This document shows, in pieces, positions 1 through 64,000 of a DNA stretch of 64,000 nt; position 1 is the first letter of the stretch, and every line of letters starts with the position of its first letter. Source of the DNA: an uncultured Gemmatimonadales bacterium (GTDB lineage: Bacteria > Gemmatimonadota > Gemmatimonadetes > Gemmatimonadales > GWC2-71-9); the NCBI GenBank assembly GCA_963730185.1, contig CAVSQW010000008.1, forward strand, positions 416,001 through 480,000, written 5' to 3'. Below the pieces are notes generated by a model that was given only the letters and a program-made list of their open reading frames with translations, was not told the DNA's origin and ran no database searches. The position numbers and the translations under genes are program-made.

Positions 1-236
1 TCGAGATCGGCCGTCAGCGCGGACCCTCCGAAGGCGTCGAGCCCGATGTCGATCACCACGTGTTGGGCGGCGCCGAGGGCGTCCGCTACCTGGGCCGCGG
101 CGTCGAGCTCGGCCAGGTGCCGCTGGCCGTAGCGGAAGCTCAGGGCGTGGCAGGTGAATCCGTCCGCCCGGGCGATGGCCAGGGTGGTGGCGGAGTCCAA
201 GCCCCCGCTCAGAAGCACCACGGCGGGTCGGATCAC
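1..236 (-). CDS. queC: 7-cyano-7-deazaguanine synthase QueC (N-terminal part; runs off window start)
   Basis: Manual translation from GTG at 236 gives (M)[46 protein letters not shown], with the QueC SGGLDS and YGQRH motifs. The start overlaps the upstream stop (GTGA). Confidence 0.9.
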
Positions 237-1606
237 GGGGCTCCTCGGCCCAGCTCGTGGCGCAGGGCCGTTTCGAGGGTCGGATACCGGAACACGTAGT
301 CCGAGGCGATCAGCGCCGCCGGGACGACCCGGGCGCTGGCCAGGAGCCCTTCGTCGGCCAGTCCCGGGAAGAGCAGACGCAGTGCGAACGCCGGCACCGG
401 GAGGATCGCCGGCCGGTGGAGGATCCGCCCCAGAACGGCCGTCAGCTCCTCGTTCCGGACTGGCTCGGGCGAGGTCACGTTGAGCGGTCCACTCACCGTG
501 TCGGTCAGCAGAGCATGGACGATCACGCCAATCGCGTCGTCGATCGCGATCCAGCTGGTCCATTGCCGTCCGTCGCCCAGGGGGCCGCCGATCCCGAGCG
601 AGAAGGGGAGGTAGATCCGGCCCAGCATGCCTCCGGCCGGGGTGAGCACCGGACTGACCCTGGCCGGGACCGTGCGAATGCCGGCCGCCCGGGCGGCCTC
701 CGTCGCGGCCTCCCAGGCGACCCCGACCTCGGGCAGGAAGCCCCGGCCCGGCGGGCTGGTGTCCGTCAGCACCTCCTCGCCCCGGTTGCCGTAGATCCCG
801 ATCGCCGAGGCGGAGACCAGCACCTGGGGCCGGCGGCTGGCCCGCGCCATGGCGCCGGCCACGAGCCGGGTGCCCTCGATCCGACTGCTCCGGATCCGGG
901 CCCGCTTCGCCTCGGTCCAGCGGCCTTCGCCGATGCTGTCGGCGGCGAGGTGGACGACCGCGTCGACCCGGGCGAGCGCCTCGGGGTCGAGCCCGCCGGC
1001 GACCGGGTCCCAGGCGATCTCGTCCGGGGCCCGCGCCGGGCGGCGCACCAATCGCACCACGTCATGGCCGCCGGTGGTGAGCACCGCGGCGAGCGTCCGA
1101 CCGAGAAGCCCCGAGGCGCCGGTGATCGCCACCCGGAGCCGGGGGGCGCCCCGGTACTGGGCGTGCATCGCCAGGTCGGCGGCCGTAACCCGGTGTCGAT
1201 AGCGAAGGGTGCGGGCCAGCCGCCGCCGGACGCACGGCTCCGCCAGCTCGCCCACCGGGCCGCCCGGCAGCTCGACCTCCACCCGGTCCACCAGCTCGCA
1301 GGCGAACCGCCCGTCGGGCTCGAATCGGTGCTCGTGCCGCCAGCGGGCAAACGGTCCCTGCTCCTGGACGTCGGTGAAGCCCTCGCCGGGACGGACGTTT
1401 TCATGCCGGGCCACCCAGCGGGTGTACACCGGCCCCACCGGCACCTCGAGCGTCACCCGGCTTCCCTCCTCGAGGCCGGGGTGGGGCTCGACCAGTCGAA
1501 CGGACTCCCAGGGAGGGACCAGGCGTTCGAACGCGCCCGCTCGGGCGTGCCAGGCATACGCCTCGTCCGCGCCCACCGGCAGCCGGGAGCGGTGCTCGAC
1601 GATCAT
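233..1606 (-). CDS. SRPBCC/cyclase-like domain fused to TIGR01777 (YfcH-like) NAD-dependent epimerase
   Basis: C-terminal part of ORF 233..2458, from ATG 1606 ([11 protein letters not shown]...[16 protein letters not shown]...[19 protein letters not shown]). It continues [41 protein letters not shown] overlap with the upstream gene. Confidence 0.85.
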
Positions 1607-2708
1607 CCAGCTCCCAGGCTCCGCTGGCGGGCGTCGAGCGAGCGCCGGACCAGGACCAGGTCCGTGACGTTGTCCCAGGTCAGGAGCCCGGCCAGGCGGC
1701 CGCCCGGTTCCACCACGGGGAGGGCGGGGAGGCCGCTCAGTTTGAGCCGCTCCAAGGCGGCGTCGAAGCCGAGGTCGGGGGCCAGCGGCTCGACCGGCTT
1801 GGACATGACCTGCTCCACCGTGGCGCCGGGGCCCACGCTGGAGAGTCCCCGCACCAGGTCGTTCCGGGTGAGGAGTCCTTCCAGATGACCGAGGTTGTCG
1901 ACCACCGGGAACTCGCTCTGCTCGCCGGCCAGGAGCAGCTGGGTCGCTCGCTCCAGGGTCTCGTACACCTTGAGCACCACGAAGTCGGTGACCATCATTT
2001 GGGCGGCCGTGAGCCCCCGGCCGGCCGTTTTGAGCTCGACGGCGCGGGCCTCGGCTTCGCCCGCCAGCAAGATGAAGCCGCCGATGATGACCAGCAGGAT
2101 GTTGGCGCCGAAGAGGCCCAGGGCGACCATCCCGCCGGCCAGCAGCTGCGAGACCCGGGTCGCCTTGCGGGTGCCTTCGGCCAGCCCGTAGCGGCTTGCG
2201 AGCCCCGCTCGGAGCACCCGGCCGCCGTCCATCGGGAAGATCGGCAGCAGGTTGAAGACCAGGATCCAAGCGTTGACGGCGGTGAGGCGGGGAAGGAGCG
2301 CCGTCGAGTCGGGATTCAGGTCGGTCCAGTGGAATCCGCCCCGGGTGATCCAGGTCGCGGCGGCGAGGCCGATCGTGATCGCCAGGGTCACGGCGGGCCC
2401 GGCCAGCGCGACCAGCATCTCCTCCGCGGGCGCTCGGGCATCCCTTCCAATCGCGCAATCCCGCCGATCGGCGACAGGATCACGTCCCGGGTGTTGATCC
2501 CGAACCGCCGGCCCATGAGGATGTGGCCGAATTCGTGGAGCAGCACACAGAGGAAGAGGGTCGGGAGGAACACCAGGGAGAACAGCATCAGGCGCTGTCC
2601 GCCAGCCAAGTAGGACTGGTAGGCGTACCACACCACCAGGAGGAAGAAGGTGACGTGGAGCTTGATCTCCACGCCCAGAACCCGACCGAGGCGCCACGAC
2701 CATCGCAT
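1603..2708 (-). CDS. Site-2 (M50) membrane metalloprotease with tandem CBS domains; one frameshift near 2445
   Basis: ORF 2388..2708 has LLHEFGH (HExxH). ORF 1603..2871 continues with VALAGP, FNLLPIFPMDGGRVLR and two CBS repeats. Confidence 0.85.
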
Positions 2709-2835
2709 GAAGGAAAGATAGACGGACCGGCCGGTCGAGGGATGGCCGGCCGGCGGGACCCCGGGAGGATCGAGAAGCTGCCGCCTTACCTCGCCGGGTC
2801 GATGCCTTTAGAATTCCCGCCCGCGTCAACCGGAG

Positions 2836-4760
2836 GTGACCGATCACGACGCCAGCCAGCTGGTCCATCAAGGACTCCGAGAAGCTCTACAACATGCAGG
2901 GCTGGGGCCAGGGCTATTTCCGGATCAAGCCGAGGGCCACGTGACCGTGCATGCCGATGGAAACCGGAGCGGAACCGGCCTCGACCTCTATCAGCCTGGC
3001 GATGGATCTCAACGCGCAGGGCGATGCGGCCTGCCGCTGCTGCTCCGCTTCTCGGACATCCTGAAGGCCCGAATCCCGAGCTCTGGCCGCCGAGTTCGGC
3101 GCGCGCCATCGACGAGTTCGGCTACGACGGATCGTACACCACCGTCTATCCGATCAAGGTCAACCAGCAGCGGCACGTCGTGCAGGAGATCGTGGAGTTC
3201 GGTCGCCGCCCCACGGCGTGGGGCTCGAATGCGGCAGCAAGGCGGAGCTGCAGGCGGTGCTCGGCCTCACACGAGCCGCACGAGCATCTGATCGTCTGCA
3301 ACGGATACAAGGACGAGGAGTTCATCCGGCTCGCCCTGATGGGCCAGCAGCTCGGGCACCAGGTGTTCATCGTGGTCGAGCAGCTGGACGAGCTCGACGA
3401 GCTCCTGAAGGTGGCCGACGAGATGGGGGTCGTGCCGACCCTCGGCGTGCGGATCAAGCTGGCCACCGAGGGCTCGGGGCGCTGGGCCAAGAGCGGCGGG
3501 GAGCGCTCCAAGTTCGGGCTCGCGGCGGCCGGAGCTCATGCGGCTGCTGGACCGGCTGGACAGCTCGGCCGGCAGGAGCTCGCTCAAGCTGGTCCACTTC
3601 CATCTCGGCAGCCAGATCACCGACATCCGGTACGTCAAGGCCGGGCTGGAGGAGATCGGGCGGTATTACGTCGAGATCCGGCGGATGGGGTTCGACTGAC
3701 CCACGTGGACGTCGGCGGCGGCCTCGGGGTGGACTACGACGGCTCCCGCACCACCCGCTCCGCCAGTATGAACTACACCATGCGGGAGTACGCCAGCGAC
3801 GTGGTCTATACCCTCGGCGACGATCTGCCGGGAGCCGGAGTGCCGATGCCGCACCTGATCTCGGAATCGGGCCGGGCGCTCACGGCCCACCACTCCCTGC
3901 TGCTGGTCAACGTGATCGACGTCGAGGCCCAGATCGAGCCGGTGCCGCCCGTCGCTCGGCGACGACTCCCACCGCGGTCCTGGTCGAGATGGCACGAAAA
4001 CCTCGACGCGCTGACGCCCGACCGGGTGGACGGAGGCGTTCCACGACGCGATCTTCGCCAAGGAGCGGGTCCAGCGAGTACTTCGCGAGCGGCGCTGTTC
4101 ACCCTGCGGGAGCAGGCCGACGCCGAGCAGCTCTACCTCTGCACGCTGAACGCCATCGCGCAGATGATCGGCGAGGAACGGGTCGGCTATCCGGAAATCA
4201 GGGCGCACATCGAGGCGACACTGGTGGACCGGTACTTCTGCAATTTCTCCGTCTTCCAGTCGCTGCCGGACAACTGGGCCATCGACCAGCTCTTCCCGAT
4301 CATGCCGATCCATCGGCTGGACGAAGCGCCCGATCCGGCGCGGCACCATCCAGGACATCACCTGCGACTCCGACGGCGTGATCGACCGGTTCGCCGGCGG
4401 TCGGAAGGGCAAGCCCTCGCCTCGAGCTGCATCCCTACCGCGACGGCGAGCCGTACATCCTCGGCATTTTCCTGACCGGCGCCTATCAGGAGATCCTCGG
4501 TGACCTCCACAACCTGTTCGGCGACACCAACGCGGTGCACGTCCGCTCACGCCCAGCGGCTACGAGATTACCGACCTGGTCCACGGCGATACGGTCACCG
4601 AGGTGCTCAACTACGTCCAGTTCCACGCCTCCGACCTGCTGACCACGTTTCGCCGCAAGGTGGCGGCACGGCCACCAGCCTGACCCGGCAGACGCCAACA
4701 CCTTCATTGCGGATTACGTGGCCGGCCTGGAGGGGTACACGTACCTGGAAGGGGACTTAG
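2836..4760 (+). CDS. speA: Biosynthetic arginine decarboxylase; multiple frameshifts (probably sequencing errors)
   Basis: Motifs are spread over several frames: [20 protein letters not shown] (PLP Lys), [78 protein letters not shown], ending [12 protein letters not shown] at 4760. Confidence 0.9.
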
Positions 4761-4910
4761 TGACTGGGGAGTTGTGAGTGGTGATTCGGGAGTCGAGTCG
4801 TGAGTCGGCGAGTAGACCGCGGAGTAGGAGAGGGGTGGCCCTGGCCGCTCACCCCAACTCACCACTCACGACTCGCTCCCAAGTCACCATTCGCAACCCC
4901 CTGCTCCCTA
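4761..4910. repeat. Heptamer-based intergenic inverted-repeat element, copy 1
   Basis: G-rich heptamers (TGACTGG GGAGTTG TGAGTGG TGATTCG GGAGTCG ... GGAGTAG) followed by complementary C-rich heptamers (CAACTCA CCACTCA CGACTCG ...). Lies between convergent speA and gltA. Confidence 0.8.
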
Positions 4911-4912
4911 TC

Positions 4913-6201
4913 TCATCGCTTCGCCGATCGGGACGAAGTCCCGCTCGGCTTTCGCCGGTGTAGATCTGCCTCGGCCGGGCGATCTTCTGCTCCTTGTCGC
5001 TGAGCATCTCCTCCCACTGCGCCAGCCAGCCGGGCAGCCGTCCCACCGCGAAGAGCACCGTGAAGTAGTCGGTCGGATAGCCCATCGCCTGGTAGATCAG
5101 ACCCGAGTAGAAGTCCACGTTCGGGTAGAGCTTCCGCTCGACGAAGTAGTCGTCTTCCAGGGCGATCCGCTCCAGCTCCAGCGCGATCTCCAGCTTCGGA
5201 TTCAGCCCGGTCTGGGCGAAGACCTCGTCGGCCGTGCGCTTGATCAGCTTGGCTCGCGGGTCGTACGACTTGTAGACCCGGTGCCCGAAGCCCATCAGCC
5301 GGCCCTCGCCCTTCTTCACCCGCTCGATGAAGCCGGGGATGTTCTTCTTGGTGCCGATCTCGTCCAGCATCCGGAGCACGGCCTCGTTCGCGCCGCCGTG
5401 GAGGGGGCCGTAGAGGGCCGCGATCCCGGCGGATACGGCCGAGAAGGGATCGACGTGCGACGAGCCCACCGACGCGCACCGCGCTGGTCGAGCAGTTCTG
5501 CTCGTGGTCGGCGTGGAGGATCAGCAGAATCTCGAGCGCCCGCTGCAGCACCGGGTTCGGCTGGTGCTGGCCGCCGATCAGAACGTCATGTTGACGTAGT
5601 TGCCGATGTAGTCGAGATCGTTCCGGGGAAACTCGAACGGGCAGGCCGCGGGAGTGCCGGAAGATGAAGGCCGCCAGGGTCGGCATCTTGGCCATCAGCC
5701 GGACCCGCTGGATGTAGCGGTTCTCGGGGTCGTCGATGTGCTTGGCCTCGGGATAGAAGGTCGAGAGCGCCGCTCACCGTCCCCAGCAGCATCCCCATCG
5801 GATGGGCGTCGTAGCGGAAGCCCTCCAGGAACTTGATGATGTTGGTGTGGACGTAGGTGTGGTAGCGGATGTCGTGGGTCCACTTCTCCAGCTGCGCCTG
5901 GTTGGGCAGCTCGCCCTCCGCCAGGAGATAGGCCACTTCGAGGAAGCTGGCCTTCTCGGCGAGCTGCTCGATCGGGTAGCCGCGGTAGCGCAGGATGCCC
6001 CTTGTCGCCGTCGATGAAGGTGATGGCGCTCCGGCACGACGCGGTGTTCATGTACGCCGGGTCGTAGGTCATCAACCCGAAGTCGTCGGTGCCCGTCTTG
6101 ATCTGGCGGAGGTCGATTGCCCGGATGGTGCCGTCGTTGATGGGGAGCTCGTAGCTCTTGCCCGTCCGGTTGTCGGTGATGGAGAGCGTGTCCTTGGCCA
6201 C
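4913..6201 (-). CDS. gltA: Citrate synthase (type II-like); multiple frameshifts
   Basis: GTG at 6201 gives (M)[20 protein letters not shown]. Later motifs: [82 protein letters not shown]. Confidence 0.92.
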
Positions 6202-6517
6202 CCGCGCCTTCCTTCCGTCTTGAGCAGGGATCCTGAGGCCGAATCGCGAGACCGGCCGCTCCGCGGCCGAAACATAGCCGGGGCCGCACGTCCGGGCAGC
6301 CGTTAGTGGGTCGGCATCGGGTCGGCGACCTCGGGCCGGGGGTGGTGGGGGGTGGGCCGGAGCTCGCTGGAGCCGCGCCGGACCGGCCCCTGCACGGTTT
6401 TTGCACCTGTCGGGCCTTTCCCCGATCGGCCGAGGGAGGCATGGCCCGAACGTCGGGGGTCCTCTTATGATGCAGCCGTCAGGGCGGCGAATGCCGCTCC
6501 GACCCAGATTCGAAAGG

Positions 6518-8576
6518 ATGGCCGGGTTGAGGGTTCGCGCTTCGTTCCTGCTCGCGTTCGGTGCCGTCGCAGTGGGGTGTGGGACGGCCCCGACCACGCC
6601 GCCGGCCACCCCAACCAGCCTCAGCGTCGCTACCCAACCCTCCTCGTCCGCCGGCAGCGGTCGGCCGCTGGGCCAGCAGCCGGTGGTGCAGGTCCTCGAC
6701 GCCGACGGCAACCCGGCCACTGCCCGGGGCGTCCTGGTGACCGCTGCGATCGCGTCGGGCGGGGGCACCCTCTCGGGCGAAGCCGCCATCCGGACGGACG
6801 CCACGGGTAAGGCCGCCTTCACGAATCTCGCCCTGGTCGGCACGGCCGGACCGCGCATCCTCCGGTTCACGGCCAATGGGCTCCAGCCGGCCGTCTCCGC
6901 CCCGATCGGCCTCGGCCCCGGCGACGCCGCCACCATCACGCCGAGTGCCGGGAACAACCAGACGGCGGCCGCCGGGACCGCGGTCGCCGTTGCCCCGGCG
7001 GTCCTGATCGTCGACGGCGCCGGGAACCCGATCTCGGGCATGTCCGTGGCGTTCGTGGTGGAAAGCGGGGGCGGAACGGTCACCAGCGGGGCGGTCGCCA
7101 CCGACGCCAACGGCATCGCGACGGTCGGCGAGTGGCGGCTCGGCCAGAGGGCAGGGCCCAACGCGCTCCGGGCCACCGCGGGAACGCTGGATCTTCTCTT
7201 CACGGCCACCGGGATCGTCGGACCGGCCGCCAAGCTGATCGTCACCGCCGGCAACGCCCAGACCGCGACCATCGGCACGGCCCTGCCGGTCGCGCCGGCG
7301 GTCAAGGTCACCGACGCCTTCGACAACCCGATCACGGGGCTGGCGGTGACTTTCGCCGTGGCCAGCGGCGGCGGCACTGTTACCGGGGCGACCGCGATCA
7401 GCGATGCGACGGGACTCGTCACGTCTGGCGGGTGGACGCTCGGGCTCCTGCCCGGCATCCAGACCGTCACCGCCAGCCGGAGCGGCGGGCCCTCGGTCAC
7501 CGTGACGGCCACCGCGCTCGACTTCCAGGTGGGCGCCATCGCGGTCGGCGGCTTTTCCAGCTGCGCCCTGGTGTCGGGCGTGCCCGACTGCTGGGGATTC
7601 AACGGCAACGGCCAGCTGGGCGACGGCACCACCGTCGCGCGAAGCGTGCCGACTGCGGTGGGGGGCGGGGTCAGCCTTACCGCGATCGATCTCGGGTCCG
7701 GGCACGGATGCGGGCTGGCGACGTCGGGGCTCCTCTGTTGGGGCGCCGACGCGGCCGGCCAGCTCGGGCGACGGCAAGACCAAAGATCGCCCCGTGCCTG
7801 GTCCGGTCAGCGGTGGCGCCTCCTTTACGCAGGTCTCGGCCGGTGACGTCCACACCTGCGCTCTCGACACCGCCGGCCACGCCTGGTGTTGGGGCAACAA
7901 CGGCTCGGGCCGCCTCGGCGACGGGACCACCACCACCCGGCTTCAGCCGACCGCGGTCGCCGGGGGCCATACCTTCACCTCGATCTCGGCCGGCGGCGCG
8001 CACACCTGCGGGCTCCGGACCGACGGCCAGCTGCTCTGTTGGGGGGGCAACAACACCGGTCAGCTCGGGGACAGCACGACCCAGGCCCGCCAGACCCCCA
8101 CCCCGGTCAAGACGGCCTTGTCATTCGTCGCCGTGACCACCGGCGGCTCGCACACCTGCGCCCTCGACAGCGCCGGGGTCGCCTACTGTTGGGGTCTGGG
8201 ACAGCAGGGTGCCCTCGGATCCGGGGCCGCGGCTTCCCAGATCGCTCCAGGCGCCGTCACCGGCGGGCTCACTTTCTCGGTCGTCGCGGCGGGCGGGAAC
8301 CACACCTGTGGGCTCACGACCGGCGTCGGCACGGTGTACTGCTGGGGCGCGAACGCCTCGGGGCAGCTTGGCGACGGCAGCGTCGTGGCGACCCGGCTCT
8401 CCCCGGTGGTGGTGTCGGGGAGCCCGACGGCCACCGCCCTCGCCCTCGGTCAGGAGCACACTTGCATCCGGACCACGGCGGGCAGCGCGGTCTGCTGGGG
8501 ACGGGGAACCGAAGGGCAGCTGGGCGACGGCGGTATCGTCGGGCGGCGGGTGCCGGCCGGTGTGGTGTCGCCCTGA
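6518..8576 (+). CDS. Exported lipoprotein with Ig-like (Big_1/invasin-type) repeats and C-terminal RCC1 beta-propeller; frameshift near 7770
   Basis: Signal/lipobox-like AVAVGC. Three repeats of the type V.D..GNP..G..V.F.V.SGGG, then about 7 RCC1 repeats (HTC...CWG.N..GQLGDG) split over ORFs 6401..7846 and 7794..8576. Confidence 0.8.
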
Positions 8577-8588
8577 CCGGACCCCGGG

Positions 8589-8978
8589 TCAGGGGGTGGG
8601 CAGGGTCACCGAGCAGGTGGTGTCGAAGCCGCCTCGGACGTTGTAGACGGTCTTGACCACCAGCCGGGCCGGCTCGAGCAGGCGGAAGAGGTCTTCCGCG
8701 ATCCGAGCGGTGGCGTGCTCCTGGAAGATCCCCACGTTCCGGAAGCTGGTTACGTAGTACTTCAGGCTCTTGAGCTCGACGCATCGCGCCCGGGGTACGT
8801 AGCTGATCACCAGCCGGGCGAAGTCCGGCAGCCCGCTGTAGGGGCACACCGCGCTGAACTCGTTCGTCTCCGTCACGATCTCCTGGGCCGGTCCCTCGTA
8901 TGGGAACGTCTCCAGGGCCGCCACCTCGATGTGCTCCGGCCCCACGAAGGGGAGAGAGCGACCTTCGGCCTCCGCCAT
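8589..8978 (-). CDS. queF: preQ0 reductase QueF (type I)
   Basis: From ATG 8978: EFSAVCPYSGLPDFA (catalytic Cys/Asp), VELKSLKYY (QueF motif), QEHATARI, YNVRGG. Confidence 0.92.
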   Translation of the reverse strand: MAEAEGRSLPFVGPEHIEVAALETFPYEGPAQEIVTETNEFSAVCPYSGLPDFARLVISYVPRARCVELKSLKYYVTSFRNVGIFQEHATARIAEDLFRLLEPARLVVKTVYNVRGGFDTTCSVTLPTP

Positions 8979-9098
8979 GACCTTGCTCGCACCGTTGAGA
9001 CGGGGACAATCTAGCCCCGGGCCGAAGGCATGGCAGGGGAGAGCGCGATCCCGCCGAGCCCGGTAGACTTCGCCGGTGTGTTGCCCCGAGCCATCACC

Positions 9099-11285
9099 AT
9101 GATCGCCATCCCCGTCGTCCTGGCGCTGACCCTGACGGCCACCGCGCCGCCCGACACCATCGCCCTCGCCGCCGGGATGGTCATCGACCGGTCGGTCGTG
9201 GTCCGGCCGGGTCGCTACCGCCTGGCGCCACCGCCGGGCGACTCGGTGGCAGTCCGGATCCGGGGGGCGGGCGTGACCGTGGATTTTCAGGGAGCGGTGC
9301 TCGAGGGGACCGACCCCGCGGTCGATGACGACGCCCGCGCCGGGATCGGGATCCTGATCGAGGAGGCCACCGACGTCACCGTCCGCCGAGCCAGGATCCG
9401 GGGGTACCGGGTCGGGGTGCTGGCCCGCGGGGTCCGGGGCCTCTTCCTCGCCGACAACGACGTCAGCGACAACTGGCGACCGCGGCTCTGGAGCGGGCCG
9501 GGCCACGAGAGTCTCGTCGATTGGCTGTCCTTCCATCACAACGAGCGGGACGAGTGGCTCCGATACGGCGCGGGCTTCTATCTGGCCGACGTCGTGGGCG
9601 GCGACGTGCGGGGCAACACCGCCGAGCGGGGCATGAACGGATTGCTGCTGGTGCGGTCGTCCGGCCTCCGGATCTGGAACAACGACTTCTCGTTTCTCTC
9701 CGGGCTCGGGGTGGGCCTCTACCGGTCCACGGAGAACACCATCATGCACAACCGGCTCGACTGGTGCATTCGGGGCTACATGTCCGGCGCTTACAGTCGG
9801 GGCCAGGACTCCGCCGCGCTCCTCCTCTACGAGCAGAGCTCCAACAACGTCGTCGCCTACAACTCGATGACTCATTCGGGCGACGGGCTCTTCCTCTGGG
9901 CGGGACAGTCGACCATGGACACCGGGGCCGGCGGGGCCAACGACAACCTCGTCTTCGGTAACGATCTAAGTTTCGCGGCGGCCAACGGGATCGAGGTGAC
10001 TTTCAGTCGGAACCGGCTGATCGGGAACCTGCTCGAAGGCTCGACCTACGGTGTCTGGGGCGGGTACAGCTTCGAGACGCTGATTCGCGGCAACCGTTTC
10101 CGGGACAACACCACCGGCATCGCCATCGAGCACGGGCAGGACAACGCGATCGTCGCCAACCGCTTCGAGGGAGACCGGACCGCGATCAGTCTCTGGCAGA
10201 ATCCGATCGCTCCGTCGGATCGGGGCTACCCCCGGCATCGTGATACCCGGAGCCGGGACTACCGGATCGAGGGCAACCAGTTCCGCGGCCTTGGGGTCGC
10301 CCTCCGGCTCCGGGCCACCACCGGGGTGACCTTCGGACCCAACGGGATGACCGGCGTCGACTCGGCGATCGTCGCCTCGGGTGACACCACCGGTTGGCGG
10401 TTCCGCGGGGTCACCCCGCCCGAGCCGCCCGGCGACGGCTGGGAGCCGCCCCGGGACGACTCGGCCGCGCCCGCGCCCCTGCCGGGAGCCATCGATCCGA
10501 TGGTTCGGGGCGCCGCACGGCGCGGTCGGGAGGCCATCCTCGTCGATCGGTGGGGGCCCTACGACTGGCGCTCGCCCAGCCTCTGGCGGGCCAGGGTCGC
10601 GGACAGTGCCTATGCCGGCGGGCCGCTGTCTCTCCGGGTGCTGGGACCGCCGGGACGTTGGAGGCTGGTGAGCTCCCGCGGGGTGCGCTCGGTCCGGCCC
10701 GCCGCAGGGCCGGTCGGCGATACCCTCGTGGTGAGGCCCGGGGCGAGCGTCGGGGCCGACTGGTCGGTCACCCTGGAGTACATGGGCCAGGCGGTGACGG
10801 ACTCCCGCGGCGCCCGGATGGCGGCCGGAACGCCCGTCCGGTTCGACCACGCCGAATTCGTTCCCGCCCAGTCGTGGGAGATCCGCGTGGCGAGTTGGGA
10901 CAGCAGCGACGACCTCCCGGGTCACCCGGAGCGGGCCGCGTCCCTGTTGGCCCCCGCACCGGTGCTCCGGCGCCAGAGCCGCCTCGACTACCTCTGGTAC
11001 CGGCCGCCGTTTCCCGGGGTCCCCACCTCGCGGTTCGTGCTGGGCGCCGACGGGGTGGTGAGCCTGCCCGACGGCCGCTTCCGCCTCACCGCGATCAGCG
11101 ACGACGGCATCCGGGTCTGGGTCGACGACCGCCTGGCGATCGACCACTGGGCGCCCCACGAGTCGGCCGTCGACCAAGTGGACGTGTCCGGCGGACGACA
11201 TCGGGTGCAGGTCGAGTACTACCAGGTGGATGGATGGGTGGAGCTCCGCCTGGAGGCCGCGGCGATAGGGAGGACTGATCGGTGA
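9099..11285 (+). CDS. Secreted right-handed beta-helix (NosD/pectin-lyase-like) protein with C-terminal PA14 domain
   Basis: Signal peptide MIAIPVVLALTLTA. Parallel beta-helix repeats (IWNNDFSF, IMHNRLDW, VAYNSMTH, IRGNRFRDN). C-terminal SDDGIRVWVDDRLAIDHW...HRVQVEYYQ is a PA14 signature. Confidence 0.75.
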   Translation: MIAIPVVLALTLTATAPPDTIALAAGMVIDRSVVVRPGRYRLAPPPGDSVAVRIRGAGVTVDFQGAVLEGTDPAVDDDARAGIGILIEEATDVTVRRARIRGYRVGVLARGVRGLFLADNDVSDNWRPRLWSGPGHESLVDWLSFHHNERDEWLRYGAGFYLADVVGGDVRGNTAERGMNGLLLVRSSGLRIWNNDFSFLSGLGVGLYRSTENTIMHNRLDWCIRGYMSGAYSRGQDSAALLLYEQSSNNVVAYNSMTHSGDGLFLWAGQSTMDTGAGGANDNLVFGNDLSFAAANGIEVTFSRNRLIGNLLEGSTYGVWGGYSFETLIRGNRFRDNTTGIAIEHGQDNAIVANRFEGDRTAISLWQNPIAPSDRGYPRHRDTRSRDYRIEGNQFRGLGVALRLRATTGVTFGPNGMTGVDSAIVASGDTTGWRFRGVTPPEPPGDGWEPPRDDSAAPAPLPGAIDPMVRGAARRGREAILVDRWGPYDWRSPSLWRARVADSAYAGGPLSLRVLGPPGRWRLVSSRGVRSVRPAAGPVGDTLVVRPGASVGADWSVTLEYMGQAVTDSRGARMAAGTPVRFDHAEFVPAQSWEIRVASWDSSDDLPGHPERAASLLAPAPVLRRQSRLDYLWYRPPFPGVPTSRFVLGADGVVSLPDGRFRLTAISDDGIRVWVDDRLAIDHWAPHESAVDQVDVSGGRHRVQVEYYQVDGWVELRLEAAAIGRTDR

Positions 11286-11411
11286 GGGTGACCAGGGAGT
11301 GAGCAGGTCCCGTGAGTAGGCCCCCACTCACGATCGCCAACTCACTCCCAACTCACTACTCCCAACTCCCAACTCACTCCCTAGTCCCTACTCCCAACTC
11401 ACGAGTCCCTA
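11282..11411. repeat. Heptamer-based intergenic element, copy 2 (short G arm, long C arm)
   Basis: Short G-rich arm (GGGAGTG, TGAGTAG), then CCACTCA..CAACTCA CTCC CAACTCA CTACTCC CAACTCC CAACTCA CTCC CTAGTCC CTACTCC CAACTCA CGAGTCC CTA. Lies between convergent genes. Confidence 0.8.
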
Positions 11412-12591
11412 TCCGTTCTTCCGGTGCCATGCCGCCAGGACCGCCGCCTCGCGGTCCGGCTTGAGGCCGGCCTTCAGATTGGCTTGCCGCTCGGCGGGCC
11501 AGGTCTGGTACCAGTCGATCGTGTCCTTGGCCGTCACCGCCAAGGGGCGGAAGGTCAGACCCTTGCTCACCGCCCGGTCGATCTTGGTCGCGCCCAACAG
11601 GCCGAACGGGGTGCCCGGCGGGAACCCAGACCGGCATGTCGCTCCATGCCCTGACCTTCTGCTCCTCGAGGAAGTGGTCGGCAGCCACGTGAATCTGATG
11701 TCGTTGCTGCCGCTCGTGACCGCCCGGATCCGTACAGCATCTCGGCGAACGACAGACGGCGAACGGGGACCGGTGGCGTTGTAGATCCCGTGTCCGCCTG
11801 CTCGCCCATGCGGACGGTCCACTCGGCTGAGATCGCGGGCGTCGATGATCTGGGCCGGGCCCGTGGGCGTTTCCGGGAGCCATGACCTCGCCGCCGCGGT
11901 CGATCCGCACCGGCCAGTAGCGTGAAGCGGTCGGACGGATCTCCCGGGCCCACGATCAGGCCCGGGGCGGATGACGGTGGTCTTGCCCGGGAACCACTTC
12001 TCGGCCTCCTTCTCCGAGAGCGCCTTGAGCGGCCCGTAGACTGGCCCAGCTCGGGGGTCATCGTCTGTGCGAGAGCGGGTCGTCGGAGCGGTCCCACTGT
12101 AGGGCAGCGGCGCGTTCTCGTCGGCGGCCCGGTGTAGCTTCGGTGCGTCGTAGACCGAGATGGTCGAGATGAAGACGTACTGCCCGGCGTGCCCCGCGAG
12201 CACCACGCCGGCGTCGCGTGACCCAGCGGGGCAGGGTCGTGGGGTTGTCGATCACCACGTCCCAATCGCGCCCCTCGAGCGCTCTCGAGATCCCCGGTGG
12301 TGCGATCACCGACTGAGATGCTCGACCGCGTCCGGAAGGTCCGCGTCGACGTCGCCCGCGGTTGAACACCGTCACCTTGTGGCCCCGCGCGACCGCGTAG
12401 CGCACCTCGTACGGTCCGATGAACCCGGTGCCGCCCAGGATCAGGATGTCGAGTGGCCGCCGAGCCCGCGGGACGGCGCCGGGCCCCGGCGCCCGGACGG
12501 CGGGCTGCAGCGGTCGGCCGGAGCGGCCGATGAGCGACCACGCGCCGAGCGTGGCGGCGGAGGCGTGGAAGAAATCGCGTCTCGTGGACAT
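11409..12591 (-). CDS. Tat-signal NAD-dependent epimerase/reductase (isoflavone-reductase-like SDR); multiple frameshifts
   Basis: MSTRRDFF twin-arginine motif, ILILGGTGFIG, YVFISTISVY, YGPLKALSE, GLTFRPLAVTAKDT, REAAVLAAW. Confidence 0.75.
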
Positions 12592-12664
12592 GCCGTTTCC
12601 TGGTGGCGTGCGGGGACCATTCGAATTCCGACAACGGACGTTCTCGCCCCAAGGTTAGTGCCGA

Positions 12665-15448
12665 TCACGGCGTTTTGGCACTGCCCTCCGGGTCGTACCG
12701 AGCCGCCTCGTCCGGTCGACCCCACTTCAGGTAGAGCCGTCTCAGGTCGTTCGCGGCGTGAAGGGTGAAGCGATTGTCTGGTCCCCAGGCGGCCAACATC
12801 TCCCGATAGCCGGCGACCAGCAGCGATTCCGCGGCCGCGAAATGGCCCATCGCGCCCTCGCACTCTCCGAGCAGGATCCGGGGGCGGACCCGGTCGGCGA
12901 TGTTCTCGGGGAGCAGCGCGTCGCGCCGGAGCTGGATTGCCCTCTTGAAGAGCGGAATGCCGTTGGGACAGTCGCCGGAACGGGCCAGCACCTCGCCGTG
13001 GTCCACCAGCGTCGTCGACACCCGTGGCGTGCCTCGCCAGGCCGAGTCCAGCACGGGCACCGCCCTCCGGTAGAGGGAGTCGGCGCGGGGCAGGTTGCCT
13101 CGGAGGAGTTCGGTGTAGGCGAGGTTGGTCATGGTCACCGCGGTGCTCGGGTTTCGGGGACCGAGCGCGGCCGTGAAGCGGGAGACGGCGGAATCGTAGA
13201 GTGCCGCGGCCTCGTCCAGGCGTCCCTCGTGCTGGATGATCCCCGCCATGTCCGCCGTCGCGATCATGACCGCCAGGCTCGTGTCGCCGTGGAGGAGTCG
13301 CTGCTGCGCGAGGGATGCTCGGAAGAGTGATTCGGCGGTGGCGGATTGTCCCAAGGCGTCTCGCGCTCGCGCGAGCATAGCCAGACCTGCGGCCAGGTCC
13401 GGGTGGGGGCCGGAGAACACTCGGCGCTGGATCGCGATCGCCCGCTCGATCAGGGGCGCGGCCGAGTCCGCGGCGCCGCGTTCGAGCAACGCCCGGGCGA
13501 CGTCCGTCATCGTCCCGGCGACGAGGGGGTGATCGGGGCCGAGGCTGGCTTCGCGCCGGGCCAGGGCGTCGCGCCAATACCGCTCGGCGGTCTCCCAGTC
13601 GCCGCGGTTGGTCGCCAGGTACCCGAGGTTCACGATGAGCTGGTCGATCGGCTGGCCGAGGTCGTCGTCCAGGGTCCGGCCGATGGCGAGTGACTCTTCG
13701 TACGCGGCCCGCGCGGCGGCATCGTCTCCCGCGACTTGCCGGGCGTATCCGTACCCTCTCAGGACCAGCGCGAGCTCGGCGCGCCGACCGTGCCCGAGCC
13801 GGCGGGCCGCACGCAGCGCCTCGCCCAGGGTGGCCTGCGCGGCGGGGTCTGCGCGAGCCTCGGCCTGCCAGACGCCGAGGAGGGTGAGCATCGCGAGCCG
13901 GGTGGAGTCTTGGCGCGAGGTGGCCCGGCGGATCGTCCCGACGGCGTCGGTCAGGAGCGCCACGCTCCGCGCCCTGCGGCCCAGGTTGCGGTAGGCTCGG
14001 GCGATCACCTCGAGCAGCCGGGCCTTGACCACGGGGCTGGCCGTGAGCCCGGTCCGCACCCGCTCGGCCCCCCGGTCGAGCACGTCGCCCACCCTGACGG
14101 TGTCCCCTTGGGTTTCCGTAGGGTCAGCGCCCGCGAAAATCTCCTGCAGCAGGTCCGCCACCTGCTCGGCCTGGATCCGCTGCGCCGCCACCCGGCGGGA
14201 CGTCCGGGTCGCCAGCACCCCGTATCCGAGGGCCGCCACCAGGAGGAGCCCGGCCACCCCGGTGCCAGCCCGATGCCGGTGCACGAACTTCCCGATCCGG
14301 TAGGGCAGGGTGGCCGGCCGGGCCTGGACCGGCAGCCCCTCACGGTGCCGACGGACGTCGGCGCCGAGCTGCTCGGCGGTCGCATAGCGGCGGTCGGGCT
14401 CCAGCCGAGTGGCCTTACGGACGATGTTGTCGAGGTCGCCGGCGAGCGAGCGCCGCAACCGCTCCGGGGTCGTGCGACGAGCCTCGGCGATCGCGGCCGC
14501 GGCCGGAGAGGAGCGCTGACGCCGGCGCGCCACGGCGAGCGACGGCTTCGGGACCTCGCGCTCGGGACCGGGCGGCTGGGCGTCGCCGCTCGGGTGCGGC
14601 TCCTCACCGGTCAGAAGCTCGAACAGCAGAGCCCCGAGCTGATAAACGTCGCTCGCCGTCGTGATCGGGCCCCCGCGGAGCTGCTCCGGCGAGGCGTATT
14701 GGGGCGTCATCAACCGGAGGCCCGAGACGGTCACCGGTCCGCGGGCGCCGCCCGAGTCGTCGAGCAGCTTCGCGATGCCGAAGTCCAGCAGGCGGGGCTC
14801 GCCGTCGGCCGTCACCAGGATGTTGGTCGGCTTGAGGTCGCGGTGCACGATCAGGTGGCGGTGCGCGTAGGCGACCGCGTCGCAGACCTGCTCGAACAGG
14901 CGAAGGCGCTCGTCGACCGTCGATCGCTCGCCGTCGGAATAGCGGTCGATCGGGAGTCCCGGCACGTACTCCATCGCGAACCAGGGGGTGCCGTCCTCGG
15001 CCACTCCCGCGTCGAGCAGTCGCGCGATCCGGGGGTGCTCCAGCTGCGCCAGGAGCCGCCGTTCATGGAGGAACCGGTTGATCCGCTCGGGCTCGGCCAG
15101 ACCACCCGCCACCAGCTTGAGGGCGGCCTGCTTGCCGACGTCCTCGCGCTCCGCCAGGCAAACGATGCCCATCCCGCCCTGCCCGAGCATCTCGACCACG
15201 GTGTACGGCCCGAGTCGCCGACCGACCAGCGAGGGTGGCGGCCCCTCGCTGACGGCCGCGGCTAGCTCGTCGGGGGCGGCGTCCAGCAGCGGGGCCGCGC
15301 CCGCGTCGGCCTGGAGCATCGCCGTGACCTGTCTGCGGAGCGCCTCGTCGCCGGCGGCCTCGGCGGCGACGAAGGCCGTCCGTTCGGCCGCCGGGCGCTC
15401 GAGCGCCCGGGCGAAGAGATCCATCGGATCCGGCCGGGGCCGGGTCAT
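12665..15448 (-). CDS. Membrane Ser/Thr protein kinase with C-terminal TPR repeats
   Basis: LGQGGMG, ALK, HRDLKPTN, LDFGIAK, TPQYASPEQ; TM segment GVAGLLLVAALGYGVLA; TPR repeats (LGPDHPLVA, GPHPDLAA, LGPRNPSTA). Confidence 0.92.
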   Translation of the reverse strand: MTRPRPDPMDLFARALERPAAERTAFVAAEAAGDEALRRQVTAMLQADAGAAPLLDAAPDELAAAVSEGPPPSLVGRRLGPYTVVEMLGQGGMGIVCLAEREDVGKQAALKLVAGGLAEPERINRFLHERRLLAQLEHPRIARLLDAGVAEDGTPWFAMEYVPGLPIDRYSDGERSTVDERLRLFEQVCDAVAYAHRHLIVHRDLKPTNILVTADGEPRLLDFGIAKLLDDSGGARGPVTVSGLRLMTPQYASPEQLRGGPITTASDVYQLGALLFELLTGEEPHPSGDAQPPGPEREVPKPSLAVARRRQRSSPAAAAIAEARRTTPERLRRSLAGDLDNIVRKATRLEPDRRYATAEQLGADVRRHREGLPVQARPATLPYRIGKFVHRHRAGTGVAGLLLVAALGYGVLATRTSRRVAAQRIQAEQVADLLQEIFAGADPTETQGDTVRVGDVLDRGAERVRTGLTASPVVKARLLEVIARAYRNLGRRARSVALLTDAVGTIRRATSRQDSTRLAMLTLLGVWQAEARADPAAQATLGEALRAARRLGHGRRAELALVLRGYGYARQVAGDDAAARAAYEESLAIGRTLDDDLGQPIDQLIVNLGYLATNRGDWETAERYWRDALARREASLGPDHPLVAGTMTDVARALLERGAADSAAPLIERAIAIQRRVFSGPHPDLAAGLAMLARARDALGQSATAESLFRASLAQQRLLHGDTSLAVMIATADMAGIIQHEGRLDEAAALYDSAVSRFTAALGPRNPSTAVTMTNLAYTELLRGNLPRADSLYRRAVPVLDSAWRGTPRVSTTLVDHGEVLARSGDCPNGIPLFKRAIQLRRDALLPENIADRVRPRILLGECEGAMGHFAAAESLLVAGYREMLAAWGPDNRFTLHAANDLRRLYLKWGRPDEAARYDPEGSAKTP

Positions 15449-16008
15449 CGATCGCGTCCCAGCTCGACCGCCAGCCAGGCTCGCGCGGCGCGCCAGTCGC
15501 GCTCCACGGTCGGTCGGGAGACGCCCAGAACCTCGGCCGTCTCGTCGGCCGTCAGCCCGGCGAAGATCCGTTGCTCGACCACACTCGCCCGGCGGGGATC
15601 CGCGGCCTGGAGTCGGTCGAGCGCTTCGTCGAGCGCCAGGAGCTGTTCCGGCCGCAACGGCGCCTGGTAGGCGGACTCGTCCAGCGAGACATCGGGAAGG
15701 CGGCCGCCGCGCTTCTGGGCGACCTGACGACGCGCGGCATCCACCAGCACCTGGCGGATGGCTCGCGCGGCCAGCGCGAAGAAGTGGGCCCGGCTCTTCA
15801 CCTCGAGCGATTCGGCCGCCGACAGCTTGAGGTAGGCCTCGTGGACCAGGGCGGTGGTGTTGAGCGTGTCGCTGGGGCGCTCGCCGCGGATCCGGTGGGC
15901 CAGCCGCTTGAGCTCGGAATAGACCCGCGAGAAGAGCGCGTCGAGCGCCGGGGCGCGGGCGGTCAAACGAGTCGTCGGGTCTGGGTGGTGGGGTTGGCTG
16001 CGGTCCAC
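15445..16008 (-). CDS. ECF sigma factor of the kinase-associated (TIGR02999-like) type
   Basis: GTG at 16008 with GGAGG upstream. Motifs VYSELKRLA, TLNTTALVHEAYLKL, HFFALAARAIRQVLVDAAR, QKRGG, LLALDEAL, VERDWRAARAWL. ATGA overlap with the kinase. Confidence 0.88.
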   Translation of the reverse strand: MDRSQPHHPDPTTRLTARAPALDALFSRVYSELKRLAHRIRGERPSDTLNTTALVHEAYLKLSAAESLEVKSRAHFFALAARAIRQVLVDAARRQVAQKRGGRLPDVSLDESAYQAPLRPEQLLALDEALDRLQAADPRRASVVEQRIFAGLTADETAEVLGVSRPTVERDWRAARAWLAVELGRDR

Positions 16009-16192
16009 GGCACAGCCTCCTGGCGCGGGTAAGGCCGGGTGGCGTCTTCGGCTAAGATCCGCCCTCACGGGGGAGATCGCAACACCCGCGTCCCGGTCCT
16101 GATGGGTTCCGCTCTCCAATTGCGTGAGGTCCAAGTGAGCCGCCGCTCGACCCCCGAGTCCGCGGCTCCCAGCTCACCAACCGGGAGGGACC

Positions 16193-16732
16193 ATGTTACT
16201 CCGCCTCGGCCCGTTGCTCGAAGCTCTTGGCATCGCCGCGGTGTTCGCCGTGGGGTTGCCGGGGTCCGGCGTTCGGGCCCAATCATACCCCAAGCTCCTC
16301 ACCAACGGCGGCGGCCTAGCCCTCACCAAGCTGGGCATCCAGGAACAGGTCGGCGGTCGGTGGGGTGCCACGCCGTCGCTCCGGCCCGGGGCGAAGTATC
16401 GGCTCCAGGCCCGCTTTACGAACTTCTTCCAGAACGTGTACTCGTACGGCAACCACGTTCGCGACGTCATTCGCCTGAGTTACGAGGTGCAACTCCCGGG
16501 CGCGACATTCTATCCGACGGCTTCGTACTCGGGGTCCGGGGTGGCGAAGTTCGCCCAGGGCTACGACCCGGCCGGCCTGGGACCGACCCGGTCGAAATCC
16601 TTCTACCACTACTTCACCTGGTCCGGCCCTCCGATGCCGCTGTTCAACCTCAGCCTCCAGGTCACCATGACCGGGTCGGAGGTCGTCGATCTGGCCCGCC
16701 AGAGCGCCCCGATCAAGCCCAGCAGCCCGTGA
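16193..16732 (+). CDS. Hypothetical secreted protein (about 150 aa mature, beta-rich)
   Basis: GGGAGG RBS; N-terminal hydrophobic signal ending VRA-QS; no family recognised. Confidence 0.65.
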   Translation: MLLRLGPLLEALGIAAVFAVGLPGSGVRAQSYPKLLTNGGGLALTKLGIQEQVGGRWGATPSLRPGAKYRLQARFTNFFQNVYSYGNHVRDVIRLSYEVQLPGATFYPTASYSGSGVAKFAQGYDPAGLGPTRSKSFYHYFTWSGPPMPLFNLSLQVTMTGSEVVDLARQSAPIKPSSP

Positions 16733-18855
16733 CGACGGAAGCCGAGGCGCGAATCGTGCGCATGCCCAGGCTGGCCTGGTCCATTCGAGCCCTCGGGTCG
16801 ATCTGGCTGGCGACCGGGCCGGCGACTGTGCTCGGCGCTCAGTCCGGGTCGGCTGATCCGACGATCGAGCCCGGGTGGCCGGTCGACCGGTTCGTGTCAG
16901 GCCGCTCTCCGCTCGAGCTCACGCTGAGTCGGCCGCTCCGCGGTGGGGTCGAGCGGATCGCGTTGGTGATCGGCACGACCGACGTATCCAGTCTGGTCTC
17001 GATTCGGGGTACCCGCGTCCGGTACCGGCCCACCGCGCTCCGACTCCCGAGCGGCGAGACCGAGGTGGTAGCCTCGCTGGTCGACAGCACCGGCGCCTGG
17101 CGCGAGTTGGGGCGGTTTCCGCTCCGGGTTCGGAGCCGGCTGGGGCTCGACCAGGGACGGGTGCTTCCCAGCGTCGACCTGAGCAGCACCGGTCAGCTGG
17201 ACCAGGGTGGCACCGACCCAACGCCGGTCGCCCGGCGAACCTATCAGGACGTGACCGTGCGGGCCGGGCTCGAAACCTCGGCCGCGCGCGGCGGCTGGCG
17301 AATCGAGGCCACCGGCAATGCGTTGGGCGTGACCGAGGCGAGCCAACGCCTCCGCTTCGCCGAGCGGCAGGATGGCGCTCCGGCGTTCGACCTCTCCGAC
17401 TACCGGGTCCAGGTCTCGCGCGGCGGGGCCCAGCTCGCCCTCGGCAACGTGTCCGCCGGGCAGAACCGCTATCTCATCGACGGCTTCGCCAGCCGGGGCG
17501 TGCGGGGCAGCGTGCCGTTGGGGCCGATCGCCCAGCTCGACGCCGCAGTGCTCAACGGGACCAACGTGGTCGGTTGGAACAACCTCCTGGGCTTCACCGC
17601 GCCCGACCACCGGATGGCCACTGTGCGGCTGGGTCTCGAGCTGGTCCCCAGCCGCCCCGGCGGCGTGCACGTCGACCTCTCGGGTCTGGACGGGTCGCTG
17701 CTTCCCGAGAGTGGTTACCAGCAGGGAGCGGCCACCGACGCCGAGGAAAGTCGAGGCGTGGGCGTCCAGGTGGCGCTCAGCGACGCCCGCCAGCGGATCC
17801 GGTTCACCGGCGGCATCGCCCGGTCGCGGTTCCTCAATCCGACCGATCCATTGCTCGCGGGCGACACCACGATCGTATCCGTGCGGCCGACCACTCGGAC
17901 CGCGCGCTTCGGTGAGCTCGACCTGCAGCTGCTCCAGGACGTCGCCGTGACCGGTGCGATCCGAACCTCCCTCGGTGTCGCCCTCCATCACGAACGGGTC
18001 GATCCGCTCTACCGGAGCGTCGGAGCCTCTGTCCAGTCCGACCTGCAATCGAACGGACTCGACCTCAACGGCGGGTTCGGGGCGCTGGCCTTGCAAGGGT
18101 CGATTGCGAGCAGCCGCGACAACCTCGCCGATCTGCCCTCGGTGCTCACCACCAGGACCCGAAACCAATCCATCAATGGGTCGTTGCCACTCGGCTCGCT
18201 GTTCCAGTCCTCGGGGGCCTGGTACTGGCCGGTGGTCACCGCGGGCTGGCAACGGGTCCGCCAGGCGGGGGCGGGCCTGCCGACCGACGGTGGCTTCTCG
18301 GATTCGCACGTCCCGGATCAGTGGAGCACGGTCCAGACGGCGAGCCTGGCCTGGACGCGCGGCACCTGGAGCCTCGGCTACCGCTGGAATCAGTCGGTCC
18401 AGGACAACCGGCAGCCGGGTCGGGAGCAGGCCGATTTCCGCGGCACCGTCCATGGCTTGACCCTGGGGCTCTCGCCGTCGCCGCGATGGTCCTCGAGCCT
18501 CGATCTGAGCGTCGAACGCCAGAAGAGCTTCGAGTCGGGCACCACCCAGCGGCTCGAGCGGCTGGGGGGCTCACTGCAGTGGCAGCCGGGGAACGCGACT
18601 TCGGTCACGGGATCGGTCTCGCAGAGCTGGGGACGGGATCCGTCGGCCGAGCAGCGGACCCGGAACACCGAGCTTCAAGTCGAGGTGTCGCAGGGACTCA
18701 CGCTCTATCGCCGGCCGGAGAGCGGATCGCAGGGACGCCTCTTCGTCCGGTTCGCCCGTACCCGTGCTGCGCTCCTGCCGTTCGCCCCGCCGAGCCTGGT
18801 GGCGCCGCGCATCTTCTGGACCCTGAATGCCGGCGGCTCGATCCGCCTCTACTGA
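16729..18855 (+). CDS. Hypothetical outer-membrane beta-barrel protein with N-terminal Ig-like region
   Basis: Start at GTG 16729 (GTGA overlap) or ATG 16762; signal peptide ending LGA-QS. Long run of amphipathic strands. C-terminus WTLNAGGSIRLY ends in an aromatic residue with beta-signal-like alternation. Confidence 0.65.
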   Translation: MTTEAEARIVRMPRLAWSIRALGSIWLATGPATVLGAQSGSADPTIEPGWPVDRFVSGRSPLELTLSRPLRGGVERIALVIGTTDVSSLVSIRGTRVRYRPTALRLPSGETEVVASLVDSTGAWRELGRFPLRVRSRLGLDQGRVLPSVDLSSTGQLDQGGTDPTPVARRTYQDVTVRAGLETSAARGGWRIEATGNALGVTEASQRLRFAERQDGAPAFDLSDYRVQVSRGGAQLALGNVSAGQNRYLIDGFASRGVRGSVPLGPIAQLDAAVLNGTNVVGWNNLLGFTAPDHRMATVRLGLELVPSRPGGVHVDLSGLDGSLLPESGYQQGAATDAEESRGVGVQVALSDARQRIRFTGGIARSRFLNPTDPLLAGDTTIVSVRPTTRTARFGELDLQLLQDVAVTGAIRTSLGVALHHERVDPLYRSVGASVQSDLQSNGLDLNGGFGALALQGSIASSRDNLADLPSVLTTRTRNQSINGSLPLGSLFQSSGAWYWPVVTAGWQRVRQAGAGLPTDGGFSDSHVPDQWSTVQTASLAWTRGTWSLGYRWNQSVQDNRQPGREQADFRGTVHGLTLGLSPSPRWSSSLDLSVERQKSFESGTTQRLERLGGSLQWQPGNATSVTGSVSQSWGRDPSAEQRTRNTELQVEVSQGLTLYRRPESGSQGRLFVRFARTRAALLPFAPPSLVAPRIFWTLNAGGSIRLY

Positions 18856-18860
18856 CGACC

Positions 18861-20132
18861 ATGCGAACACCGTCCCGCGCTGCCCTCGCCGTCTGGCTCA
18901 TCCTCGGGTCGTGGTCGGCCGCCCGAGCTCAGATCCGGGTCAATCCGACCGGGGTCAACGTCAACGCGCAGGGGGCGACGACCGTCTTCCTCACCTTCGG
19001 CGGCGTTGCCGGGTACCAGGCCGTTGAGGCGCTCTGGTGTGGGGAGCTCATTCCGGCCTCGCCCGCGATCGGTCAGCGGTGCGACCCCGCCACGATCTTC
19101 GGGTCACTCCCCCTTCGCTACGACTTGGCGGTCCCCAGCGGGACCGGCGCGCTGACCGACATCATGACCATCCCGCCTTCCGTGTCACGCCGTGCCTATC
19201 AGGCGGCCGAGGTCGGGGCGGTCTCCTCGTTCTTCTACGTGCGTCGGTTCCGAAGCCTGCTGGGCGGGCCGGATCAGTACGTGGCCGTCACCTGTCGAAT
19301 GACCGGAGGGGGCGCCCGGACGCCGCTCTCGCTCACCGACGTCCGGGTCGAGTTCATCCCTCAGGCTACGGTCCTCGAAGTGGCCGAGGGCGAGAGGCCG
19401 CCCGCCTGGGAGGCGAAGATCGCGTACACCGGCACCGGCCGTCTCATGGGGCGGTGGGAGATCGTCCTGCCCGGCGAAGATCTGCCGACGACCGAAGACC
19501 TCCTCACCGAAGCCAGCCTGCCGGTGGAGCGACGAGCCGGTCAACGACGCTACACCCAGCTGAGCCGGTTCAACCTCTTCCTGCCGCCCACCGGACGGGT
19601 TGTTCTGCCGGGTCCCGATCCCGGTCGGCTCCCGACCGCCGTCGATGGCGTGTACTACCTCCTGCTTCGGGTGGAAGCGACGGAGGACAAGGAAGGCGAT
19701 TCGGATCTGGGAGCGGTCGGGGCGGGGACCGGCGTGGTGGCCGGCGGGGCCGTGGCCGGGTTCCCGATGCCGGTGCTCCGTTACATGGTCGGGAGCGGCC
19801 AGCCGGTCGTGGCCGACTTTTCCTCGGAGCTCGGGGGCGTGACCTTGCTGGCGCCCGTCGCCGGGGCGTCCCTCGATCCGGCCGTTCCCCTCACCTTCAC
19901 CTGGCAGGTGCCCGACGGCGCCGCCGTCAGTCGGATCGAGATCGAAACGGCCGAGGGCGAACCCGTGCTCTCGGCCCTCGTCTCCGGCGCCGTCGCGGGT
20001 TACCGCGCTCCGCCCTGGCTGCTGGAGCGAGCCCAGCGCGCCGCCATCCGCTGGCGAGTGGTCGCCACCGACCCGGCGGGACGGGAGCTGGCCCGGAGCG
20101 CGTGGCGTCCGGGTCGATGGCGGGCGCCGTAG
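18861..20132 (+). CDS. Hypothetical exported protein (multi-domain, probably beta-sandwich)
   Basis: ATG 18861; signal MRTPSRAALAVWLILGSWSAARA-QIRVNPTGVNV; three Cys; C-terminal FnIII-like segment (LTFTWQ...IRWRVVATD). Confidence 0.7.
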   Translation: MRTPSRAALAVWLILGSWSAARAQIRVNPTGVNVNAQGATTVFLTFGGVAGYQAVEALWCGELIPASPAIGQRCDPATIFGSLPLRYDLAVPSGTGALTDIMTIPPSVSRRAYQAAEVGAVSSFFYVRRFRSLLGGPDQYVAVTCRMTGGGARTPLSLTDVRVEFIPQATVLEVAEGERPPAWEAKIAYTGTGRLMGRWEIVLPGEDLPTTEDLLTEASLPVERRAGQRRYTQLSRFNLFLPPTGRVVLPGPDPGRLPTAVDGVYYLLLRVEATEDKEGDSDLGAVGAGTGVVAGGAVAGFPMPVLRYMVGSGQPVVADFSSELGGVTLLAPVAGASLDPAVPLTFTWQVPDGAAVSRIEIETAEGEPVLSALVSGAVAGYRAPPWLLERAQRAAIRWRVVATDPAGRELARSAWRPGRWRAP

Positions 20133-20144
20133 CCTCGGGACGGT

Positions 20145-22025
20145 CTAGCCCTGCTTGCCCTCCCAGCCCGCGATTCCCTCCTCCAGCCACACGTGGTCGC
20201 GCTGGAGGACCCGCTGCGCCACCCGGTAGGTGAGGTCGTCCTCGTTCGCGAAGACCTCCTCGAACTTGACGGTCACTCGCCACGTCATGTTGCGGCAGAA
20301 GAGATCGGCCAGCTCCACCGGCCCGCGATTGCTTGGGTCCTTGGTCACCAGTCGCTGCGCCTTGGAGCACGCCGCGCTCATGGCGAAGAGATCGGCGCCG
20401 ATCTCCACCAGCCGGAAGAGCACCGCCTGCTTCTTCTCCAGCCGCGGGCCGAACCGGACCATGGCCTGGAACAGGGTGCGGGCCAGTCGGCGCGACGCCC
20501 GGTTCACGAACCGGAGGTGCGGGGCGAGCGGGCCGAACTCGGCGTAGCGGGGCCAGAGCGCCCAGCCGAAGAACTGCTTGGGGTACCACCAGGCGTAGAA
20601 GAGTCCAGCCTTGACCAGCGCCGCGAGCTTCTGGCCGGCCGACGTCTTCGGGTTGATCAGGTCACCGGCCACCTTGAGATGGGTGTCGACCGCTTCGCGG
20701 GCGATGAAGAGCCGCATGATCTCCGACGAGCCCTCGAAGATCAGATTGATCCGCGAGTCGCGCATGATCCGCTCGACCGGGTCGGGCCGGTCGCCGCGGG
20801 ACCGGAGGCTGTCGGCGGTCTCGTAGCCCCGGCCACCCTTGATCTGGACGGTGTCGTCGACGATCCGCCACCCGGCCTCCGAGTTCCACATCTTGGCGAT
20901 CGCCGCCTCGAGCCGGATGTCCGTCTTCGGGCGGTCGGCCAGGAGGGAGCAGAGATCGCTCACCGCCTCCATTGCGAATGTGTCCGCCGCCATCCTCCCG
21001 ATCTTCTGGGCAATGGCGTCGTGCTTGCCGATCGGCTGGCCCCATTGGGCCCGATCGGTCGCCCATTTCCGGGAGATTTCCAGACAGCGTTTGGCGGCGG
21101 TGACGCACGACGCCGGCAGCGCGAGCCGGCCGGTGTTGAGCGTGATCAGCGCCAGCTTGAGTCCCTTGCCCTCGCCCCAGAGCACGTTCTCGACCGGCAC
21201 CTTCACGTCGTGGAACCGGAGCAGCCCGTTCTCGAGGGCCCGGAGCCCCATGAAGTGGAGCCGCTGGTGCACCTCCACACCGGGCCAGTCGGTCTCGACG
21301 ATAAAGGCGGTGATCTTCTTCGGACCGGTCCGCGCCATCACCACGATCACGTCGGCGCAGGTGCCGTTGGTGCACCAGAGTTTTTCGCCGTTGAGGACCC
21401 AATGGGTGCCGTCGGGGCTCAGCTCCGCCGTGGTGGAGAGCCCCGCCGGGTCGGAGCCCACTCCCGTCTCGGTCAGGGCAAAGGCCGAGATCTGCCCCTG
21501 CGCCAGCCGGGGCAGGTACTTCTTCTTCTGCTCCGCGCTGCCGAACAGCTTGAGCGGCACCGGCACCCCGATCGACTGGCTGGCCGAGAGCAGCGCGGTG
21601 ACGTTGCCGCACAAGCTCGATACCATCGAGATCGCCCGGGTGTACATCAGCTGGCTCAGCCCCAGCCCGCCGTACTCCGCCGGGATCTTGATCCCGAACG
21701 CCCCCAGCTTCCGAAGCCCCTCCACCACGTCCGCCGGCACTTGGCCCTCCCGGTCGATCCGGTCGGCGTCGACGTGCTCCAGCATGAACGCTTCGAGGCG
21801 GTCCAGGAACGGTTGGGCCCGGGCCAGGTCCTCGGCGGTAGGCTCGGGGTACGGATGAATGAGGTCGAGCCGGAGATTGCCCTCGAACAGCTCCTTGACG
21901 AAGCTCGGATTCCACTCGGTCTCGCGGGCGGCCTCAGCGACCTCCCGGGCTTCCTGTTCCGATACCCGGGGTGCGTGGGCGGCTCCCGAAGCGGGGGTCT
22001 TGGGGGTCGGCGCGGTGGTGGTCAT
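20145..22025 (-). CDS. Acyl-CoA dehydrogenase (long, ACAD9/FadE-like)
   Basis: IPAEYGGLG, SAFALTETGVGSD, LNGEKLWCTNG, TLNTGR, GGRGYE, RDSRINLIFEGSSEI. Confidence 0.92.
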   Translation of the reverse strand: MTTTAPTPKTPASGAAHAPRVSEQEAREVAEAARETEWNPSFVKELFEGNLRLDLIHPYPEPTAEDLARAQPFLDRLEAFMLEHVDADRIDREGQVPADVVEGLRKLGAFGIKIPAEYGGLGLSQLMYTRAISMVSSLCGNVTALLSASQSIGVPVPLKLFGSAEQKKKYLPRLAQGQISAFALTETGVGSDPAGLSTTAELSPDGTHWVLNGEKLWCTNGTCADVIVVMARTGPKKITAFIVETDWPGVEVHQRLHFMGLRALENGLLRFHDVKVPVENVLWGEGKGLKLALITLNTGRLALPASCVTAAKRCLEISRKWATDRAQWGQPIGKHDAIAQKIGRMAADTFAMEAVSDLCSLLADRPKTDIRLEAAIAKMWNSEAGWRIVDDTVQIKGGRGYETADSLRSRGDRPDPVERIMRDSRINLIFEGSSEIMRLFIAREAVDTHLKVAGDLINPKTSAGQKLAALVKAGLFYAWWYPKQFFGWALWPRYAEFGPLAPHLRFVNRASRRLARTLFQAMVRFGPRLEKKQAVLFRLVEIGADLFAMSAACSKAQRLVTKDPSNRGPVELADLFCRNMTWRVTVKFEEVFANEDDLTYRVAQRVLQRDHVWLEEGIAGWEGKQG

Positions 22026-22061
22026 CGGAGGTTCCTCGGCGAGGCGTTGGGGTCGGGGCGG

Positions 22062-22718
22062 TTAGCGGGCCAGGGCGGCACGGCGGGCCCGGAGCCATCC
22101 CAGCAGGAGCTCGGTCACGTGCTGCTTCCGGGTTTCGAAGAAATTGGGATCGTCGGCGTCGAGCCCGACCATCCGGGCCAGGGTGTCGCCGTGAATGTAG
22201 GGCGACCAAGTGAGCGCGATCAGGCTGAACAGGAGGTGCGCCGCGTCGGACTGCTCGCTCGGGTCGAAGTCGAGATCCTGGCTCAGGGCCGCGATCATCT
22301 CGCGGCCGGCCACCAGACCTAGCGGCACCTCGGCCACCGTACCCCGGCCGCTGAGCGCCTCGCGCTCGATCAGCTTGACGAAGGTCGGGCGCTCCGCCAC
22401 GAAGTCGAAATAGTCCGAAACGGCGCCGGCTAAGATCACCTCGGCAGGCTGGCCGCTCCGGAGTGCCCGCTCCCGGCCCTGACGCACCGCTGAGCGGATC
22501 TCCTCGAAGCAGCGCTCCAGAACGGCCCGGTGGAGGTCGGCCTTGGAGCCGAAGAAATAGCCCGGGGTTGCCCGGGATACACCGGCCGCCTTGCCGACCT
22601 GGGCCAGACTGGTCTCCTCGAATCCCTGCTCGGCAAACAGCCGCTCGGCCGCATCCAGGATCTGCTCCCGGGTACGGGCGGCGTTGCGTTCGCGGTCGCG
22701 GGGCGGAGAGGCTGCCAT
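22062..22718 (-). CDS. TetR/AcrR family transcriptional regulator
   Basis: TREQILDAAERLFAEQGFEETSLAQVGKAAGVSRATPGYFFGSK helix-turn-helix. Confidence 0.92.
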   Translation of the reverse strand: MAASPPRDRERNAARTREQILDAAERLFAEQGFEETSLAQVGKAAGVSRATPGYFFGSKADLHRAVLERCFEEIRSAVRQGRERALRSGQPAEVILAGAVSDYFDFVAERPTFVKLIEREALSGRGTVAEVPLGLVAGREMIAALSQDLDFDPSEQSDAAHLLFSLIALTWSPYIHGDTLARMVGLDADDPNFFETRKQHVTELLLGWLRARRAALAR

Positions 22719-22724
22719 GGCTCA

Positions 22725-22772
22725 ACTTGCTGGACGTCTAGCAAGTATAGCGATCGGATCGATTCGGCTCAA
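22725..22772 (-). promoter_or_regulatory. Sigma70-type promoter of tetR with overlapping 22-bp palindromic operator
   Basis: Minus strand TTGAGC (22772-22767), 17-bp spacer, TATACT (22749-22744). Palindrome ACTTGCTGGACGTCTAGCAAGT at 22725-22746 has one mismatched pair. Confidence 0.7.
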
Positions 22773-22868
22773 GAGATCCAGGAGGGGAGTGAGCGATTTT
22801 CGGGGTGACCAGCCCAGGGATCGGCCATCTAAGTTACAATGAATCAACATATTCCAAGGAGCCTGACC

Positions 22869-23072
22869 ATGTCGGTTGCCAAGGTCGTCGAGATCACCGC
22901 CACCTCGAAGAAGAGCTTCGAGGACGCCATCACCGAGGGCATCCAGCGGGCCCACACCACCCTCAAGAACGTGAAGGGCGCCTGGGTTCAGGGACAGAAG
23001 GTGGAGGTCGAGAACGGCAAGGTCTCGGCCTACCGGGTGGATCTCAAGGTGACGTTCGTGCTCTCGGACTGA
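22869..23072 (+). CDS. Dodecin (flavin-binding) family protein
   Basis: MSVAKVVEITATSKKSFEDAITEGIQRAHTTLKNVKGAWV...YRVDLKVTFVL; AAGGAG RBS. Confidence 0.9.
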   Translation: MSVAKVVEITATSKKSFEDAITEGIQRAHTTLKNVKGAWVQGQKVEVENGKVSAYRVDLKVTFVLSD

Positions 23073-23105
23073 ATTAGCTTTGGGGCTCTCACGAGAGGGC
23101 TCCAA

Positions 23106-24884
23106 GTGGATCCGGCCAACGAGTCGACCTGCGCCAACTGCGGCGCTCCGGTTCCCGCGGTCGCCACCTTCTGCTCGCGATGCGGCACCCGCATCGGGGC
23201 GGCGGCGACCGCGGGCGCGCCCGGAGCGGCGACCACCCCGATGTCATCGCCTCTGCCGGAGCCCGACACCCCCGAGCGGCTCGCGGCGGCGCTGGGCGCC
23301 AATTACGAGGTCCGCGGCCTGATCGGGCGGGGCGGCTTCGCGGACGTCTTCGAGCTTTGGGACAAGGGACTCTCCCGGCGTCTGGCCGCGAAGGTACTGC
23401 GCCCGGACGTTGCCTGGACCCAGGGCATGCTGGCCCGGTTCCGGGAGGAGTGCCGGGTCCTGGCCAGCCTCAGCCATCCCAACATCTTGCCGATCCACTT
23501 CGTGGGCGAGGGCGAGGGCCTGACCTACTACGTCATGCCCTACGTCGAAGGCCAGTCGCTCGGCTCCTACCTCCGCTCCCACGGCAAGATGGAAGTGGAT
23601 CGGGCCCTCGAGGTCGCGGTCCCGATCCTCGAGGCGCTCGGGCACGCGCACCAGGCCGGGCTCCTCCATCGGGACATCAAGCCCGACAACGTCCTGATCG
23701 ATGCCACGACCGGGCGGGCGCTGCTGGTGGATTTCGGGATCGCCAAGCGGATCGACACCAGCGGGCCGCAGTACACCCAGACCGGCTTCGTGGTGGGCAC
23801 GCCGCAATACATGAGTCCGGAGCAGGCGCTGGGGCAGGGAGGGCTCGACGCCCGGAGCGACATCTACGCCTTCGGGGCGATGCTCTTTCAGATGGTCACC
23901 GGAGCGCCGCCCTACGACGGTGACTCCTCCCAGGAGATCGTCGGCAAGCACATCGCCGAGCCGGTCCCGGTGCCGGCCGACCGGAACGCGCGGATCCCCA
24001 TCTGGCTCTCGAACATCATCGTCCGCTGCCTCGCCAAGAAGCCGGCCGACCGGTTCCAGTCGGCGTCGGCGCTCCTCGACGCCATTCGAGTGGGAAGCGC
24101 GTCGCCCGCCGGAGCGACGGAGTCGGCCGCCCGAGTGGCGGCCCGGGCCAGCGGGGTGGTCGCCCCGCCCGATCCGATGCCACCGGAACCCGGGCGACCG
24201 GGCACCGCCACGACGGCTGCCGTCGGCGCCGCGAGCCCGGGCGACGCCGGACCGGCCGCCGCCCCGCCGACCCCACGTCGTCGCGGAGCCTTGCTGCCGG
24301 CCGTTCTCGTCGTGTTGGCGCTGGCCGCCGCCGGCTGGTGGCTCTTCGGGCGGCCGGCCTCGGTGAGCCTGACCAACCGGTTCGACCTCCCGCTCACCGT
24401 CACCCTGCCGGACGGGGCCACCGTGTCGGTGCCGCCCGGCGAGACCCAGACGATTCGCCTTCCCGGCCCCGGCTTCGTTCGGCTGGCCTGGAGCGTGGCC
24501 GCCCGAGCGGCGCCGGACGGCTCGCCCATGGGCGAGGCCCCGGGCGGGGAGCTCCAGCTGACTGCCCGCCGCGGCACGGTCGACGAAGCCATCGGCCTGG
24601 GGCAGGCCCGGGTCCCGATGTTCGAGCCGCTGATCACCAACCAAGGCTCCGTGCCGCTGCACCTGGTGGTGAACGCCGGGTTGGGCACGGCGCGGCCCTG
24701 CCATTGCCAGGTGGAGCCCGGTGCGGTCCGGGTCCCGATCGGGTTCTATCCTCTCTACCAGAACACCACGGTCGAGGCCAGCGACCCGTCCGGCCGGCAC
24801 GCCACCTTCCATGACCTCGGCCCCCAGGTGGACCGGCGCCTTTGGAAGGTCGGACTCGAGTTTACCGACCAGGACTTTCGGTAG
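23106..24884 (+). CDS. Ser/Thr protein kinase with N-terminal zinc ribbon, TM helix and extracytoplasmic domain
   Basis: [64 protein letters not shown]. Confidence 0.9.
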
Positions 24885-24891
24885 GCCTGGC

Positions 24892-26118
24892 GTGCCGCCC
24901 CGGATCCTGCTCGCCGACTGCGACCAGATGTTCGTGGCGGTCGCCCGCCTGGTCGACCCGGAGGGCGCCGGCCGGGCGCCGCTGCTGGTGGTTGGGGGTC
25001 GGGCCGAGAGCCGGGGCGTGGTCTGCTCGGCGTCGTACGAGGTCCGGGCCTTCGGGGTTCGGAGCGGGATGCCGATCGCGCGGGCCGCGCGGCTCTGTCC
25101 GGAGGCCACCTTCGTGCCGGTGCCTCGGCACGCCTGCCTGGAGAAGAGCCGCGCCGTCCGGGCGGTGCTCGAGCGGTGGGCGCCCCGGGTCGCCGCGGCG
25201 AGCATCGACGAGTTCTACCTCGACCTGACCGGGACCGAGGCCGTGTACCGGCACGAACCCCTGGCCCGAACGGCCGAGCGGCTTCGGCAGGACGTGCTGG
25301 AGGCGACCGGCCTTCGTCTGTCGGTGGGGGGCGGCACCAACCGGCTGGTCGCCAAGCTCGCGGCCGAGCGGGCCAAGCCCCGACCGGAGACTGGCGGCGT
25401 CGGGGTGCTGGTCGTGACGCCGGGTCAGGAGGCGGCCTTCCTGGCCACTCACCGGCTCGCCGAGATCCCTGGGGTGGGACCCCGGCTCCAGGCCATCCTC
25501 GAGAAGTACGGGCTCCGGACGGTGCCCGAGGCGCTCGGGGTCGATCGAGGGGGGCTCGAATCGTGGCTGGGACCGCGCACCGGGGCGTGGCTCTTCGATC
25601 GAATCCGGGGGCGGGGCAGCGGGGAGATCGGCACCGACGTTGGGGCCAAGTCGATGAGCCACGAGGAGACGTTCGCCCGGGATCTCGGGACCGACGACGC
25701 CCTCGAGACCGAGCTGCTCCGCCTCGTGACCCGGCTGGCCGCCGACCTCCGGAAGGCCGGCCTCCGGGCCCGGTGCGTCACGGTCAAGCTCCGCGACTAC
25801 GACTTCCGCACCCGCCAGACGAGTCGAACCGTGCCCGAGCCGGTCGACGCCGACCGAGTCGCCTACGGCGTGGCGGTGGCGCTGCTCCGCCAGCTCCGGG
25901 CCCGCCGCCGGGTGCCCGCCCGGCTGATCGGCGTCGCGTTCTCCCGGTTCGAGGACGAACGGGAGCCGCAGCTCGACCTCCTGGCCGACGCGGCCCCGGC
26001 CGGCGGGGAGGCCAACCGCGATCGCCGGGTCGCGGCCGTGGTCGACCGGGTCAATCGGCGCTTTGGGCGTCAGGCCCTCGAACCGGCCCGCCTCAAGTCC
26101 GGCCGGCGCGACCGGTGA
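24892..26118 (+). CDS. dinB: DNA polymerase IV (Y-family)
   Basis: GTG 24892. RILLADCDQMFVAV, RGVVCSASYEVRAFGVRSGMP, ASIDEFYLD, KSMSHEETF, VTVKLRDYDF, RLIGV. Confidence 0.88.
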   Translation: MPPRILLADCDQMFVAVARLVDPEGAGRAPLLVVGGRAESRGVVCSASYEVRAFGVRSGMPIARAARLCPEATFVPVPRHACLEKSRAVRAVLERWAPRVAAASIDEFYLDLTGTEAVYRHEPLARTAERLRQDVLEATGLRLSVGGGTNRLVAKLAAERAKPRPETGGVGVLVVTPGQEAAFLATHRLAEIPGVGPRLQAILEKYGLRTVPEALGVDRGGLESWLGPRTGAWLFDRIRGRGSGEIGTDVGAKSMSHEETFARDLGTDDALETELLRLVTRLAADLRKAGLRARCVTVKLRDYDFRTRQTSRTVPEPVDADRVAYGVAVALLRQLRARRRVPARLIGVAFSRFEDEREPQLDLLADAAPAGGEANRDRRVAAVVDRVNRRFGRQALEPARLKSGRRDR

Positions 26119-27165
26119 CTACATGATGTGGACCGCGGTCGCCTTGACCGCGGCCAGGGCGGGCTGACCGGCGTCGAGTCCCATCTCGTCGACCGACCGC
26201 CGGGTCAGGTGGGCCACCAGCGGGAGGCCCACGTCGAGGTGAACCGTCGCGAGGGCCCCCACCGTCTCCACCCGGACCACCCGGCCGCGAAGGTGGTTCC
26301 GGGGCGGGCTCGGGAGCTCGGTCCGGGAGACCAGAATCTCTTCCGGGCGGATCATCGCGTGACACGGCCCCCGCCGCTCCGTCACCACCTCGAGCTCGAG
26401 CGGCCCGCTCGCGAACACGCTCCCCCGGCCCGCCACCTCGCGCACCTCGCCCGCCAGCACGTTGCCGCTCCCGATGAAGTCGGCGACGAACGCCGTGGCG
26501 GGCTCCCGGAAGACCAGCCCGGGTGGCCCCTCCTGAACGATCCGACCGGCGTTGAGCACCGCGACCAGCGAGCCGAGCCGGAGGGCGTCCTCGAAATCGT
26601 GGGTCACGTGAACCACCGTGGCCCGCTCCAGGGCGTGAATCCGATGGAGCTCCTCCCGGAGCCGGCGCCGGGACCGCGGGTCGATGGCCGTGAGGGGCTC
26701 GTCCAGGAGCAGCAACCGGGGACGGGGGGCGAGCGCCCGGGCGAGCGCCACCCGCTGACGCTCCCCGCCGCTCAGATCCTCGATCGAGCGTCCCAGGAGG
26801 ACCTCGATCCCGAGGACCGCGGCCAGCTCGTCGATCCGGGCTGTCCGCCGGGCCTCGGTCGACTCGGATCGCTTCAGTCCGTATCCGATGTTCTGGGCCA
26901 CGGTCAGGTGGGGAAAGAGGTGATGACGCTGGTAGACCACCCCGACCCCCCGCGCTTCGGGCGGCAGGTCGGTCGCATCGACCCCCCCGATGGTGATGGC
27001 GCCCGCCGCCGTCTCGAGGTGCCCGGCGATGGCCTCGATCAGGGTGCTCTTGCCGGCGCCGGTCGGGCCGATGACGAGGGCATAGCTCTCGGCGGGGACG
27101 CTCAGACTGATCGGTCCGAGGTGGAAGCCGCCCCGGCTCACTTCCAGCTGCTCGAGCCGGATCAC
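26119..27165 (-). CDS. Molybdate/tungstate ABC transporter ATPase with TOBE domain (ModC/WtpC-like)
   Basis: GTG 27165; GPTGAGKS, LSGGERQRVALARAL, LLLDEP, HVTHD; C-terminal SPPRNHLRG...AAVKATAVH TOBE domain. Confidence 0.82.
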   Translation of the reverse strand: MIRLEQLEVSRGGFHLGPISLSVPAESYALVIGPTGAGKSTLIEAIAGHLETAAGAITIGGVDATDLPPEARGVGVVYQRHHLFPHLTVAQNIGYGLKRSESTEARRTARIDELAAVLGIEVLLGRSIEDLSGGERQRVALARALAPRPRLLLLDEPLTAIDPRSRRRLREELHRIHALERATVVHVTHDFEDALRLGSLVAVLNAGRIVQEGPPGLVFREPATAFVADFIGSGNVLAGEVREVAGRGSVFASGPLELEVVTERRGPCHAMIRPEEILVSRTELPSPPRNHLRGRVVRVETVGALATVHLDVGLPLVAHLTRRSVDEMGLDAGQPALAAVKATAVHIM

Positions 27166-27953
27166 GTCGGCTCCTTCCCCTCGAGCAGCGAGAGCGCGAT
27201 GACCATCAGCACCCCCACCGCCACCAGCAGCGCCGCCGCCGGGATGACTCCCTCCAACCCGTCGGTCGTCAGGCGGTCGTAGATCAGCACGCTGGCCACC
27301 CTCGGGTGGTAGGTCAGCACCACAATCGCCCCGAACTCGCTCACCGCCCGGGCCCACGAGATCAACGCTCCCGCGGCCACGGCCCGGCGGGCCAGGGGGA
27401 ACGTGACCCGACGGAACGCGGCCCACTCGGTGTCGCCCAGCGACCGGGCCACCCGCTCCAGGGCGGGGTCGACCGCGCGGAACGATTGGGTGGCGGCTGA
27501 GACGAAGATCGGTACCGACACGAACGTCATCGCGGCGATCAGGCCGGGGACGTGGTTCACGACCTCGAGCCCCAGGCTGGCCAGCGCCCGACCCACGGCC
27601 GTGTTCCGTCCGAAGAACATCAGCAGCGCGATTCCGGCGACGGGGTGGGGGATCAGCACCGGGATCTGAAGCACGCCCCACACGGCCCGCCGCCCCGGGA
27701 AGCGATACCGAGCCAGCAGGTACGCCAGTGGTACCCCGAGAATCACCGACACCGTGGTGGCCGCGCTGGCGGTGAGAATCGTGAGACCGATCGCGTGCTG
27801 CAGCTCCCGGTCGCCGGCGATGCCCGAGAGCGACGCCTGGGGCGAGAAGAGCAGCAACCGGACCACCGGCCCGACGATGAACAGCACCAGCAGGGCGCTG
27901 AGGATCGCGAAGGCCGGTGTGGTCTGGCCGAAAGAGCGGCGGAATCGGGTCAC
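27162..27953 (-). CDS. Molybdate/tungstate ABC transporter permease (ModB/WtpB-like)
   Basis: GVPLAYLLAR, IPVLIPHPVAGIALL, LERVARSLG (EAA loop), WARAVSEFGA. Confidence 0.82.
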   Translation of the reverse strand: MTRFRRSFGQTTPAFAILSALLVLFIVGPVVRLLLFSPQASLSGIAGDRELQHAIGLTILTASAATTVSVILGVPLAYLLARYRFPGRRAVWGVLQIPVLIPHPVAGIALLMFFGRNTAVGRALASLGLEVVNHVPGLIAAMTFVSVPIFVSAATQSFRAVDPALERVARSLGDTEWAAFRRVTFPLARRAVAAGALISWARAVSEFGAIVVLTYHPRVASVLIYDRLTTDGLEGVIPAAALLVAVGVLMVIALSLLEGKEPT

Positions 27954-28105
27954 GGCTCGGCGATCGGTCCGCGGGTCGAAGGGCGTCTAAGATCGCGCCG
28001 ATACCGGATCAAGTCCACCGGCGCCTATATTACGCCGGAATCGCCAGTCGCCGAGGCCGGCGACCCCTCTCCACCATCCGAATTTCGCCTCCGGAGGCGT
28101 GGTCG

Positions 28106-28609
28106 ATGCGCATCAGCGCCAGCATGCAGCGGGCCTTGAACGAGCAGATCCAGAAGGAGTTCGGCGCTTCCTACCTGTATCTGTCGATGGCCGCCTATTT
28201 CGCCGAAAAGAACCTCAACGGCTTCGCCCGCTGGATGCGGATGCAGGGGCTGGAGGAGGCGAAGCACGCCATGCGGATCTTCGATTTCGTCGAGGATCGG
28301 GGCGGGCGGGTCACCCTCGAGGCGATCGACCGCCCGCCGCCCGACTATCCCTCGCCCCTCGGCGTCTTCGAGCACGCCCGGGATCACGAGGCCAGGGTCT
28401 CGTCCGGCATCCACACCCTCTACGAGCTCGCTGCCACCGAGAAGGACTACGCCAGCCAGGCGATGCTCCAGTGGTTCATCACCGAGCAGGTCGAGGAAGA
28501 GAAAACCAGCAACGAAATCGTCGAGACCCTCCGGATGATCGGTGACAACAGCTCCGGTCTCTACATGGTCGACAAGGAGCTCGGCGCCCGGCAAGGGAGC
28601 GAAGGATGA
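28106..28609 (+). CDS. ftnA: Non-heme ferritin
   Basis: ATG 28106 after GGAGG; LNEQIQKEFGASYLYLSMAAYF, EEAKHA, HEARVS, LQWFITEQVEEE ferroxidase residues. Confidence 0.88.
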   Translation: MRISASMQRALNEQIQKEFGASYLYLSMAAYFAEKNLNGFARWMRMQGLEEAKHAMRIFDFVEDRGGRVTLEAIDRPPPDYPSPLGVFEHARDHEARVSSGIHTLYELAATEKDYASQAMLQWFITEQVEEEKTSNEIVETLRMIGDNSSGLYMVDKELGARQGSEG

Positions 28610-29502
28610 CGCCCCCTCCGCGGGTCGCCTTTCTCGGCCTCGGCGCCATCGGGCGACCGATGGCCGCCCGGGTCGCCGCCCGCTATCCGCTGACCGTCTG
28701 GAACCGGACCGGGTCGGTCACCACCGAGTTCGTCGGCTCGGTCGCCGCCCAGGCTGCCGCCTCGCCGGCGGACGCCGTTCGCGACGCCGACGTCGTCATG
28801 GCCTGCCTCTCCACCTCGCGCGACGTGGAGGCCGTCCTGGCGAGCGGTGGCACCGAGGCGGCCCTCAAGCGAGGGTCGCTCTTCCTCGACTGCACCTCCG
28901 GTGATCCGGCCACCTCTCGCGCCATCGCCGCCCGGCTCGCCGCCAACGGAGTGGCCTTCGCCGACTGTCCCGTGAGCGGCGGGACCAACGGCGCCGAGGC
29001 CGGGGTCCTGACCGTGATGGTCGGAGCCGAGCCCGCTGTGTTCGAGCGAGCTCGTCCCTTGCTCGAGACCTTCGGCAAGCTGATCGTCCGGGTGGGCGAC
29101 GTCGGGGCCGGCGACACGATCAAGGCCGTGAACCAAGCCCTCCTCGCGTCGAACATCCTGAGTCTCGCCGAGGGGCTCACCGCGATGGTCAAGGCCGGCG
29201 TCGAACCCCGGCGGGGCCTCGAGGTGATCAACGCCTCCAGTGGTCGCTCCTTCGTCAGCGAGAAGCTGGTCCCGGAGCGGGTCCTCACCGGGACCTGGCC
29301 CAACACCTTCCGTCTGGCCCTGATGGACAAGGACGTGGGCATCGCGATGGAGCTGATCGGCCAGCTGGGACTCGAGGCCCCCGTGTTGGACCGGGTCAAG
29401 GAGATTCTCGGGCGGGTCCGCTCGGAGCTCGGCGAAGGCGGCGACTACCTCGAGGCGATTCGGCTGGCCGAGACCAAGGCCGGGGTGGAGATTCGCGGAT
29501 GA
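28606..29502 (+). CDS. NAD(P)-dependent beta-hydroxyacid dehydrogenase (3-hydroxyisobutyrate dehydrogenase family)
   Basis: FLGLGAIGRPMA, WNRT, DCPVSGG, IKAVNQ, KDVGIA. Confidence 0.88.
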   Translation: MTPPPRVAFLGLGAIGRPMAARVAARYPLTVWNRTGSVTTEFVGSVAAQAAASPADAVRDADVVMACLSTSRDVEAVLASGGTEAALKRGSLFLDCTSGDPATSRAIAARLAANGVAFADCPVSGGTNGAEAGVLTVMVGAEPAVFERARPLLETFGKLIVRVGDVGAGDTIKAVNQALLASNILSLAEGLTAMVKAGVEPRRGLEVINASSGRSFVSEKLVPERVLTGTWPNTFRLALMDKDVGIAMELIGQLGLEAPVLDRVKEILGRVRSELGEGGDYLEAIRLAETKAGVEIRG

Positions 29503-29984
29503 GCGGCGGCTGGGTGGATACCCGGCGCCTGCGCGCCGAGATCCTGCTCTCCGGCCGGCGGCTCATCACCGGCGACATCTATCTCCAGCTGGTGGCGGAG
29601 ACGCACTCCGGGCCGGAGTCGCCGGTGGACCTCCTCAATCGGCAGGAGGAGTTCTTCGCCGTGATGCTCGACGGCGAGCAGCCGGTGTTTCTTGCCAAGT
29701 CGCAGGTGCTCTACGTCCGCCTTCCGCCGCAGCCGACCATCGACGACCCGGACCGCGAATCGGCCGCCCGCCGGCTCAACCTCGAGATCGAGCTGACCGA
29801 CGGGACCGTGTGCGAGGGCCTGGTCGCGATCGAGCTCCCGCCCGACCGGCCCCGGATGCTCGATTTTCTCAACATCGTGCCCGGCTTCTTCGCGATGGCC
29901 GCGCCCGAGGCCGTGCTCCTGCTCAACAAGCGCCACATCCGGGCGGCCAGTCCGCTCGCCCAGGTACCGCATGCCGCGACTTGA
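29499..29984 (+). CDS. Hypothetical protein made of two similar domains of about 70 aa
   Basis: Overlaps both neighbours. Internal repeat: EILLSGRRLITGDIYL...DLLNRQEEFF vs EIELTDGTVCEGLVAI...DFLNIVPGFF. Confidence 0.65.
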   Translation: MSGGWVDTRRLRAEILLSGRRLITGDIYLQLVAETHSGPESPVDLLNRQEEFFAVMLDGEQPVFLAKSQVLYVRLPPQPTIDDPDRESAARRLNLEIELTDGTVCEGLVAIELPPDRPRMLDFLNIVPGFFAMAAPEAVLLLNKRHIRAASPLAQVPHAAT

Positions 29985-31419
29985 TCGCTTTCTCTCCGTC
30001 ATGAAGCAGCAGGCGGCCGACGGAATCCGTATGGTCTCCGGCCAGCCGATCGCGCTCAAGAAGAACGGGCTGGTCAAGGCCATGACCCGGGACGCCCTGA
30101 GCGAGCAGCAGGTGATTGGCCTCCTCCGCGAGATCGCCCCGCCGCCGATGCTCGACCGGATCGGCGCGGAGCCCGAGCTGGCCTTCACCTACGACGGGCC
30201 CGACGGCGCGGTCGAGGTGCAGGTGGCCCCGGCCAACGGGAGCGTGAGCGCCACCCTCCGGTCGCTCTTCCCCCCGGTCCGCCGCTCGGACGTCGCGGCC
30301 CGTGAGCCGGAGCCCGATTTGACCGGTCCCCGCGAGCGGGTCGAGACCCTGCTCCGCGGCATCGTGGCGAAGGGCGCCAGCGATCTCCACCTTCGCTGTG
30401 GGAGCCCGCCCGTCCTCCGGAAGGATGGAATCCTGGAGCCGCTCGAAGAGGCACCTCTCGGGGCCGAAGAGGTGGAGCTCATGCTCCGGAGCCTGATGTC
30501 GCCCGGCGACTTCGACCGCTGGCGCCGGGAGGGCGACGCCGACTTCGCCCACGAGATGCCGGATGTCGCCCGCTTTCGCGGCAACGCCGGCCGCGATCGA
30601 CTCGGCCCCATCGCCGTGTTCCGGGCCATCCCGGCCACCATCCTGACCGCCGACGAGCTCGGTCTCTCGCCCGAGGTCCAGGCCCTCTGCCAGCTGACCA
30701 AGGGCCTGGTTCTGGTGACCGGGCCGACCGGGTCAGGCAAGTCGACCACCCTGGCCGCCCTCGTCGACCTGGTCAATCAAACTCGGACCGATCACATCGT
30801 CACGATCGAGGACCCGATCGAGTTCGTGCACGCGAGCCGGAACTGCCTGGTGACCCAGCGCCAGGTCGGGCTCCACACCCACGGGTTCAAGTCCGCGCTC
30901 CGGGCCGCCCTCCGCGAGGATCCCGACGTGATCCTGGTCGGCGAGATGCGCGACCTCGAGACGATCGCGATCGCGATCGAGACGGCCGAGACCGGGCATC
31001 TCGTCTTCGGCACGCTGCACACCACCACCGCCGCCTCGACCGTGGACCGGATCATCGACCAGTTCCCCGCCGACCGGCAGAGCCAGATCCGGGTCATGCT
31101 GGCCGAATCGCTCCGGGGCGTGGTGGCGCAAACCCTCTGCCGGCGGAAGGGTGGAGGACGGGTCGCCGCGTACGAGGTCCTGCTCTCGACCCCGGCGCTC
31201 TCGAACCTGATCCGCGAGGGCAAGACCTTCCAGATCCCCTCGATCATGCAGACCAGCCGCCGTCTCGGCATGATGACGCTGAACGACTCCCTTCTCGATC
31301 TCCTCACCCGCGACCTGGTCGAGCCCAAGGAGGCCCTGCTCCGGGCGGTGGACAAGGCCAGCTTCGCCGCCATGCTCAAGGCCAAGGGGCTCGACACCTC
31401 TTTCGTGGCCGACGGGTGA
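29971..31419 (+). CDS. pilT: Type IV pilus retraction ATPase PilT with N-terminal extension
   Basis: ASDLHL, VTGPTGSGKSTT, TIEDPIEF, ALREDPDVILVGEMRD, AETGHLVFGTLHT, NLIREGK. Confidence 0.88.
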   Translation: MPRLDRFLSVMKQQAADGIRMVSGQPIALKKNGLVKAMTRDALSEQQVIGLLREIAPPPMLDRIGAEPELAFTYDGPDGAVEVQVAPANGSVSATLRSLFPPVRRSDVAAREPEPDLTGPRERVETLLRGIVAKGASDLHLRCGSPPVLRKDGILEPLEEAPLGAEEVELMLRSLMSPGDFDRWRREGDADFAHEMPDVARFRGNAGRDRLGPIAVFRAIPATILTADELGLSPEVQALCQLTKGLVLVTGPTGSGKSTTLAALVDLVNQTRTDHIVTIEDPIEFVHASRNCLVTQRQVGLHTHGFKSALRAALREDPDVILVGEMRDLETIAIAIETAETGHLVFGTLHTTTAASTVDRIIDQFPADRQSQIRVMLAESLRGVVAQTLCRRKGGGRVAAYEVLLSTPALSNLIREGKTFQIPSIMQTSRRLGMMTLNDSLLDLLTRDLVEPKEALLRAVDKASFAAMLKAKGLDTSFVADG

Positions 31420-32231
31420 GCGAGCCGCCGATCCTGGTGCTGGTGGAACCCCAGGACATCGTGAACATCGCCAGCGCGGTCCGGATCGCGAAGAACTTCC
31501 GGATTCCCTGGCTCCGCCTGGTCAAACCCGCCATCTTCGATCCCTACCGCATCGAAGGGATTGCCCATTCCACCGCCGACGTCGTGGAGCGGGTCCGGAT
31601 CTTCGACACCCTCGACGACGCCTTGGCCGACTGCGTCTACGCCGTGGCGCTCACCGCCCGGGAGCGGAGCGCCAAGCGCGTCCTGCTCCGGCCCCGGCCG
31701 GCCGCCGCGTTGCTCACCGAGCGGAGCGAGGAGGGGCCGGTGGCCTGCGTGTTCGGCCGGGAAGACAAGGGCCTCACCAACGACGAGCTCGACCGGTGCA
31801 ACGCCCTGGCCAGCATCGCCACCAACCCGGAGCATCGGTCGCTCAACCTGGCGCAGGCCGTGGCCATCATGGGCTACGAGAGCTGGAACGCCAGAGAAGG
31901 GATCGACCGCCCCCGCAAGCCGCCCCGCCGGCGGGCCGCCGCCGCCAGGGGCGAGGACCTGGCCCGGCTGTTCCACGACTGGCACCGGGCCCTCTGGTCG
32001 ATCGACTTCTTCAAGACCCGGAACGCCGAGAACGTCATGCGGGGGCTTCGTGAGGTCTTCTACCGAAGTGATCTGGATGGGCGCGAGGCGCGCCTGCTGC
32101 GGGCCATGGCGCTCGAGACGGTCCATTTTCTCACCCGCCAGGGAGTTGCCGTCGAGCTGCCGCCGGAACTGGCCCGGCCGGGTGGGTCGGGGCTGGGCGG
32201 GCCGGCCGAGGAGGCCGGGAATGCCGACTAG
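31416..32231 (+). CDS. SPOUT RNA methyltransferase, TrmJ/LasT-like
   Basis: LVLVEPQDIVNIASAVR, VFGREDKGLTNDEL, SLNLAQAV. Confidence 0.85.
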   Translation: MSEPPILVLVEPQDIVNIASAVRIAKNFRIPWLRLVKPAIFDPYRIEGIAHSTADVVERVRIFDTLDDALADCVYAVALTARERSAKRVLLRPRPAAALLTERSEEGPVACVFGREDKGLTNDELDRCNALASIATNPEHRSLNLAQAVAIMGYESWNAREGIDRPRKPPRRRAAAARGEDLARLFHDWHRALWSIDFFKTRNAENVMRGLREVFYRSDLDGREARLLRAMALETVHFLTRQGVAVELPPELARPGGSGLGGPAEEAGNAD

Positions 32232-32343
32232 TTTGCTCTGCTTTGCCGGCGGGGGCGCCGCCTTGTCAGAGCGGGGCTCAGCTTTATTATTCCGTCGGCC
32301 GTTGCGCCTTGGCGCGACAGCACTTGCGGTGTTTCTCCCGTTA

Positions 32344-32361
32344 TCGTGAAACATTTCACAT
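32344..32361. promoter_or_regulatory. Rex/CRP-type palindromic operator upstream of actA
   Basis: TCGTGAA-ACAT-TTCACAT matches 12 of 14 positions of the Rex consensus TTGTGAA-N4-TTCACAA and ends 37 bp before the actA ATG. Confidence 0.6.
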
Positions 32362-32398
32362 ATTGCCAGCCACCTCAAGGATTGGCGGGACCCAACGC

Positions 32399-32995
32399 AT
32401 GCGAAAGCTTCTCGCCGTCACGGTTGTGACCCTGGTCGGGGTTGGGGCAGCCGTCCTAATGCTGAGCGGCGCGACTGTGGCAGAGCAGCAGACCTCGACG
32501 GCCGTCCCCGACTCGGTGGCGGCGACCAAGCTGACGGTCGCCGACTCGGGCTCGCTCAAGGGGCCGCGCCAGCCGATCTTCTTCCGGCACGACATTCACG
32601 CCGGCCAGTACAAGATCCAGTGCCAGTACTGTCACTACTCGGTCGAGTACACGACCGAGCCGGGCATCCCGTCGATGCAGACCTGCATGGGATGCCATCT
32701 CGCCGTGGGGAGCGCCGACAGCGCCAACCTCACCGAGATCCGGAAGCTCCGGAAGGCATGGACGGCGAAGGAGCCGGTGCAGTGGACCCGGGTGCACACC
32801 CTGGCCAAGCACGTCCACTTCCCGCACATGCGTCACATCAAGGTGCTTGGCCCCAATGCGTGCCAGACCTGCCACGGCGACGTGGCCCGGATGCCGCAGG
32901 TCTTCAAGGTGAACAACATCAACAACATGGGCTTCTGCATCTCGTGTCACCTGGAGCGGAAGGTCAACCGGGACTGCACGGCATGCCATTACTGA
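32399..32995 (+). CDS. actA: Alternative complex III pentaheme cytochrome c
   Basis: N-terminal TM; QPIFFRHDIHAG; five CxxCH motifs (CQYCH, CMGCH, CQTCH, CISCH, CTACH). Confidence 0.88.
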   Translation: MRKLLAVTVVTLVGVGAAVLMLSGATVAEQQTSTAVPDSVAATKLTVADSGSLKGPRQPIFFRHDIHAGQYKIQCQYCHYSVEYTTEPGIPSMQTCMGCHLAVGSADSANLTEIRKLRKAWTAKEPVQWTRVHTLAKHVHFPHMRHIKVLGPNACQTCHGDVARMPQVFKVNNINNMGFCISCHLERKVNRDCTACHY

Positions 32996-33080
32996 CGGTG
33001 ACCGGCGCCGGCGCGACGGACGCGAGCGTCGACCCGCGCCCTCCCCTCACCGACCACGTCACGGAGCAGGGACACCACTC

Positions 33081-36074
33081 ATGAGTGACGATCCAACGCG
33101 CGTCGACCGTCGCCGCTTCCTCAAGGTCCTCGGGGTTTCCGGGGCCGGGGCGGCGGCGCTCTCCGGCTGCTCGACGGACAAGGTTCAAAAGCTGATTCCC
33201 TACCTGGTGCAGTCGGAGGACCAGGTCCCCGGGATTCCGACCTACTACGCCTCGACCTGTACCGAGTGCGCCACCGGCTGCGGGCTTCACGTGAAGACCC
33301 GCGAGGGCCGGGCCATCAAGCTCGAGGGCAACCCCGAGCATCCGGTCAACGCGGGCACGATGTGCGCCCGGGGCGAGGCGTCGCTCCAGGGACTCTACAA
33401 CCCGGATCGCCTCCGCTTCCCGATGGCCCGGAATGCCGCCGGCGAGATGGCCGAGATCCTCTGGGACGAAGGGATCGATCGCTTAGCCGCCGCGATCAAG
33501 GCCGCACCCGGACGCGTGGCGGTGGTGAGCGGGGCGGGGCGGGGCAGCTTCGACGACCTCCTCGGACAGTTCGTCCAAGCCGCCGGCGGCCGTCTGGTCC
33601 GCTACGAGGCCTTCGATCACGAGGCGATCCGGGCGGCCAACCAGCGGGTGTTCGGCACCGGTGAGTTGCCGGCGCACGACTTCACCAAGGCCCGCTACAT
33701 CCTGTCGTTCGGGGCCGACTTCCTCGAGACCTGGCTCGCCCCGATCGAGAATCAGCGGGGCTTCGCCCAGTCGCACGGCTTCGATGGCTCGATGGCCAAG
33801 AGTGTCTACGTCGGCCCTCGGATGTCGCTGACCGGCATGAACGCCGACGAGTGGATCAGCCCGAAGCCGGGCTCGGAGGCGTCGCTGGCGCTCGGGTTGG
33901 CCAACGCCGTCGCCAATACCCGCTCCTCGCTGCCGCCTGATGCCGGCATGCTGCGCCCGATGCTCGCGGCCTACACGGTCGACCGGGTGGCCGCCGACAC
34001 CGGCCTGACTCCGGAGCGGGTCCGGCGCCTGTTCGACGAGTTCGCGACGGTCGAGCCGACCCTCGCGGTCGCGGGTGGCCTGGCCGGTCAGCACCGCCAG
34101 GCGATCGAGCTCTGCGCCGCGGTCAACATCCTGAACTACGTGGCCGGCAACGTCGGCCAGACAGTGCTCTTCGGCCCGGCCCTGGCCGGCGGCGACGGCT
34201 ACGGCGCCATGCTCGATCTCCAGCGCGCCCTGGCCGCCGGCGAGATCGACGTGCTCATCGTCCACGAAGCCAACCCGGTCTTCAGCCTGCCGGCGAGCAG
34301 CGGCTTCAAGGATGCGATGGGCAAGGTCAAGCTCGCCGTCTCGACCTCGCTCTTCCTGGACGAGACGGCCGCCGCCTCGAGCCTCCTCCTGCCTAACCTC
34401 CACTCGCTCGAGCGCTGGGACGACGCCCGCCCGCGGGCCGGCGTGCACGGCCTGATGCAGCCGGTCATGGAGCCGGTCTTCAAGAACATGGCGACCGGTG
34501 ACCTGCTGCTCGCCGTGGCCAAGAAAGCCGGCCTGGGCGGGCTCGACGCGGCCTCCTACGAAGCCCACCTCAAGTCGGTCTGGGCGGCGTTCGCCCGGTC
34601 CCGCGGGGTGAGCGATACGATCGGCTTCTGGCGGCAGGCCCTGATGAAGGGCGGCGTCTACGACGCGGTGCCGGCCCAGCCGGTCCGGCTCGCCTCGGGG
34701 GCGGCCACCGTCGACGCCTCGGCCCCGAGCCTCGATGGCGACGGCGAGTTCGTGTTCGTCCCCGCCGCCACCTCGATGTACTACGACGGCCGAGGCGCCA
34801 ATCGTCCTTGGCTGCTCGAGAATCCCGACCCGGTCACCAAGATCACCTGGGGCTCCTGGGTCGAGGTCCATCCCGAGACCGCCGCCCGGCTCGACGTCCG
34901 GGAGGGCGAGATCGTCCGGGTCACGTCGCCTCACGGGGCCTTCGAGGCTCCGGTCTACGTCTACCCCGGGCTCCGGCCCGACGTGGTGTCGGCCCCGCTC
35001 GGCCTCGGCCACACCGAATACGGCCAGTGGGCCAAGGGACGGGGCGCCAACGCCCTCGACGTCCTCGGCGCCGCCGACGGCAACGGCTTCCTGCCCTACG
35101 TCGCCACCAAGGTGCAGGTCACCAAGACCGGCGGCTACAAGAAGCTGGCCAAGACCGAGGGCAACACCCGTGAGCTCGGCCGCCACATCACCGAGACCAT
35201 GAGCGTTGCCGCGGCGACCAAGGGCCTCACCGTCGAGCAGGCCTATCGCGAAGCGGGCGGCGAGATCCACGAGCTCAACACCGAGAAGGAGCTCGAAGCG
35301 CTCCACGGCTTCCGCGAGTCGCAGCTCGAAGGCCGGAAGCTCGGGGCCTATGCCCAAGACTTTCCCCAGTGGGGCCTGGTCGTCGATCTGGCTCGCTGCA
35401 CCGGGTGCTCGGCCTGCGTCACCGCGTGCTACGCCGAGAACAACATCCCCTGGGTGGGTGAGGCCGACGTTCTGAAGGGCCGCGAGCTCAGCTGGATGCG
35501 GGTCGAGCGGTACTTCCACGGCGGCGAGGGCGACGAGCCGTTCTCGGCTCGCGTCATTCCGGTCATGTGCCAGCAGTGCGACAACGCGCCCTGCGAACCG
35601 GTCTGCCCGGTCTACGCCGCCTATCACACCGCCGACGGCCTGAACGGCCAGGTCTACAATCGGTGCGTGGGCACCCGGTACTGCGCCAACAACTGCCCCT
35701 ACAAGGTCCGCTACTTCAACTGGTATCCCTTCGCCCGACGGGCGTTCCAGGAGCCGCTGAACCTGCAGCTCAACCCGGACGTCACGGTCCGAGCCCGCGG
35801 GATCATGGAGAAGTGCACTTTCTGTATCCAGCGGATCCGCGGGGCGCAGAACACCGCCCGCCTCGAGGATCGGCCGCTCCAGGACGGCGACGTCATCACG
35901 GCCTGTGCCCAGGCCTGTCCGTCGGGGGCGATCACCTTCGGCAACGTCAAGGACCCGACCAGTCGGGTGAACAAGGCGATGAAGAACCACCGAGGCTATC
36001 ACGTGCTCGAGGAGATCAACGTGCGACCGGCGGTGACGTATCTCGCCAAGGTCCTCGACCGGACGGAGGCCTGA
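33081..36074 (+). CDS. actB: Alternative complex III subunit B (molybdopterin-oxidoreductase-like domain fused to Fe-S domain)
   Basis: Tat motif RRRFLK and lipobox LSGC; REGRAIKLEGNPEHP, PDPVTKITW; Fe-S motifs CTGCSACVTAC, CQQCDNAPCEPVCP, CVGTRYCANNCP, CTFC..CAQACP. Confidence 0.9.
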   Translation: MSDDPTRVDRRRFLKVLGVSGAGAAALSGCSTDKVQKLIPYLVQSEDQVPGIPTYYASTCTECATGCGLHVKTREGRAIKLEGNPEHPVNAGTMCARGEASLQGLYNPDRLRFPMARNAAGEMAEILWDEGIDRLAAAIKAAPGRVAVVSGAGRGSFDDLLGQFVQAAGGRLVRYEAFDHEAIRAANQRVFGTGELPAHDFTKARYILSFGADFLETWLAPIENQRGFAQSHGFDGSMAKSVYVGPRMSLTGMNADEWISPKPGSEASLALGLANAVANTRSSLPPDAGMLRPMLAAYTVDRVAADTGLTPERVRRLFDEFATVEPTLAVAGGLAGQHRQAIELCAAVNILNYVAGNVGQTVLFGPALAGGDGYGAMLDLQRALAAGEIDVLIVHEANPVFSLPASSGFKDAMGKVKLAVSTSLFLDETAAASSLLLPNLHSLERWDDARPRAGVHGLMQPVMEPVFKNMATGDLLLAVAKKAGLGGLDAASYEAHLKSVWAAFARSRGVSDTIGFWRQALMKGGVYDAVPAQPVRLASGAATVDASAPSLDGDGEFVFVPAATSMYYDGRGANRPWLLENPDPVTKITWGSWVEVHPETAARLDVREGEIVRVTSPHGAFEAPVYVYPGLRPDVVSAPLGLGHTEYGQWAKGRGANALDVLGAADGNGFLPYVATKVQVTKTGGYKKLAKTEGNTRELGRHITETMSVAAATKGLTVEQAYREAGGEIHELNTEKELEALHGFRESQLEGRKLGAYAQDFPQWGLVVDLARCTGCSACVTACYAENNIPWVGEADVLKGRELSWMRVERYFHGGEGDEPFSARVIPVMCQQCDNAPCEPVCPVYAAYHTADGLNGQVYNRCVGTRYCANNCPYKVRYFNWYPFARRAFQEPLNLQLNPDVTVRARGIMEKCTFCIQRIRGAQNTARLEDRPLQDGDVITACAQACPSGAITFGNVKDPTSRVNKAMKNHRGYHVLEEINVRPAVTYLAKVLDRTEA

Positions 36075-36077
36075 GCC

Positions 36078-37427
36078 ATGACCGCCATTGCCCAGGATCC
36101 GGCCCGCCCCAATCTGACCCACGCCGAGGTCACCCGGGACGTCGTCGCAACGCTCCAGACCCCGAGCCGCGGCTACTACCTGGCTCTCGCCACCGCGATC
36201 GGGATGCTCCTCGTCGGCGCGGTGACCTTCGTCCTGCTGCTCAAGGACGGCTTGGGGCTCGCCGGCTACAACCCGCCGGTCTTCTGGTCGGTGTACATCA
36301 CCAACTTCGTCTTCTGGGTCGGCATCGGTCACGCCGGCACATTGATCTCGGCGATCCTCTATCTTTTCCGATCGCCCTGGCGAACGGCGGTGTACCGGTC
36401 GACGGAGGCCATGACGGTCTTCGCGGTCATGACGGCCGGCCTCTTCCCGATCATCCACATCGGGCGCCAGTGGATCTTCTACTGGCTGCTGCCCTATCCC
36501 AACCAGCGGTTCCTCTGGCCCAACTTCAAGTCGCCCCTGATCTGGGACGTCTTCGCCATCGGGACCTACCTCACCGTCTCGACCACGTTCCTCTGTGTCG
36601 GGTTGGTGCCCGACATCGCGGCGGTCCGTGACAAGGTCTCTGGATGGCGGCGGAAGCTCTACGGCGCCCTCTCGATCGGCTGGACCGGCGCCGACAGCCA
36701 GTGGCGCCACTATACCCGCGGCTACCTCTACCTGGCCGCGCTGGCCACGCCCCTGGTGCTCTCGGTCCACTCGGTGGTGTCCTGGGATTTCGCCATGGGG
36801 CTCGTGCCCGGCTGGCACGGGACCATCTTCGCGCCCTACTTCGTGGCCGGCGCGATCTACTCGGGCATCGGGATGGTGCTCACCCTGATCATCCCGCTCC
36901 GGAAGGTGCTCAAGATCGAGCACCTCCTGACTGACTACCACTTCGACAATCTGGCCAAGCTGACGCTGCTCACCGGATCGATCTTGTTCTACTCCTACGG
37001 GATGGAATACTTCGTCTCCTGGTACAGCGGGAACACCTTCGAGCAAACCGCCTTCTTCCGCCGGGCGTTCGGTCCGCAGTGGTGGGGCGGCTGGTCGATG
37101 ATCATCTGCAACGCGTTCGTGTCCCAGCTGCTCTGGTTCAAGAAGATCCGGACCAATCTCACGTCGCTCTTCGTGATCTCGATCTTCATCAACATCGGGA
37201 TGTGGTTCGAGCGCTACGTGATCATCACCTCGTCGCTGTCCAACGATTTCGTACCGTACGCCTGGGGTCAGTTGAATCCGACCTGGGCCGACTGGGGCAT
37301 TCTGATCGGGTCGTTCGGGTGGTTCGGGATGTACTTCCTGATGTTCGCCCGGACCTTCCCCGTGGTGGCGATCCAGGAGATCAAGGAGATGATTCCGATG
37401 CCGCGCCGCAGGAAGGGGGCGCACTGA
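36078..37427 (+). CDS. actC: Alternative complex III quinol-oxidising membrane subunit (NrfD-like)
   Basis: NFVFWVGIGHAGTLISAIL, PNFKSPLIWD, LVLSVHSVVSWDFA, PGWHGTIFAPYFVAGAI, GMWFERY. Confidence 0.92.
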   Translation: MTAIAQDPARPNLTHAEVTRDVVATLQTPSRGYYLALATAIGMLLVGAVTFVLLLKDGLGLAGYNPPVFWSVYITNFVFWVGIGHAGTLISAILYLFRSPWRTAVYRSTEAMTVFAVMTAGLFPIIHIGRQWIFYWLLPYPNQRFLWPNFKSPLIWDVFAIGTYLTVSTTFLCVGLVPDIAAVRDKVSGWRRKLYGALSIGWTGADSQWRHYTRGYLYLAALATPLVLSVHSVVSWDFAMGLVPGWHGTIFAPYFVAGAIYSGIGMVLTLIIPLRKVLKIEHLLTDYHFDNLAKLTLLTGSILFYSYGMEYFVSWYSGNTFEQTAFFRRAFGPQWWGGWSMIICNAFVSQLLWFKKIRTNLTSLFVISIFINIGMWFERYVIITSSLSNDFVPYAWGQLNPTWADWGILIGSFGWFGMYFLMFARTFPVVAIQEIKEMIPMPRRRKGAH

Positions 37428-37939
37428 TGGCCAAATCCGAAACCGGCGTGCTCGCGTCCTTCGTCTACGAGGACTCGGCCGTCGAAGCGATCAAGGGACT
37501 CAAGTCCAAGGGGTTCCGCGATCTGACGGTCTACTCGGCCGCGCCGAATCACCATCTCGAGGAGGCGCTCGACCAGCCGATCAGCTGGGTCCGTGCCTTC
37601 ACCCTGGTCGGTGGCCTGACTGGCTGCAGCGCCGGCTTTGGGATGACGATCTGGATGTCCCGCGACTGGCCCCTCTTGGTCGGCGGTAAGGCCATCGCGG
37701 CCATCCCGCCCTACGTGGTGCTCGCCTTCGAGCTCACGATTCTCTATGGTGCCATGTTCACGGTGCTCGGCATCGTCGTCCTCTCGGCACTCAAATCACT
37801 CAGGGGCCGACCCTTCCGGCCGTCCTTCAGCGACGACCAGATCGGAATCTTCGTGCCCTGCCGGCTCGATCAGCGCGCCGACGTTCACCGGTTCCTGGAG
37901 CAGGTGGGCTCGGAGGAGGTGTCGGACCATGGCGCGTAA
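37427..37939 (+). CDS. actD: Alternative complex III subunit D (DUF3341)
   Basis: ATG 37427 overlaps the actC stop; GGLTG, DWPLLVGGK, FELTIL, PSFSDDQ. Confidence 0.82.
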   Translation: MAKSETGVLASFVYEDSAVEAIKGLKSKGFRDLTVYSAAPNHHLEEALDQPISWVRAFTLVGGLTGCSAGFGMTIWMSRDWPLLVGGKAIAAIPPYVVLAFELTILYGAMFTVLGIVVLSALKSLRGRPFRPSFSDDQIGIFVPCRLDQRADVHRFLEQVGSEEVSDHGA

Positions 37940-38525
37940 GCCTTCCCGCTGGCTCGCCGGGCTGGCCTTGCTGTCATTGGCCGGCTGTAACTGGTACTAC
38001 AACACCCTCCCGTCGCCGGACGATCTGATGAAGCTCGTCCCGTGGTTCGACTTCATGGTCACCTCGCCCCGGGTCTCACCCTACCAGAGTGACTCGGTGC
38101 CCCGGAACACGGTGCCGGGCACCGTGCCGATCACCGGGGGCGAGCCGGATTGGGGCACCGGAAACGTGTCGATGCTGGTCTATGCCTTCGACACGCTGGC
38201 GGCCAATGCCCTCACCAACCCGCTGCCGCCGGGTCGCCTGGCCGCTCGGGGAGATACCGTTTTCCATACCTTCTGCTCGGCCTGTCACGGCAACACCGGC
38301 GCCGGTGACGGCTTGGTCGGCAAGCGGATGGGGGCACTGTCGCTCCTCACCGACAAGGCCAAGGCCTACAGCGATGGCTATCTCTACAGCATCATCCGCT
38401 ACGGACGGGGCGTCATGCCGCGGTATGGGGACAAGATCTTCCGCTTCGACGAGCGCTGGGCGGTCGTGAACTACGTCCGCAAGCTGCAGGGGCGCGCGCC
38501 GGCGTCCCAGGGAGCGGCCCAATGA
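37929..38525 (+). CDS. actE: Alternative complex III monoheme cytochrome c lipoprotein
   Basis: ATG 37929; lipobox LAGC; CSACH; GRGVMPRY; ERWAVVNYVRKLQ. Confidence 0.85.
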   Translation: MARKPSRWLAGLALLSLAGCNWYYNTLPSPDDLMKLVPWFDFMVTSPRVSPYQSDSVPRNTVPGTVPITGGEPDWGTGNVSMLVYAFDTLAANALTNPLPPGRLAARGDTVFHTFCSACHGNTGAGDGLVGKRMGALSLLTDKAKAYSDGYLYSIIRYGRGVMPRYGDKIFRFDERWAVVNYVRKLQGRAPASQGAAQ

Positions 38526-39869
38526 GCACCGCCGAACTTCGCCAGCGCCTCATCGCCCGCGGCAACGCCGGGAGCTACAACCTGTTCTTCTCGCTGGGTG
38601 TGGTCCTGGCGGTGGTCGGGGCCGCGCTCTTCGGGTGGGCCCTGATGGGCGGGGAGCATGCCGATCGGGCCTGGCAGCTGTTCCACGTCAATTGGCTCTT
38701 CTTCACCAGTCTCTCGGGCGGCAGTCTCGCGCTCGTGGCGGTCCACAAGCTGGCCAACGCCAAATGGTCCGGGGTGATCATTCGGCTGGCGGCGGCCAAC
38801 CTGTTCTTCACCGTGGTCTCCGTCCTCGGCTTGGTGGCCATCTTCACCGTTGGCTACCAGCCGATCTTCGGACCCATGCACGAGCAGCTCCATACCCTGT
38901 CGCCGGGCAAGGCCCTCTGGCTCAGCCACGGCTTCATGTTCGGTCGGCTGCTGGTCGGCCTGCTGGTGCTCTACGGGATCGGCTGGGCGCTGATCCGGGC
39001 CGACATGGTGCCCGACATGCACCTGGCGCTCGGTTCGGTCGGGGACGACCGGCGGGCTCGGTACGAGCAGCTGACCCGGGGGTTCGACGGCTCGGACGCC
39101 GCCCGGGCGGCGCAACACGCCAAGATCAACCGGCTGGCCGGCTTCTTCATCCCGGTCTACGCGTTGGTTTTCACCATGGTCGCCTTCGACGGCATCATGG
39201 CGCTCCAGCCGCACTGGTACTCGAATCTGCTGGGCGGTTTCTTCTTCATGGGCGCGTTCCTTGGCGCCCACATGCTCCTGGTGCTCCTGATGATCTACGG
39301 GCGCCGCCATCTCGGGATCGCCGATCTGGTGAGCTCCAAGCAGCGCCACGACCTCGGCAAGCTCTGCTTCGGCTTCACGGTCTTCTGGGCCTATCTGATG
39401 TGGTCGCAGTTCCTGGTGATCTGGTACGGGAACATGCCCGAGGAGACCGGCTTCGTCTTCGCGCGGCTCTGGGGGCCATGGATGCCGATCGGCCGGTGGG
39501 TGTTGCTCGGCATGTTCGTCATTCCCTTCTGGGGTCTCTTGTTCGTGGTCGCCAAGAAGACGCCGCTTACTCTGGGACTCTTTGCGACGGTGAGCCTGGT
39601 GTCGCTCTGGATCGAGCGGTACCTCCTGGTGCTGCCGACCGTGACGCCGATGCCGGGCCCGGTGTTCGGTCTGCCCGAGCTGGGACCGACCCTGCTCCTG
39701 GGCGGGCTCTTCCTGGCCTGCTACGCCCTCTTTGCCCGGCGGTATCCGATGATCTCGCCCCAGGCTGGCGGAGATCACCCTGGCGAAGGAAATGAGCCAC
39801 GGCGAAGGCGACCTCGAGCACGAGGAGCGCGCCGGCGACTATGCTCACCCGAAGGAGCTGGAGGCGTGA
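38522..39869 (+). CDS. actF: Alternative complex III subunit F; apparent 1-bp insertion near 39760
   Basis: Multi-TM; FDGIMALQPHWYSNL, HDLGKLCFGF, WAYLMWSQFLVIWYGNMPEET. Removing one C from the C run at about 39760 gives SPRLAEITL...PKELEA-TGA at 39869. Confidence 0.85.
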
Positions 39870-39874
39870 AGGTA

Positions 39875-40045
39875 GTGACTGGTGATTCGTGACTGGTGAC
39901 TAGGGGGTGAGTGGGCGGTAGGGAGTAAGGGGCGGAGGGGGTAGAGGCAACGACCAGGGGGTGGTGAATCGGAAGATCCGACTCACCACCCCCTATTCAC
40001 GACTCCCCACTCCCTCCCTAGTCACGACTCCCCACTCACTAATCT
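39875..40045. repeat. Heptamer-based intergenic inverted-repeat element, copy 3, with central 18-bp hairpin
   Basis: TGACTGG TGATTCG TGACTGG TGACTAG..., then core AGGGGGTGGTGAATCGGA-AGA-TCCGACTCACCACCCCCT (39956-39994, one mismatch), then CGACTCC CCACTCC ... CTAGTCA CGACTCC CCACTCA. Confidence 0.82.
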
Positions 40046-40067
40046 CTATTATCCCGAGAGGCCCGGC

Positions 40068-41108
40068 TCAGTCGCGCAGATCGATCTGTTGCGCCAAGGC
40101 GTTGAGGGAATCGGCCGGGAAGCTGCCGGTTACGGCCAGGATCCGGAGACCGCGCCTGGTGCCGCCCTTCCCATCGGAGAGGTAATCGGGAGGCGTGAAG
40201 CTCGCCGCGCTGCTGTTGAGGCGACGACCGGCGCCTTTCGCGACCAGCGCCTCGACCCGCTCGAACGGTCCCTCGATGGTTCGAATCACCCCACCGGCCG
40301 GATGCTGTTGCGAGACGACGACGATCGGTCGCTCGTCATCGGACGCGCGTTGGATCTGGACGTCGAGGACCGTCAATCCGTTGACGTACGGTACGTTCCC
40401 GCCGGTGAGCGCCTGAGCCTCCTGCCAGTCGACCGATTGCCAGAGTCCCTCGAACGGGACCGGGGGCTCGTCGTCGGCGGGGCTCAGGGAGGTCACTTGT
40501 ACCGCGACCGGGGTGGCGGTCACTCGGGGATCGCGGGGCGGGGCGGCCGCGAGTTGGACGCCGGGCGCGGCGTCGGCATGGACCACCGGCGGCTGCTGGG
40601 CGGGTGATGCCTGGCCGCGGAGCGCGTTGCTGTCGCTGGCCACCTGGATCGGGGTGACCGCGGTCAAGGTCCGCTCGGCTGGCTGCGCGGGTTCCGTGAC
40701 CGTCTGGGCCGCCATGTCCGTCTGGTCGGCGGCGGCCGAGGCGCGAAGGGCGCCCCGAGCCAGCCAACCGGCCGCGATGGCGCCGATCAAACTCGCCGCG
40801 ACCAGCGTGCCCTGAAGCAATCGGGTCCGGACCTGGCGCCGGTGGACGGCGATGGCCCGGCCCCGAGCGCGGAGTTGCTCCAGCGGCGGTGGCAGAATGA
40901 CCGACCGCGGCGTCGTCTCGGCGAGCAACGCCGTGACCCGGTCGCGAGCGGCAGCCACCTGATCGCGCTCCACGGCGCATCGGTGGCACTCCGCCAAGTG
41001 ACACTCGATCTCCACGCACTGAGAGCGGCTCAGTGCCTGGTCGAGGTACGCGTGGAGTTCGTCCTCAGGAATGTGCCGAGCGTTGTCGGCCGAAATCCAT
41101 CCGGTCAT
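40068..41108 (-). CDS. Zinc-finger (zf-HC2) membrane anti-sigma factor
   Basis: ATG 41108; HIPEDELHAYLD...HLAECHRC (HxxxCxxC); TM LVAASLIGAIAAGWL; directly downstream of an ECF sigma gene. Confidence 0.8.
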   Translation of the reverse strand: MTGWISADNARHIPEDELHAYLDQALSRSQCVEIECHLAECHRCAVERDQVAAARDRVTALLAETTPRSVILPPPLEQLRARGRAIAVHRRQVRTRLLQGTLVAASLIGAIAAGWLARGALRASAAADQTDMAAQTVTEPAQPAERTLTAVTPIQVASDSNALRGQASPAQQPPVVHADAAPGVQLAAAPPRDPRVTATPVAVQVTSLSPADDEPPVPFEGLWQSVDWQEAQALTGGNVPYVNGLTVLDVQIQRASDDERPIVVVSQQHPAGGVIRTIEGPFERVEALVAKGAGRRLNSSAASFTPPDYLSDGKGGTRRGLRILAVTGSFPADSLNALAQQIDLRD

Positions 41109-41580
41109 AAGCCTCAAGAAGTCGCTTGCGAGCCCGCGCCAAGGTGGTCCCGATCGCTCCAACAGCCAGGCCCGTCTGCTCCGCGATTTCGGGGTAGCTG
41201 AGTCCGGCGTCCCACAACAACAACACTTCCTTATCGCGCGCGGAGAGGGTCTCGAGCGCTTCGTTTACCTGCTCGCGGCGCTCCTGATCCTCCACCGCCT
41301 CGTGCGCCCCGGTATTCGGGGTCGAAAGCGGCACCGGGTCGTTGGCGAGCAGCGTCAGATGCTTCTTGCGCCTGACCGCGGCCCTCGCCTCGTCCCGCGC
41401 CAAATTGGCGGCCACGGCGAACACCCAGGCCCGGGGCTTCTCAGGATTATGAGCCATGGCTCGGATGAAGACCTCCTGCGCGAGGTCTTCGGCCCGATCG
41501 GCGTCCCAGACCTTACGGTACAGGAAGCGCACCACAGCGGAATACGTCGATTTGTAGAGGCGCTCCAGCTCGTCGGTCAT
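41065..41580 (-). CDS. ECF RNA polymerase sigma factor
   Basis: RAEDLAQEVF, WVFAVAANLARD, GLSYPEIAEQTG...TTLARARKRL. Confidence 0.9.
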   Translation of the reverse strand: MTDELERLYKSTYSAVVRFLYRKVWDADRAEDLAQEVFIRAMAHNPEKPRAWVFAVAANLARDEARAAVRRKKHLTLLANDPVPLSTPNTGAHEAVEDQERREQVNEALETLSARDKEVLLLWDAGLSYPEIAEQTGLAVGAIGTTLARARKRLLEAYDRMDFGRQRSAHS

Positions 41581-41726
41581 TCGGTTCCTCCGGCGGTCGG
41601 CGTCTCGCAGACAACTGAGGGGACGCGTCTCGGGCGGCCGCCTTGCACATCAACGACTTACGGTCCTGCTTGAGCCGGATTTTCGGTCCCATCGCCGGCC
41701 GACCCGATCTAGCCGTGATTCTGTAA

Positions 41727-42494
41727 TCACTTGTGTTTCTTACGCTTACGCTGAGGGGCAAAGACACAGCCGGGGTGAAGCGTCCCGTCGCCGTCCGGCC
41801 AGTCGAAACAGAGCCCCGGCTTGGCCGACCGGCCGTCGGCCCGGACCCGGTTGTGAAGGACACACGAGATGCCGTCTCCGCCGAGATAGCTGCATGCGGA
41901 GATCATCTCCACGCCGATCGAGTCCTCCTCCTCGCGCTCGACCTTGCAGAGGTAGGGTGACTGGCGCGACCGGAGCAGTGCCTCCAGCCGATGGTGGGTC
42001 GGCCCGCACATGATCTCCAGCTGGAGGTCGCGGCAGCAGGCGGCCCCACGGCGATGGTTGGCCGTGGTGCAGGGGGCGTCGGCGCACGGGTTTGCCCCGT
42101 CGAACACCGGGAGGCCCCGCTTGGGGGGCGGCTTCGGGGCCAGCGCCCGCTCGACCTCACGGCCGCGCTCGACCACCACGAACGTGCCGGCCTCGTAGCG
42201 GGCGGCGGGCCGGTGCCTTGGCGGGGGCAGGCGGGCCTCGAATCCATGGGCCCGGCAGCGGGACCGGCCGTCGGGCCCGCCCTCGAGGTGCTTGCAGCGA
42301 ACCTGGAGCCGCGCCGTGGTGTAGAGGTGGTCTCCCTCGCGCCACAGCTTCCCGAACGCGATGTGCTCGGTATGCCCGCGGAGCCAGGTGGCTTCGTCGT
42401 CGGCGGAAGCCGGGCCATCGTCGAGCTCGGCCACCCGGAGGGTGACCGCGAGCCGGTGGCACTGGGCCCCCATCCGGGTACAGGGCGGAATCAT
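41727..42494 (-). CDS. Cysteine-rich putative metal-binding protein (YkgJ/CxxCxxCC-like)
   Basis: Cys clusters: CKHL..CRAH, CADAPC..ACCRD, CSYL..CVLH..KPGLCFDWP, HPGC. Confidence 0.55.
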   Translation of the reverse strand: MIPPCTRMGAQCHRLAVTLRVAELDDGPASADDEATWLRGHTEHIAFGKLWREGDHLYTTARLQVRCKHLEGGPDGRSRCRAHGFEARLPPPRHRPAARYEAGTFVVVERGREVERALAPKPPPKRGLPVFDGANPCADAPCTTANHRRGAACCRDLQLEIMCGPTHHRLEALLRSRQSPYLCKVEREEEDSIGVEMISACSYLGGDGISCVLHNRVRADGRSAKPGLCFDWPDGDGTLHPGCVFAPQRKRKKHK

Positions 42495-42539
42495 GGCGGA
42501 AAGCTAGGCACTAGAGGATTGGATGGGAGGGTCCTATAT

Positions 42540-42557
42540 TTGTGAACCTTTTCACAA
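42540..42557. promoter_or_regulatory. Perfect Rex-type operator (also fits CRP TGTGA-N6-TCACA) upstream of the blue-copper gene
   Basis: TTGTGAA-CCTT-TTCACAA in an AT-rich patch between divergent genes. Confidence 0.72.
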
Positions 42558-42651
42558 GAGCTTGCGCGCCCCGGGACCCTGGCGCGCTACGATGGACATA
42601 CCGGGTTCGACTCGATCGATTGGAACCACCTTCTGGGAGGCTGAGGTAGCG

Positions 42652-43125
42652 ATGCGACAGATGCGATTGATGGCGGGGGCGGCGGCCCTGATGCTGGCCG
42701 CGTGCGGTGGTGGGGAGAAGGCTCAGCCGGCGGCCGAGCCGGCGGCCGCCGAGCCTGCGGCGGCGCCGGCGGCGGCTGCGGGTGCGGTTCACGACGTAAA
42801 CCTGGTGCTGGAGGGGACCACCTACAAGTTCGTCCCCAACGATTTCACCATCAAGCCGGGCGACAAGGTGGTCTTCCACAACGTGAGCGGCGGCCCGCAC
42901 AACGTGCAGTTCTGGGCCGACAGCATTCCGGCCGGTTCCGCCGAGGCCCTCGACGCGGCGATGCCGGGCGACAAGCTCGGTCCGCTCAATGGGCCGCTCC
43001 TCACCGAGCCGAACGAGACCTACGCGGTCACCTTCCCGGCCACCCTGCCGAACGGGGAGTACCATTTCACGTGCACGCCCCACATGGCGATGGGGATGCA
43101 CGGGAAGCTGACGATCGCTCCGTGA
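42652..43125 (+). CDS. Plastocyanin-like blue copper lipoprotein
   Basis: Lipobox LAAC; Ala/Pro/Glu linker; KFVPNDFTIKPGDKVVF; GGPHNV and CTPHMAMGM give the type-1 Cu ligands H/C/H/M. Confidence 0.88.
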   Translation: MRQMRLMAGAAALMLAACGGGEKAQPAAEPAAAEPAAAPAAAAGAVHDVNLVLEGTTYKFVPNDFTIKPGDKVVFHNVSGGPHNVQFWADSIPAGSAEALDAAMPGDKLGPLNGPLLTEPNETYAVTFPATLPNGEYHFTCTPHMAMGMHGKLTIAP

Positions 43126-43141
43126 CCTCGGGAGCGTAAGG

Positions 43142-43185
43142 CGAAAGCTCGGGGGCCCCGCTTCGGCGGGGCCCTCGCGCTTTCG
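43142..43185 (+). terminator. Stem-loop (probable terminator) after the blue-copper gene
   Basis: GGGCCCCGC-TTCG-GCGGGGCCC stem with UUCG loop, flanked by complementary CGAAAGC/GCTTTCG; only a short T tract. Confidence 0.6.
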
Positions 43186-43249
43186 GAGGGTCGCGACGGC
43201 CCGGGCCAGCCGGGCATCCTCTCGGTACCCATACCTCACGGGAGCCTTG

Positions 43250-44400
43250 ATGCGCCTCGTCCTGATCGGCCTGATGGCCGCGGCCGCGTTGCCTGGACCG
43301 CTCTGGTCCCAGACCCCGGTCCCCCTCAAACCATCCGCAAAGCTCACCCATGAATTCAGCTCCATCACCGGCCTGCGGGAGCTCGCCGACGGGCGGGTCG
43401 AGGTTTCGGACGGGATCGACGGCGTTCTGATCCGGGCCGACTTCGCGACCCAGACGCTGGATACGATTGGGCGGAGTGGCGAGGGGCCCGGGGAGTACCG
43501 GAGCCCGGACGCGCTGTTCGCCCTTCCCAATGGTGCCACCTTGCTGGTCGACCTGGGGAACGCGCGGCTGTCGATCTTCGATGCCGCCGGGAAGTACCGA
43601 GAGTCGACCCCGATCATGGAGGGCCGTCCCGGTGGACCGGGTGGCCTCACCCTGATCATCCCGTCCGCCACCGATCGGATGGGGCGGATCTACTTCCAGC
43701 CCGGGGTCAGCCGGGCGCCGACTCGGGCGCGGTGCTTCGCTGGAACCGCTCCACCGGGAAAAAGGACACCGTGGCCACGATCCGACTGCCGACGGTGATC
43801 ACCTCGAGCTCCGGCGGGCCCAATGCCCGCTCCGTGAATCAGCGTCCGCCGCCCTATCCGTTGCAGGATGGATGGGCGGTGGCGCCCGACGGGCGGGTGG
43901 CCCTCGTCCGGGCGCCCGCGTACCGGGTTGATTGGGTGGATCCGGCTGGCCGACTGCACCGTGGGCCGCCGCTCACGGCCGAGCCGGTCCGGATCGGGAA
44001 GGCGGAGAAGAAGGAGTACCTCGAGGATCTGGCGGCCAGCGGTGTTCGGGTTCAGGCCGAGGATCGGAATGGCCGGATGTCGATCAGCATGTCGCGGGGT
44101 GGAGGGAATCCTGACGAGGATCCGTTCAGCGCGGACGAGTGGCCCGATAGCAAGCCGCCCTTCGTGTCGGGAGGCATCCGGGTCGGGCCCGACGGCTTGG
44201 TGTGGGTCGAGCGGTCGGTGGCCGCCGGTGCCCCCGACCTCTACGACGTGATCGGCGCGGACGGCGGACTGGTCCGCCGGGTCACGCTGCCGGCCGGCTA
44301 CCGGATCGTGGCCGTCGGCGCCCGAGGAGTGTACGCCCGCCGGATGGACGACAACGGGATCAGCTGGCTGGAGCGGTTCGATCGACCCGGGTCGAAATGA
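43250..44400 (+). CDS. Exported beta-propeller (6-bladed/NHL-like) protein; frameshift near 43710
   Basis: Signal peptide; FSSITGLRELADGR, IGRSGEGPGEYRSP, VDLGNARL; continues in ORF 43732..44400 (WAVAPDGRV, PDSKPPF, GPDGLVWVERS, YDVIGADG). Confidence 0.65.
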
Positions 44401-45208
44401 CCATCGCCACGGCCGCCACGCCGAGGCCGGCGATGGCGTCGACGCCGTAGTGCATCTGGCAATACACCACACCCACGGTCAGCAGCAGGGCGGGGAGCGC
44501 GAGCAGCGCTCCCCAGCCCGGCGCCTCTCGAGCCGTCGCCGCGACGGCGGCCCAGGTGCCAGCCACGTGTGACGACGGAAAGGCCGCGCCGAACGAGCTG
44601 CCCCCCGACAGCACTCCGTACACCAGCCGGGCTGGGAGATTGGCCGTGAACCAGGCCGCCGGCCGGGGGAACACGTAGTACGGCCCCGCGACCGGGAAGA
44701 AGATGAACCAGAGGTAGCAGATCACGAACGCGGTCATGATCGTGAACACGGACCGTCGGGCGGAAGCCTGGTCGTGCCGGAGGAGGAACAGCGCAATCGG
44801 GAAGGGGACGATCACGTAGTAGCCGAAGTAGGCCGCGTGGCCGATCGCCGAGGCCAGCCGGCTCGGGGCGAGCTGCCACCAGCGGTGGCTTACCTGCATC
44901 CCGAAGAGTGCCTGCTCGGCTCCCTGCATGATCGCGTCGTGGGTGGGACGGCTCCCGAATCCGTTGATCACGTCGAGCGCGCCATAGAGGGCCAACAGCA
45001 GCACGATCGGCGCGACGGTCCGGGCGGTCCGGCCGAAGCGGCCGAGGTCGGGCGCTTGGAACGAGAGCAAGAGCACCAGCAGGAGCAGGTGACCCAGCGC
45101 GACCCACCAGATCGCGGGATTCTCCCCGGCCCTGACGATCGACACCGCGATCACCACGCCGGCGTAGCCGGCCAGGAGCCATTCGGTGGGTCGGGGCTTC
45201 AGAGCCAG
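44360..45208 (-). CDS. PAP2-superfamily membrane protein, Aur1/IPC-synthase-like (start approximate)
   Basis: Several TM helices; AYFGYY, FFPVAGP, GAAFPSSHVA (C2 His), VYCQMHYGVDAIAG (C3 His/Asp); no clear C1 K-x6-RP motif. Confidence 0.75.
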   Translation of the reverse strand: MALKPRPTEWLLAGYAGVVIAVSIVRAGENPAIWWVALGHLLLLVLLLSFQAPDLGRFGRTARTVAPIVLLLALYGALDVINGFGSRPTHDAIMQGAEQALFGMQVSHRWWQLAPSRLASAIGHAAYFGYYVIVPFPIALFLLRHDQASARRSVFTIMTAFVICYLWFIFFPVAGPYYVFPRPAAWFTANLPARLVYGVLSGGSSFGAAFPSSHVAGTWAAVAATAREAPGWGALLALPALLLTVGVVYCQMHYGVDAIAGLGVAAVAMVISTRVDRTAPAS

Positions 45209-46164
45209 CCCCGGGCCCGATACCAGGCGAGCGTCTCCTCCGCGCCCCGCGCGAGGTCGTGGGTGGCGACCCAGCCGGTGGCCTCGGTGAGGGGGGCGGG
45301 GTCGCAGGTCCACGCCGGCTGGAAGAACTCGTTCGCCTTGTCGTAGTTGAGGACGGTAGCCCGCCCCAGGAGACGGGCGGTCGTGTCGGTCACCCGCAGG
45401 GCCGCCCGCCCGACGAGCTCGGGCAGGCCGACGACCCGCACCCGGCGGCCGGCCGCCCGACCGACGGTCTCCACCAACGAGCGGCTGGTGACGATCTCGG
45501 GGTGGGCGGGATAGTAGACCCGACCCCGGGTGGCGTCACTCTGGCCTGCGCTGACCAGGGCGGCGGCCAGGTCGGGTCCGTAGACGAGGCTCAGCCGCTG
45601 GGAGCCGTCGCCGAACACGGGGGCGAACCCGAAGGCCGCCGCTTTGAAGACCCGGAGCATCTCCTTGTCGCCCGGCCCGTAGACCACCGGCGGCCGGACG
45701 ATCGTCCAGGCCAGTCCGGACTCGCGCACCACGTCCTCGCCGGCCAGCTTGCTCCGGCCGTATCCGGTGACGGGGTTCGGGGGCTCCGGACCGCGGAGCG
45801 GCGTGTCGCTGGCGGGCCCGCCGGCCGCCAGTGAGGAGACGAACAGCAGCCTCGCGACACCGGCGGCCTCGGCGGCCTGAACCAGGCGCCGGGTGCCCTC
45901 GCGGTTCACTTCGAGGAGCTCGGCCTCGCTCCGCGCCGCGATGAGGCCGGCAACGTGGAAGACCAGGTCCTGCCGCGCGGCGGCCCGGTCGAGGGCCGGC
46001 AGATCGAGCAGATCGCCGACCACCAGCTCCACGCCACGCTCCGCCAGCGAACGGGCTTTCTCGGTGGACCGGACCAGGGCGGTGACGTGGAGGCCCCGGG
46101 CCAGCAGGACATCGATCAGGTGGCCACCGACGAACCCCGTCCCGCCGGTGACGAGCACCCTCAT
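45199..46164 (-). CDS. NAD-dependent epimerase/reductase (SDR), candidate ceramide reductase CerR
   Basis: ATG 46164; VLVTGGTGFVG, VSSLAA, YGRSK (YxxxK), RPPVVYGPGD; translationally coupled in the spt operon. The CerR role is inferred from context. Confidence 0.75.
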   Translation of the reverse strand: MRVLVTGGTGFVGGHLIDVLLARGLHVTALVRSTEKARSLAERGVELVVGDLLDLPALDRAAARQDLVFHVAGLIAARSEAELLEVNREGTRRLVQAAEAAGVARLLFVSSLAAGGPASDTPLRGPEPPNPVTGYGRSKLAGEDVVRESGLAWTIVRPPVVYGPGDKEMLRVFKAAAFGFAPVFGDGSQRLSLVYGPDLAAALVSAGQSDATRGRVYYPAHPEIVTSRSLVETVGRAAGRRVRVVGLPELVGRAALRVTDTTARLLGRATVLNYDKANEFFQPAWTCDPAPLTEATGWVATHDLARGAEETLAWYRARGWL

Positions 46165-47294
46165 GCGGAGCGCTCGTACATCCGGTAGGTCTTGTAGGGG
46201 TGGAAGCCCATCTTGATCAGGCCGGCGTTCATGGCGGAGTTGTCTTCCAGGATCCACCCGGCCTCGCCCCAGGTCATCCCGAGCTTCCCCGCCTTGGTCC
46301 AGATCCAGTGGTAGAGCATCGCGTCGATTCCCTTACCGCGGTGCTCGGGCAGCACGCCCAGCAAGAGGATCCGGGCGCGGGTCATCCGGCGGGTCTTGAG
46401 GGCCCAGAGCAGCTTCAGCGCGGACGGGAACATCCGGCCCTGGCGATTGGTCTTGAGGACCTCGTTGAAGTCGGGCAGGGTGAGCCCGAACCCGACCGGC
46501 TGGCCGTCGATCTCGGCGAAGGGCACCAGCTCGGGGACCACGACCGGGCGGAACTGCTGCGCGAGATGCTCGATCTCGTGATCGGTCATCGGGATCGCAC
46601 CCCAGTTGTTCTCCCAGCAACGGTTATAGAGATCCTTGACCCGCTCCACCTCGGCGGTGAAGTCCCGGAGCCGGATGGCACGGAGGGTCACCCGGTAGCG
46701 GCGCTGGCCGATCTCCACCGCCCGGCTGATGCGCTCGGGCGGGATCACGTAATGGTCGGGAGCACCCCCTTCGTAGGCGATCAGGTCCTTGACGCCCGTG
46801 AGCCCCGCCTGTTCCAGCAGGGGCGGGTAGTAGGCCGGGTTGTGGGGCATCATGATGGTGTTGGGGCGGTCGAAGCCCTGGACCAGGAGGCCGCACTCGT
46901 CGTTCACCGAGAAGGACGCCGGCCCCCGGATCGTGGTGAACCCCCGCTCGCGGCACCAGGCAGCGGCCGTATCGAGCAGGGCCTGGGGCACCTCGGGGTC
47001 GTCGATCGACTCGAGGAAGCCGAAGAACCCGACCCGATCGTCGTGGGTCTCGTTGTGGAGGCGATTGGCGATGGCCGCGATTCGCCCCACCACCCGGCCA
47101 TCCCGCCAGGCGAGGAAGTAGTCTGCTTCGGCGTGCTCGAAGAAGGGGTTCTTGGCTCGGTTCAGGAGGAGCTTCACGTCTCGACGCAACGGCGGGACCC
47201 AATTCGGGTCCCGCGCGTGCAATCGGAACGGCAGATCGATGAAGCGGCCGAGGTCGCCCGAGGTCGGACCGGGCGGAACGGAAACCGAGGTCAG
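46161..47294 (-). CDS. GNAT-fold acyltransferase, candidate bacterial ceramide synthase bCerS (start approximate)
   Basis: RFIDLPFRLHARDPNWVPPL, NPFFEHA, VVGRIAA, GFFGFLESID, GLLVQGFD, MPHNPAYY, LLGVLPEHRGKGID, WILEDN, YKTYRMY; directly downstream of the spt-like gene. Confidence 0.72.
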   Translation of the reverse strand: MTSVSVPPGPTSGDLGRFIDLPFRLHARDPNWVPPLRRDVKLLLNRAKNPFFEHAEADYFLAWRDGRVVGRIAAIANRLHNETHDDRVGFFGFLESIDDPEVPQALLDTAAAWCRERGFTTIRGPASFSVNDECGLLVQGFDRPNTIMMPHNPAYYPPLLEQAGLTGVKDLIAYEGGAPDHYVIPPERISRAVEIGQRRYRVTLRAIRLRDFTAEVERVKDLYNRCWENNWGAIPMTDHEIEHLAQQFRPVVVPELVPFAEIDGQPVGFGLTLPDFNEVLKTNRQGRMFPSALKLLWALKTRRMTRARILLLGVLPEHRGKGIDAMLYHWIWTKAGKLGMTWGEAGWILEDNSAMNAGLIKMGFHPYKTYRMYERSA

Positions 47295-48502
47295 ATGACG
47301 CCCAGCTCGCGGCCGATCCGCCCCACCGTCTCGAGGCAATAGTCGATCTGGTCCGCCGTGTGGGTGGCCATGACGCTGGTTCGAAGCCGGCACTGGGAGG
47401 GCGCCACCGCCGGCGGGACCACCGGGTTGGTGAACACCCCGGCGTCGAAGACCTTCCGCCACATGACCAGCGTCTTGTCGAGCGGACCGATCAGGATCGG
47501 AACGATCGGCGTCTCGGACGGTCCGGTCTCGAAGCCCAGGTTCCGGAATCCTTCGGCCAGCCGGCGGGTATTGACCCAGAGCTGCTTCGCGCCGCTCGGG
47601 CTCGGTCTGGATCACTTCGACCGCCGCGAGCACCCCGGCCGTGTTGGCCGGGTGGCAGGGCGGCGGTAAAGATCAGGGGACGACTGTGGTGGCGGAGGTA
47701 GTTGATCACCTGGCGCGACGCCGCGACGAAGCCGCCGATCGAGGCCAGCGACTTGGAGAACGTGCCGGCGACGATGTCGACCTCGTCGGTCAGTCCGAAG
47801 TGAGCGGCGGTGCCGTCGCCGTTCGGACCGAGGACGCCGATCGAGTGCGCGTCGTCGACCGCGAGGGCGGCGCCGTAGCGGCGGCAGACCTTGAGCAGGC
47901 CGGGCAGGTCGGCGATGTCGCCTTCCATGGAATACACGCCGTCGACGATGACCATCCGGCCGCCCGGCTCGGCGCACTGGGCGAGCTTCCGCTCCAGCCC
48001 GGCGAGGTCACCGTGATTGAACCGGACGGTGTTCCCATAGCTCATCTTGGCGCCGTCGACGATCGAGGCGTGGTCGAGCTTGTCGAGGAACACGACATCG
48101 CCCTTGGACACCAGGCCGGAGATCAGACCCAGATTGGCGTTGTAGCCGGTCGAGAAGACGATGCAGTCCTCCTTGCCGAGGAACGCGGGCGAGCGCCTCT
48201 TCGAGCTGGAGGTGCAGGTCGAGGGTGCCGTTCAGGAACCGGCTCCCAGTGCAGCCCGAGCCGTAGATGTGCAGGGCCCGGGTCGCGGCCTCGAGGACCT
48301 TGGGGTGGTGGGTCAGGCCGAGGTAGTTGTTCGACCCCAGCATGATCCGCTTCTGTCCTTCGATCACCACCACCGTATCTTCGGACTCGGAGATCGGCTT
48401 GAAATAGGGGTAGAGCCCCTGCGCCTTGACCTCGTCGGCCCGGGTGTACCTGCGGCACTTCTCGAACAACGAGATGTCGGTATTGATCGTCGGCGTCGAC
48501 AC
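47291..48502 (-). CDS. spt: PLP-dependent alpha-oxoamine synthase, serine palmitoyltransferase-like; frameshifted
   Basis: [76 protein letters not shown] (PLP Lys); ends GRELGVI-TGA at 47291. Confidence 0.75.
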
Positions 48503-48727
48503 GGAGCCCCAAAGGTGGAAGGGTAGCCAAAATGCTACTCGATCCCATTGCGGAATAACAGGTTAAGCTAACGGCCCCTAGCTCGTGACACAAGTATGTG
48601 ACGTTCCAGAGTGCGGCGCCTTGCACTCCCTCCGGCCGGGCCGCCGGGGTCAGGGGGCGGTCCCGATATTATTGTTATTCCGTCGGATAACGCGCCGGCT
48701 CGAGGCCGGCCCTTACGGTGTGGAGCG

Positions 48728-51028
48728 ATGCAGCGACAGCTTCTGATCCTGGGGTTGACCATCCTGGCTGGCCTTGCAGGGCCCTTGGTCCCGGCGGCGC
48801 GGGCCCAGACGGTCCAGCCAGGGCGGTTCGAGGTCCCGGGGCTCGACTGGGGGCCGAACGCGGCTTGGCGCCGGCAGGCACGGCAGGTCAGGGCCACCCG
48901 ACAGGCCATGCTCAAGGCCGGACGATTCGGTCTGCTCAACGCCCCGCCCCTGTTCGCCCTCGCGGCACCCGGGGGGGCGAACGGCACCGCGGTGACGGGG
49001 GTCTTCAACGTCCCGGTCATTCCTTTCGCGTACTCCGACGTCCCCGCGCCCTATAGCAAGCAGGAGTTCCAGGACGTCCTCTTCCAGACAGCACCGCCGT
49101 ATGGTCGCCCCTACACGCTCAAGACGTACTACGAGGAGCTGTCGCACGGACTGATCCAGATGTTCGGCACGGTGTTCGATCCGGTGCGGACCGACAGCAC
49201 GGCCGAGTATTACCAGCAGAACTGCAACGGGCTCAACCTGCCGGGTCGGACGGCCTGTCCCGACAACGGCAAGCGCTTCGGCAACATGCTGATCGCCGCC
49301 CTGGATTCGATCACCAATCGGCCCGGCGGCGACACGGTCTGGGCTGAGTTCGACAACGACGGCCCCGACCACCAACCGAACTCGGGTGACGACGACGGGG
49401 TCGTCGACTTCGTGACTTTTCTGCAGCCGACGGTCGACGGCGCTTGTGGCACCCCAGGCATTTGGGCCCATCGGTGGGTGATCTCGGTCTGGAACGGCGG
49501 GTCGCCGTACGTGACCAAGACTCCTTGGGCGGGGCACCCGGGACAGTTCATCAAGGTGGAGAACTACACCATCCAGAGCGAGGTCGGTGGAGCGAGCGGC
49601 TGCGACCACCCTCAGGGAATGACGGCTCCGATCATGCCGATCGGCACCATCGCTCACGAGACCGGCCACGCCTTCGGCCTCCCCGACCTCTACGACACCC
49701 AGACCGGCACCGAGGGGATCGGAGAGTGGGGAATCATGGGAAGCGGCAACTACGCCAAGGCATTCAGCCCAGCCCAGTACGATCCCTGGTCGATGAGCCA
49801 GCTGGGATGGATCACCGTGGCGCCGCTGACCCAGACCTCGGTGATCACCACCGGGCCGCGCCAGCTGACCGACACGGTGTTCATGGCGCAGAGCCCCAGC
49901 CCTGACGAGTACGTCCTGATCGAGAACCGGCAGGCAGTCCACTCCGACTCGGCGATGTTCGATCCCAACAACACGGCGTCGCCGACCGGGACGCCCCCCT
50001 GCAAGTCCAAGTGCCGGAAGGTGCCGGGACTCCTGATCTGGCACATCGACGACGGCCGGATCCTCCAGGGGCAGGGGTCCAACACCATCAACACCGGTCC
50101 GATCCAAGGGGTCGAGGTGGAACAGGCCGACGGCCTCAACAATCTGCGGAGCACGAGCTCCACGACCCGGAACCGGGGCGATGCCGGGGATACGTGGCCC
50201 GGCGACTCGAGCCGGGTGGTGTACGGGTTCCGCACCAACCCCGCCGCCAAGACCCACTACAGTGAGTACGACGGCTTCGTGATCGATCAGATCGCGGACC
50301 TGGGCGGCGGGGTGATGCGGTTCCGTTACCTCCAGCGGGGCCTGACCGTGGTGCGATCGAACACGCTGGGCGCCCTGATTCGCTTCGACGGGGCGCCCTG
50401 GGCCACGTACTCGGACGCCCTGCCGGAGGGAACGGCGTTTACGGTCGGGGTCGACAGCGTTCAGGAGACGGTGCCGGGTGTGAGCCGAGCCGCGTTCCTG
50501 AACTGGAGCAACGGCGGGCCGCGGGAGCAGGCGCTCACCAGCGGGCCGGTCCCCGACACCCTGGTGGCGAGCTTCGCGGTCGAGCATCGCCTCAAGGTGA
50601 CGGAAACGGGTGGCGGGCTCGGGACGGTGACGGCCAGCGTCAACGGCGACTTCGGGGCCGGGGTGTTCCTCCCGGCGGGGACGCCGGTTACCCTCACGGC
50701 CGCGCCGAGCGGGAGCGACGTCTTCGCGGGCTGGCGGGGCGACACGACGTCGATCGCGACCGAGATCACCTTGCCCATGAACCGGGCCTACACGCTCGAG
50801 GCGTCGTTCGTCGCCTTCGTGGACGTCACCTTGTCCGACGCCACCGACGACATCCTCGGCACCCCCAAGCTCTCGGCGGCGCAGAAGACCTTCCTCGACG
50901 GGCTGGGGAATCGGAACGGATCGTACGACGTCGGCGACTATCTGGCCCTCCTCAAGCGGAACGGGCAGGCGGTCCCGGAGGCCGTGGTGCGGGCACTGAA
51001 GGCGGCCCCGGCCGGAAAGGGCCAGTGA
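48728..51028 (+). CDS. Secreted M6 family (immune inhibitor A-like) metalloprotease
   Basis: Signal ending ARA-Q; YYEELSHG, FDNDGPD..DDDGVVD, HETGHAFGLPDLYD (HExxH), WGIMGSG, LIENRQ, GLLIWHID, VEQADG. Confidence 0.88.
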   Translation: MQRQLLILGLTILAGLAGPLVPAARAQTVQPGRFEVPGLDWGPNAAWRRQARQVRATRQAMLKAGRFGLLNAPPLFALAAPGGANGTAVTGVFNVPVIPFAYSDVPAPYSKQEFQDVLFQTAPPYGRPYTLKTYYEELSHGLIQMFGTVFDPVRTDSTAEYYQQNCNGLNLPGRTACPDNGKRFGNMLIAALDSITNRPGGDTVWAEFDNDGPDHQPNSGDDDGVVDFVTFLQPTVDGACGTPGIWAHRWVISVWNGGSPYVTKTPWAGHPGQFIKVENYTIQSEVGGASGCDHPQGMTAPIMPIGTIAHETGHAFGLPDLYDTQTGTEGIGEWGIMGSGNYAKAFSPAQYDPWSMSQLGWITVAPLTQTSVITTGPRQLTDTVFMAQSPSPDEYVLIENRQAVHSDSAMFDPNNTASPTGTPPCKSKCRKVPGLLIWHIDDGRILQGQGSNTINTGPIQGVEVEQADGLNNLRSTSSTTRNRGDAGDTWPGDSSRVVYGFRTNPAAKTHYSEYDGFVIDQIADLGGGVMRFRYLQRGLTVVRSNTLGALIRFDGAPWATYSDALPEGTAFTVGVDSVQETVPGVSRAAFLNWSNGGPREQALTSGPVPDTLVASFAVEHRLKVTETGGGLGTVTASVNGDFGAGVFLPAGTPVTLTAAPSGSDVFAGWRGDTTSIATEITLPMNRAYTLEASFVAFVDVTLSDATDDILGTPKLSAAQKTFLDGLGNRNGSYDVGDYLALLKRNGQAVPEAVVRALKAAPAGKGQ

Positions 51029-51029
51029 G

Positions 51030-51419
51030 ATGATGCGCCGACTGCTCTTGGTGGCCGCCGCGGTCGGGCTTGCCGCCTGCGGAAACAAGTCCATGCCGGT
51101 CGAGCCGGTGGCGGGCGATCTGACGCTGGCCTTTTCGTCGCCGGTGGGGAACGACGGCGCCCTGCTGCTGCTCGTCTCCGGTGGACCGGTGACCACGGTC
51201 ACGGCCCTCAACGGCTATCAGGTGGCCTCGGCACCGGCGGGCACCAACCTGACTCGGATCGTGGTTACTGGCAATCTGGTGGCCGGCGACGTGGTCAAGA
51301 TCGCGATTCCCGACACGTCGGCGTCGGCAGCCTACTCGGCCCGGGTGGAAGCGGCCGCCAACCGGAACACCTTCGCCCTGTCGGATCCCCTGTCGTACAC
51401 CGCCGGTCTCCGGAAGTAG
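51030..51419 (+). CDS. Hypothetical lipoprotein
   Basis: Lipobox LAAC; 1 bp after the M6 protease stop. Confidence 0.7.
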
Positions 51420-51436
51420 CGGGCGGGTCGGCGGTC

Positions 51437-53617
51437 ATGGAGCGGCGCGAGTTTCTCAAGGTGAGCGCGGCCACCGGGGCCGCCCTGACGCTGGCGGTGT
51501 CGCTCGACGGCTGCGGTGCCGAGGCTCTGCCGGCGGGCCCCGCCGGGAGCTTCGCCCCCAATGCCTGGATCCGGATCGACGACCAGGGCACGGTGACCGT
51601 GATGGTCGACCGGGCGGAGATGGGGCAGGGGGTGAGCACGGCCCTCCCGATGCTCGTGGCCGAGGAGCTCGACGCGGACTGGGAGCGGGTGCGGTTCGAG
51701 GCGGCCCCGGCCAACGAGGCCTACTACAACCCGCTGCTCAAGGCGCAGATCACCGGTGGGAGCACCTCGATCCTGGCGGCCTGGACGCCGCTCCGGCGGG
51801 CCGGGGCCGCGGCTCGCGCCATGCTCCTGTCGGCCGCGGCGCTGGAGTGGGGGGTGGAGGTCGCCGCCTGCCGGACCGAGGCCGGCGAGGTGGTCCACGA
51901 GGCCTCCGGGCGGCGGGCGGGGTATGGAGCCTTGGTCCCGCGGGCCGCCACCCTCGCGGTGCCGGACCAGGTTGCCCTCAAGCCCCGAACGGCCTATCGC
52001 CTGATCGGCACTCCGGTGCCCCGACTGGACGTTCCGGACAAAGTCACCGGTCGGGCCCGTTTCGGGGCCGATGCCGGGCCGGCCGGGGTGTTGGTTGCGG
52101 TGGTGGCGCGATGCCCCGTCTTCGGGGGCAAGGTCGTCCGCTACGACGGGGCTCGGGCGCTGGCGGTCCCCGGCGTCAAGCAGGTGGTGCCGATCGACAG
52201 CGGCGTGGCGGTGGTGGCCGAGCACACCTGGGCCGCCCTGGAAGGGCGGAAGGCCCTCGAGGTGACCTGGAACGAGGGACCGGACGCGACCATCGACGAT
52301 GCCGCCATCCGGGCCGAGCTCGAGGCCCTCACGGGCGAGGCCGGCGCGTCGGCTCGGCGCCTCGGAGATCCTGGCGGCGTCAACCCGCCCACCCGGATCG
52401 AGGCGGTCTACGAGGTTCCCTACTTGGCGCATGCCACGATGGAGCCGATGAACTGTACCGCCGATGTGAGCTCGGACGGCGTCACCCTGTGGGTGCCGAC
52501 CCAGTTCCAGGCCGGGCCGAGCTACTTCGCGGGGGGTGGGGCGCGGGGCGTGGCGGCGAGCGTGGCCGGCGTCGGGACCGACCGGGTGACGGTGCACACG
52601 ACGATGCTGGGCGGTGGGTTCGGCCGGCGGAGCGAGCTCGACATGGTGGGCGAGGCGGTGGCCGTGTCGAAGGCCGTCGGGGCGCCGGTGCGGCTGCAGT
52701 GGACCCGTGAGGACGACACCCGTCACGACCGGTATCGCCCGGCGGCCCGACATGTGATGACCGGCGGGCTCGCGGCCGACGGCACCCCGGTCCTCTGGCA
52801 GCACCACATCGCGTGTCAGTCGATCATCCGGAAGTTCATGCCCGGGTTTCTGCCTCGCTGGGCCACCCGGATCGCCGGGCCGCTCAAGGGCGGGGTGGAC
52901 GCGAACGCGATCGAGGGCGCGGCGGACCTGCCCTATGCGATTCCGAACCTGGACGTCCGGTACTCGGAGGCGACGCTGCCGATTCCGGTGGGGTTCTGGC
53001 GCTCGGTGGGGCACAGCCACACGGCCTTCGCGGTGGAGAGTTTCATCGACGAGATGGCCCACTCCGGCGGCAAGGACCCGGTGGAGTTCCGACGGTGGCT
53101 GCTTCGAGTGGCACCCCGCCACCTCGCGGTGCTCGACCTGGCGGCCGAGCGGGCGGGATGGGGCACGGAGCCGCCGAAGGGACGGTTCCGCGGCGTGGCC
53201 GTGCACGAGTCGTTCGGGAGCTTCGTCGCGCAGGTGGCCGAGGTCTCGGTGGAGCAGGGGACGATCCGGGTGCACCGGGTGACCTGCGCGATCGACTGCG
53301 GGGTGGTGGTGAACCCCGACATCGTCAAGGCCCAGATGGAGGGTGGCATCGCCTATGGCCTCTCGGCGGCCCTGCACGGCGGCGTCACGATCGAGAAGGG
53401 CCGGGTCCGGCAGGGGAACTTCAACGACTACCGGGTCCTCCGGATCGACGAGATGCCGGTCGTCGACGTACACTTGGTGCCGAGCGACCAGCCACCGGGC
53501 GGCGCCGGCGAGCCCGGCACCCCGCCGATCGCCCCCGCCGTGGCCAACGCGGTCTTCGCGGCGACCGGGACCCGCCTGCGGTCGCTCCCGTTGGTGATAG
53601 GGAGTAGGGAATCGTGA
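51437..53617 (+). CDS. Molybdopterin oxidoreductase large subunit (isoquinoline 1-oxidoreductase beta / IorB-like)
   Basis: Tat [58 protein letters not shown]. Confidence 0.88.
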
Positions 53618-53762
53618 GTAGGGAGTAGGGAGGGAGTAGGGAGTGGGCAATGGGGGTGCGCGTCCCCGAGGGGCTGCTCACCGCCCCCTCCCGATTCACC
53701 ACTCCCTCCCGATTCACCACTCCCTCACTCACCACTCCCTCCTCCCGATTCACTAGTCCCTA
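53598..53762. repeat. Heptamer-based intergenic inverted-repeat element, copy 4
   Basis: GGAGTAG GGAATCG TGAGTAG GGAGTAG..GGAGTGG, then CTCCCGATTCACCACTCC twice in tandem, then CGATTCA CTAGTCC CTA. Overlaps the stop codons of both flanking convergent genes. Confidence 0.82.
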
Positions 53763-55630
53763 CTTGCGACCTCATCAGCCGGCTGGCTGGTGAAGTCCTC
53801 CCCCGGGTTGATGAACCGGTCGCGCTCGATCCGGTACTGCTTCTCGTACAGCTGCCGGTAGCGTCCGTCGACCGCGAGGAGCTCGGCGTGGGTGCCGCGC
53901 TCCACGACCTGACCTTCTTCGATCACCAGGATCTGGTCCGCGCTCATGATGGTGCTGAGCCGGTGGGCGATCACGAACGTGGTCCGACCGGCCCGGAGCG
54001 ACTTGAGGCCGTCCTGGATCAGGGCTTCGGACTCGCTGTCGAGGCTCGAGGTGGCTTCGTCGAGCAGCAGGATGGACGGGTCGGCCAGGATGGCGCGGGC
54101 GATGGCGATCCGCTGGCGCTGACCGCCCGAGAGCCGGACTCCGCGTTCGCCGACGATGGTGTCGTACCCGTTCTCGAAGTCCTGGATGAACTCGTCGCTG
54201 TGGGCGATCGTGCTGACTCGCTTCACGTCCTCCATCGTGGCGTCGGGCCGGGAGAAGCGGATGTTGTCCGCCACGGTTCCGTCGAACAGGAAGTTGTCCT
54301 GCAGGACGATGCCCAGGTGGCTCCGGTAGTCCCGCAGCTTGAGCGTGGCCAGGTCGGTTCCGTCGAGCAGGAGCCGGCCCTGGGTAGGCCGGTTGAAGGC
54401 CATGACCAGGCTCATCAGGGTGCTCTTCCCCGAGCCGCTCGATCCCACCAGGGCGGTCGTGGTGCCGGCCGGCGCCTTGAACGAGATTCCCCGCAAGACC
54501 GGCGTGCCGGGGTTGTACTCGAACCAGACGTCCTGGAACTCGATCTCGCCGCGGACCGTGTGCAGGGGACGGCGGTCGACATCCTCGTCGTCCTCGGTCG
54601 CGGTTTGCCGGAGGTCGCGAATCCGGTCCAATCCGGCGAAGGCCTCGCTGACCTGGGTGCCGATCGAGGCGAGTTGGATGAGCGGAACCGCGATCATGCC
54701 GGTAAAGAGCACGTACATGAAGTAGTCGCCGACCGTCATCGCCCCGCTCAGGACCCGGCCTCCGCCCACCACGATCATCAGGGCTCCGATGGCGCCCACG
54801 ATCACCGACGAGAAGGCGCTCACGGCCGAGACGCCGGTCATGGTGGTCGCCACGTTCCGGAACAGCCGGTGCACGCCCCGGGCGAAGACCAGCTCCTCGC
54901 GGCGCTCGGCCACGTACGACTTGACCACCCGGATCCCGCCCAGCGTCTCGGTCAGACGACCGGTCACCTCCGCGTTGATCTTGCTCCGCTCCCGGAAGAT
55001 GGGGCGCAGCTTGGTGAACGCGACCGACATCCCGCCGGCGAAGAGGAGGAGCACGACCAGGGTGATCGCCGTGAGCTGCCAGTTCAGGAAGAACAGGATG
55101 CCGAGCACGATCACCGCGGTCACCAGGCCGCCGGTGATCTGGACCAGGCCCGTTCCGACCAGGTTTCGGATGCCCTCGGCGTCGCTCATGATCCGGCTCA
55201 CCAGGGTGCCGGTCTGGGTGGCATCGAAGGCCCGGACGGGTAGCCGCACCACGTGCTCCATCACGGCCCGGCGCATGTCCGTGATGGCGCGCTGAGCCGC
55301 GATGCCGAGCATCCGGGTCAGGGCGAACGAGGTTGAAGCCTGGATCAGGGTCGCGACCACCGCGGCCGCCGCGATGGCGAGCAGCTGGCCATGTCGATCC
55401 GCCGGCAGGAGGCGGCTCAGCATCGGGCTCATCGCCGGGCTCGGGGTCGAGACCGGCATCAGCACGTGATCGATCAGGAACTTGGAGCTGCCGGGCAGCA
55501 CCAGGCCGGCCAGGCGGTTCACGAGCATGATTGCCATGCCCAGGCCCAGCCGGCGGCGGTGCTTCCAGATCAGGGCCCGTGCTTCGACCCAGGCGGCCTT
55601 GTAGTTGGTCTTGCGTTTTGGCGGAGTCAT
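53753..55630 (-). CDS. ABC exporter, fused permease/ATPase (MsbA/MdlB-like)
   Basis: TM domain followed by GSSGSGKS, LSGGQRQRIAIARA, LLLDEATS, IAHRLST. Confidence 0.92.
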   Translation of the reverse strand: MTPPKRKTNYKAAWVEARALIWKHRRRLGLGMAIMLVNRLAGLVLPGSSKFLIDHVLMPVSTPSPAMSPMLSRLLPADRHGQLLAIAAAAVVATLIQASTSFALTRMLGIAAQRAITDMRRAVMEHVVRLPVRAFDATQTGTLVSRIMSDAEGIRNLVGTGLVQITGGLVTAVIVLGILFFLNWQLTAITLVVLLLFAGGMSVAFTKLRPIFRERSKINAEVTGRLTETLGGIRVVKSYVAERREELVFARGVHRLFRNVATTMTGVSAVSAFSSVIVGAIGALMIVVGGGRVLSGAMTVGDYFMYVLFTGMIAVPLIQLASIGTQVSEAFAGLDRIRDLRQTATEDDEDVDRRPLHTVRGEIEFQDVWFEYNPGTPVLRGISFKAPAGTTTALVGSSGSGKSTLMSLVMAFNRPTQGRLLLDGTDLATLKLRDYRSHLGIVLQDNFLFDGTVADNIRFSRPDATMEDVKRVSTIAHSDEFIQDFENGYDTIVGERGVRLSGGQRQRIAIARAILADPSILLLDEATSSLDSESEALIQDGLKSLRAGRTTFVIAHRLSTIMSADQILVIEEGQVVERGTHAELLAVDGRYRQLYEKQYRIERDRFINPGEDFTSQPADEVASRD

Positions 55631-55638
55631 CTCTCGTC

Positions 55639-56088
55639 TCAGCGCTGGCGCCGCAGCTCCTCAACCCTGGCCTGGTGTCGGCCGAACATGTCGCGGCCGG
55701 CCTCGGTCTCGGTCGCGACCCACTCCGTATTGCGGAGGAATCGCGGCCCGGTAGAGGTGCGGATCTCGTCTAGATAAGGATGCAGCTTGGCGAGCAGGAT
55801 CAGGGCCTCGCCGCCGCTCGAATCCGCCAGGTAGTCGGCGTGGACGATCCCGTGGCGGGCGAGACCGTAGACCATCTCCCAATAGTCCACCACTTGGCGG
55901 AACGACTCGTTATGGGGGTGCTCGTTGTTCAGGATGGCGGTGACGTCGGAGGCGGCCTTGGGCCAGAAATCGCGGCTGATTACCCGCCGGGCGTCCCGGA
56001 GGACCTCCTCCCGCCGAAGCTCGTAGACCTTGAGGACCAGCTCGGCGTCGTGGTGGTCGGGGAAGTCCTTGGGCGACGGTACTCTCAT
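55639..56088 (-). CDS. Conserved-looking hypothetical protein (DUF4760-like)
   Basis: ATG 56088 overlaps the RND stop; DAELVLKVYELRREEVLRDAR...FRQVVDYWEM. Confidence 0.6.
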   Translation of the reverse strand: MRVPSPKDFPDHHDAELVLKVYELRREEVLRDARRVISRDFWPKAASDVTAILNNEHPHNESFRQVVDYWEMVYGLARHGIVHADYLADSSGGEALILLAKLHPYLDEIRTSTGPRFLRNTEWVATETEAGRDMFGRHQARVEELRRQR

Positions 56089-59000
56089 GAGGTGCTCTCC
56101 CTGGCCATGGAGGCCGGGCTTGGCTCGAGCTGGCTCGCGCCCCGGCGGCGCCTCACCCAGCGGGTCGCCTTCTCCCGGAGCTCGAACAGGATCTCGTAGA
56201 AGGTCGGGATCACCAGCAGGGTGAGGAACGTCGAAGTGATGACGCCGCCGATGACGGCCACGCCGAGGGGGGAGCGGAACTGCGATCCTTCCCCGGTGCC
56301 CAGCGCGATCGGTGTCATGCCCGCAATCAGGGCCACCGTCGTCATCATGATGGGGCGGAGCCGGATCCCGCCGGCCTCGATCAGGGCGTCCCGAATGGAA
56401 AGGCCCCGATCGGCCCTGGCCCACTTCGCGAAATCGATCAAGAGGATCGCATTCTTGGCCACCAGGCCCATTAGCAGGATCACGCCGATCAAGCTCATGA
56501 TGTTGATGGTATAGCCCGCCAGCGAGAGCGCCAGCATCACCCCGATCAGCGAGAGGGGGAGCGATGCCATGATCGCGAGCGGATCCATGAACGAGCCGAA
56601 CTGCATTACCAGCACCAGGTACATCAGGAGCACGGCGATCGCGAGCGAGAGGAAGATGCTCCGGAACGACTCCGCCTGGAACTCCTGGTCCCCACCCTGG
56701 CTGACCGTGACCCCGCCGGGTCCGGGCTTGCCGAGCTGATAGCCCAGCTTCTCGATCCGGGCCTGGACGTCGGAAAACACTTCGCCCGTGGACCGGCCGG
56801 CAACGTTCCACTCCACCGCGACGTTCACCTCGCGGTTCAGGTGGTTGATGGCGGCCGGGCCGAGGCTCTGACTGATGTCGGCCACCTGGCCGAGCGGGAG
56901 CGTCGTCGGGCCGTTGGGGCCGGGCACGACGAGCGGGAGGTCGGCCAGGTCGGTGACGTGCTCCCGGTACTGGGGTGAGAGCCGGATGGTGACGTCCCGG
57001 GTCTCCCCGCTCGGGTCGATCCAGTCGCCGGCATCGATCCCGGCGAAGGCGGGTCGGAGGGACTGCGCGACCTGACCGACGGTCACCCCCAGCGCGCCCG
57101 CGAGCCCGCGATTGAGCTCCACGTTCAGCTCGGGCTTCTGCCCCTTGGTCGAGAGGCCCAGGTCCACGACGTTGGGGACCTGGGCGACCTCGCCCTTGAT
57201 CTGGTCGGCCACCGCCGCGAGTGTGCCCGGGTCGTTGCCCTGGACGTTCAGGGCGAGCTGCTTCCGTCCGCCACCGAAGTCGGTGGTGAACACCGACGTG
57301 GTGAAGCCGCTCAGCTGCGACGTCTGGTGCCGCACCTCCTCGGCGATGACCTCCACGCTCCGGCCGGGGCGGTCCGTCTTGGGAGTGACCCGGACGTAGA
57401 AGTTCGCTACGTCCACCGCGCCCGATTGCCCGGCGCCGAGGGTGACGTAGGTGTAGCGGAGCTCGGGGAGCCGGCGGAGGATGGCCTCCACCTGGCCCGC
57501 CTTCTGCCGGGTGAACTGCAGGCTCGAGCCGGGCGGAGTCTCCACCTTGATGAAGAACTCCGAGCGGTCGTCGATCGGAAAGAACCCGACACCCACCTTG
57601 CGGAAGGTCGGCGCGATCCGGACCAGGGCGAACGCCAGCACCAGGCCGCCCGCGAGGCCGAACACCTTGACGTACCAGGCCCGCCGGGGGCCGGCGGCCC
57701 AGGCCATGACCCCGATCCCGACCAGGGCGCCGAGCAGGCCGAGCAGTCCCTTGCCGGGGAGGATGAAGGCGGCGACGAAGGTGCCGGCCGTGATGATCAC
57801 CATCGACAGCCGGTGGTCGAGCGCCCAGGCGATGATCCGCTTGTAGCGCTCCGCCTGCCGCATGAACCAGTGGTTGAACCCGGTCAGCCGCTTGGTGATC
57901 CAGCCCTGCTGCTGGAACGGCTTCCGGTGGTCCGGCCAGTACGCGGAGAGCATCGGGTCGAGCGAAAACGACACCAGCAGCGAGACCGCGACCGAACAGG
58001 CGATGGTGAGTGCGAAGGGCTGCATCCATTGTTCGGTCATCCCGCCCTGGAACGCGACCGGGATGAAGACCGCCAGGATCGAGAAGGTCGTGGCGGCCAC
58101 GGCGAGCCCGATCTCGTCGGTCCCTTCGTGGGCGGCCGTCACGTGATCCTTCCCCATCTCCACGTGTCGGACGATGTTTTCCCGGACCACGATGGCGTCG
58201 TCGATCAGCACCCCGATGGCCAGCGAGAGGCCCAGCAGCGACATCGTGTTGAGGGTGAACCCGAAGGCCCACACCGCGATGAACGAGGCCAGCACCGACA
58301 CCGGCAGGGCCAGACCGGTGATGACGGTCGACCGCCACGAGTTGAGGAAGACGAACACCACGAGCACGGTAAGCAGGGCGCCCTCGATCAGGGCCTTCTC
58401 GACTTCCCACACCGAGCGGCGGACTCGCTCGCCGGAGTTCCGGACGACGGCGATGCTGGTGCCCTCGGGGAGCGTCGTCTTGACCTGGTCGATCCGGGCC
58501 AGGATCCGATCGCTCACGTCCGTGGTGCTGTAGCCCTGGGCCTTCTTGATGTCGATCCCGACCGACTCGACCCCGTTGTAGAGAGCCAGCGTCCGCTGCT
58601 CCTCGAACCCGTCCTTGACGGTTGCGATGTCACCGAGGCGGATCGGCTGGCCGTTCCGCTCGACGACCGCGATCTGGTCGAAGTCGCGGGGCGCCGCCGG
58701 GCGGCCCTTGAGGCGGATCGAACGCTCGGCCTCCTTGGTCTCGATTCGCCCGACCGGGCTGGCCAGGTTCTGGAGCTGGAGCGCCTGGACCACCTGGGCC
58801 ACGCTGATGCCGGCGGCCTGGAGGGCCTTGGGATGGAGCTCGACCGTGAGCTCCCGCTCGAGCTTTCCGGCGACGGTCACCTCGGCCACGCCGCCGAGCG
58901 AGCGGAGCTCGCGGGTGATGCCGGGATCGGCGAGACGGGTGAGCTCCCCGGGCGTGAGCTTGGTCGACGACAGGGCCAGCGACACGATCGGCCGGTCCGT

Positions 59001-59399
59001 GTCGTTGAACTTCTTGATGATCGGCTCCTTGAGCTCCTCGGGTAGGTCGCCCCGAATCCCGGAGATCGCGTCGCGGATGTCCTGGGTGGCCTCCGGGAGC
59101 GGCTTGCCGAACTGGAACTCGACCAGGAGCTGGCCGAAGCCGTCCTCCGAGGTGCTGTTGACCTTCTTGACGCCGGAGATCGAGGCGATCGCTTCCTCGA
59201 TCGGATTGATGACTTCCTTCTCCACCCCGTCGGGTGACGCGCCCGGGTAGATGAGCGCCACGGTCACGAACGGCGGGTTGATGTCGGGAAACTCGTCGGT
59301 CTTGAGCTTGAGGAGCGCGAAGGCGCCGAACGCCACGAGCGAGAGCATCGCGACGATGGTGATGACCGGTCGCTTGATCGCGAAATCGGAAATAACCAC
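56085..59399 (-). CDS. RND efflux transporter permease (AcrB family)
   Basis: ISDFAIKRP, YPGASP, LAIGVLIDDAIVVRENI, GLVAKNAILLIDF, RLRPIMMTT. Confidence 0.93.
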   Translation of the reverse strand: MVISDFAIKRPVITIVAMLSLVAFGAFALLKLKTDEFPDINPPFVTVALIYPGASPDGVEKEVINPIEEAIASISGVKKVNSTSEDGFGQLLVEFQFGKPLPEATQDIRDAISGIRGDLPEELKEPIIKKFNDTDRPIVSLALSSTKLTPGELTRLADPGITRELRSLGGVAEVTVAGKLERELTVELHPKALQAAGISVAQVVQALQLQNLASPVGRIETKEAERSIRLKGRPAAPRDFDQIAVVERNGQPIRLGDIATVKDGFEEQRTLALYNGVESVGIDIKKAQGYSTTDVSDRILARIDQVKTTLPEGTSIAVVRNSGERVRRSVWEVEKALIEGALLTVLVVFVFLNSWRSTVITGLALPVSVLASFIAVWAFGFTLNTMSLLGLSLAIGVLIDDAIVVRENIVRHVEMGKDHVTAAHEGTDEIGLAVAATTFSILAVFIPVAFQGGMTEQWMQPFALTIACSVAVSLLVSFSLDPMLSAYWPDHRKPFQQQGWITKRLTGFNHWFMRQAERYKRIIAWALDHRLSMVIITAGTFVAAFILPGKGLLGLLGALVGIGVMAWAAGPRRAWYVKVFGLAGGLVLAFALVRIAPTFRKVGVGFFPIDDRSEFFIKVETPPGSSLQFTRQKAGQVEAILRRLPELRYTYVTLGAGQSGAVDVANFYVRVTPKTDRPGRSVEVIAEEVRHQTSQLSGFTTSVFTTDFGGGRKQLALNVQGNDPGTLAAVADQIKGEVAQVPNVVDLGLSTKGQKPELNVELNRGLAGALGVTVGQVAQSLRPAFAGIDAGDWIDPSGETRDVTIRLSPQYREHVTDLADLPLVVPGPNGPTTLPLGQVADISQSLGPAAINHLNREVNVAVEWNVAGRSTGEVFSDVQARIEKLGYQLGKPGPGGVTVSQGGDQEFQAESFRSIFLSLAIAVLLMYLVLVMQFGSFMDPLAIMASLPLSLIGVMLALSLAGYTINIMSLIGVILLMGLVAKNAILLIDFAKWARADRGLSIRDALIEAGGIRLRPIMMTTVALIAGMTPIALGTGEGSQFRSPLGVAVIGGVITSTFLTLLVIPTFYEILFELREKATRWVRRRRGASQLEPSPASMARESTS

Positions 59400-59417
59400 G
59401 AGACGTCCTCTCCTGGC

Positions 59418-60554
59418 TCAGCGGCCGGCGCCGGCTTGCTCGGCGGCGGCGGCGGGGCGAATGCGGGTGCCCGGCTGAATGGTCCGGGCCGAGCCGATGA
59501 TCAGGGTGTCGCCCGGGGCGATGCCCGAGACGATCTCGACCCGGTCGCTGGTGGCGTCCTCGATCCCGGTGTCGACCTCCACCCGCTGGGCCGTCCCGTT
59601 GACGAGCCGGGTTACGGTCGGGCGAAGGCCCCGCCGGTCGATGGCGGAGACGGGCACCACCACGCCGACCCGCGACTCCAAGGCCGCGCGGCCCTGGGCG
59701 AAGAGGCCGGCCGCGAGGCGCCCCGACGTATTGGGCAGGGACACCGTGATCCGGACCTGCCGGGTGGTCGGGTCGACCGCCGGATTGATCCGGACGATCT
59801 TGCCCTCGAAGAACCGGGTGCCGTAGCCGTCCACCGAGAAGGGCACCGCCGTTCCCGGCCGAAGGCTCTCCAGGGCCGACACCGGCACCTGGGCCTCGAG
59901 TCGGAGACTGGACGGGTCGATCACGGTGAAGAGTGGGTTCCCGACTTGAACGACGTCGCCGGCGTTGGTCCGGCGCTCGCTCACCACCCCGGTCAGCGGC
60001 GACCGGATTTCGGTGTAGCGCAGCTGCTTCTCGGCCGCGGCGAGCCTGGCCTTGGCGTCAGCCACGGCGCCGTCGGCGTTGGTGGCGGTCCACTGGGCCT
60101 GCTCCAGGTCGCGATCGGCCATCGCGCCGGCCTGGGCCAGCTTCTCGGCCCGCTCGGCGTTGCGGTGGGCGACCTGGGCCGCCTGCTCGGCCGTCCGGAG
60201 GCCGGAGCGGGCGGAGAGTGCGGCGTCCTTGACGGCATCTTCGCTGAGACGGGCCAGGAGCTGGCCGCGGTTGACGTGCTGTCCCTCCTCGACCTCGACC
60301 CCGACCACGGTGCCGCCGAGCTCCGCCCGAACGGTGGCTTCCCGTTCGGGCGTGAGGGTGCCGGAGACGATCGGACCGGTCCGGAGGGTGTCGGTCACCG
60401 TCAGGTAGAGGTTTTCCGGGCCCACCAAGACCGGGGCCGGTTCGGCGTCGGCCTGTTCGGCCTGGCCGGAGCCGCCGCACCCGGCGGCCAAAATGGCGCC
60501 GAGGAGAAGGAGGGCAGGGGCGAGGGCCCGTCGGGGATCGAGGGTCGCGATCAT
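59418..60554 (-). CDS. RND efflux periplasmic adaptor (MFP) lipoprotein
   Basis: Lipobox AAGC; VEEGQHVNRGQLLA, IRSPLTGVV, INPAVDPTTR. Confidence 0.9.
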   Translation of the reverse strand: MIATLDPRRALAPALLLLGAILAAGCGGSGQAEQADAEPAPVLVGPENLYLTVTDTLRTGPIVSGTLTPEREATVRAELGGTVVGVEVEEGQHVNRGQLLARLSEDAVKDAALSARSGLRTAEQAAQVAHRNAERAEKLAQAGAMADRDLEQAQWTATNADGAVADAKARLAAAEKQLRYTEIRSPLTGVVSERRTNAGDVVQVGNPLFTVIDPSSLRLEAQVPVSALESLRPGTAVPFSVDGYGTRFFEGKIVRINPAVDPTTRQVRITVSLPNTSGRLAAGLFAQGRAALESRVGVVVPVSAIDRRGLRPTVTRLVNGTAQRVEVDTGIEDATSDRVEIVSGIAPGDTLIIGSARTIQPGTRIRPAAAAEQAGAGR

Positions 60555-62131
60555 GGGAACGTCTGGCCTCCGGTCGCCGGCTGTTGCGGTGCGGCCGTCG
60601 TACTGGTGGTGGGGGCGGTCGAGGCGCCGGCCTCGGTCGCCATGCTGCTGGCACCGGCCAACGGCAAATCGGGCAAGAGAGCCATCCTGACCCGGGCGAC
60701 CTGGAGATCGCGGGCCGCCCGGGCCCGGTTCACCTGGGCCTGCTGGAGCGCGATCCGGGCGTCGAGCAGCTCGGTCTGGGTGGAGATCCCCTCGCGGAAG
60801 CGGAGATCGGCGATCTGATAGGCCCGGTTGGCCTGCGCCTCGGTGCCCTCGCTCGCCACCCAGGCCGCTTCGGCGGCCCGGAGCTGGGCCAGCGAGTTCC
60901 GAGCGTCGAGCTGGGCGGCCTTGGCCGTCTGCTGCCGCTGGAGCCTGGCCTGGGCCAGCGCCGCCTTGGCGGCCACCCGGTCGCCGCTGATCCGGCCCCC
61001 GGTGAAGATCGGCACCTGCACCCCGAGGGAGAGACGCCAGTCGGTCACGAACTCGTTCCAGCTCGGCAGGCCCCGGGAGGGATACCCGATCCGGCTGTAT
61101 TGCGAGGTCAGTGAGATCGACGGGAAGCGCTGGGCCCGGGAGGCGGCGTCGAGACCCTCCTGCGCCCGGATTGCCTCACCGGCCTGCCGGACCGCCGCGC
61201 GATCCGTGGCTGCCGTGTCAGGCGTGGCCGACGCCGCTTCGGCCAGGGTCGGTGTCGAGGCAAACGAGGTATCACCCAGCTCGGTCGTCAGCGCGAGCGG
61301 CCGATCCAGCGGAAGGTCGAGCAGCTGCTTGAGGCGGACGTCGGCCAGATCGCGCTGCGCCTCGGCCTGGATCAGCTGGGTGCGCTGATTGTCGCGGGCC
61401 ACCCGGGCTCGCAGCACGTCGAACTCGGGGGCGTTGCCCACCTGCTCGCGGAGCTGGGTCTGGTGCAGGGTCGTGTCGGCCTGACTCAGGGTGGCCTGGG
61501 AGATCGTGGCGAGCCGGCTGGTCAGGGCGGCGTCGTAGTACGCCTCGACCACGTCGAGGATGAGCTTCGCCTCGGCCGAGGTCACGCCGATCTCGGCGCT
61601 CCTCCGGGCCGCGTCGGCCGCCTTCATCCGGCCGAAGATCTGTCCGCCGTCGAACAGGACCTGCGACCCCGAGAGGCCGAGGTTGTAGGTGTTCTTGCGG
61701 CCAAAGGGCAGCCGACTGAACCCGGCGAAGGGATTGACCGTCGTGGTGCACTCGACCGCCTGCTCGAGCGCCGCCAGCCGTTGGTCGAGCGGCGTGTTCG
61801 GATCGGGCGTGAAGGCATCGCACGAGGCGGGTGCCGTCACGGTGCTCGTGTCGGGCGTCGAGCTGCTCAGCACGTTGTCGAACTGCGACTTGATCTGCCG
61901 GGTGTAGGACGCCGATCCCGTGATCTGGGGGAAGAGGGCGCTTCGGGCCTGCATCAGCTGACCGCGGCTCCGTTCGACGGCCACCCGGGCCAGGGCGACG
62001 GCCTCGCTGGCCGGATGGGCCAACGCCAGCGCCTCCTCCAGCGACAGCGGTCGGGCCGATTCCGGGGTTTGGGCCTGGGTCGGGACCGCGACCAGCGCCA
62101 GCAGCAGGGCTGTCCACAGTCGCCGGATCAC
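60551..62131 (-). CDS. TolC family outer-membrane efflux protein
   Basis: GTG 62131; signal ending TQA-Q; LSLEEALALA, ARSALFPQI, VPIFTGGR, REGISTQTELLDAR. Confidence 0.88.
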   Translation of the reverse strand: MIRRLWTALLLALVAVPTQAQTPESARPLSLEEALALAHPASEAVALARVAVERSRGQLMQARSALFPQITGSASYTRQIKSQFDNVLSSSTPDTSTVTAPASCDAFTPDPNTPLDQRLAALEQAVECTTTVNPFAGFSRLPFGRKNTYNLGLSGSQVLFDGGQIFGRMKAADAARRSAEIGVTSAEAKLILDVVEAYYDAALTSRLATISQATLSQADTTLHQTQLREQVGNAPEFDVLRARVARDNQRTQLIQAEAQRDLADVRLKQLLDLPLDRPLALTTELGDTSFASTPTLAEAASATPDTAATDRAAVRQAGEAIRAQEGLDAASRAQRFPSISLTSQYSRIGYPSRGLPSWNEFVTDWRLSLGVQVPIFTGGRISGDRVAAKAALAQARLQRQQTAKAAQLDARNSLAQLRAAEAAWVASEGTEAQANRAYQIADLRFREGISTQTELLDARIALQQAQVNRARAARDLQVARVRMALLPDLPLAGASSMATEAGASTAPTTSTTAAPQQPATGGQTFP

Positions 62132-62709
62132 TGGGGCGCCTCCTCGAGGCCCAGAGCTCGGACAAACAGTTCCACGTAACGCTCCACCGAGGTTTCGGGT
62201 GGGTCGGAATACATCTGCGAGAGCACGTCCCGGCTCATCGCGTCGGCGAACAGCGTTCCCATGAACATCGTCACCGCAGCGGCGAGGGGGACGTCGTCGC
62301 GGATCCGTCCGGCGGCCTTCAGCTCGCGGAGGTAGCGGATCAACTCCTGACCCGCGCAGACCGTCGGGGTCTGCTCCGGCGGCATCAGGTCGGGGTGCTC
62401 CTCGATCTCGCCCATCGCGGTCCGGATCAGGGACCGGCGGGCGTAGAGTTCGCGGTGATTGAGGGTGGCCCATTCGGTCAGCTCGACCCGCGGGTTCTCA
62501 GGACGGGCGGGGAGCTGGCAAAGATTCGCGCTCGAGCCGGCGCACTTGAAGGCCTCGTGGAGGAGCCGCGTCTTCGAGCCGAAGTGCCGGAACAGCGTGG
62601 TTTCGTTTACCCCCGCACGCTCCGCGATCCGGCGGGTCGTGGCGCCCCGAAAGCCGGTCTCGGCGTAGAGCTCGGCGGCGGCGTGGAGGATTCGGTCGCG
62701 GACGTCCAT
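62128..62709 (-). CDS. TetR/AcrR family regulator of the efflux operon
   Basis: RDRILHAAAELYAETGFRGATTRRIAERAGVNETTLFRHFGSK. Confidence 0.92.
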   Translation of the reverse strand: MDVRDRILHAAAELYAETGFRGATTRRIAERAGVNETTLFRHFGSKTRLLHEAFKCAGSSANLCQLPARPENPRVELTEWATLNHRELYARRSLIRTAMGEIEEHPDLMPPEQTPTVCAGQELIRYLRELKAAGRIRDDVPLAAAVTMFMGTLFADAMSRDVLSQMYSDPPETSVERYVELFVRALGLEEAPQ

Positions 62710-62741
62710 AGGACCGGCAAGGATAAGGACCCTTCAAAATC

Positions 62742-62763
62742 GATGCAAGCGGGTGCTTGCTTC
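62742..62763. promoter_or_regulatory. Palindromic candidate TetR operator
   Basis: GATGCAAGC-GGGT-GCTTGCTTC (9-bp arms, one mismatch), about 35 bp upstream of the tetR ATG. Confidence 0.6.
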
Positions 62764-62911
62764 TCGACGGTAACACCGGCGTAACGAGCCCCTGATCTCA
62801 CCCGGTATTGCCCATGTAAACGATTGTGGGGCTGAGGCTTGTAGAGGTACAACGAAGCCGGCGACCGAGCCAGAGGGCCCGGTCGCCGGATCGGACTACC
62901 CAAAGACGCGA

Positions 62912-64000
62912 TCAGCCAGGGCGACGCCAGAAGAAGTAGACGGGTACGCCGAGGAGTGCTCCGCCAATGCCGATCGCGCCCCGAATCGGGGTCTGGATCG
63001 CGGTGTTGAGCACGATCGCGACCGCAGACAGGACAAAAAGGATGGGAGTGATCGGATAGCCGGGGACCTTGAAGGGCCGGGGCGTGTCGGGCTCCTTCCG
63101 ACGGTAGGCAATCACGCAGAGGCCGCCCAGACCGTAGAAGATCCAGCCGACGAACACCACGTAGGTGAGCAGGGTGTTGAAGGTCCCGCTCATGGCGAGC
63201 AGGAAGGCCCAGACGCTGACCGCGATAATCGAATTGGCGGGGGTGCCGAGGGTCGGGTGGACCTCGCCGAGGGCCTTGAAGAACACCCCGTCCCGGGCCA
63301 TGGCGTAGAACACTCGCGAGGCGGTGAGGAGGAGGCCGTGGGCCGCGCTGATCACCGAGACGAGGACCGGGATCGCGATCAGACGGGCGGCGGTCGGGCC
63401 GAACGAGGCCCCGACCGCGTCCGAGGCCACCGTGGTCGACACGGCCAGGCGGTCCGGGCCCAGCCCGGCGATGTAGCCGATGTTGGCGAGGACGTAGATC
63501 ACCACGATCGCGAGCGTGCCCAGGACCAATCCGCGGGGGAAGTTCCGCTGCGGGTCCTTGACCTCGCCGCCGACGAAGGTGGCGTACTGCCAGCCTTCGT
63601 AGGCCCAGAGGACACTGATCATCGCCGCCAGGCCGCCGGTGAGGACGGTCCCGTCGAACGAGGGCGGCCAGGCCACGGTGACTTCGGAAAATCCGTGGCC
63701 CACCACCGGGAGCACCACGATCAGCACCACCAAGGCCAAGGCTTTGAGGACCGTGGCCACCGTCAGCAAGCTGGCGCTCTGCCGGGTGCCTCGGACGTTG
63801 ATGACGGCCAGGCTGGCGATCACCACGAAGGCCACGACCTTCTTGCCGACCGCGCCTAACGGGATCAGCGCCGCCATGTTGTCGCCCGCCGCCACTCCGA
63901 GCGCGGCCATGCTGCCGCTCGCGATGACCAGGAACAGGGTCCAGCCGTAGAGGAAGGCGGGCAGGGGGCCGAAGGCATCGCGGATGTAGGCGTAGAGCCC
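62912..64000 (-). CDS. APC family amino acid permease (5' end outside window)
   Basis: GLYAYIRDAFGPLPAFLYGW at the window edge; LWAYEGW, GEVKDPQRNFP, SRVFYAMARDG, RPFKVPGYP. Confidence 0.88.
   Translation of the reverse strand, partial: GLYAYIRDAFGPLPAFLYGWTLFLVIASGSMAALGVAAGDNMAALIPLGAVGKKVVAFVVIASLAVINVRGTRQSASLLTVATVLKALALVVLIVVLPVVGHGFSEVTVAWPPSFDGTVLTGGLAAMISVLWAYEGWQYATFVGGEVKDPQRNFPRGLVLGTLAIVVIYVLANIGYIAGLGPDRLAVSTTVASDAVGASFGPTAARLIAIPVLVSVISAAHGLLLTASRVFYAMARDGVFFKALGEVHPTLGTPANSIIAVSVWAFLLAMSGTFNTLLTYVVFVGWIFYGLGGLCVIAYRRKEPDTPRPFKVPGYPITPILFVLSAVAIVLNTAIQTPIRGAIGIGGALLGVPVYFFWRRPG

Follow-up and report, generated by a model that had tools for sequence, protein, structure and literature searches.

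The window, by which we mean the whole analysed stretch of 64,000 nucleotides from an uncultured Gemmatimonadales bacterium, contains four abutting or overlapping genes on the minus strand, as had been read from the letters alone. These are:

47291..48502, minus strand: spt, serine palmitoyltransferase; 402 residues in relatives; three single-base insertions
46161..47294, minus strand: bCerS-type GNAT N-acyltransferase; about 377 residues; probable CTG start codon that overlaps the stop of spt
45199..46164, minus strand: CerR-type extended SDR; 321 residues; YGRSK at 45762-45748
44360..45202, minus strand: Aur1-fold PAP2_3 membrane protein, candidate ceramide phosphotransferase; about 280 residues, 8 predicted helices

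Adjacent genes share 4-base start/stop overlaps, CTGA at 47294-47291 (spt/bCerS), ATGA at 46164-46161 (bCerS/SDR) and CTGA at 45202-45199 (SDR/PAP2), and the four genes are translationally coupled. Because of these overlaps, the PAP2 gene probably starts at about 45202 and not at the GTG at 45313; the ORF-finder starts 45313 and 47633 were both rejected. A promoter and terminator scan of 44000-48800 gave no signal exceeding that of shuffled sequences. The Pfam matches of the four genes are Aminotran_1_2, Acetyltransf_1, Epimerase/3Beta_HSD and PAP2_3 (PF14378, E 4e-15). Every motif quoted in the sequence-only reading is present, including GLYPYF and a further stretch of 17 residues in the spt frame starting at 48502, FIDLP..DPNWVPPL in the GNAT protein and FPSSH...HYGVD in the PAP2 protein. 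Spt also carries GTFSKS, the PLP lysine of which is encoded at 47754-47752. The assignment of the four products as Spt, bCerS-like, CerR-like and Aur1-like proteins is supported by homology in each case.

The survey of synteny that had been proposed for the relatives bears the operon out. The order spt-bCerS-cerR-PAP2 is kept in all 56 related loci long enough for the test (80 loci were surveyed, and 24 were dropped as too short), and PAP2 directly follows the SDR gene in 18 of 20 hand-picked loci from relatives. As the order is conserved across several families, the arrangement goes beyond chance.

Three +1 insertions, near 48184, 47648 and 47586, split the spt reading frame into four pieces; they are probably assembly errors. 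In a comparison with near-identical soil contigs, which are single contigs of low depth, the first insertion is missing in three of four runs and the other two are missing in one of four. In all but one of 79 full-length related loci, Spt is one unbroken match. That spt has truly decayed to a pseudogene, leaving the pathway dead in this strain although its relatives use it, is very unlikely. The density of the damage would fit such a loss, with three frameshifts in less than 600 bases of spt as against three changes in about 29 kb of the other tested genes. However, all three changes are +1 insertions, no internal stops appear when the insertion columns are ignored, and the differences from relatives fall mostly on the third codon position (131-156, versus 16-25 on the second). 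A soil contig lacking the first insertion differs at one other position in 245 bases. The remaining three operon genes are intact, and 3 of 31 other genes tested from the same assembly are likewise frameshifted; judged by their sequences, these presumably encode PDH E1-beta, PDH E2 and a thioredoxin-reductase-like protein.

The identity of Spt was scored with an intact orthologue (L031), which is 91% identical to the window protein. Its NCBIfam scores are 518 bits for NF047600 (SerpalmtaseCFB), 392 for BioF and 386 for a Kbl-like model, and its best PDB match is the Sphingobacterium-type SPT (8GUH/3A2B, 420 bits; next 303). A tree of 18 rows, in which long branches were flagged, splits Spt from BioF/Kbl with support 96/92, and the genome holds separate BioF (C7) and Kbl (C17) orthologues. 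A BioF or Kbl identity, the grouping against which the sequence-only reading was to be checked, was rejected. Sequence comparison places the synthase nearer to characterised SPTs than to any of BioF, Kbl, ALAS and cysteate acyltransferase. Another substrate, such as cysteate, alanine, glycine or a different acyl donor, would give a sulfonolipid, a 1-deoxy or a ceramide-like lipid and leave the PAP2 protein to act elsewhere. Five of five intact orthologues do score only 502-526 bits on NF047600, a model built for the CFB group with a cut-off of 640, and the Spt-like clade is broad in its substrates according to PMC11334938. Such a substrate is nevertheless improbable, as the cysteate-C-fatty acyltransferase 28EH scores 235 bits against 420 for the SPT structures, and the 1-OH required by a head-group transferase comes from serine alone.

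The GNAT protein aligns with YghO of E. coli BL21 over 381 columns (35% identity, E 8e-77) and is the sole YghO homologue in the genome; YghO itself we take, from its locus context, to be bCerS. A PDB search by sequence found no similar solved structure. This full-length homology, together with the linkage to spt, agrees with the bCerS homology claimed earlier. The SDR protein matches the SDR encoded in the aasR-cerR-acp-spt operon of E. coli BL21 (30%, 306 columns, E 3e-35), and its identity to CerR-type proteins is about 30% with the C-terminal part included. It is the top genome match for the BL21 operon SDR (97 bits; runner-up 49) and for three Bacteroidota SDRs, while no curated CerR model is matched by it. 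For each of the three ceramide enzymes the window gene is the best or only match in the genome.

The known Spt/bCerS/CerR pathway (Caulobacter CCNA_01220/01212/01222; B. fragilis BF9343_4218/4240; E. coli BL21 ECD_RS14845/yghO/ECD_RS14835) has all three homologues here, and the chemistry and enzyme types of the operon are already known. Its layout is different. The window Spt belongs to the Bacteroidota (CFB) type, aasR and acpR are missing from the operon, and a head-group gene is appended. In the groups covered by PMC11324152, cerS always lies in an operon apart from aasR/cerR/acpR/spt, whereas here all three ceramide genes are coupled with cerS inside. The same paper describes the Caulobacter ceramide phosphoglycerate genes CC_1152-1161, where head-group genes are clustered with ceramide genes as in the window; six genes are involved there, and a single PAP2-fold transferase is proposed here. 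Together, Spt, the acyltransferase and the CerR-type reductase would be expected to produce dihydroceramide, and the operon very probably supplies a ceramide backbone.

The catalytic triad of the PAP2 protein consists of H212 (44569-44567), H251 (44452-44450) and D255 (44440-44438) and does not vary in any of the 137 aligned homologues. Canonical PAP2 phosphatases (PgpB, LpxE, LPP) are defined by C1 K-x6-RP, C2 PSGH and C3 R-x5-H-x3-D. The C1 motif is found in 0 of 121 clade members and the C3 pattern in one of 121, the arginine column of the clade being occupied by T, A, V or S; in these motifs the protein does not match the canonical lipid phosphatases. Three control PAP2 phosphatases taken from these genomes all carry C1 and the C3 arginine. 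The sequence-only reading had described sphingomyelin/IPC synthases as keeping the C2/C3 His-His-Asp without C1. Absence of C1 and of the C3 arginine is regarded as a mark of transferases in this family.

The best PDB match of a 121-sequence PAP2 profile is Aur1 (positions 12-279); Aur1 was not found by PDB searches with the single sequence or a narrow profile. The predicted structure (pLDDT 96.8) gives a Foldseek TM of 0.69 to Aur1 9VJ4 and a fold-search Z of 17.4 to Aur1 9IVC. Saccharomyces cerevisiae Aur1, the catalytic subunit of IPC synthase, is thus the best match by both profile and structure over nearly the whole length of the protein. Aur1 H255/H294/D298 align with H212/H251/D255, and a FPxAPP-like motif in place of C1 is common to both, although identity is 17-18%, the rmsd exceeds 4 Å, and the auxiliary or aureobasidin-contact residues of Aur1, H157, F158 and H293, are not clearly conserved. 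Arginine-rich loops suggest that the active site faces the periplasm.

The fourth gene is quite likely a ceramide phosphotransferase for some head group. Alternatively, the first three genes could make ceramide while the PAP2 protein acts as a lipid phosphatase or phospholipase-C-like hydrolase, which recycles or trims a phosphorylated sphingolipid or phospholipid. LpxE, PgpB and G6PC1 use the same His-His-Asp chemistry (PMC13133130), the fold search ranks LpxE next after Aur1 (Z 15.0), 60 of the 121 homologues weakly match an undecaprenyl-diphosphate phosphatase model, and SMS-family enzymes reportedly show PLC activity without ceramide. The loss of C1 and of the C3 arginine, both present in the control phosphatases, and the alignment of 253 residues to Aur1 versus 162 to LpxE make a hydrolase unlikely.

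The closest tested functional analogue is the phosphoinositol dihydroceramide synthase BT_1522 of Bacteroides thetaiotaomicron (NF052609), a bacterial enzyme of the Aur1 type by which dihydroceramide is capped (PMC9246714, PMC8791184). The eukaryote-style head-group transferase of the sequence-only reading is upheld in its Aur1-like fold, but as a kind of enzyme it is not new, a bacterial Aur1-type IPC synthase having already been published. The window PAP2 does not match NF052609 (cut-off 480 bits) at E 0.01, and 50 of the 121 homologues match it weakly (best E 3e-9). BT_1522 adjoins PIPS and MIPS, whereas the window clade adjoins ceramide genes, and PIPS or MIPS is adjacent in 0 of 80 clade loci and 0 of 80 sister-clade loci (0 of 160 together). 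Membership in the BT_1522 family was therefore rejected, and the protein belongs to a separate, uncharacterised branch that also occurs in gut Bacteroides.

The clade is tied to ceramide genes across the phylum. It is present in 64 of 121 genomes, all 64 with bCerS, and in 0 of the 45 bCerS-negative genomes of this set. In one family (f2) the three PAP2-positive genomes are all among the 5 of 28 that are bCerS-positive (P 0.003, for kin that are not independent). Among 80 metagenome loci of a distant sister clade, 51 also carry bCerS, in several arrangements. When plasmids were searched with a distant member of the clade, no match was obtained.

The matches to three ceramide enzymes and to an Aur1-shaped membrane protein make it likely that this cell produces a phosphosphingolipid. 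Our preferred reading, with a probability of about 0.45, is that the four coupled genes build an inositol phosphosphingolipid. Dihydroceramide would receive its phospho-head group, most probably phosphoinositol, from a glycerophospholipid by way of the Aur1-fold protein. By analogy with Aur1 (PMC13133130), His251, activated by Asp255, would attack the donor lipid, diacylglycerol would depart, and His212 would activate the ceramide 1-OH, which then takes the head group. The operon had been thought a complete route; its ceramide and Aur1-like genes stand, but it is not complete alone, because the donor phospholipid genes (PIPS and MIPS, pssA-psd, pgsA) sit elsewhere. A PIP-synthase-like gene (NF045883, 160 bits, under the cut-off of 170) lies immediately upstream of MIPS on C15, and genes for PE, PS and PG synthesis (pssA-psd, pgsA) are present in the genome as well.

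Inositol is ranked as the likelier head group here, at slightly less than even odds when taken by itself, and ethanolamine is its main rival. MIPS occurs in 113 of the 121 phylum genomes, so its presence is weak evidence. Ten of 73 bCerS- and MIPS-positive genomes are without PAP2, among them G137, a clean loss in which MIPS persists, and G123, where the absence falls at a contig end. In G064, the sole genome that has the PAP2 but not MIPS, the PIPS gene is truncated where its contig ends. G074 (99% complete, 30 contigs) and G124 retain spt-GNAT-SDR and psd but are without this PAP2, MIPS and PIPS. In trypanosome enzymes the residue before the catalytic histidine marks the head group; a call from this residue was dropped because it is M, F and A across the clade.

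The same operon and phospho-histidine chemistry might instead use PE (or PS, PG) as donor and give ethanolamine phosphoceramide or another non-inositol phosphosphingolipid. The genome carries pssA and psd, and trypanosome paralogues that are close to one another are reported to vary in their IPC/EPC/SM specificity (PMC11796370). BT_1522 deletion removes nearly all IPC while PE-DHC stays, and B. fragilis makes PE-ceramide and no inositol lipids (PMC9246714, PMC8791184). The nearest named clade member outside the phylum occurs in B. fragilis. Bacteroides finegoldii WP_237923849.1, with orthologues labelled B. fragilis and B. thetaiotaomicron, scores 172 bits on the clade profile (Aur1 32, C1-type phosphatases 25), reaches an HH probability of 99.9% and nests within the window clade. 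It resembles the window PAP2 in its motifs (PVAGP, AFPSSHV, Q-x-HY) and in overlapping a cerR-like SDR gene, a linkage seen in a single record. It differs in a 25-residue insertion before the C2 motif and in having no spt or bCerS within the surrounding 16 kb. Against a PE donor, PAP2 is absent from G074 and G124 together with PIPS and MIPS even though psd is kept. The activity of the Bacteroides protein is itself putative, and it is only 31% identical to the window PAP2 over a 125-residue stretch. A non-inositol product is thus the less probable outcome, at roughly one chance in four.

Ethanolamine phosphoceramide is the most abundant sphingolipid of gut Bacteroides. Its synthase was left without a gene in PMC8791184, and our literature search found no later assignment; the named Bacteroides PAP2 gene is a testable candidate. 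It is tempting, if rather doubtful, to go further: the fourth gene may represent a third bacterial branch of ceramide phosphotransferases, distinct from BT_1522 and linked with ceramide genes all the way from Gemmatimonadota to Bacteroidota, with the cerR-linked Bacteroides member as ethanolamine phosphoceramide synthase and soil Gemmatimonadota as large, unrecognised producers of phosphosphingolipids.

Phosphosphingolipids are predicted for roughly half (64 of 121) of the Gemmatimonadota genomes sampled, which bears on the source organisms of ceramides in soil lipidomes, and the four-gene cassette is directly expressible. Our literature search found no report of Spt or sphingolipids in Gemmatimonadota; Stankeviciute et al. 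or the Black Sea survey (40 phyla) may already name the phylum among predicted producers. Neither a Parabacteroides cerR-like gene nor the spt-bCerS-cerR-like cluster of Aureispira has a PAP2 gene adjoining. Some genomes carry additional members of the PAP2 clade apart from the ceramide genes, and in G037, G080 and G124, which are without this PAP2, glycosyltransferase genes flank the ceramide genes.

The four minus-strand genes running from 48502 to 44360 constitute a real, conserved operon. The products of the first three very likely synthesize ceramide, as predicted from their sequences, and the fourth product is likely to transfer a head group.

48502-47291, minus strand, spt, alpha-oxoamine synthase
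47294-46161, minus strand, bCerS-type GNAT
46164-45199, minus strand, CerR-type SDR
45202-44360, minus strand, PAP2_3 protein

As the sequence-only reading had it, the genes abut or overlap; they are joined via 4-base start/stop overlaps, and the motifs quoted in that reading were all found in them. Close homologues carry the name Gemmatimonadales; 79 of the 80 records listed are named for Gemmatimonadota taxa and one for Bacillota. The source genome comprises 17 contigs and is 82% complete. Two of the overlaps were noted in a comparison of junctions across related loci.

47294-47291, minus strand, CTGA start/stop overlap
45202-45199, minus strand, CTGA start/stop overlap

Among 100 related loci, the NTGA overlap at the spt/bCerS junction is in line with the frame of the next gene in 82 of 83 and reads CTGA in 79. 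The sequences suggest that CTG may be a conserved non-canonical start, serving translational coupling at this junction.

Three single-base insertions, near 48184, 47648 and 47586, break up spt; the comparisons lead us to read them as assembly errors. A single open frame is present in all 20 relative loci chosen from 33 GNAT-positive genomes, and of 79 full-length loci, 78 match spt without interruption. In near-identical soil contigs (single contigs of low depth) the insertion near 48184 is absent in three sequencing runs, X1-X3, and the other two in X1 only. Most differences from relatives fall on the third base of a codon; frameshifts also occur in 3 of the 31 further genes examined in the same assembly.

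The synthase had been proposed to be Spt rather than BioF or Kbl, and this is borne out by several observations. The Bacteroidota Spt model is the top scorer for five intact orthologues, at 502-526 bits (below its cut-off of 640); BioF (387-394) and Kbl-like models both score far lower than this. In a search of solved structures, bacterial SPT comes first with 420 bits and the next entry has 303; Kbl reaches at most 273, cysteate acyltransferase 235 and BioF entries at most 231. Kbl and BioF orthologues are encoded separately, on other contigs of the source genome. In a tree, the operon synthases and E. coli BL21 Spt form a group that is separate from the genome's Kbl and BioF (support 96/92, long branches flagged). 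A BioF or Kbl identity was rejected on these lower scores and this separation.

Over its full length the GNAT shares 35% identity with E. coli BL21 YghO, and it is the sole YghO homologue in the source genome, in agreement with its proposed identity as a bCerS homologue. The SDR is 30% identical to that of the BL21 aasR-cerR-acp-spt operon, and is by a wide margin the best match to it in the source genome. Both references were BL21 proteins; we take YghO to be bCerS and the BL21 SDR to be CerR, with the gene order in PMC11324152 as a basis for both. The putative CerR identity of the SDR is the weakest of the three backbone assignments.

The fourth protein was described as an Aur1-like PAP2 protein, of a family of synthases that keep the His-His-Asp triad and lack the phosphatase C1 motif; alignment and fold uphold this description. 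His212, His251 and Asp255 are invariant in 137/137 homologues, and the C1 motif occurs in none of the 121 members of the clade of PAP2_3 homologues grouping with this protein, versus 3/3 control PAP2 proteins. A PDB search with a broad profile of the clade places Aur1 first over nearly the whole length, weakly (E 5e-7; LpxE 4e-6). With the predicted structure (pLDDT 96.8), Aur1 is best both in Foldseek (TM 0.69 versus 0.44 for LpxE) and in VIA-align (253 residues aligned with Z 17.4 and rmsd 4.1, versus 162 residues and Z 15.0 for LpxE). PMC13133130 describes the catalytic triad of Aur1 and its two-step phospho-histidine mechanism. Two other memberships failed in family tests: that of the canonical PAP2 phosphatases, given the C1 counts, and that of the family of BT_1522, the Bacteroides phosphoinositol dihydroceramide synthase (NF052609).

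The PAP2 clade is closely linked to the ceramide genes. In 18 of 20 relative loci the PAP2 gene comes directly after the SDR gene. Of the best 80 of 581 genome loci, 56 have 3.6 kb or more of sequence upstream of PAP2, and every one of these carries spt, GNAT and SDR genes there; the other 24 are too short for this comparison. In 121 genomes of the phylum (20 candidates scored per genome; kin not independent), the clade is present in 64 and bCerS in 76, and all 64 are within the 76; G085, counted in both, and G124 are unpublished genomes. In a distant sister clade, 80 metagenome loci carry bCerS in 51, spt in 27 and SDR in 14, in divergent, tandem or reshuffled layouts and with many contigs under 3 kb. 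The link is, however, not exclusive: extra clade members adjoin flippase-like, glycosyltransferase or SDR genes in some genomes, three clade-positive genomes have PAP2 distant from bCerS (G111, G141, G140), and the clade is missing from 12 genomes that have bCerS. Glycosyltransferase genes flank the ceramide genes in three genomes without the clade (G037, G080, G124), which fits a replaceable head-group slot in ceramide loci. Paralogues of the clade, listed by locus, are possibly further head-group variants.

L207-L210, L212, L213, L219, L220, L231, L242, L243, PAP2-clade paralogues coupled to LPG_synthase_TM flippase-like or GT4 genes, or between two SDRs

As to the head group, inositol is slightly ahead of ethanolamine. 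Two regions of the source genome (G000) bear on the donor lipid.

G000:C15:437049-439094 (L061:6049-8094), PIP-synthase-like gene immediately upstream of an inositol-phosphate synthase (MIPS) gene
G000:C7:433000-443100 (L062:1878-12082), second membrane-lipid cluster

The first region counts for inositol. Three bCerS-positive genomes, a small sample, lack MIPS: G074 and G124 also lack phosphatidylinositol-phosphate synthase (PIPS) and PAP2 and keep psd, which again favors inositol, and in G064 the PIPS gene is at a contig end. Against inositol, MIPS occurs in 113/121 Gemmatimonadota genomes sampled; PAP2 is absent from 10/73 genomes with both bCerS and MIPS; neither PIPS nor MIPS adjoins PAP2 in any of 160 loci; and the source genome has pssA, psd and pgsA as well. 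From the MIPS count, nearly all members of the phylum are predicted to make phosphatidylinositol. The C7 cluster encodes two CDP-alcohol phosphotransferases, a class III aminotransferase, a Gfo/Idh-type dehydrogenase, a flippase-like protein, a GT4 and a HAD hydrolase, and could be the source of an unusual donor lipid.

That the PAP2 protein moves ethanolamine, a prediction slightly behind inositol, draws on Bacteroides. In B. finegoldii a PAP2 gene overlaps a cerR-like SDR gene; its product belongs to the clade (172 bits versus 32 for Aur1), lies outside the BT_1522 family and has orthologues in records named B. fragilis and B. thetaiotaomicron, both partial. According to PMC9246714, B. fragilis does not produce inositol lipids, and a strain deleted for BT_1522 loses PI-DHC and keeps PE-DHC; PMC8791184 gives a residual IPC below 1% in the BT1522 mutant. 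The B. fragilis clade member is thus unlikely to be an IPC synthase. PMC8791184 also states that BLAST with the fly enzyme found no EPC synthase.

The predicted pathway would work like ceramide synthesis in Caulobacter and Bacteroides, with a capping step resembling that of Aur1 or BT_1522. A literature search, with most subscription papers outside its scope, found no single operon coupling spt, bCerS, cerR and a transferase, no report of Spt or sphingolipids in Gemmatimonadota and no function for this PAP2 branch. PMC11334938 refers to 40 predicted producer phyla in its supplement. The value of the operon lies in a transferase branch without a characterized member and in a testable Bacteroides candidate.

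Several further features lie around the operon in the window.

32399-39889, plus strand, six-gene respiratory cluster, from N-terminal sequences
40068-43125 and 48611-51028, conserved operon neighbors
43247-44400, plus strand, convergent downstream gene, frameshift near 43750

The respiratory cluster presumably resembles alternative complex III. The conserved neighbors, which showed no connection with lipid synthesis, are an ECF sigma factor with a zf-HC2 anti-sigma, a cysteine-rich hypothetical protein, a plastocyanin-like cupredoxin and a divergent M6 metallopeptidase. The convergent gene is uninterrupted in relatives such as L032, and only some relatives have it.

Variant arrangements were also seen among the relatives. 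In L216, L217 and L218 (genomes G034, G032 and G030) the operon has shrunk to spt-SDR-PAP2 with loss of the GNAT, the sole bCerS-like gene being a distant one elsewhere in the genome.

L226:4-3546, L322:1321-4662, also L284, L289, L299, L302, L314, large fused proteins, acyl-AMP-ligase-like part with a C-terminal Spt-like domain
L337 (G143:C35:15000-28000), proteobacterial-type aasR-cerR-acp-spt operon with a separate cerS, in one Gemmatimonadota genome

The fused proteins adjoin a PAP2-clade gene and bCerS. The genes of the L337 operon, which was possibly acquired laterally, are 42-51% similar to those of E. coli BL21 or of the window.
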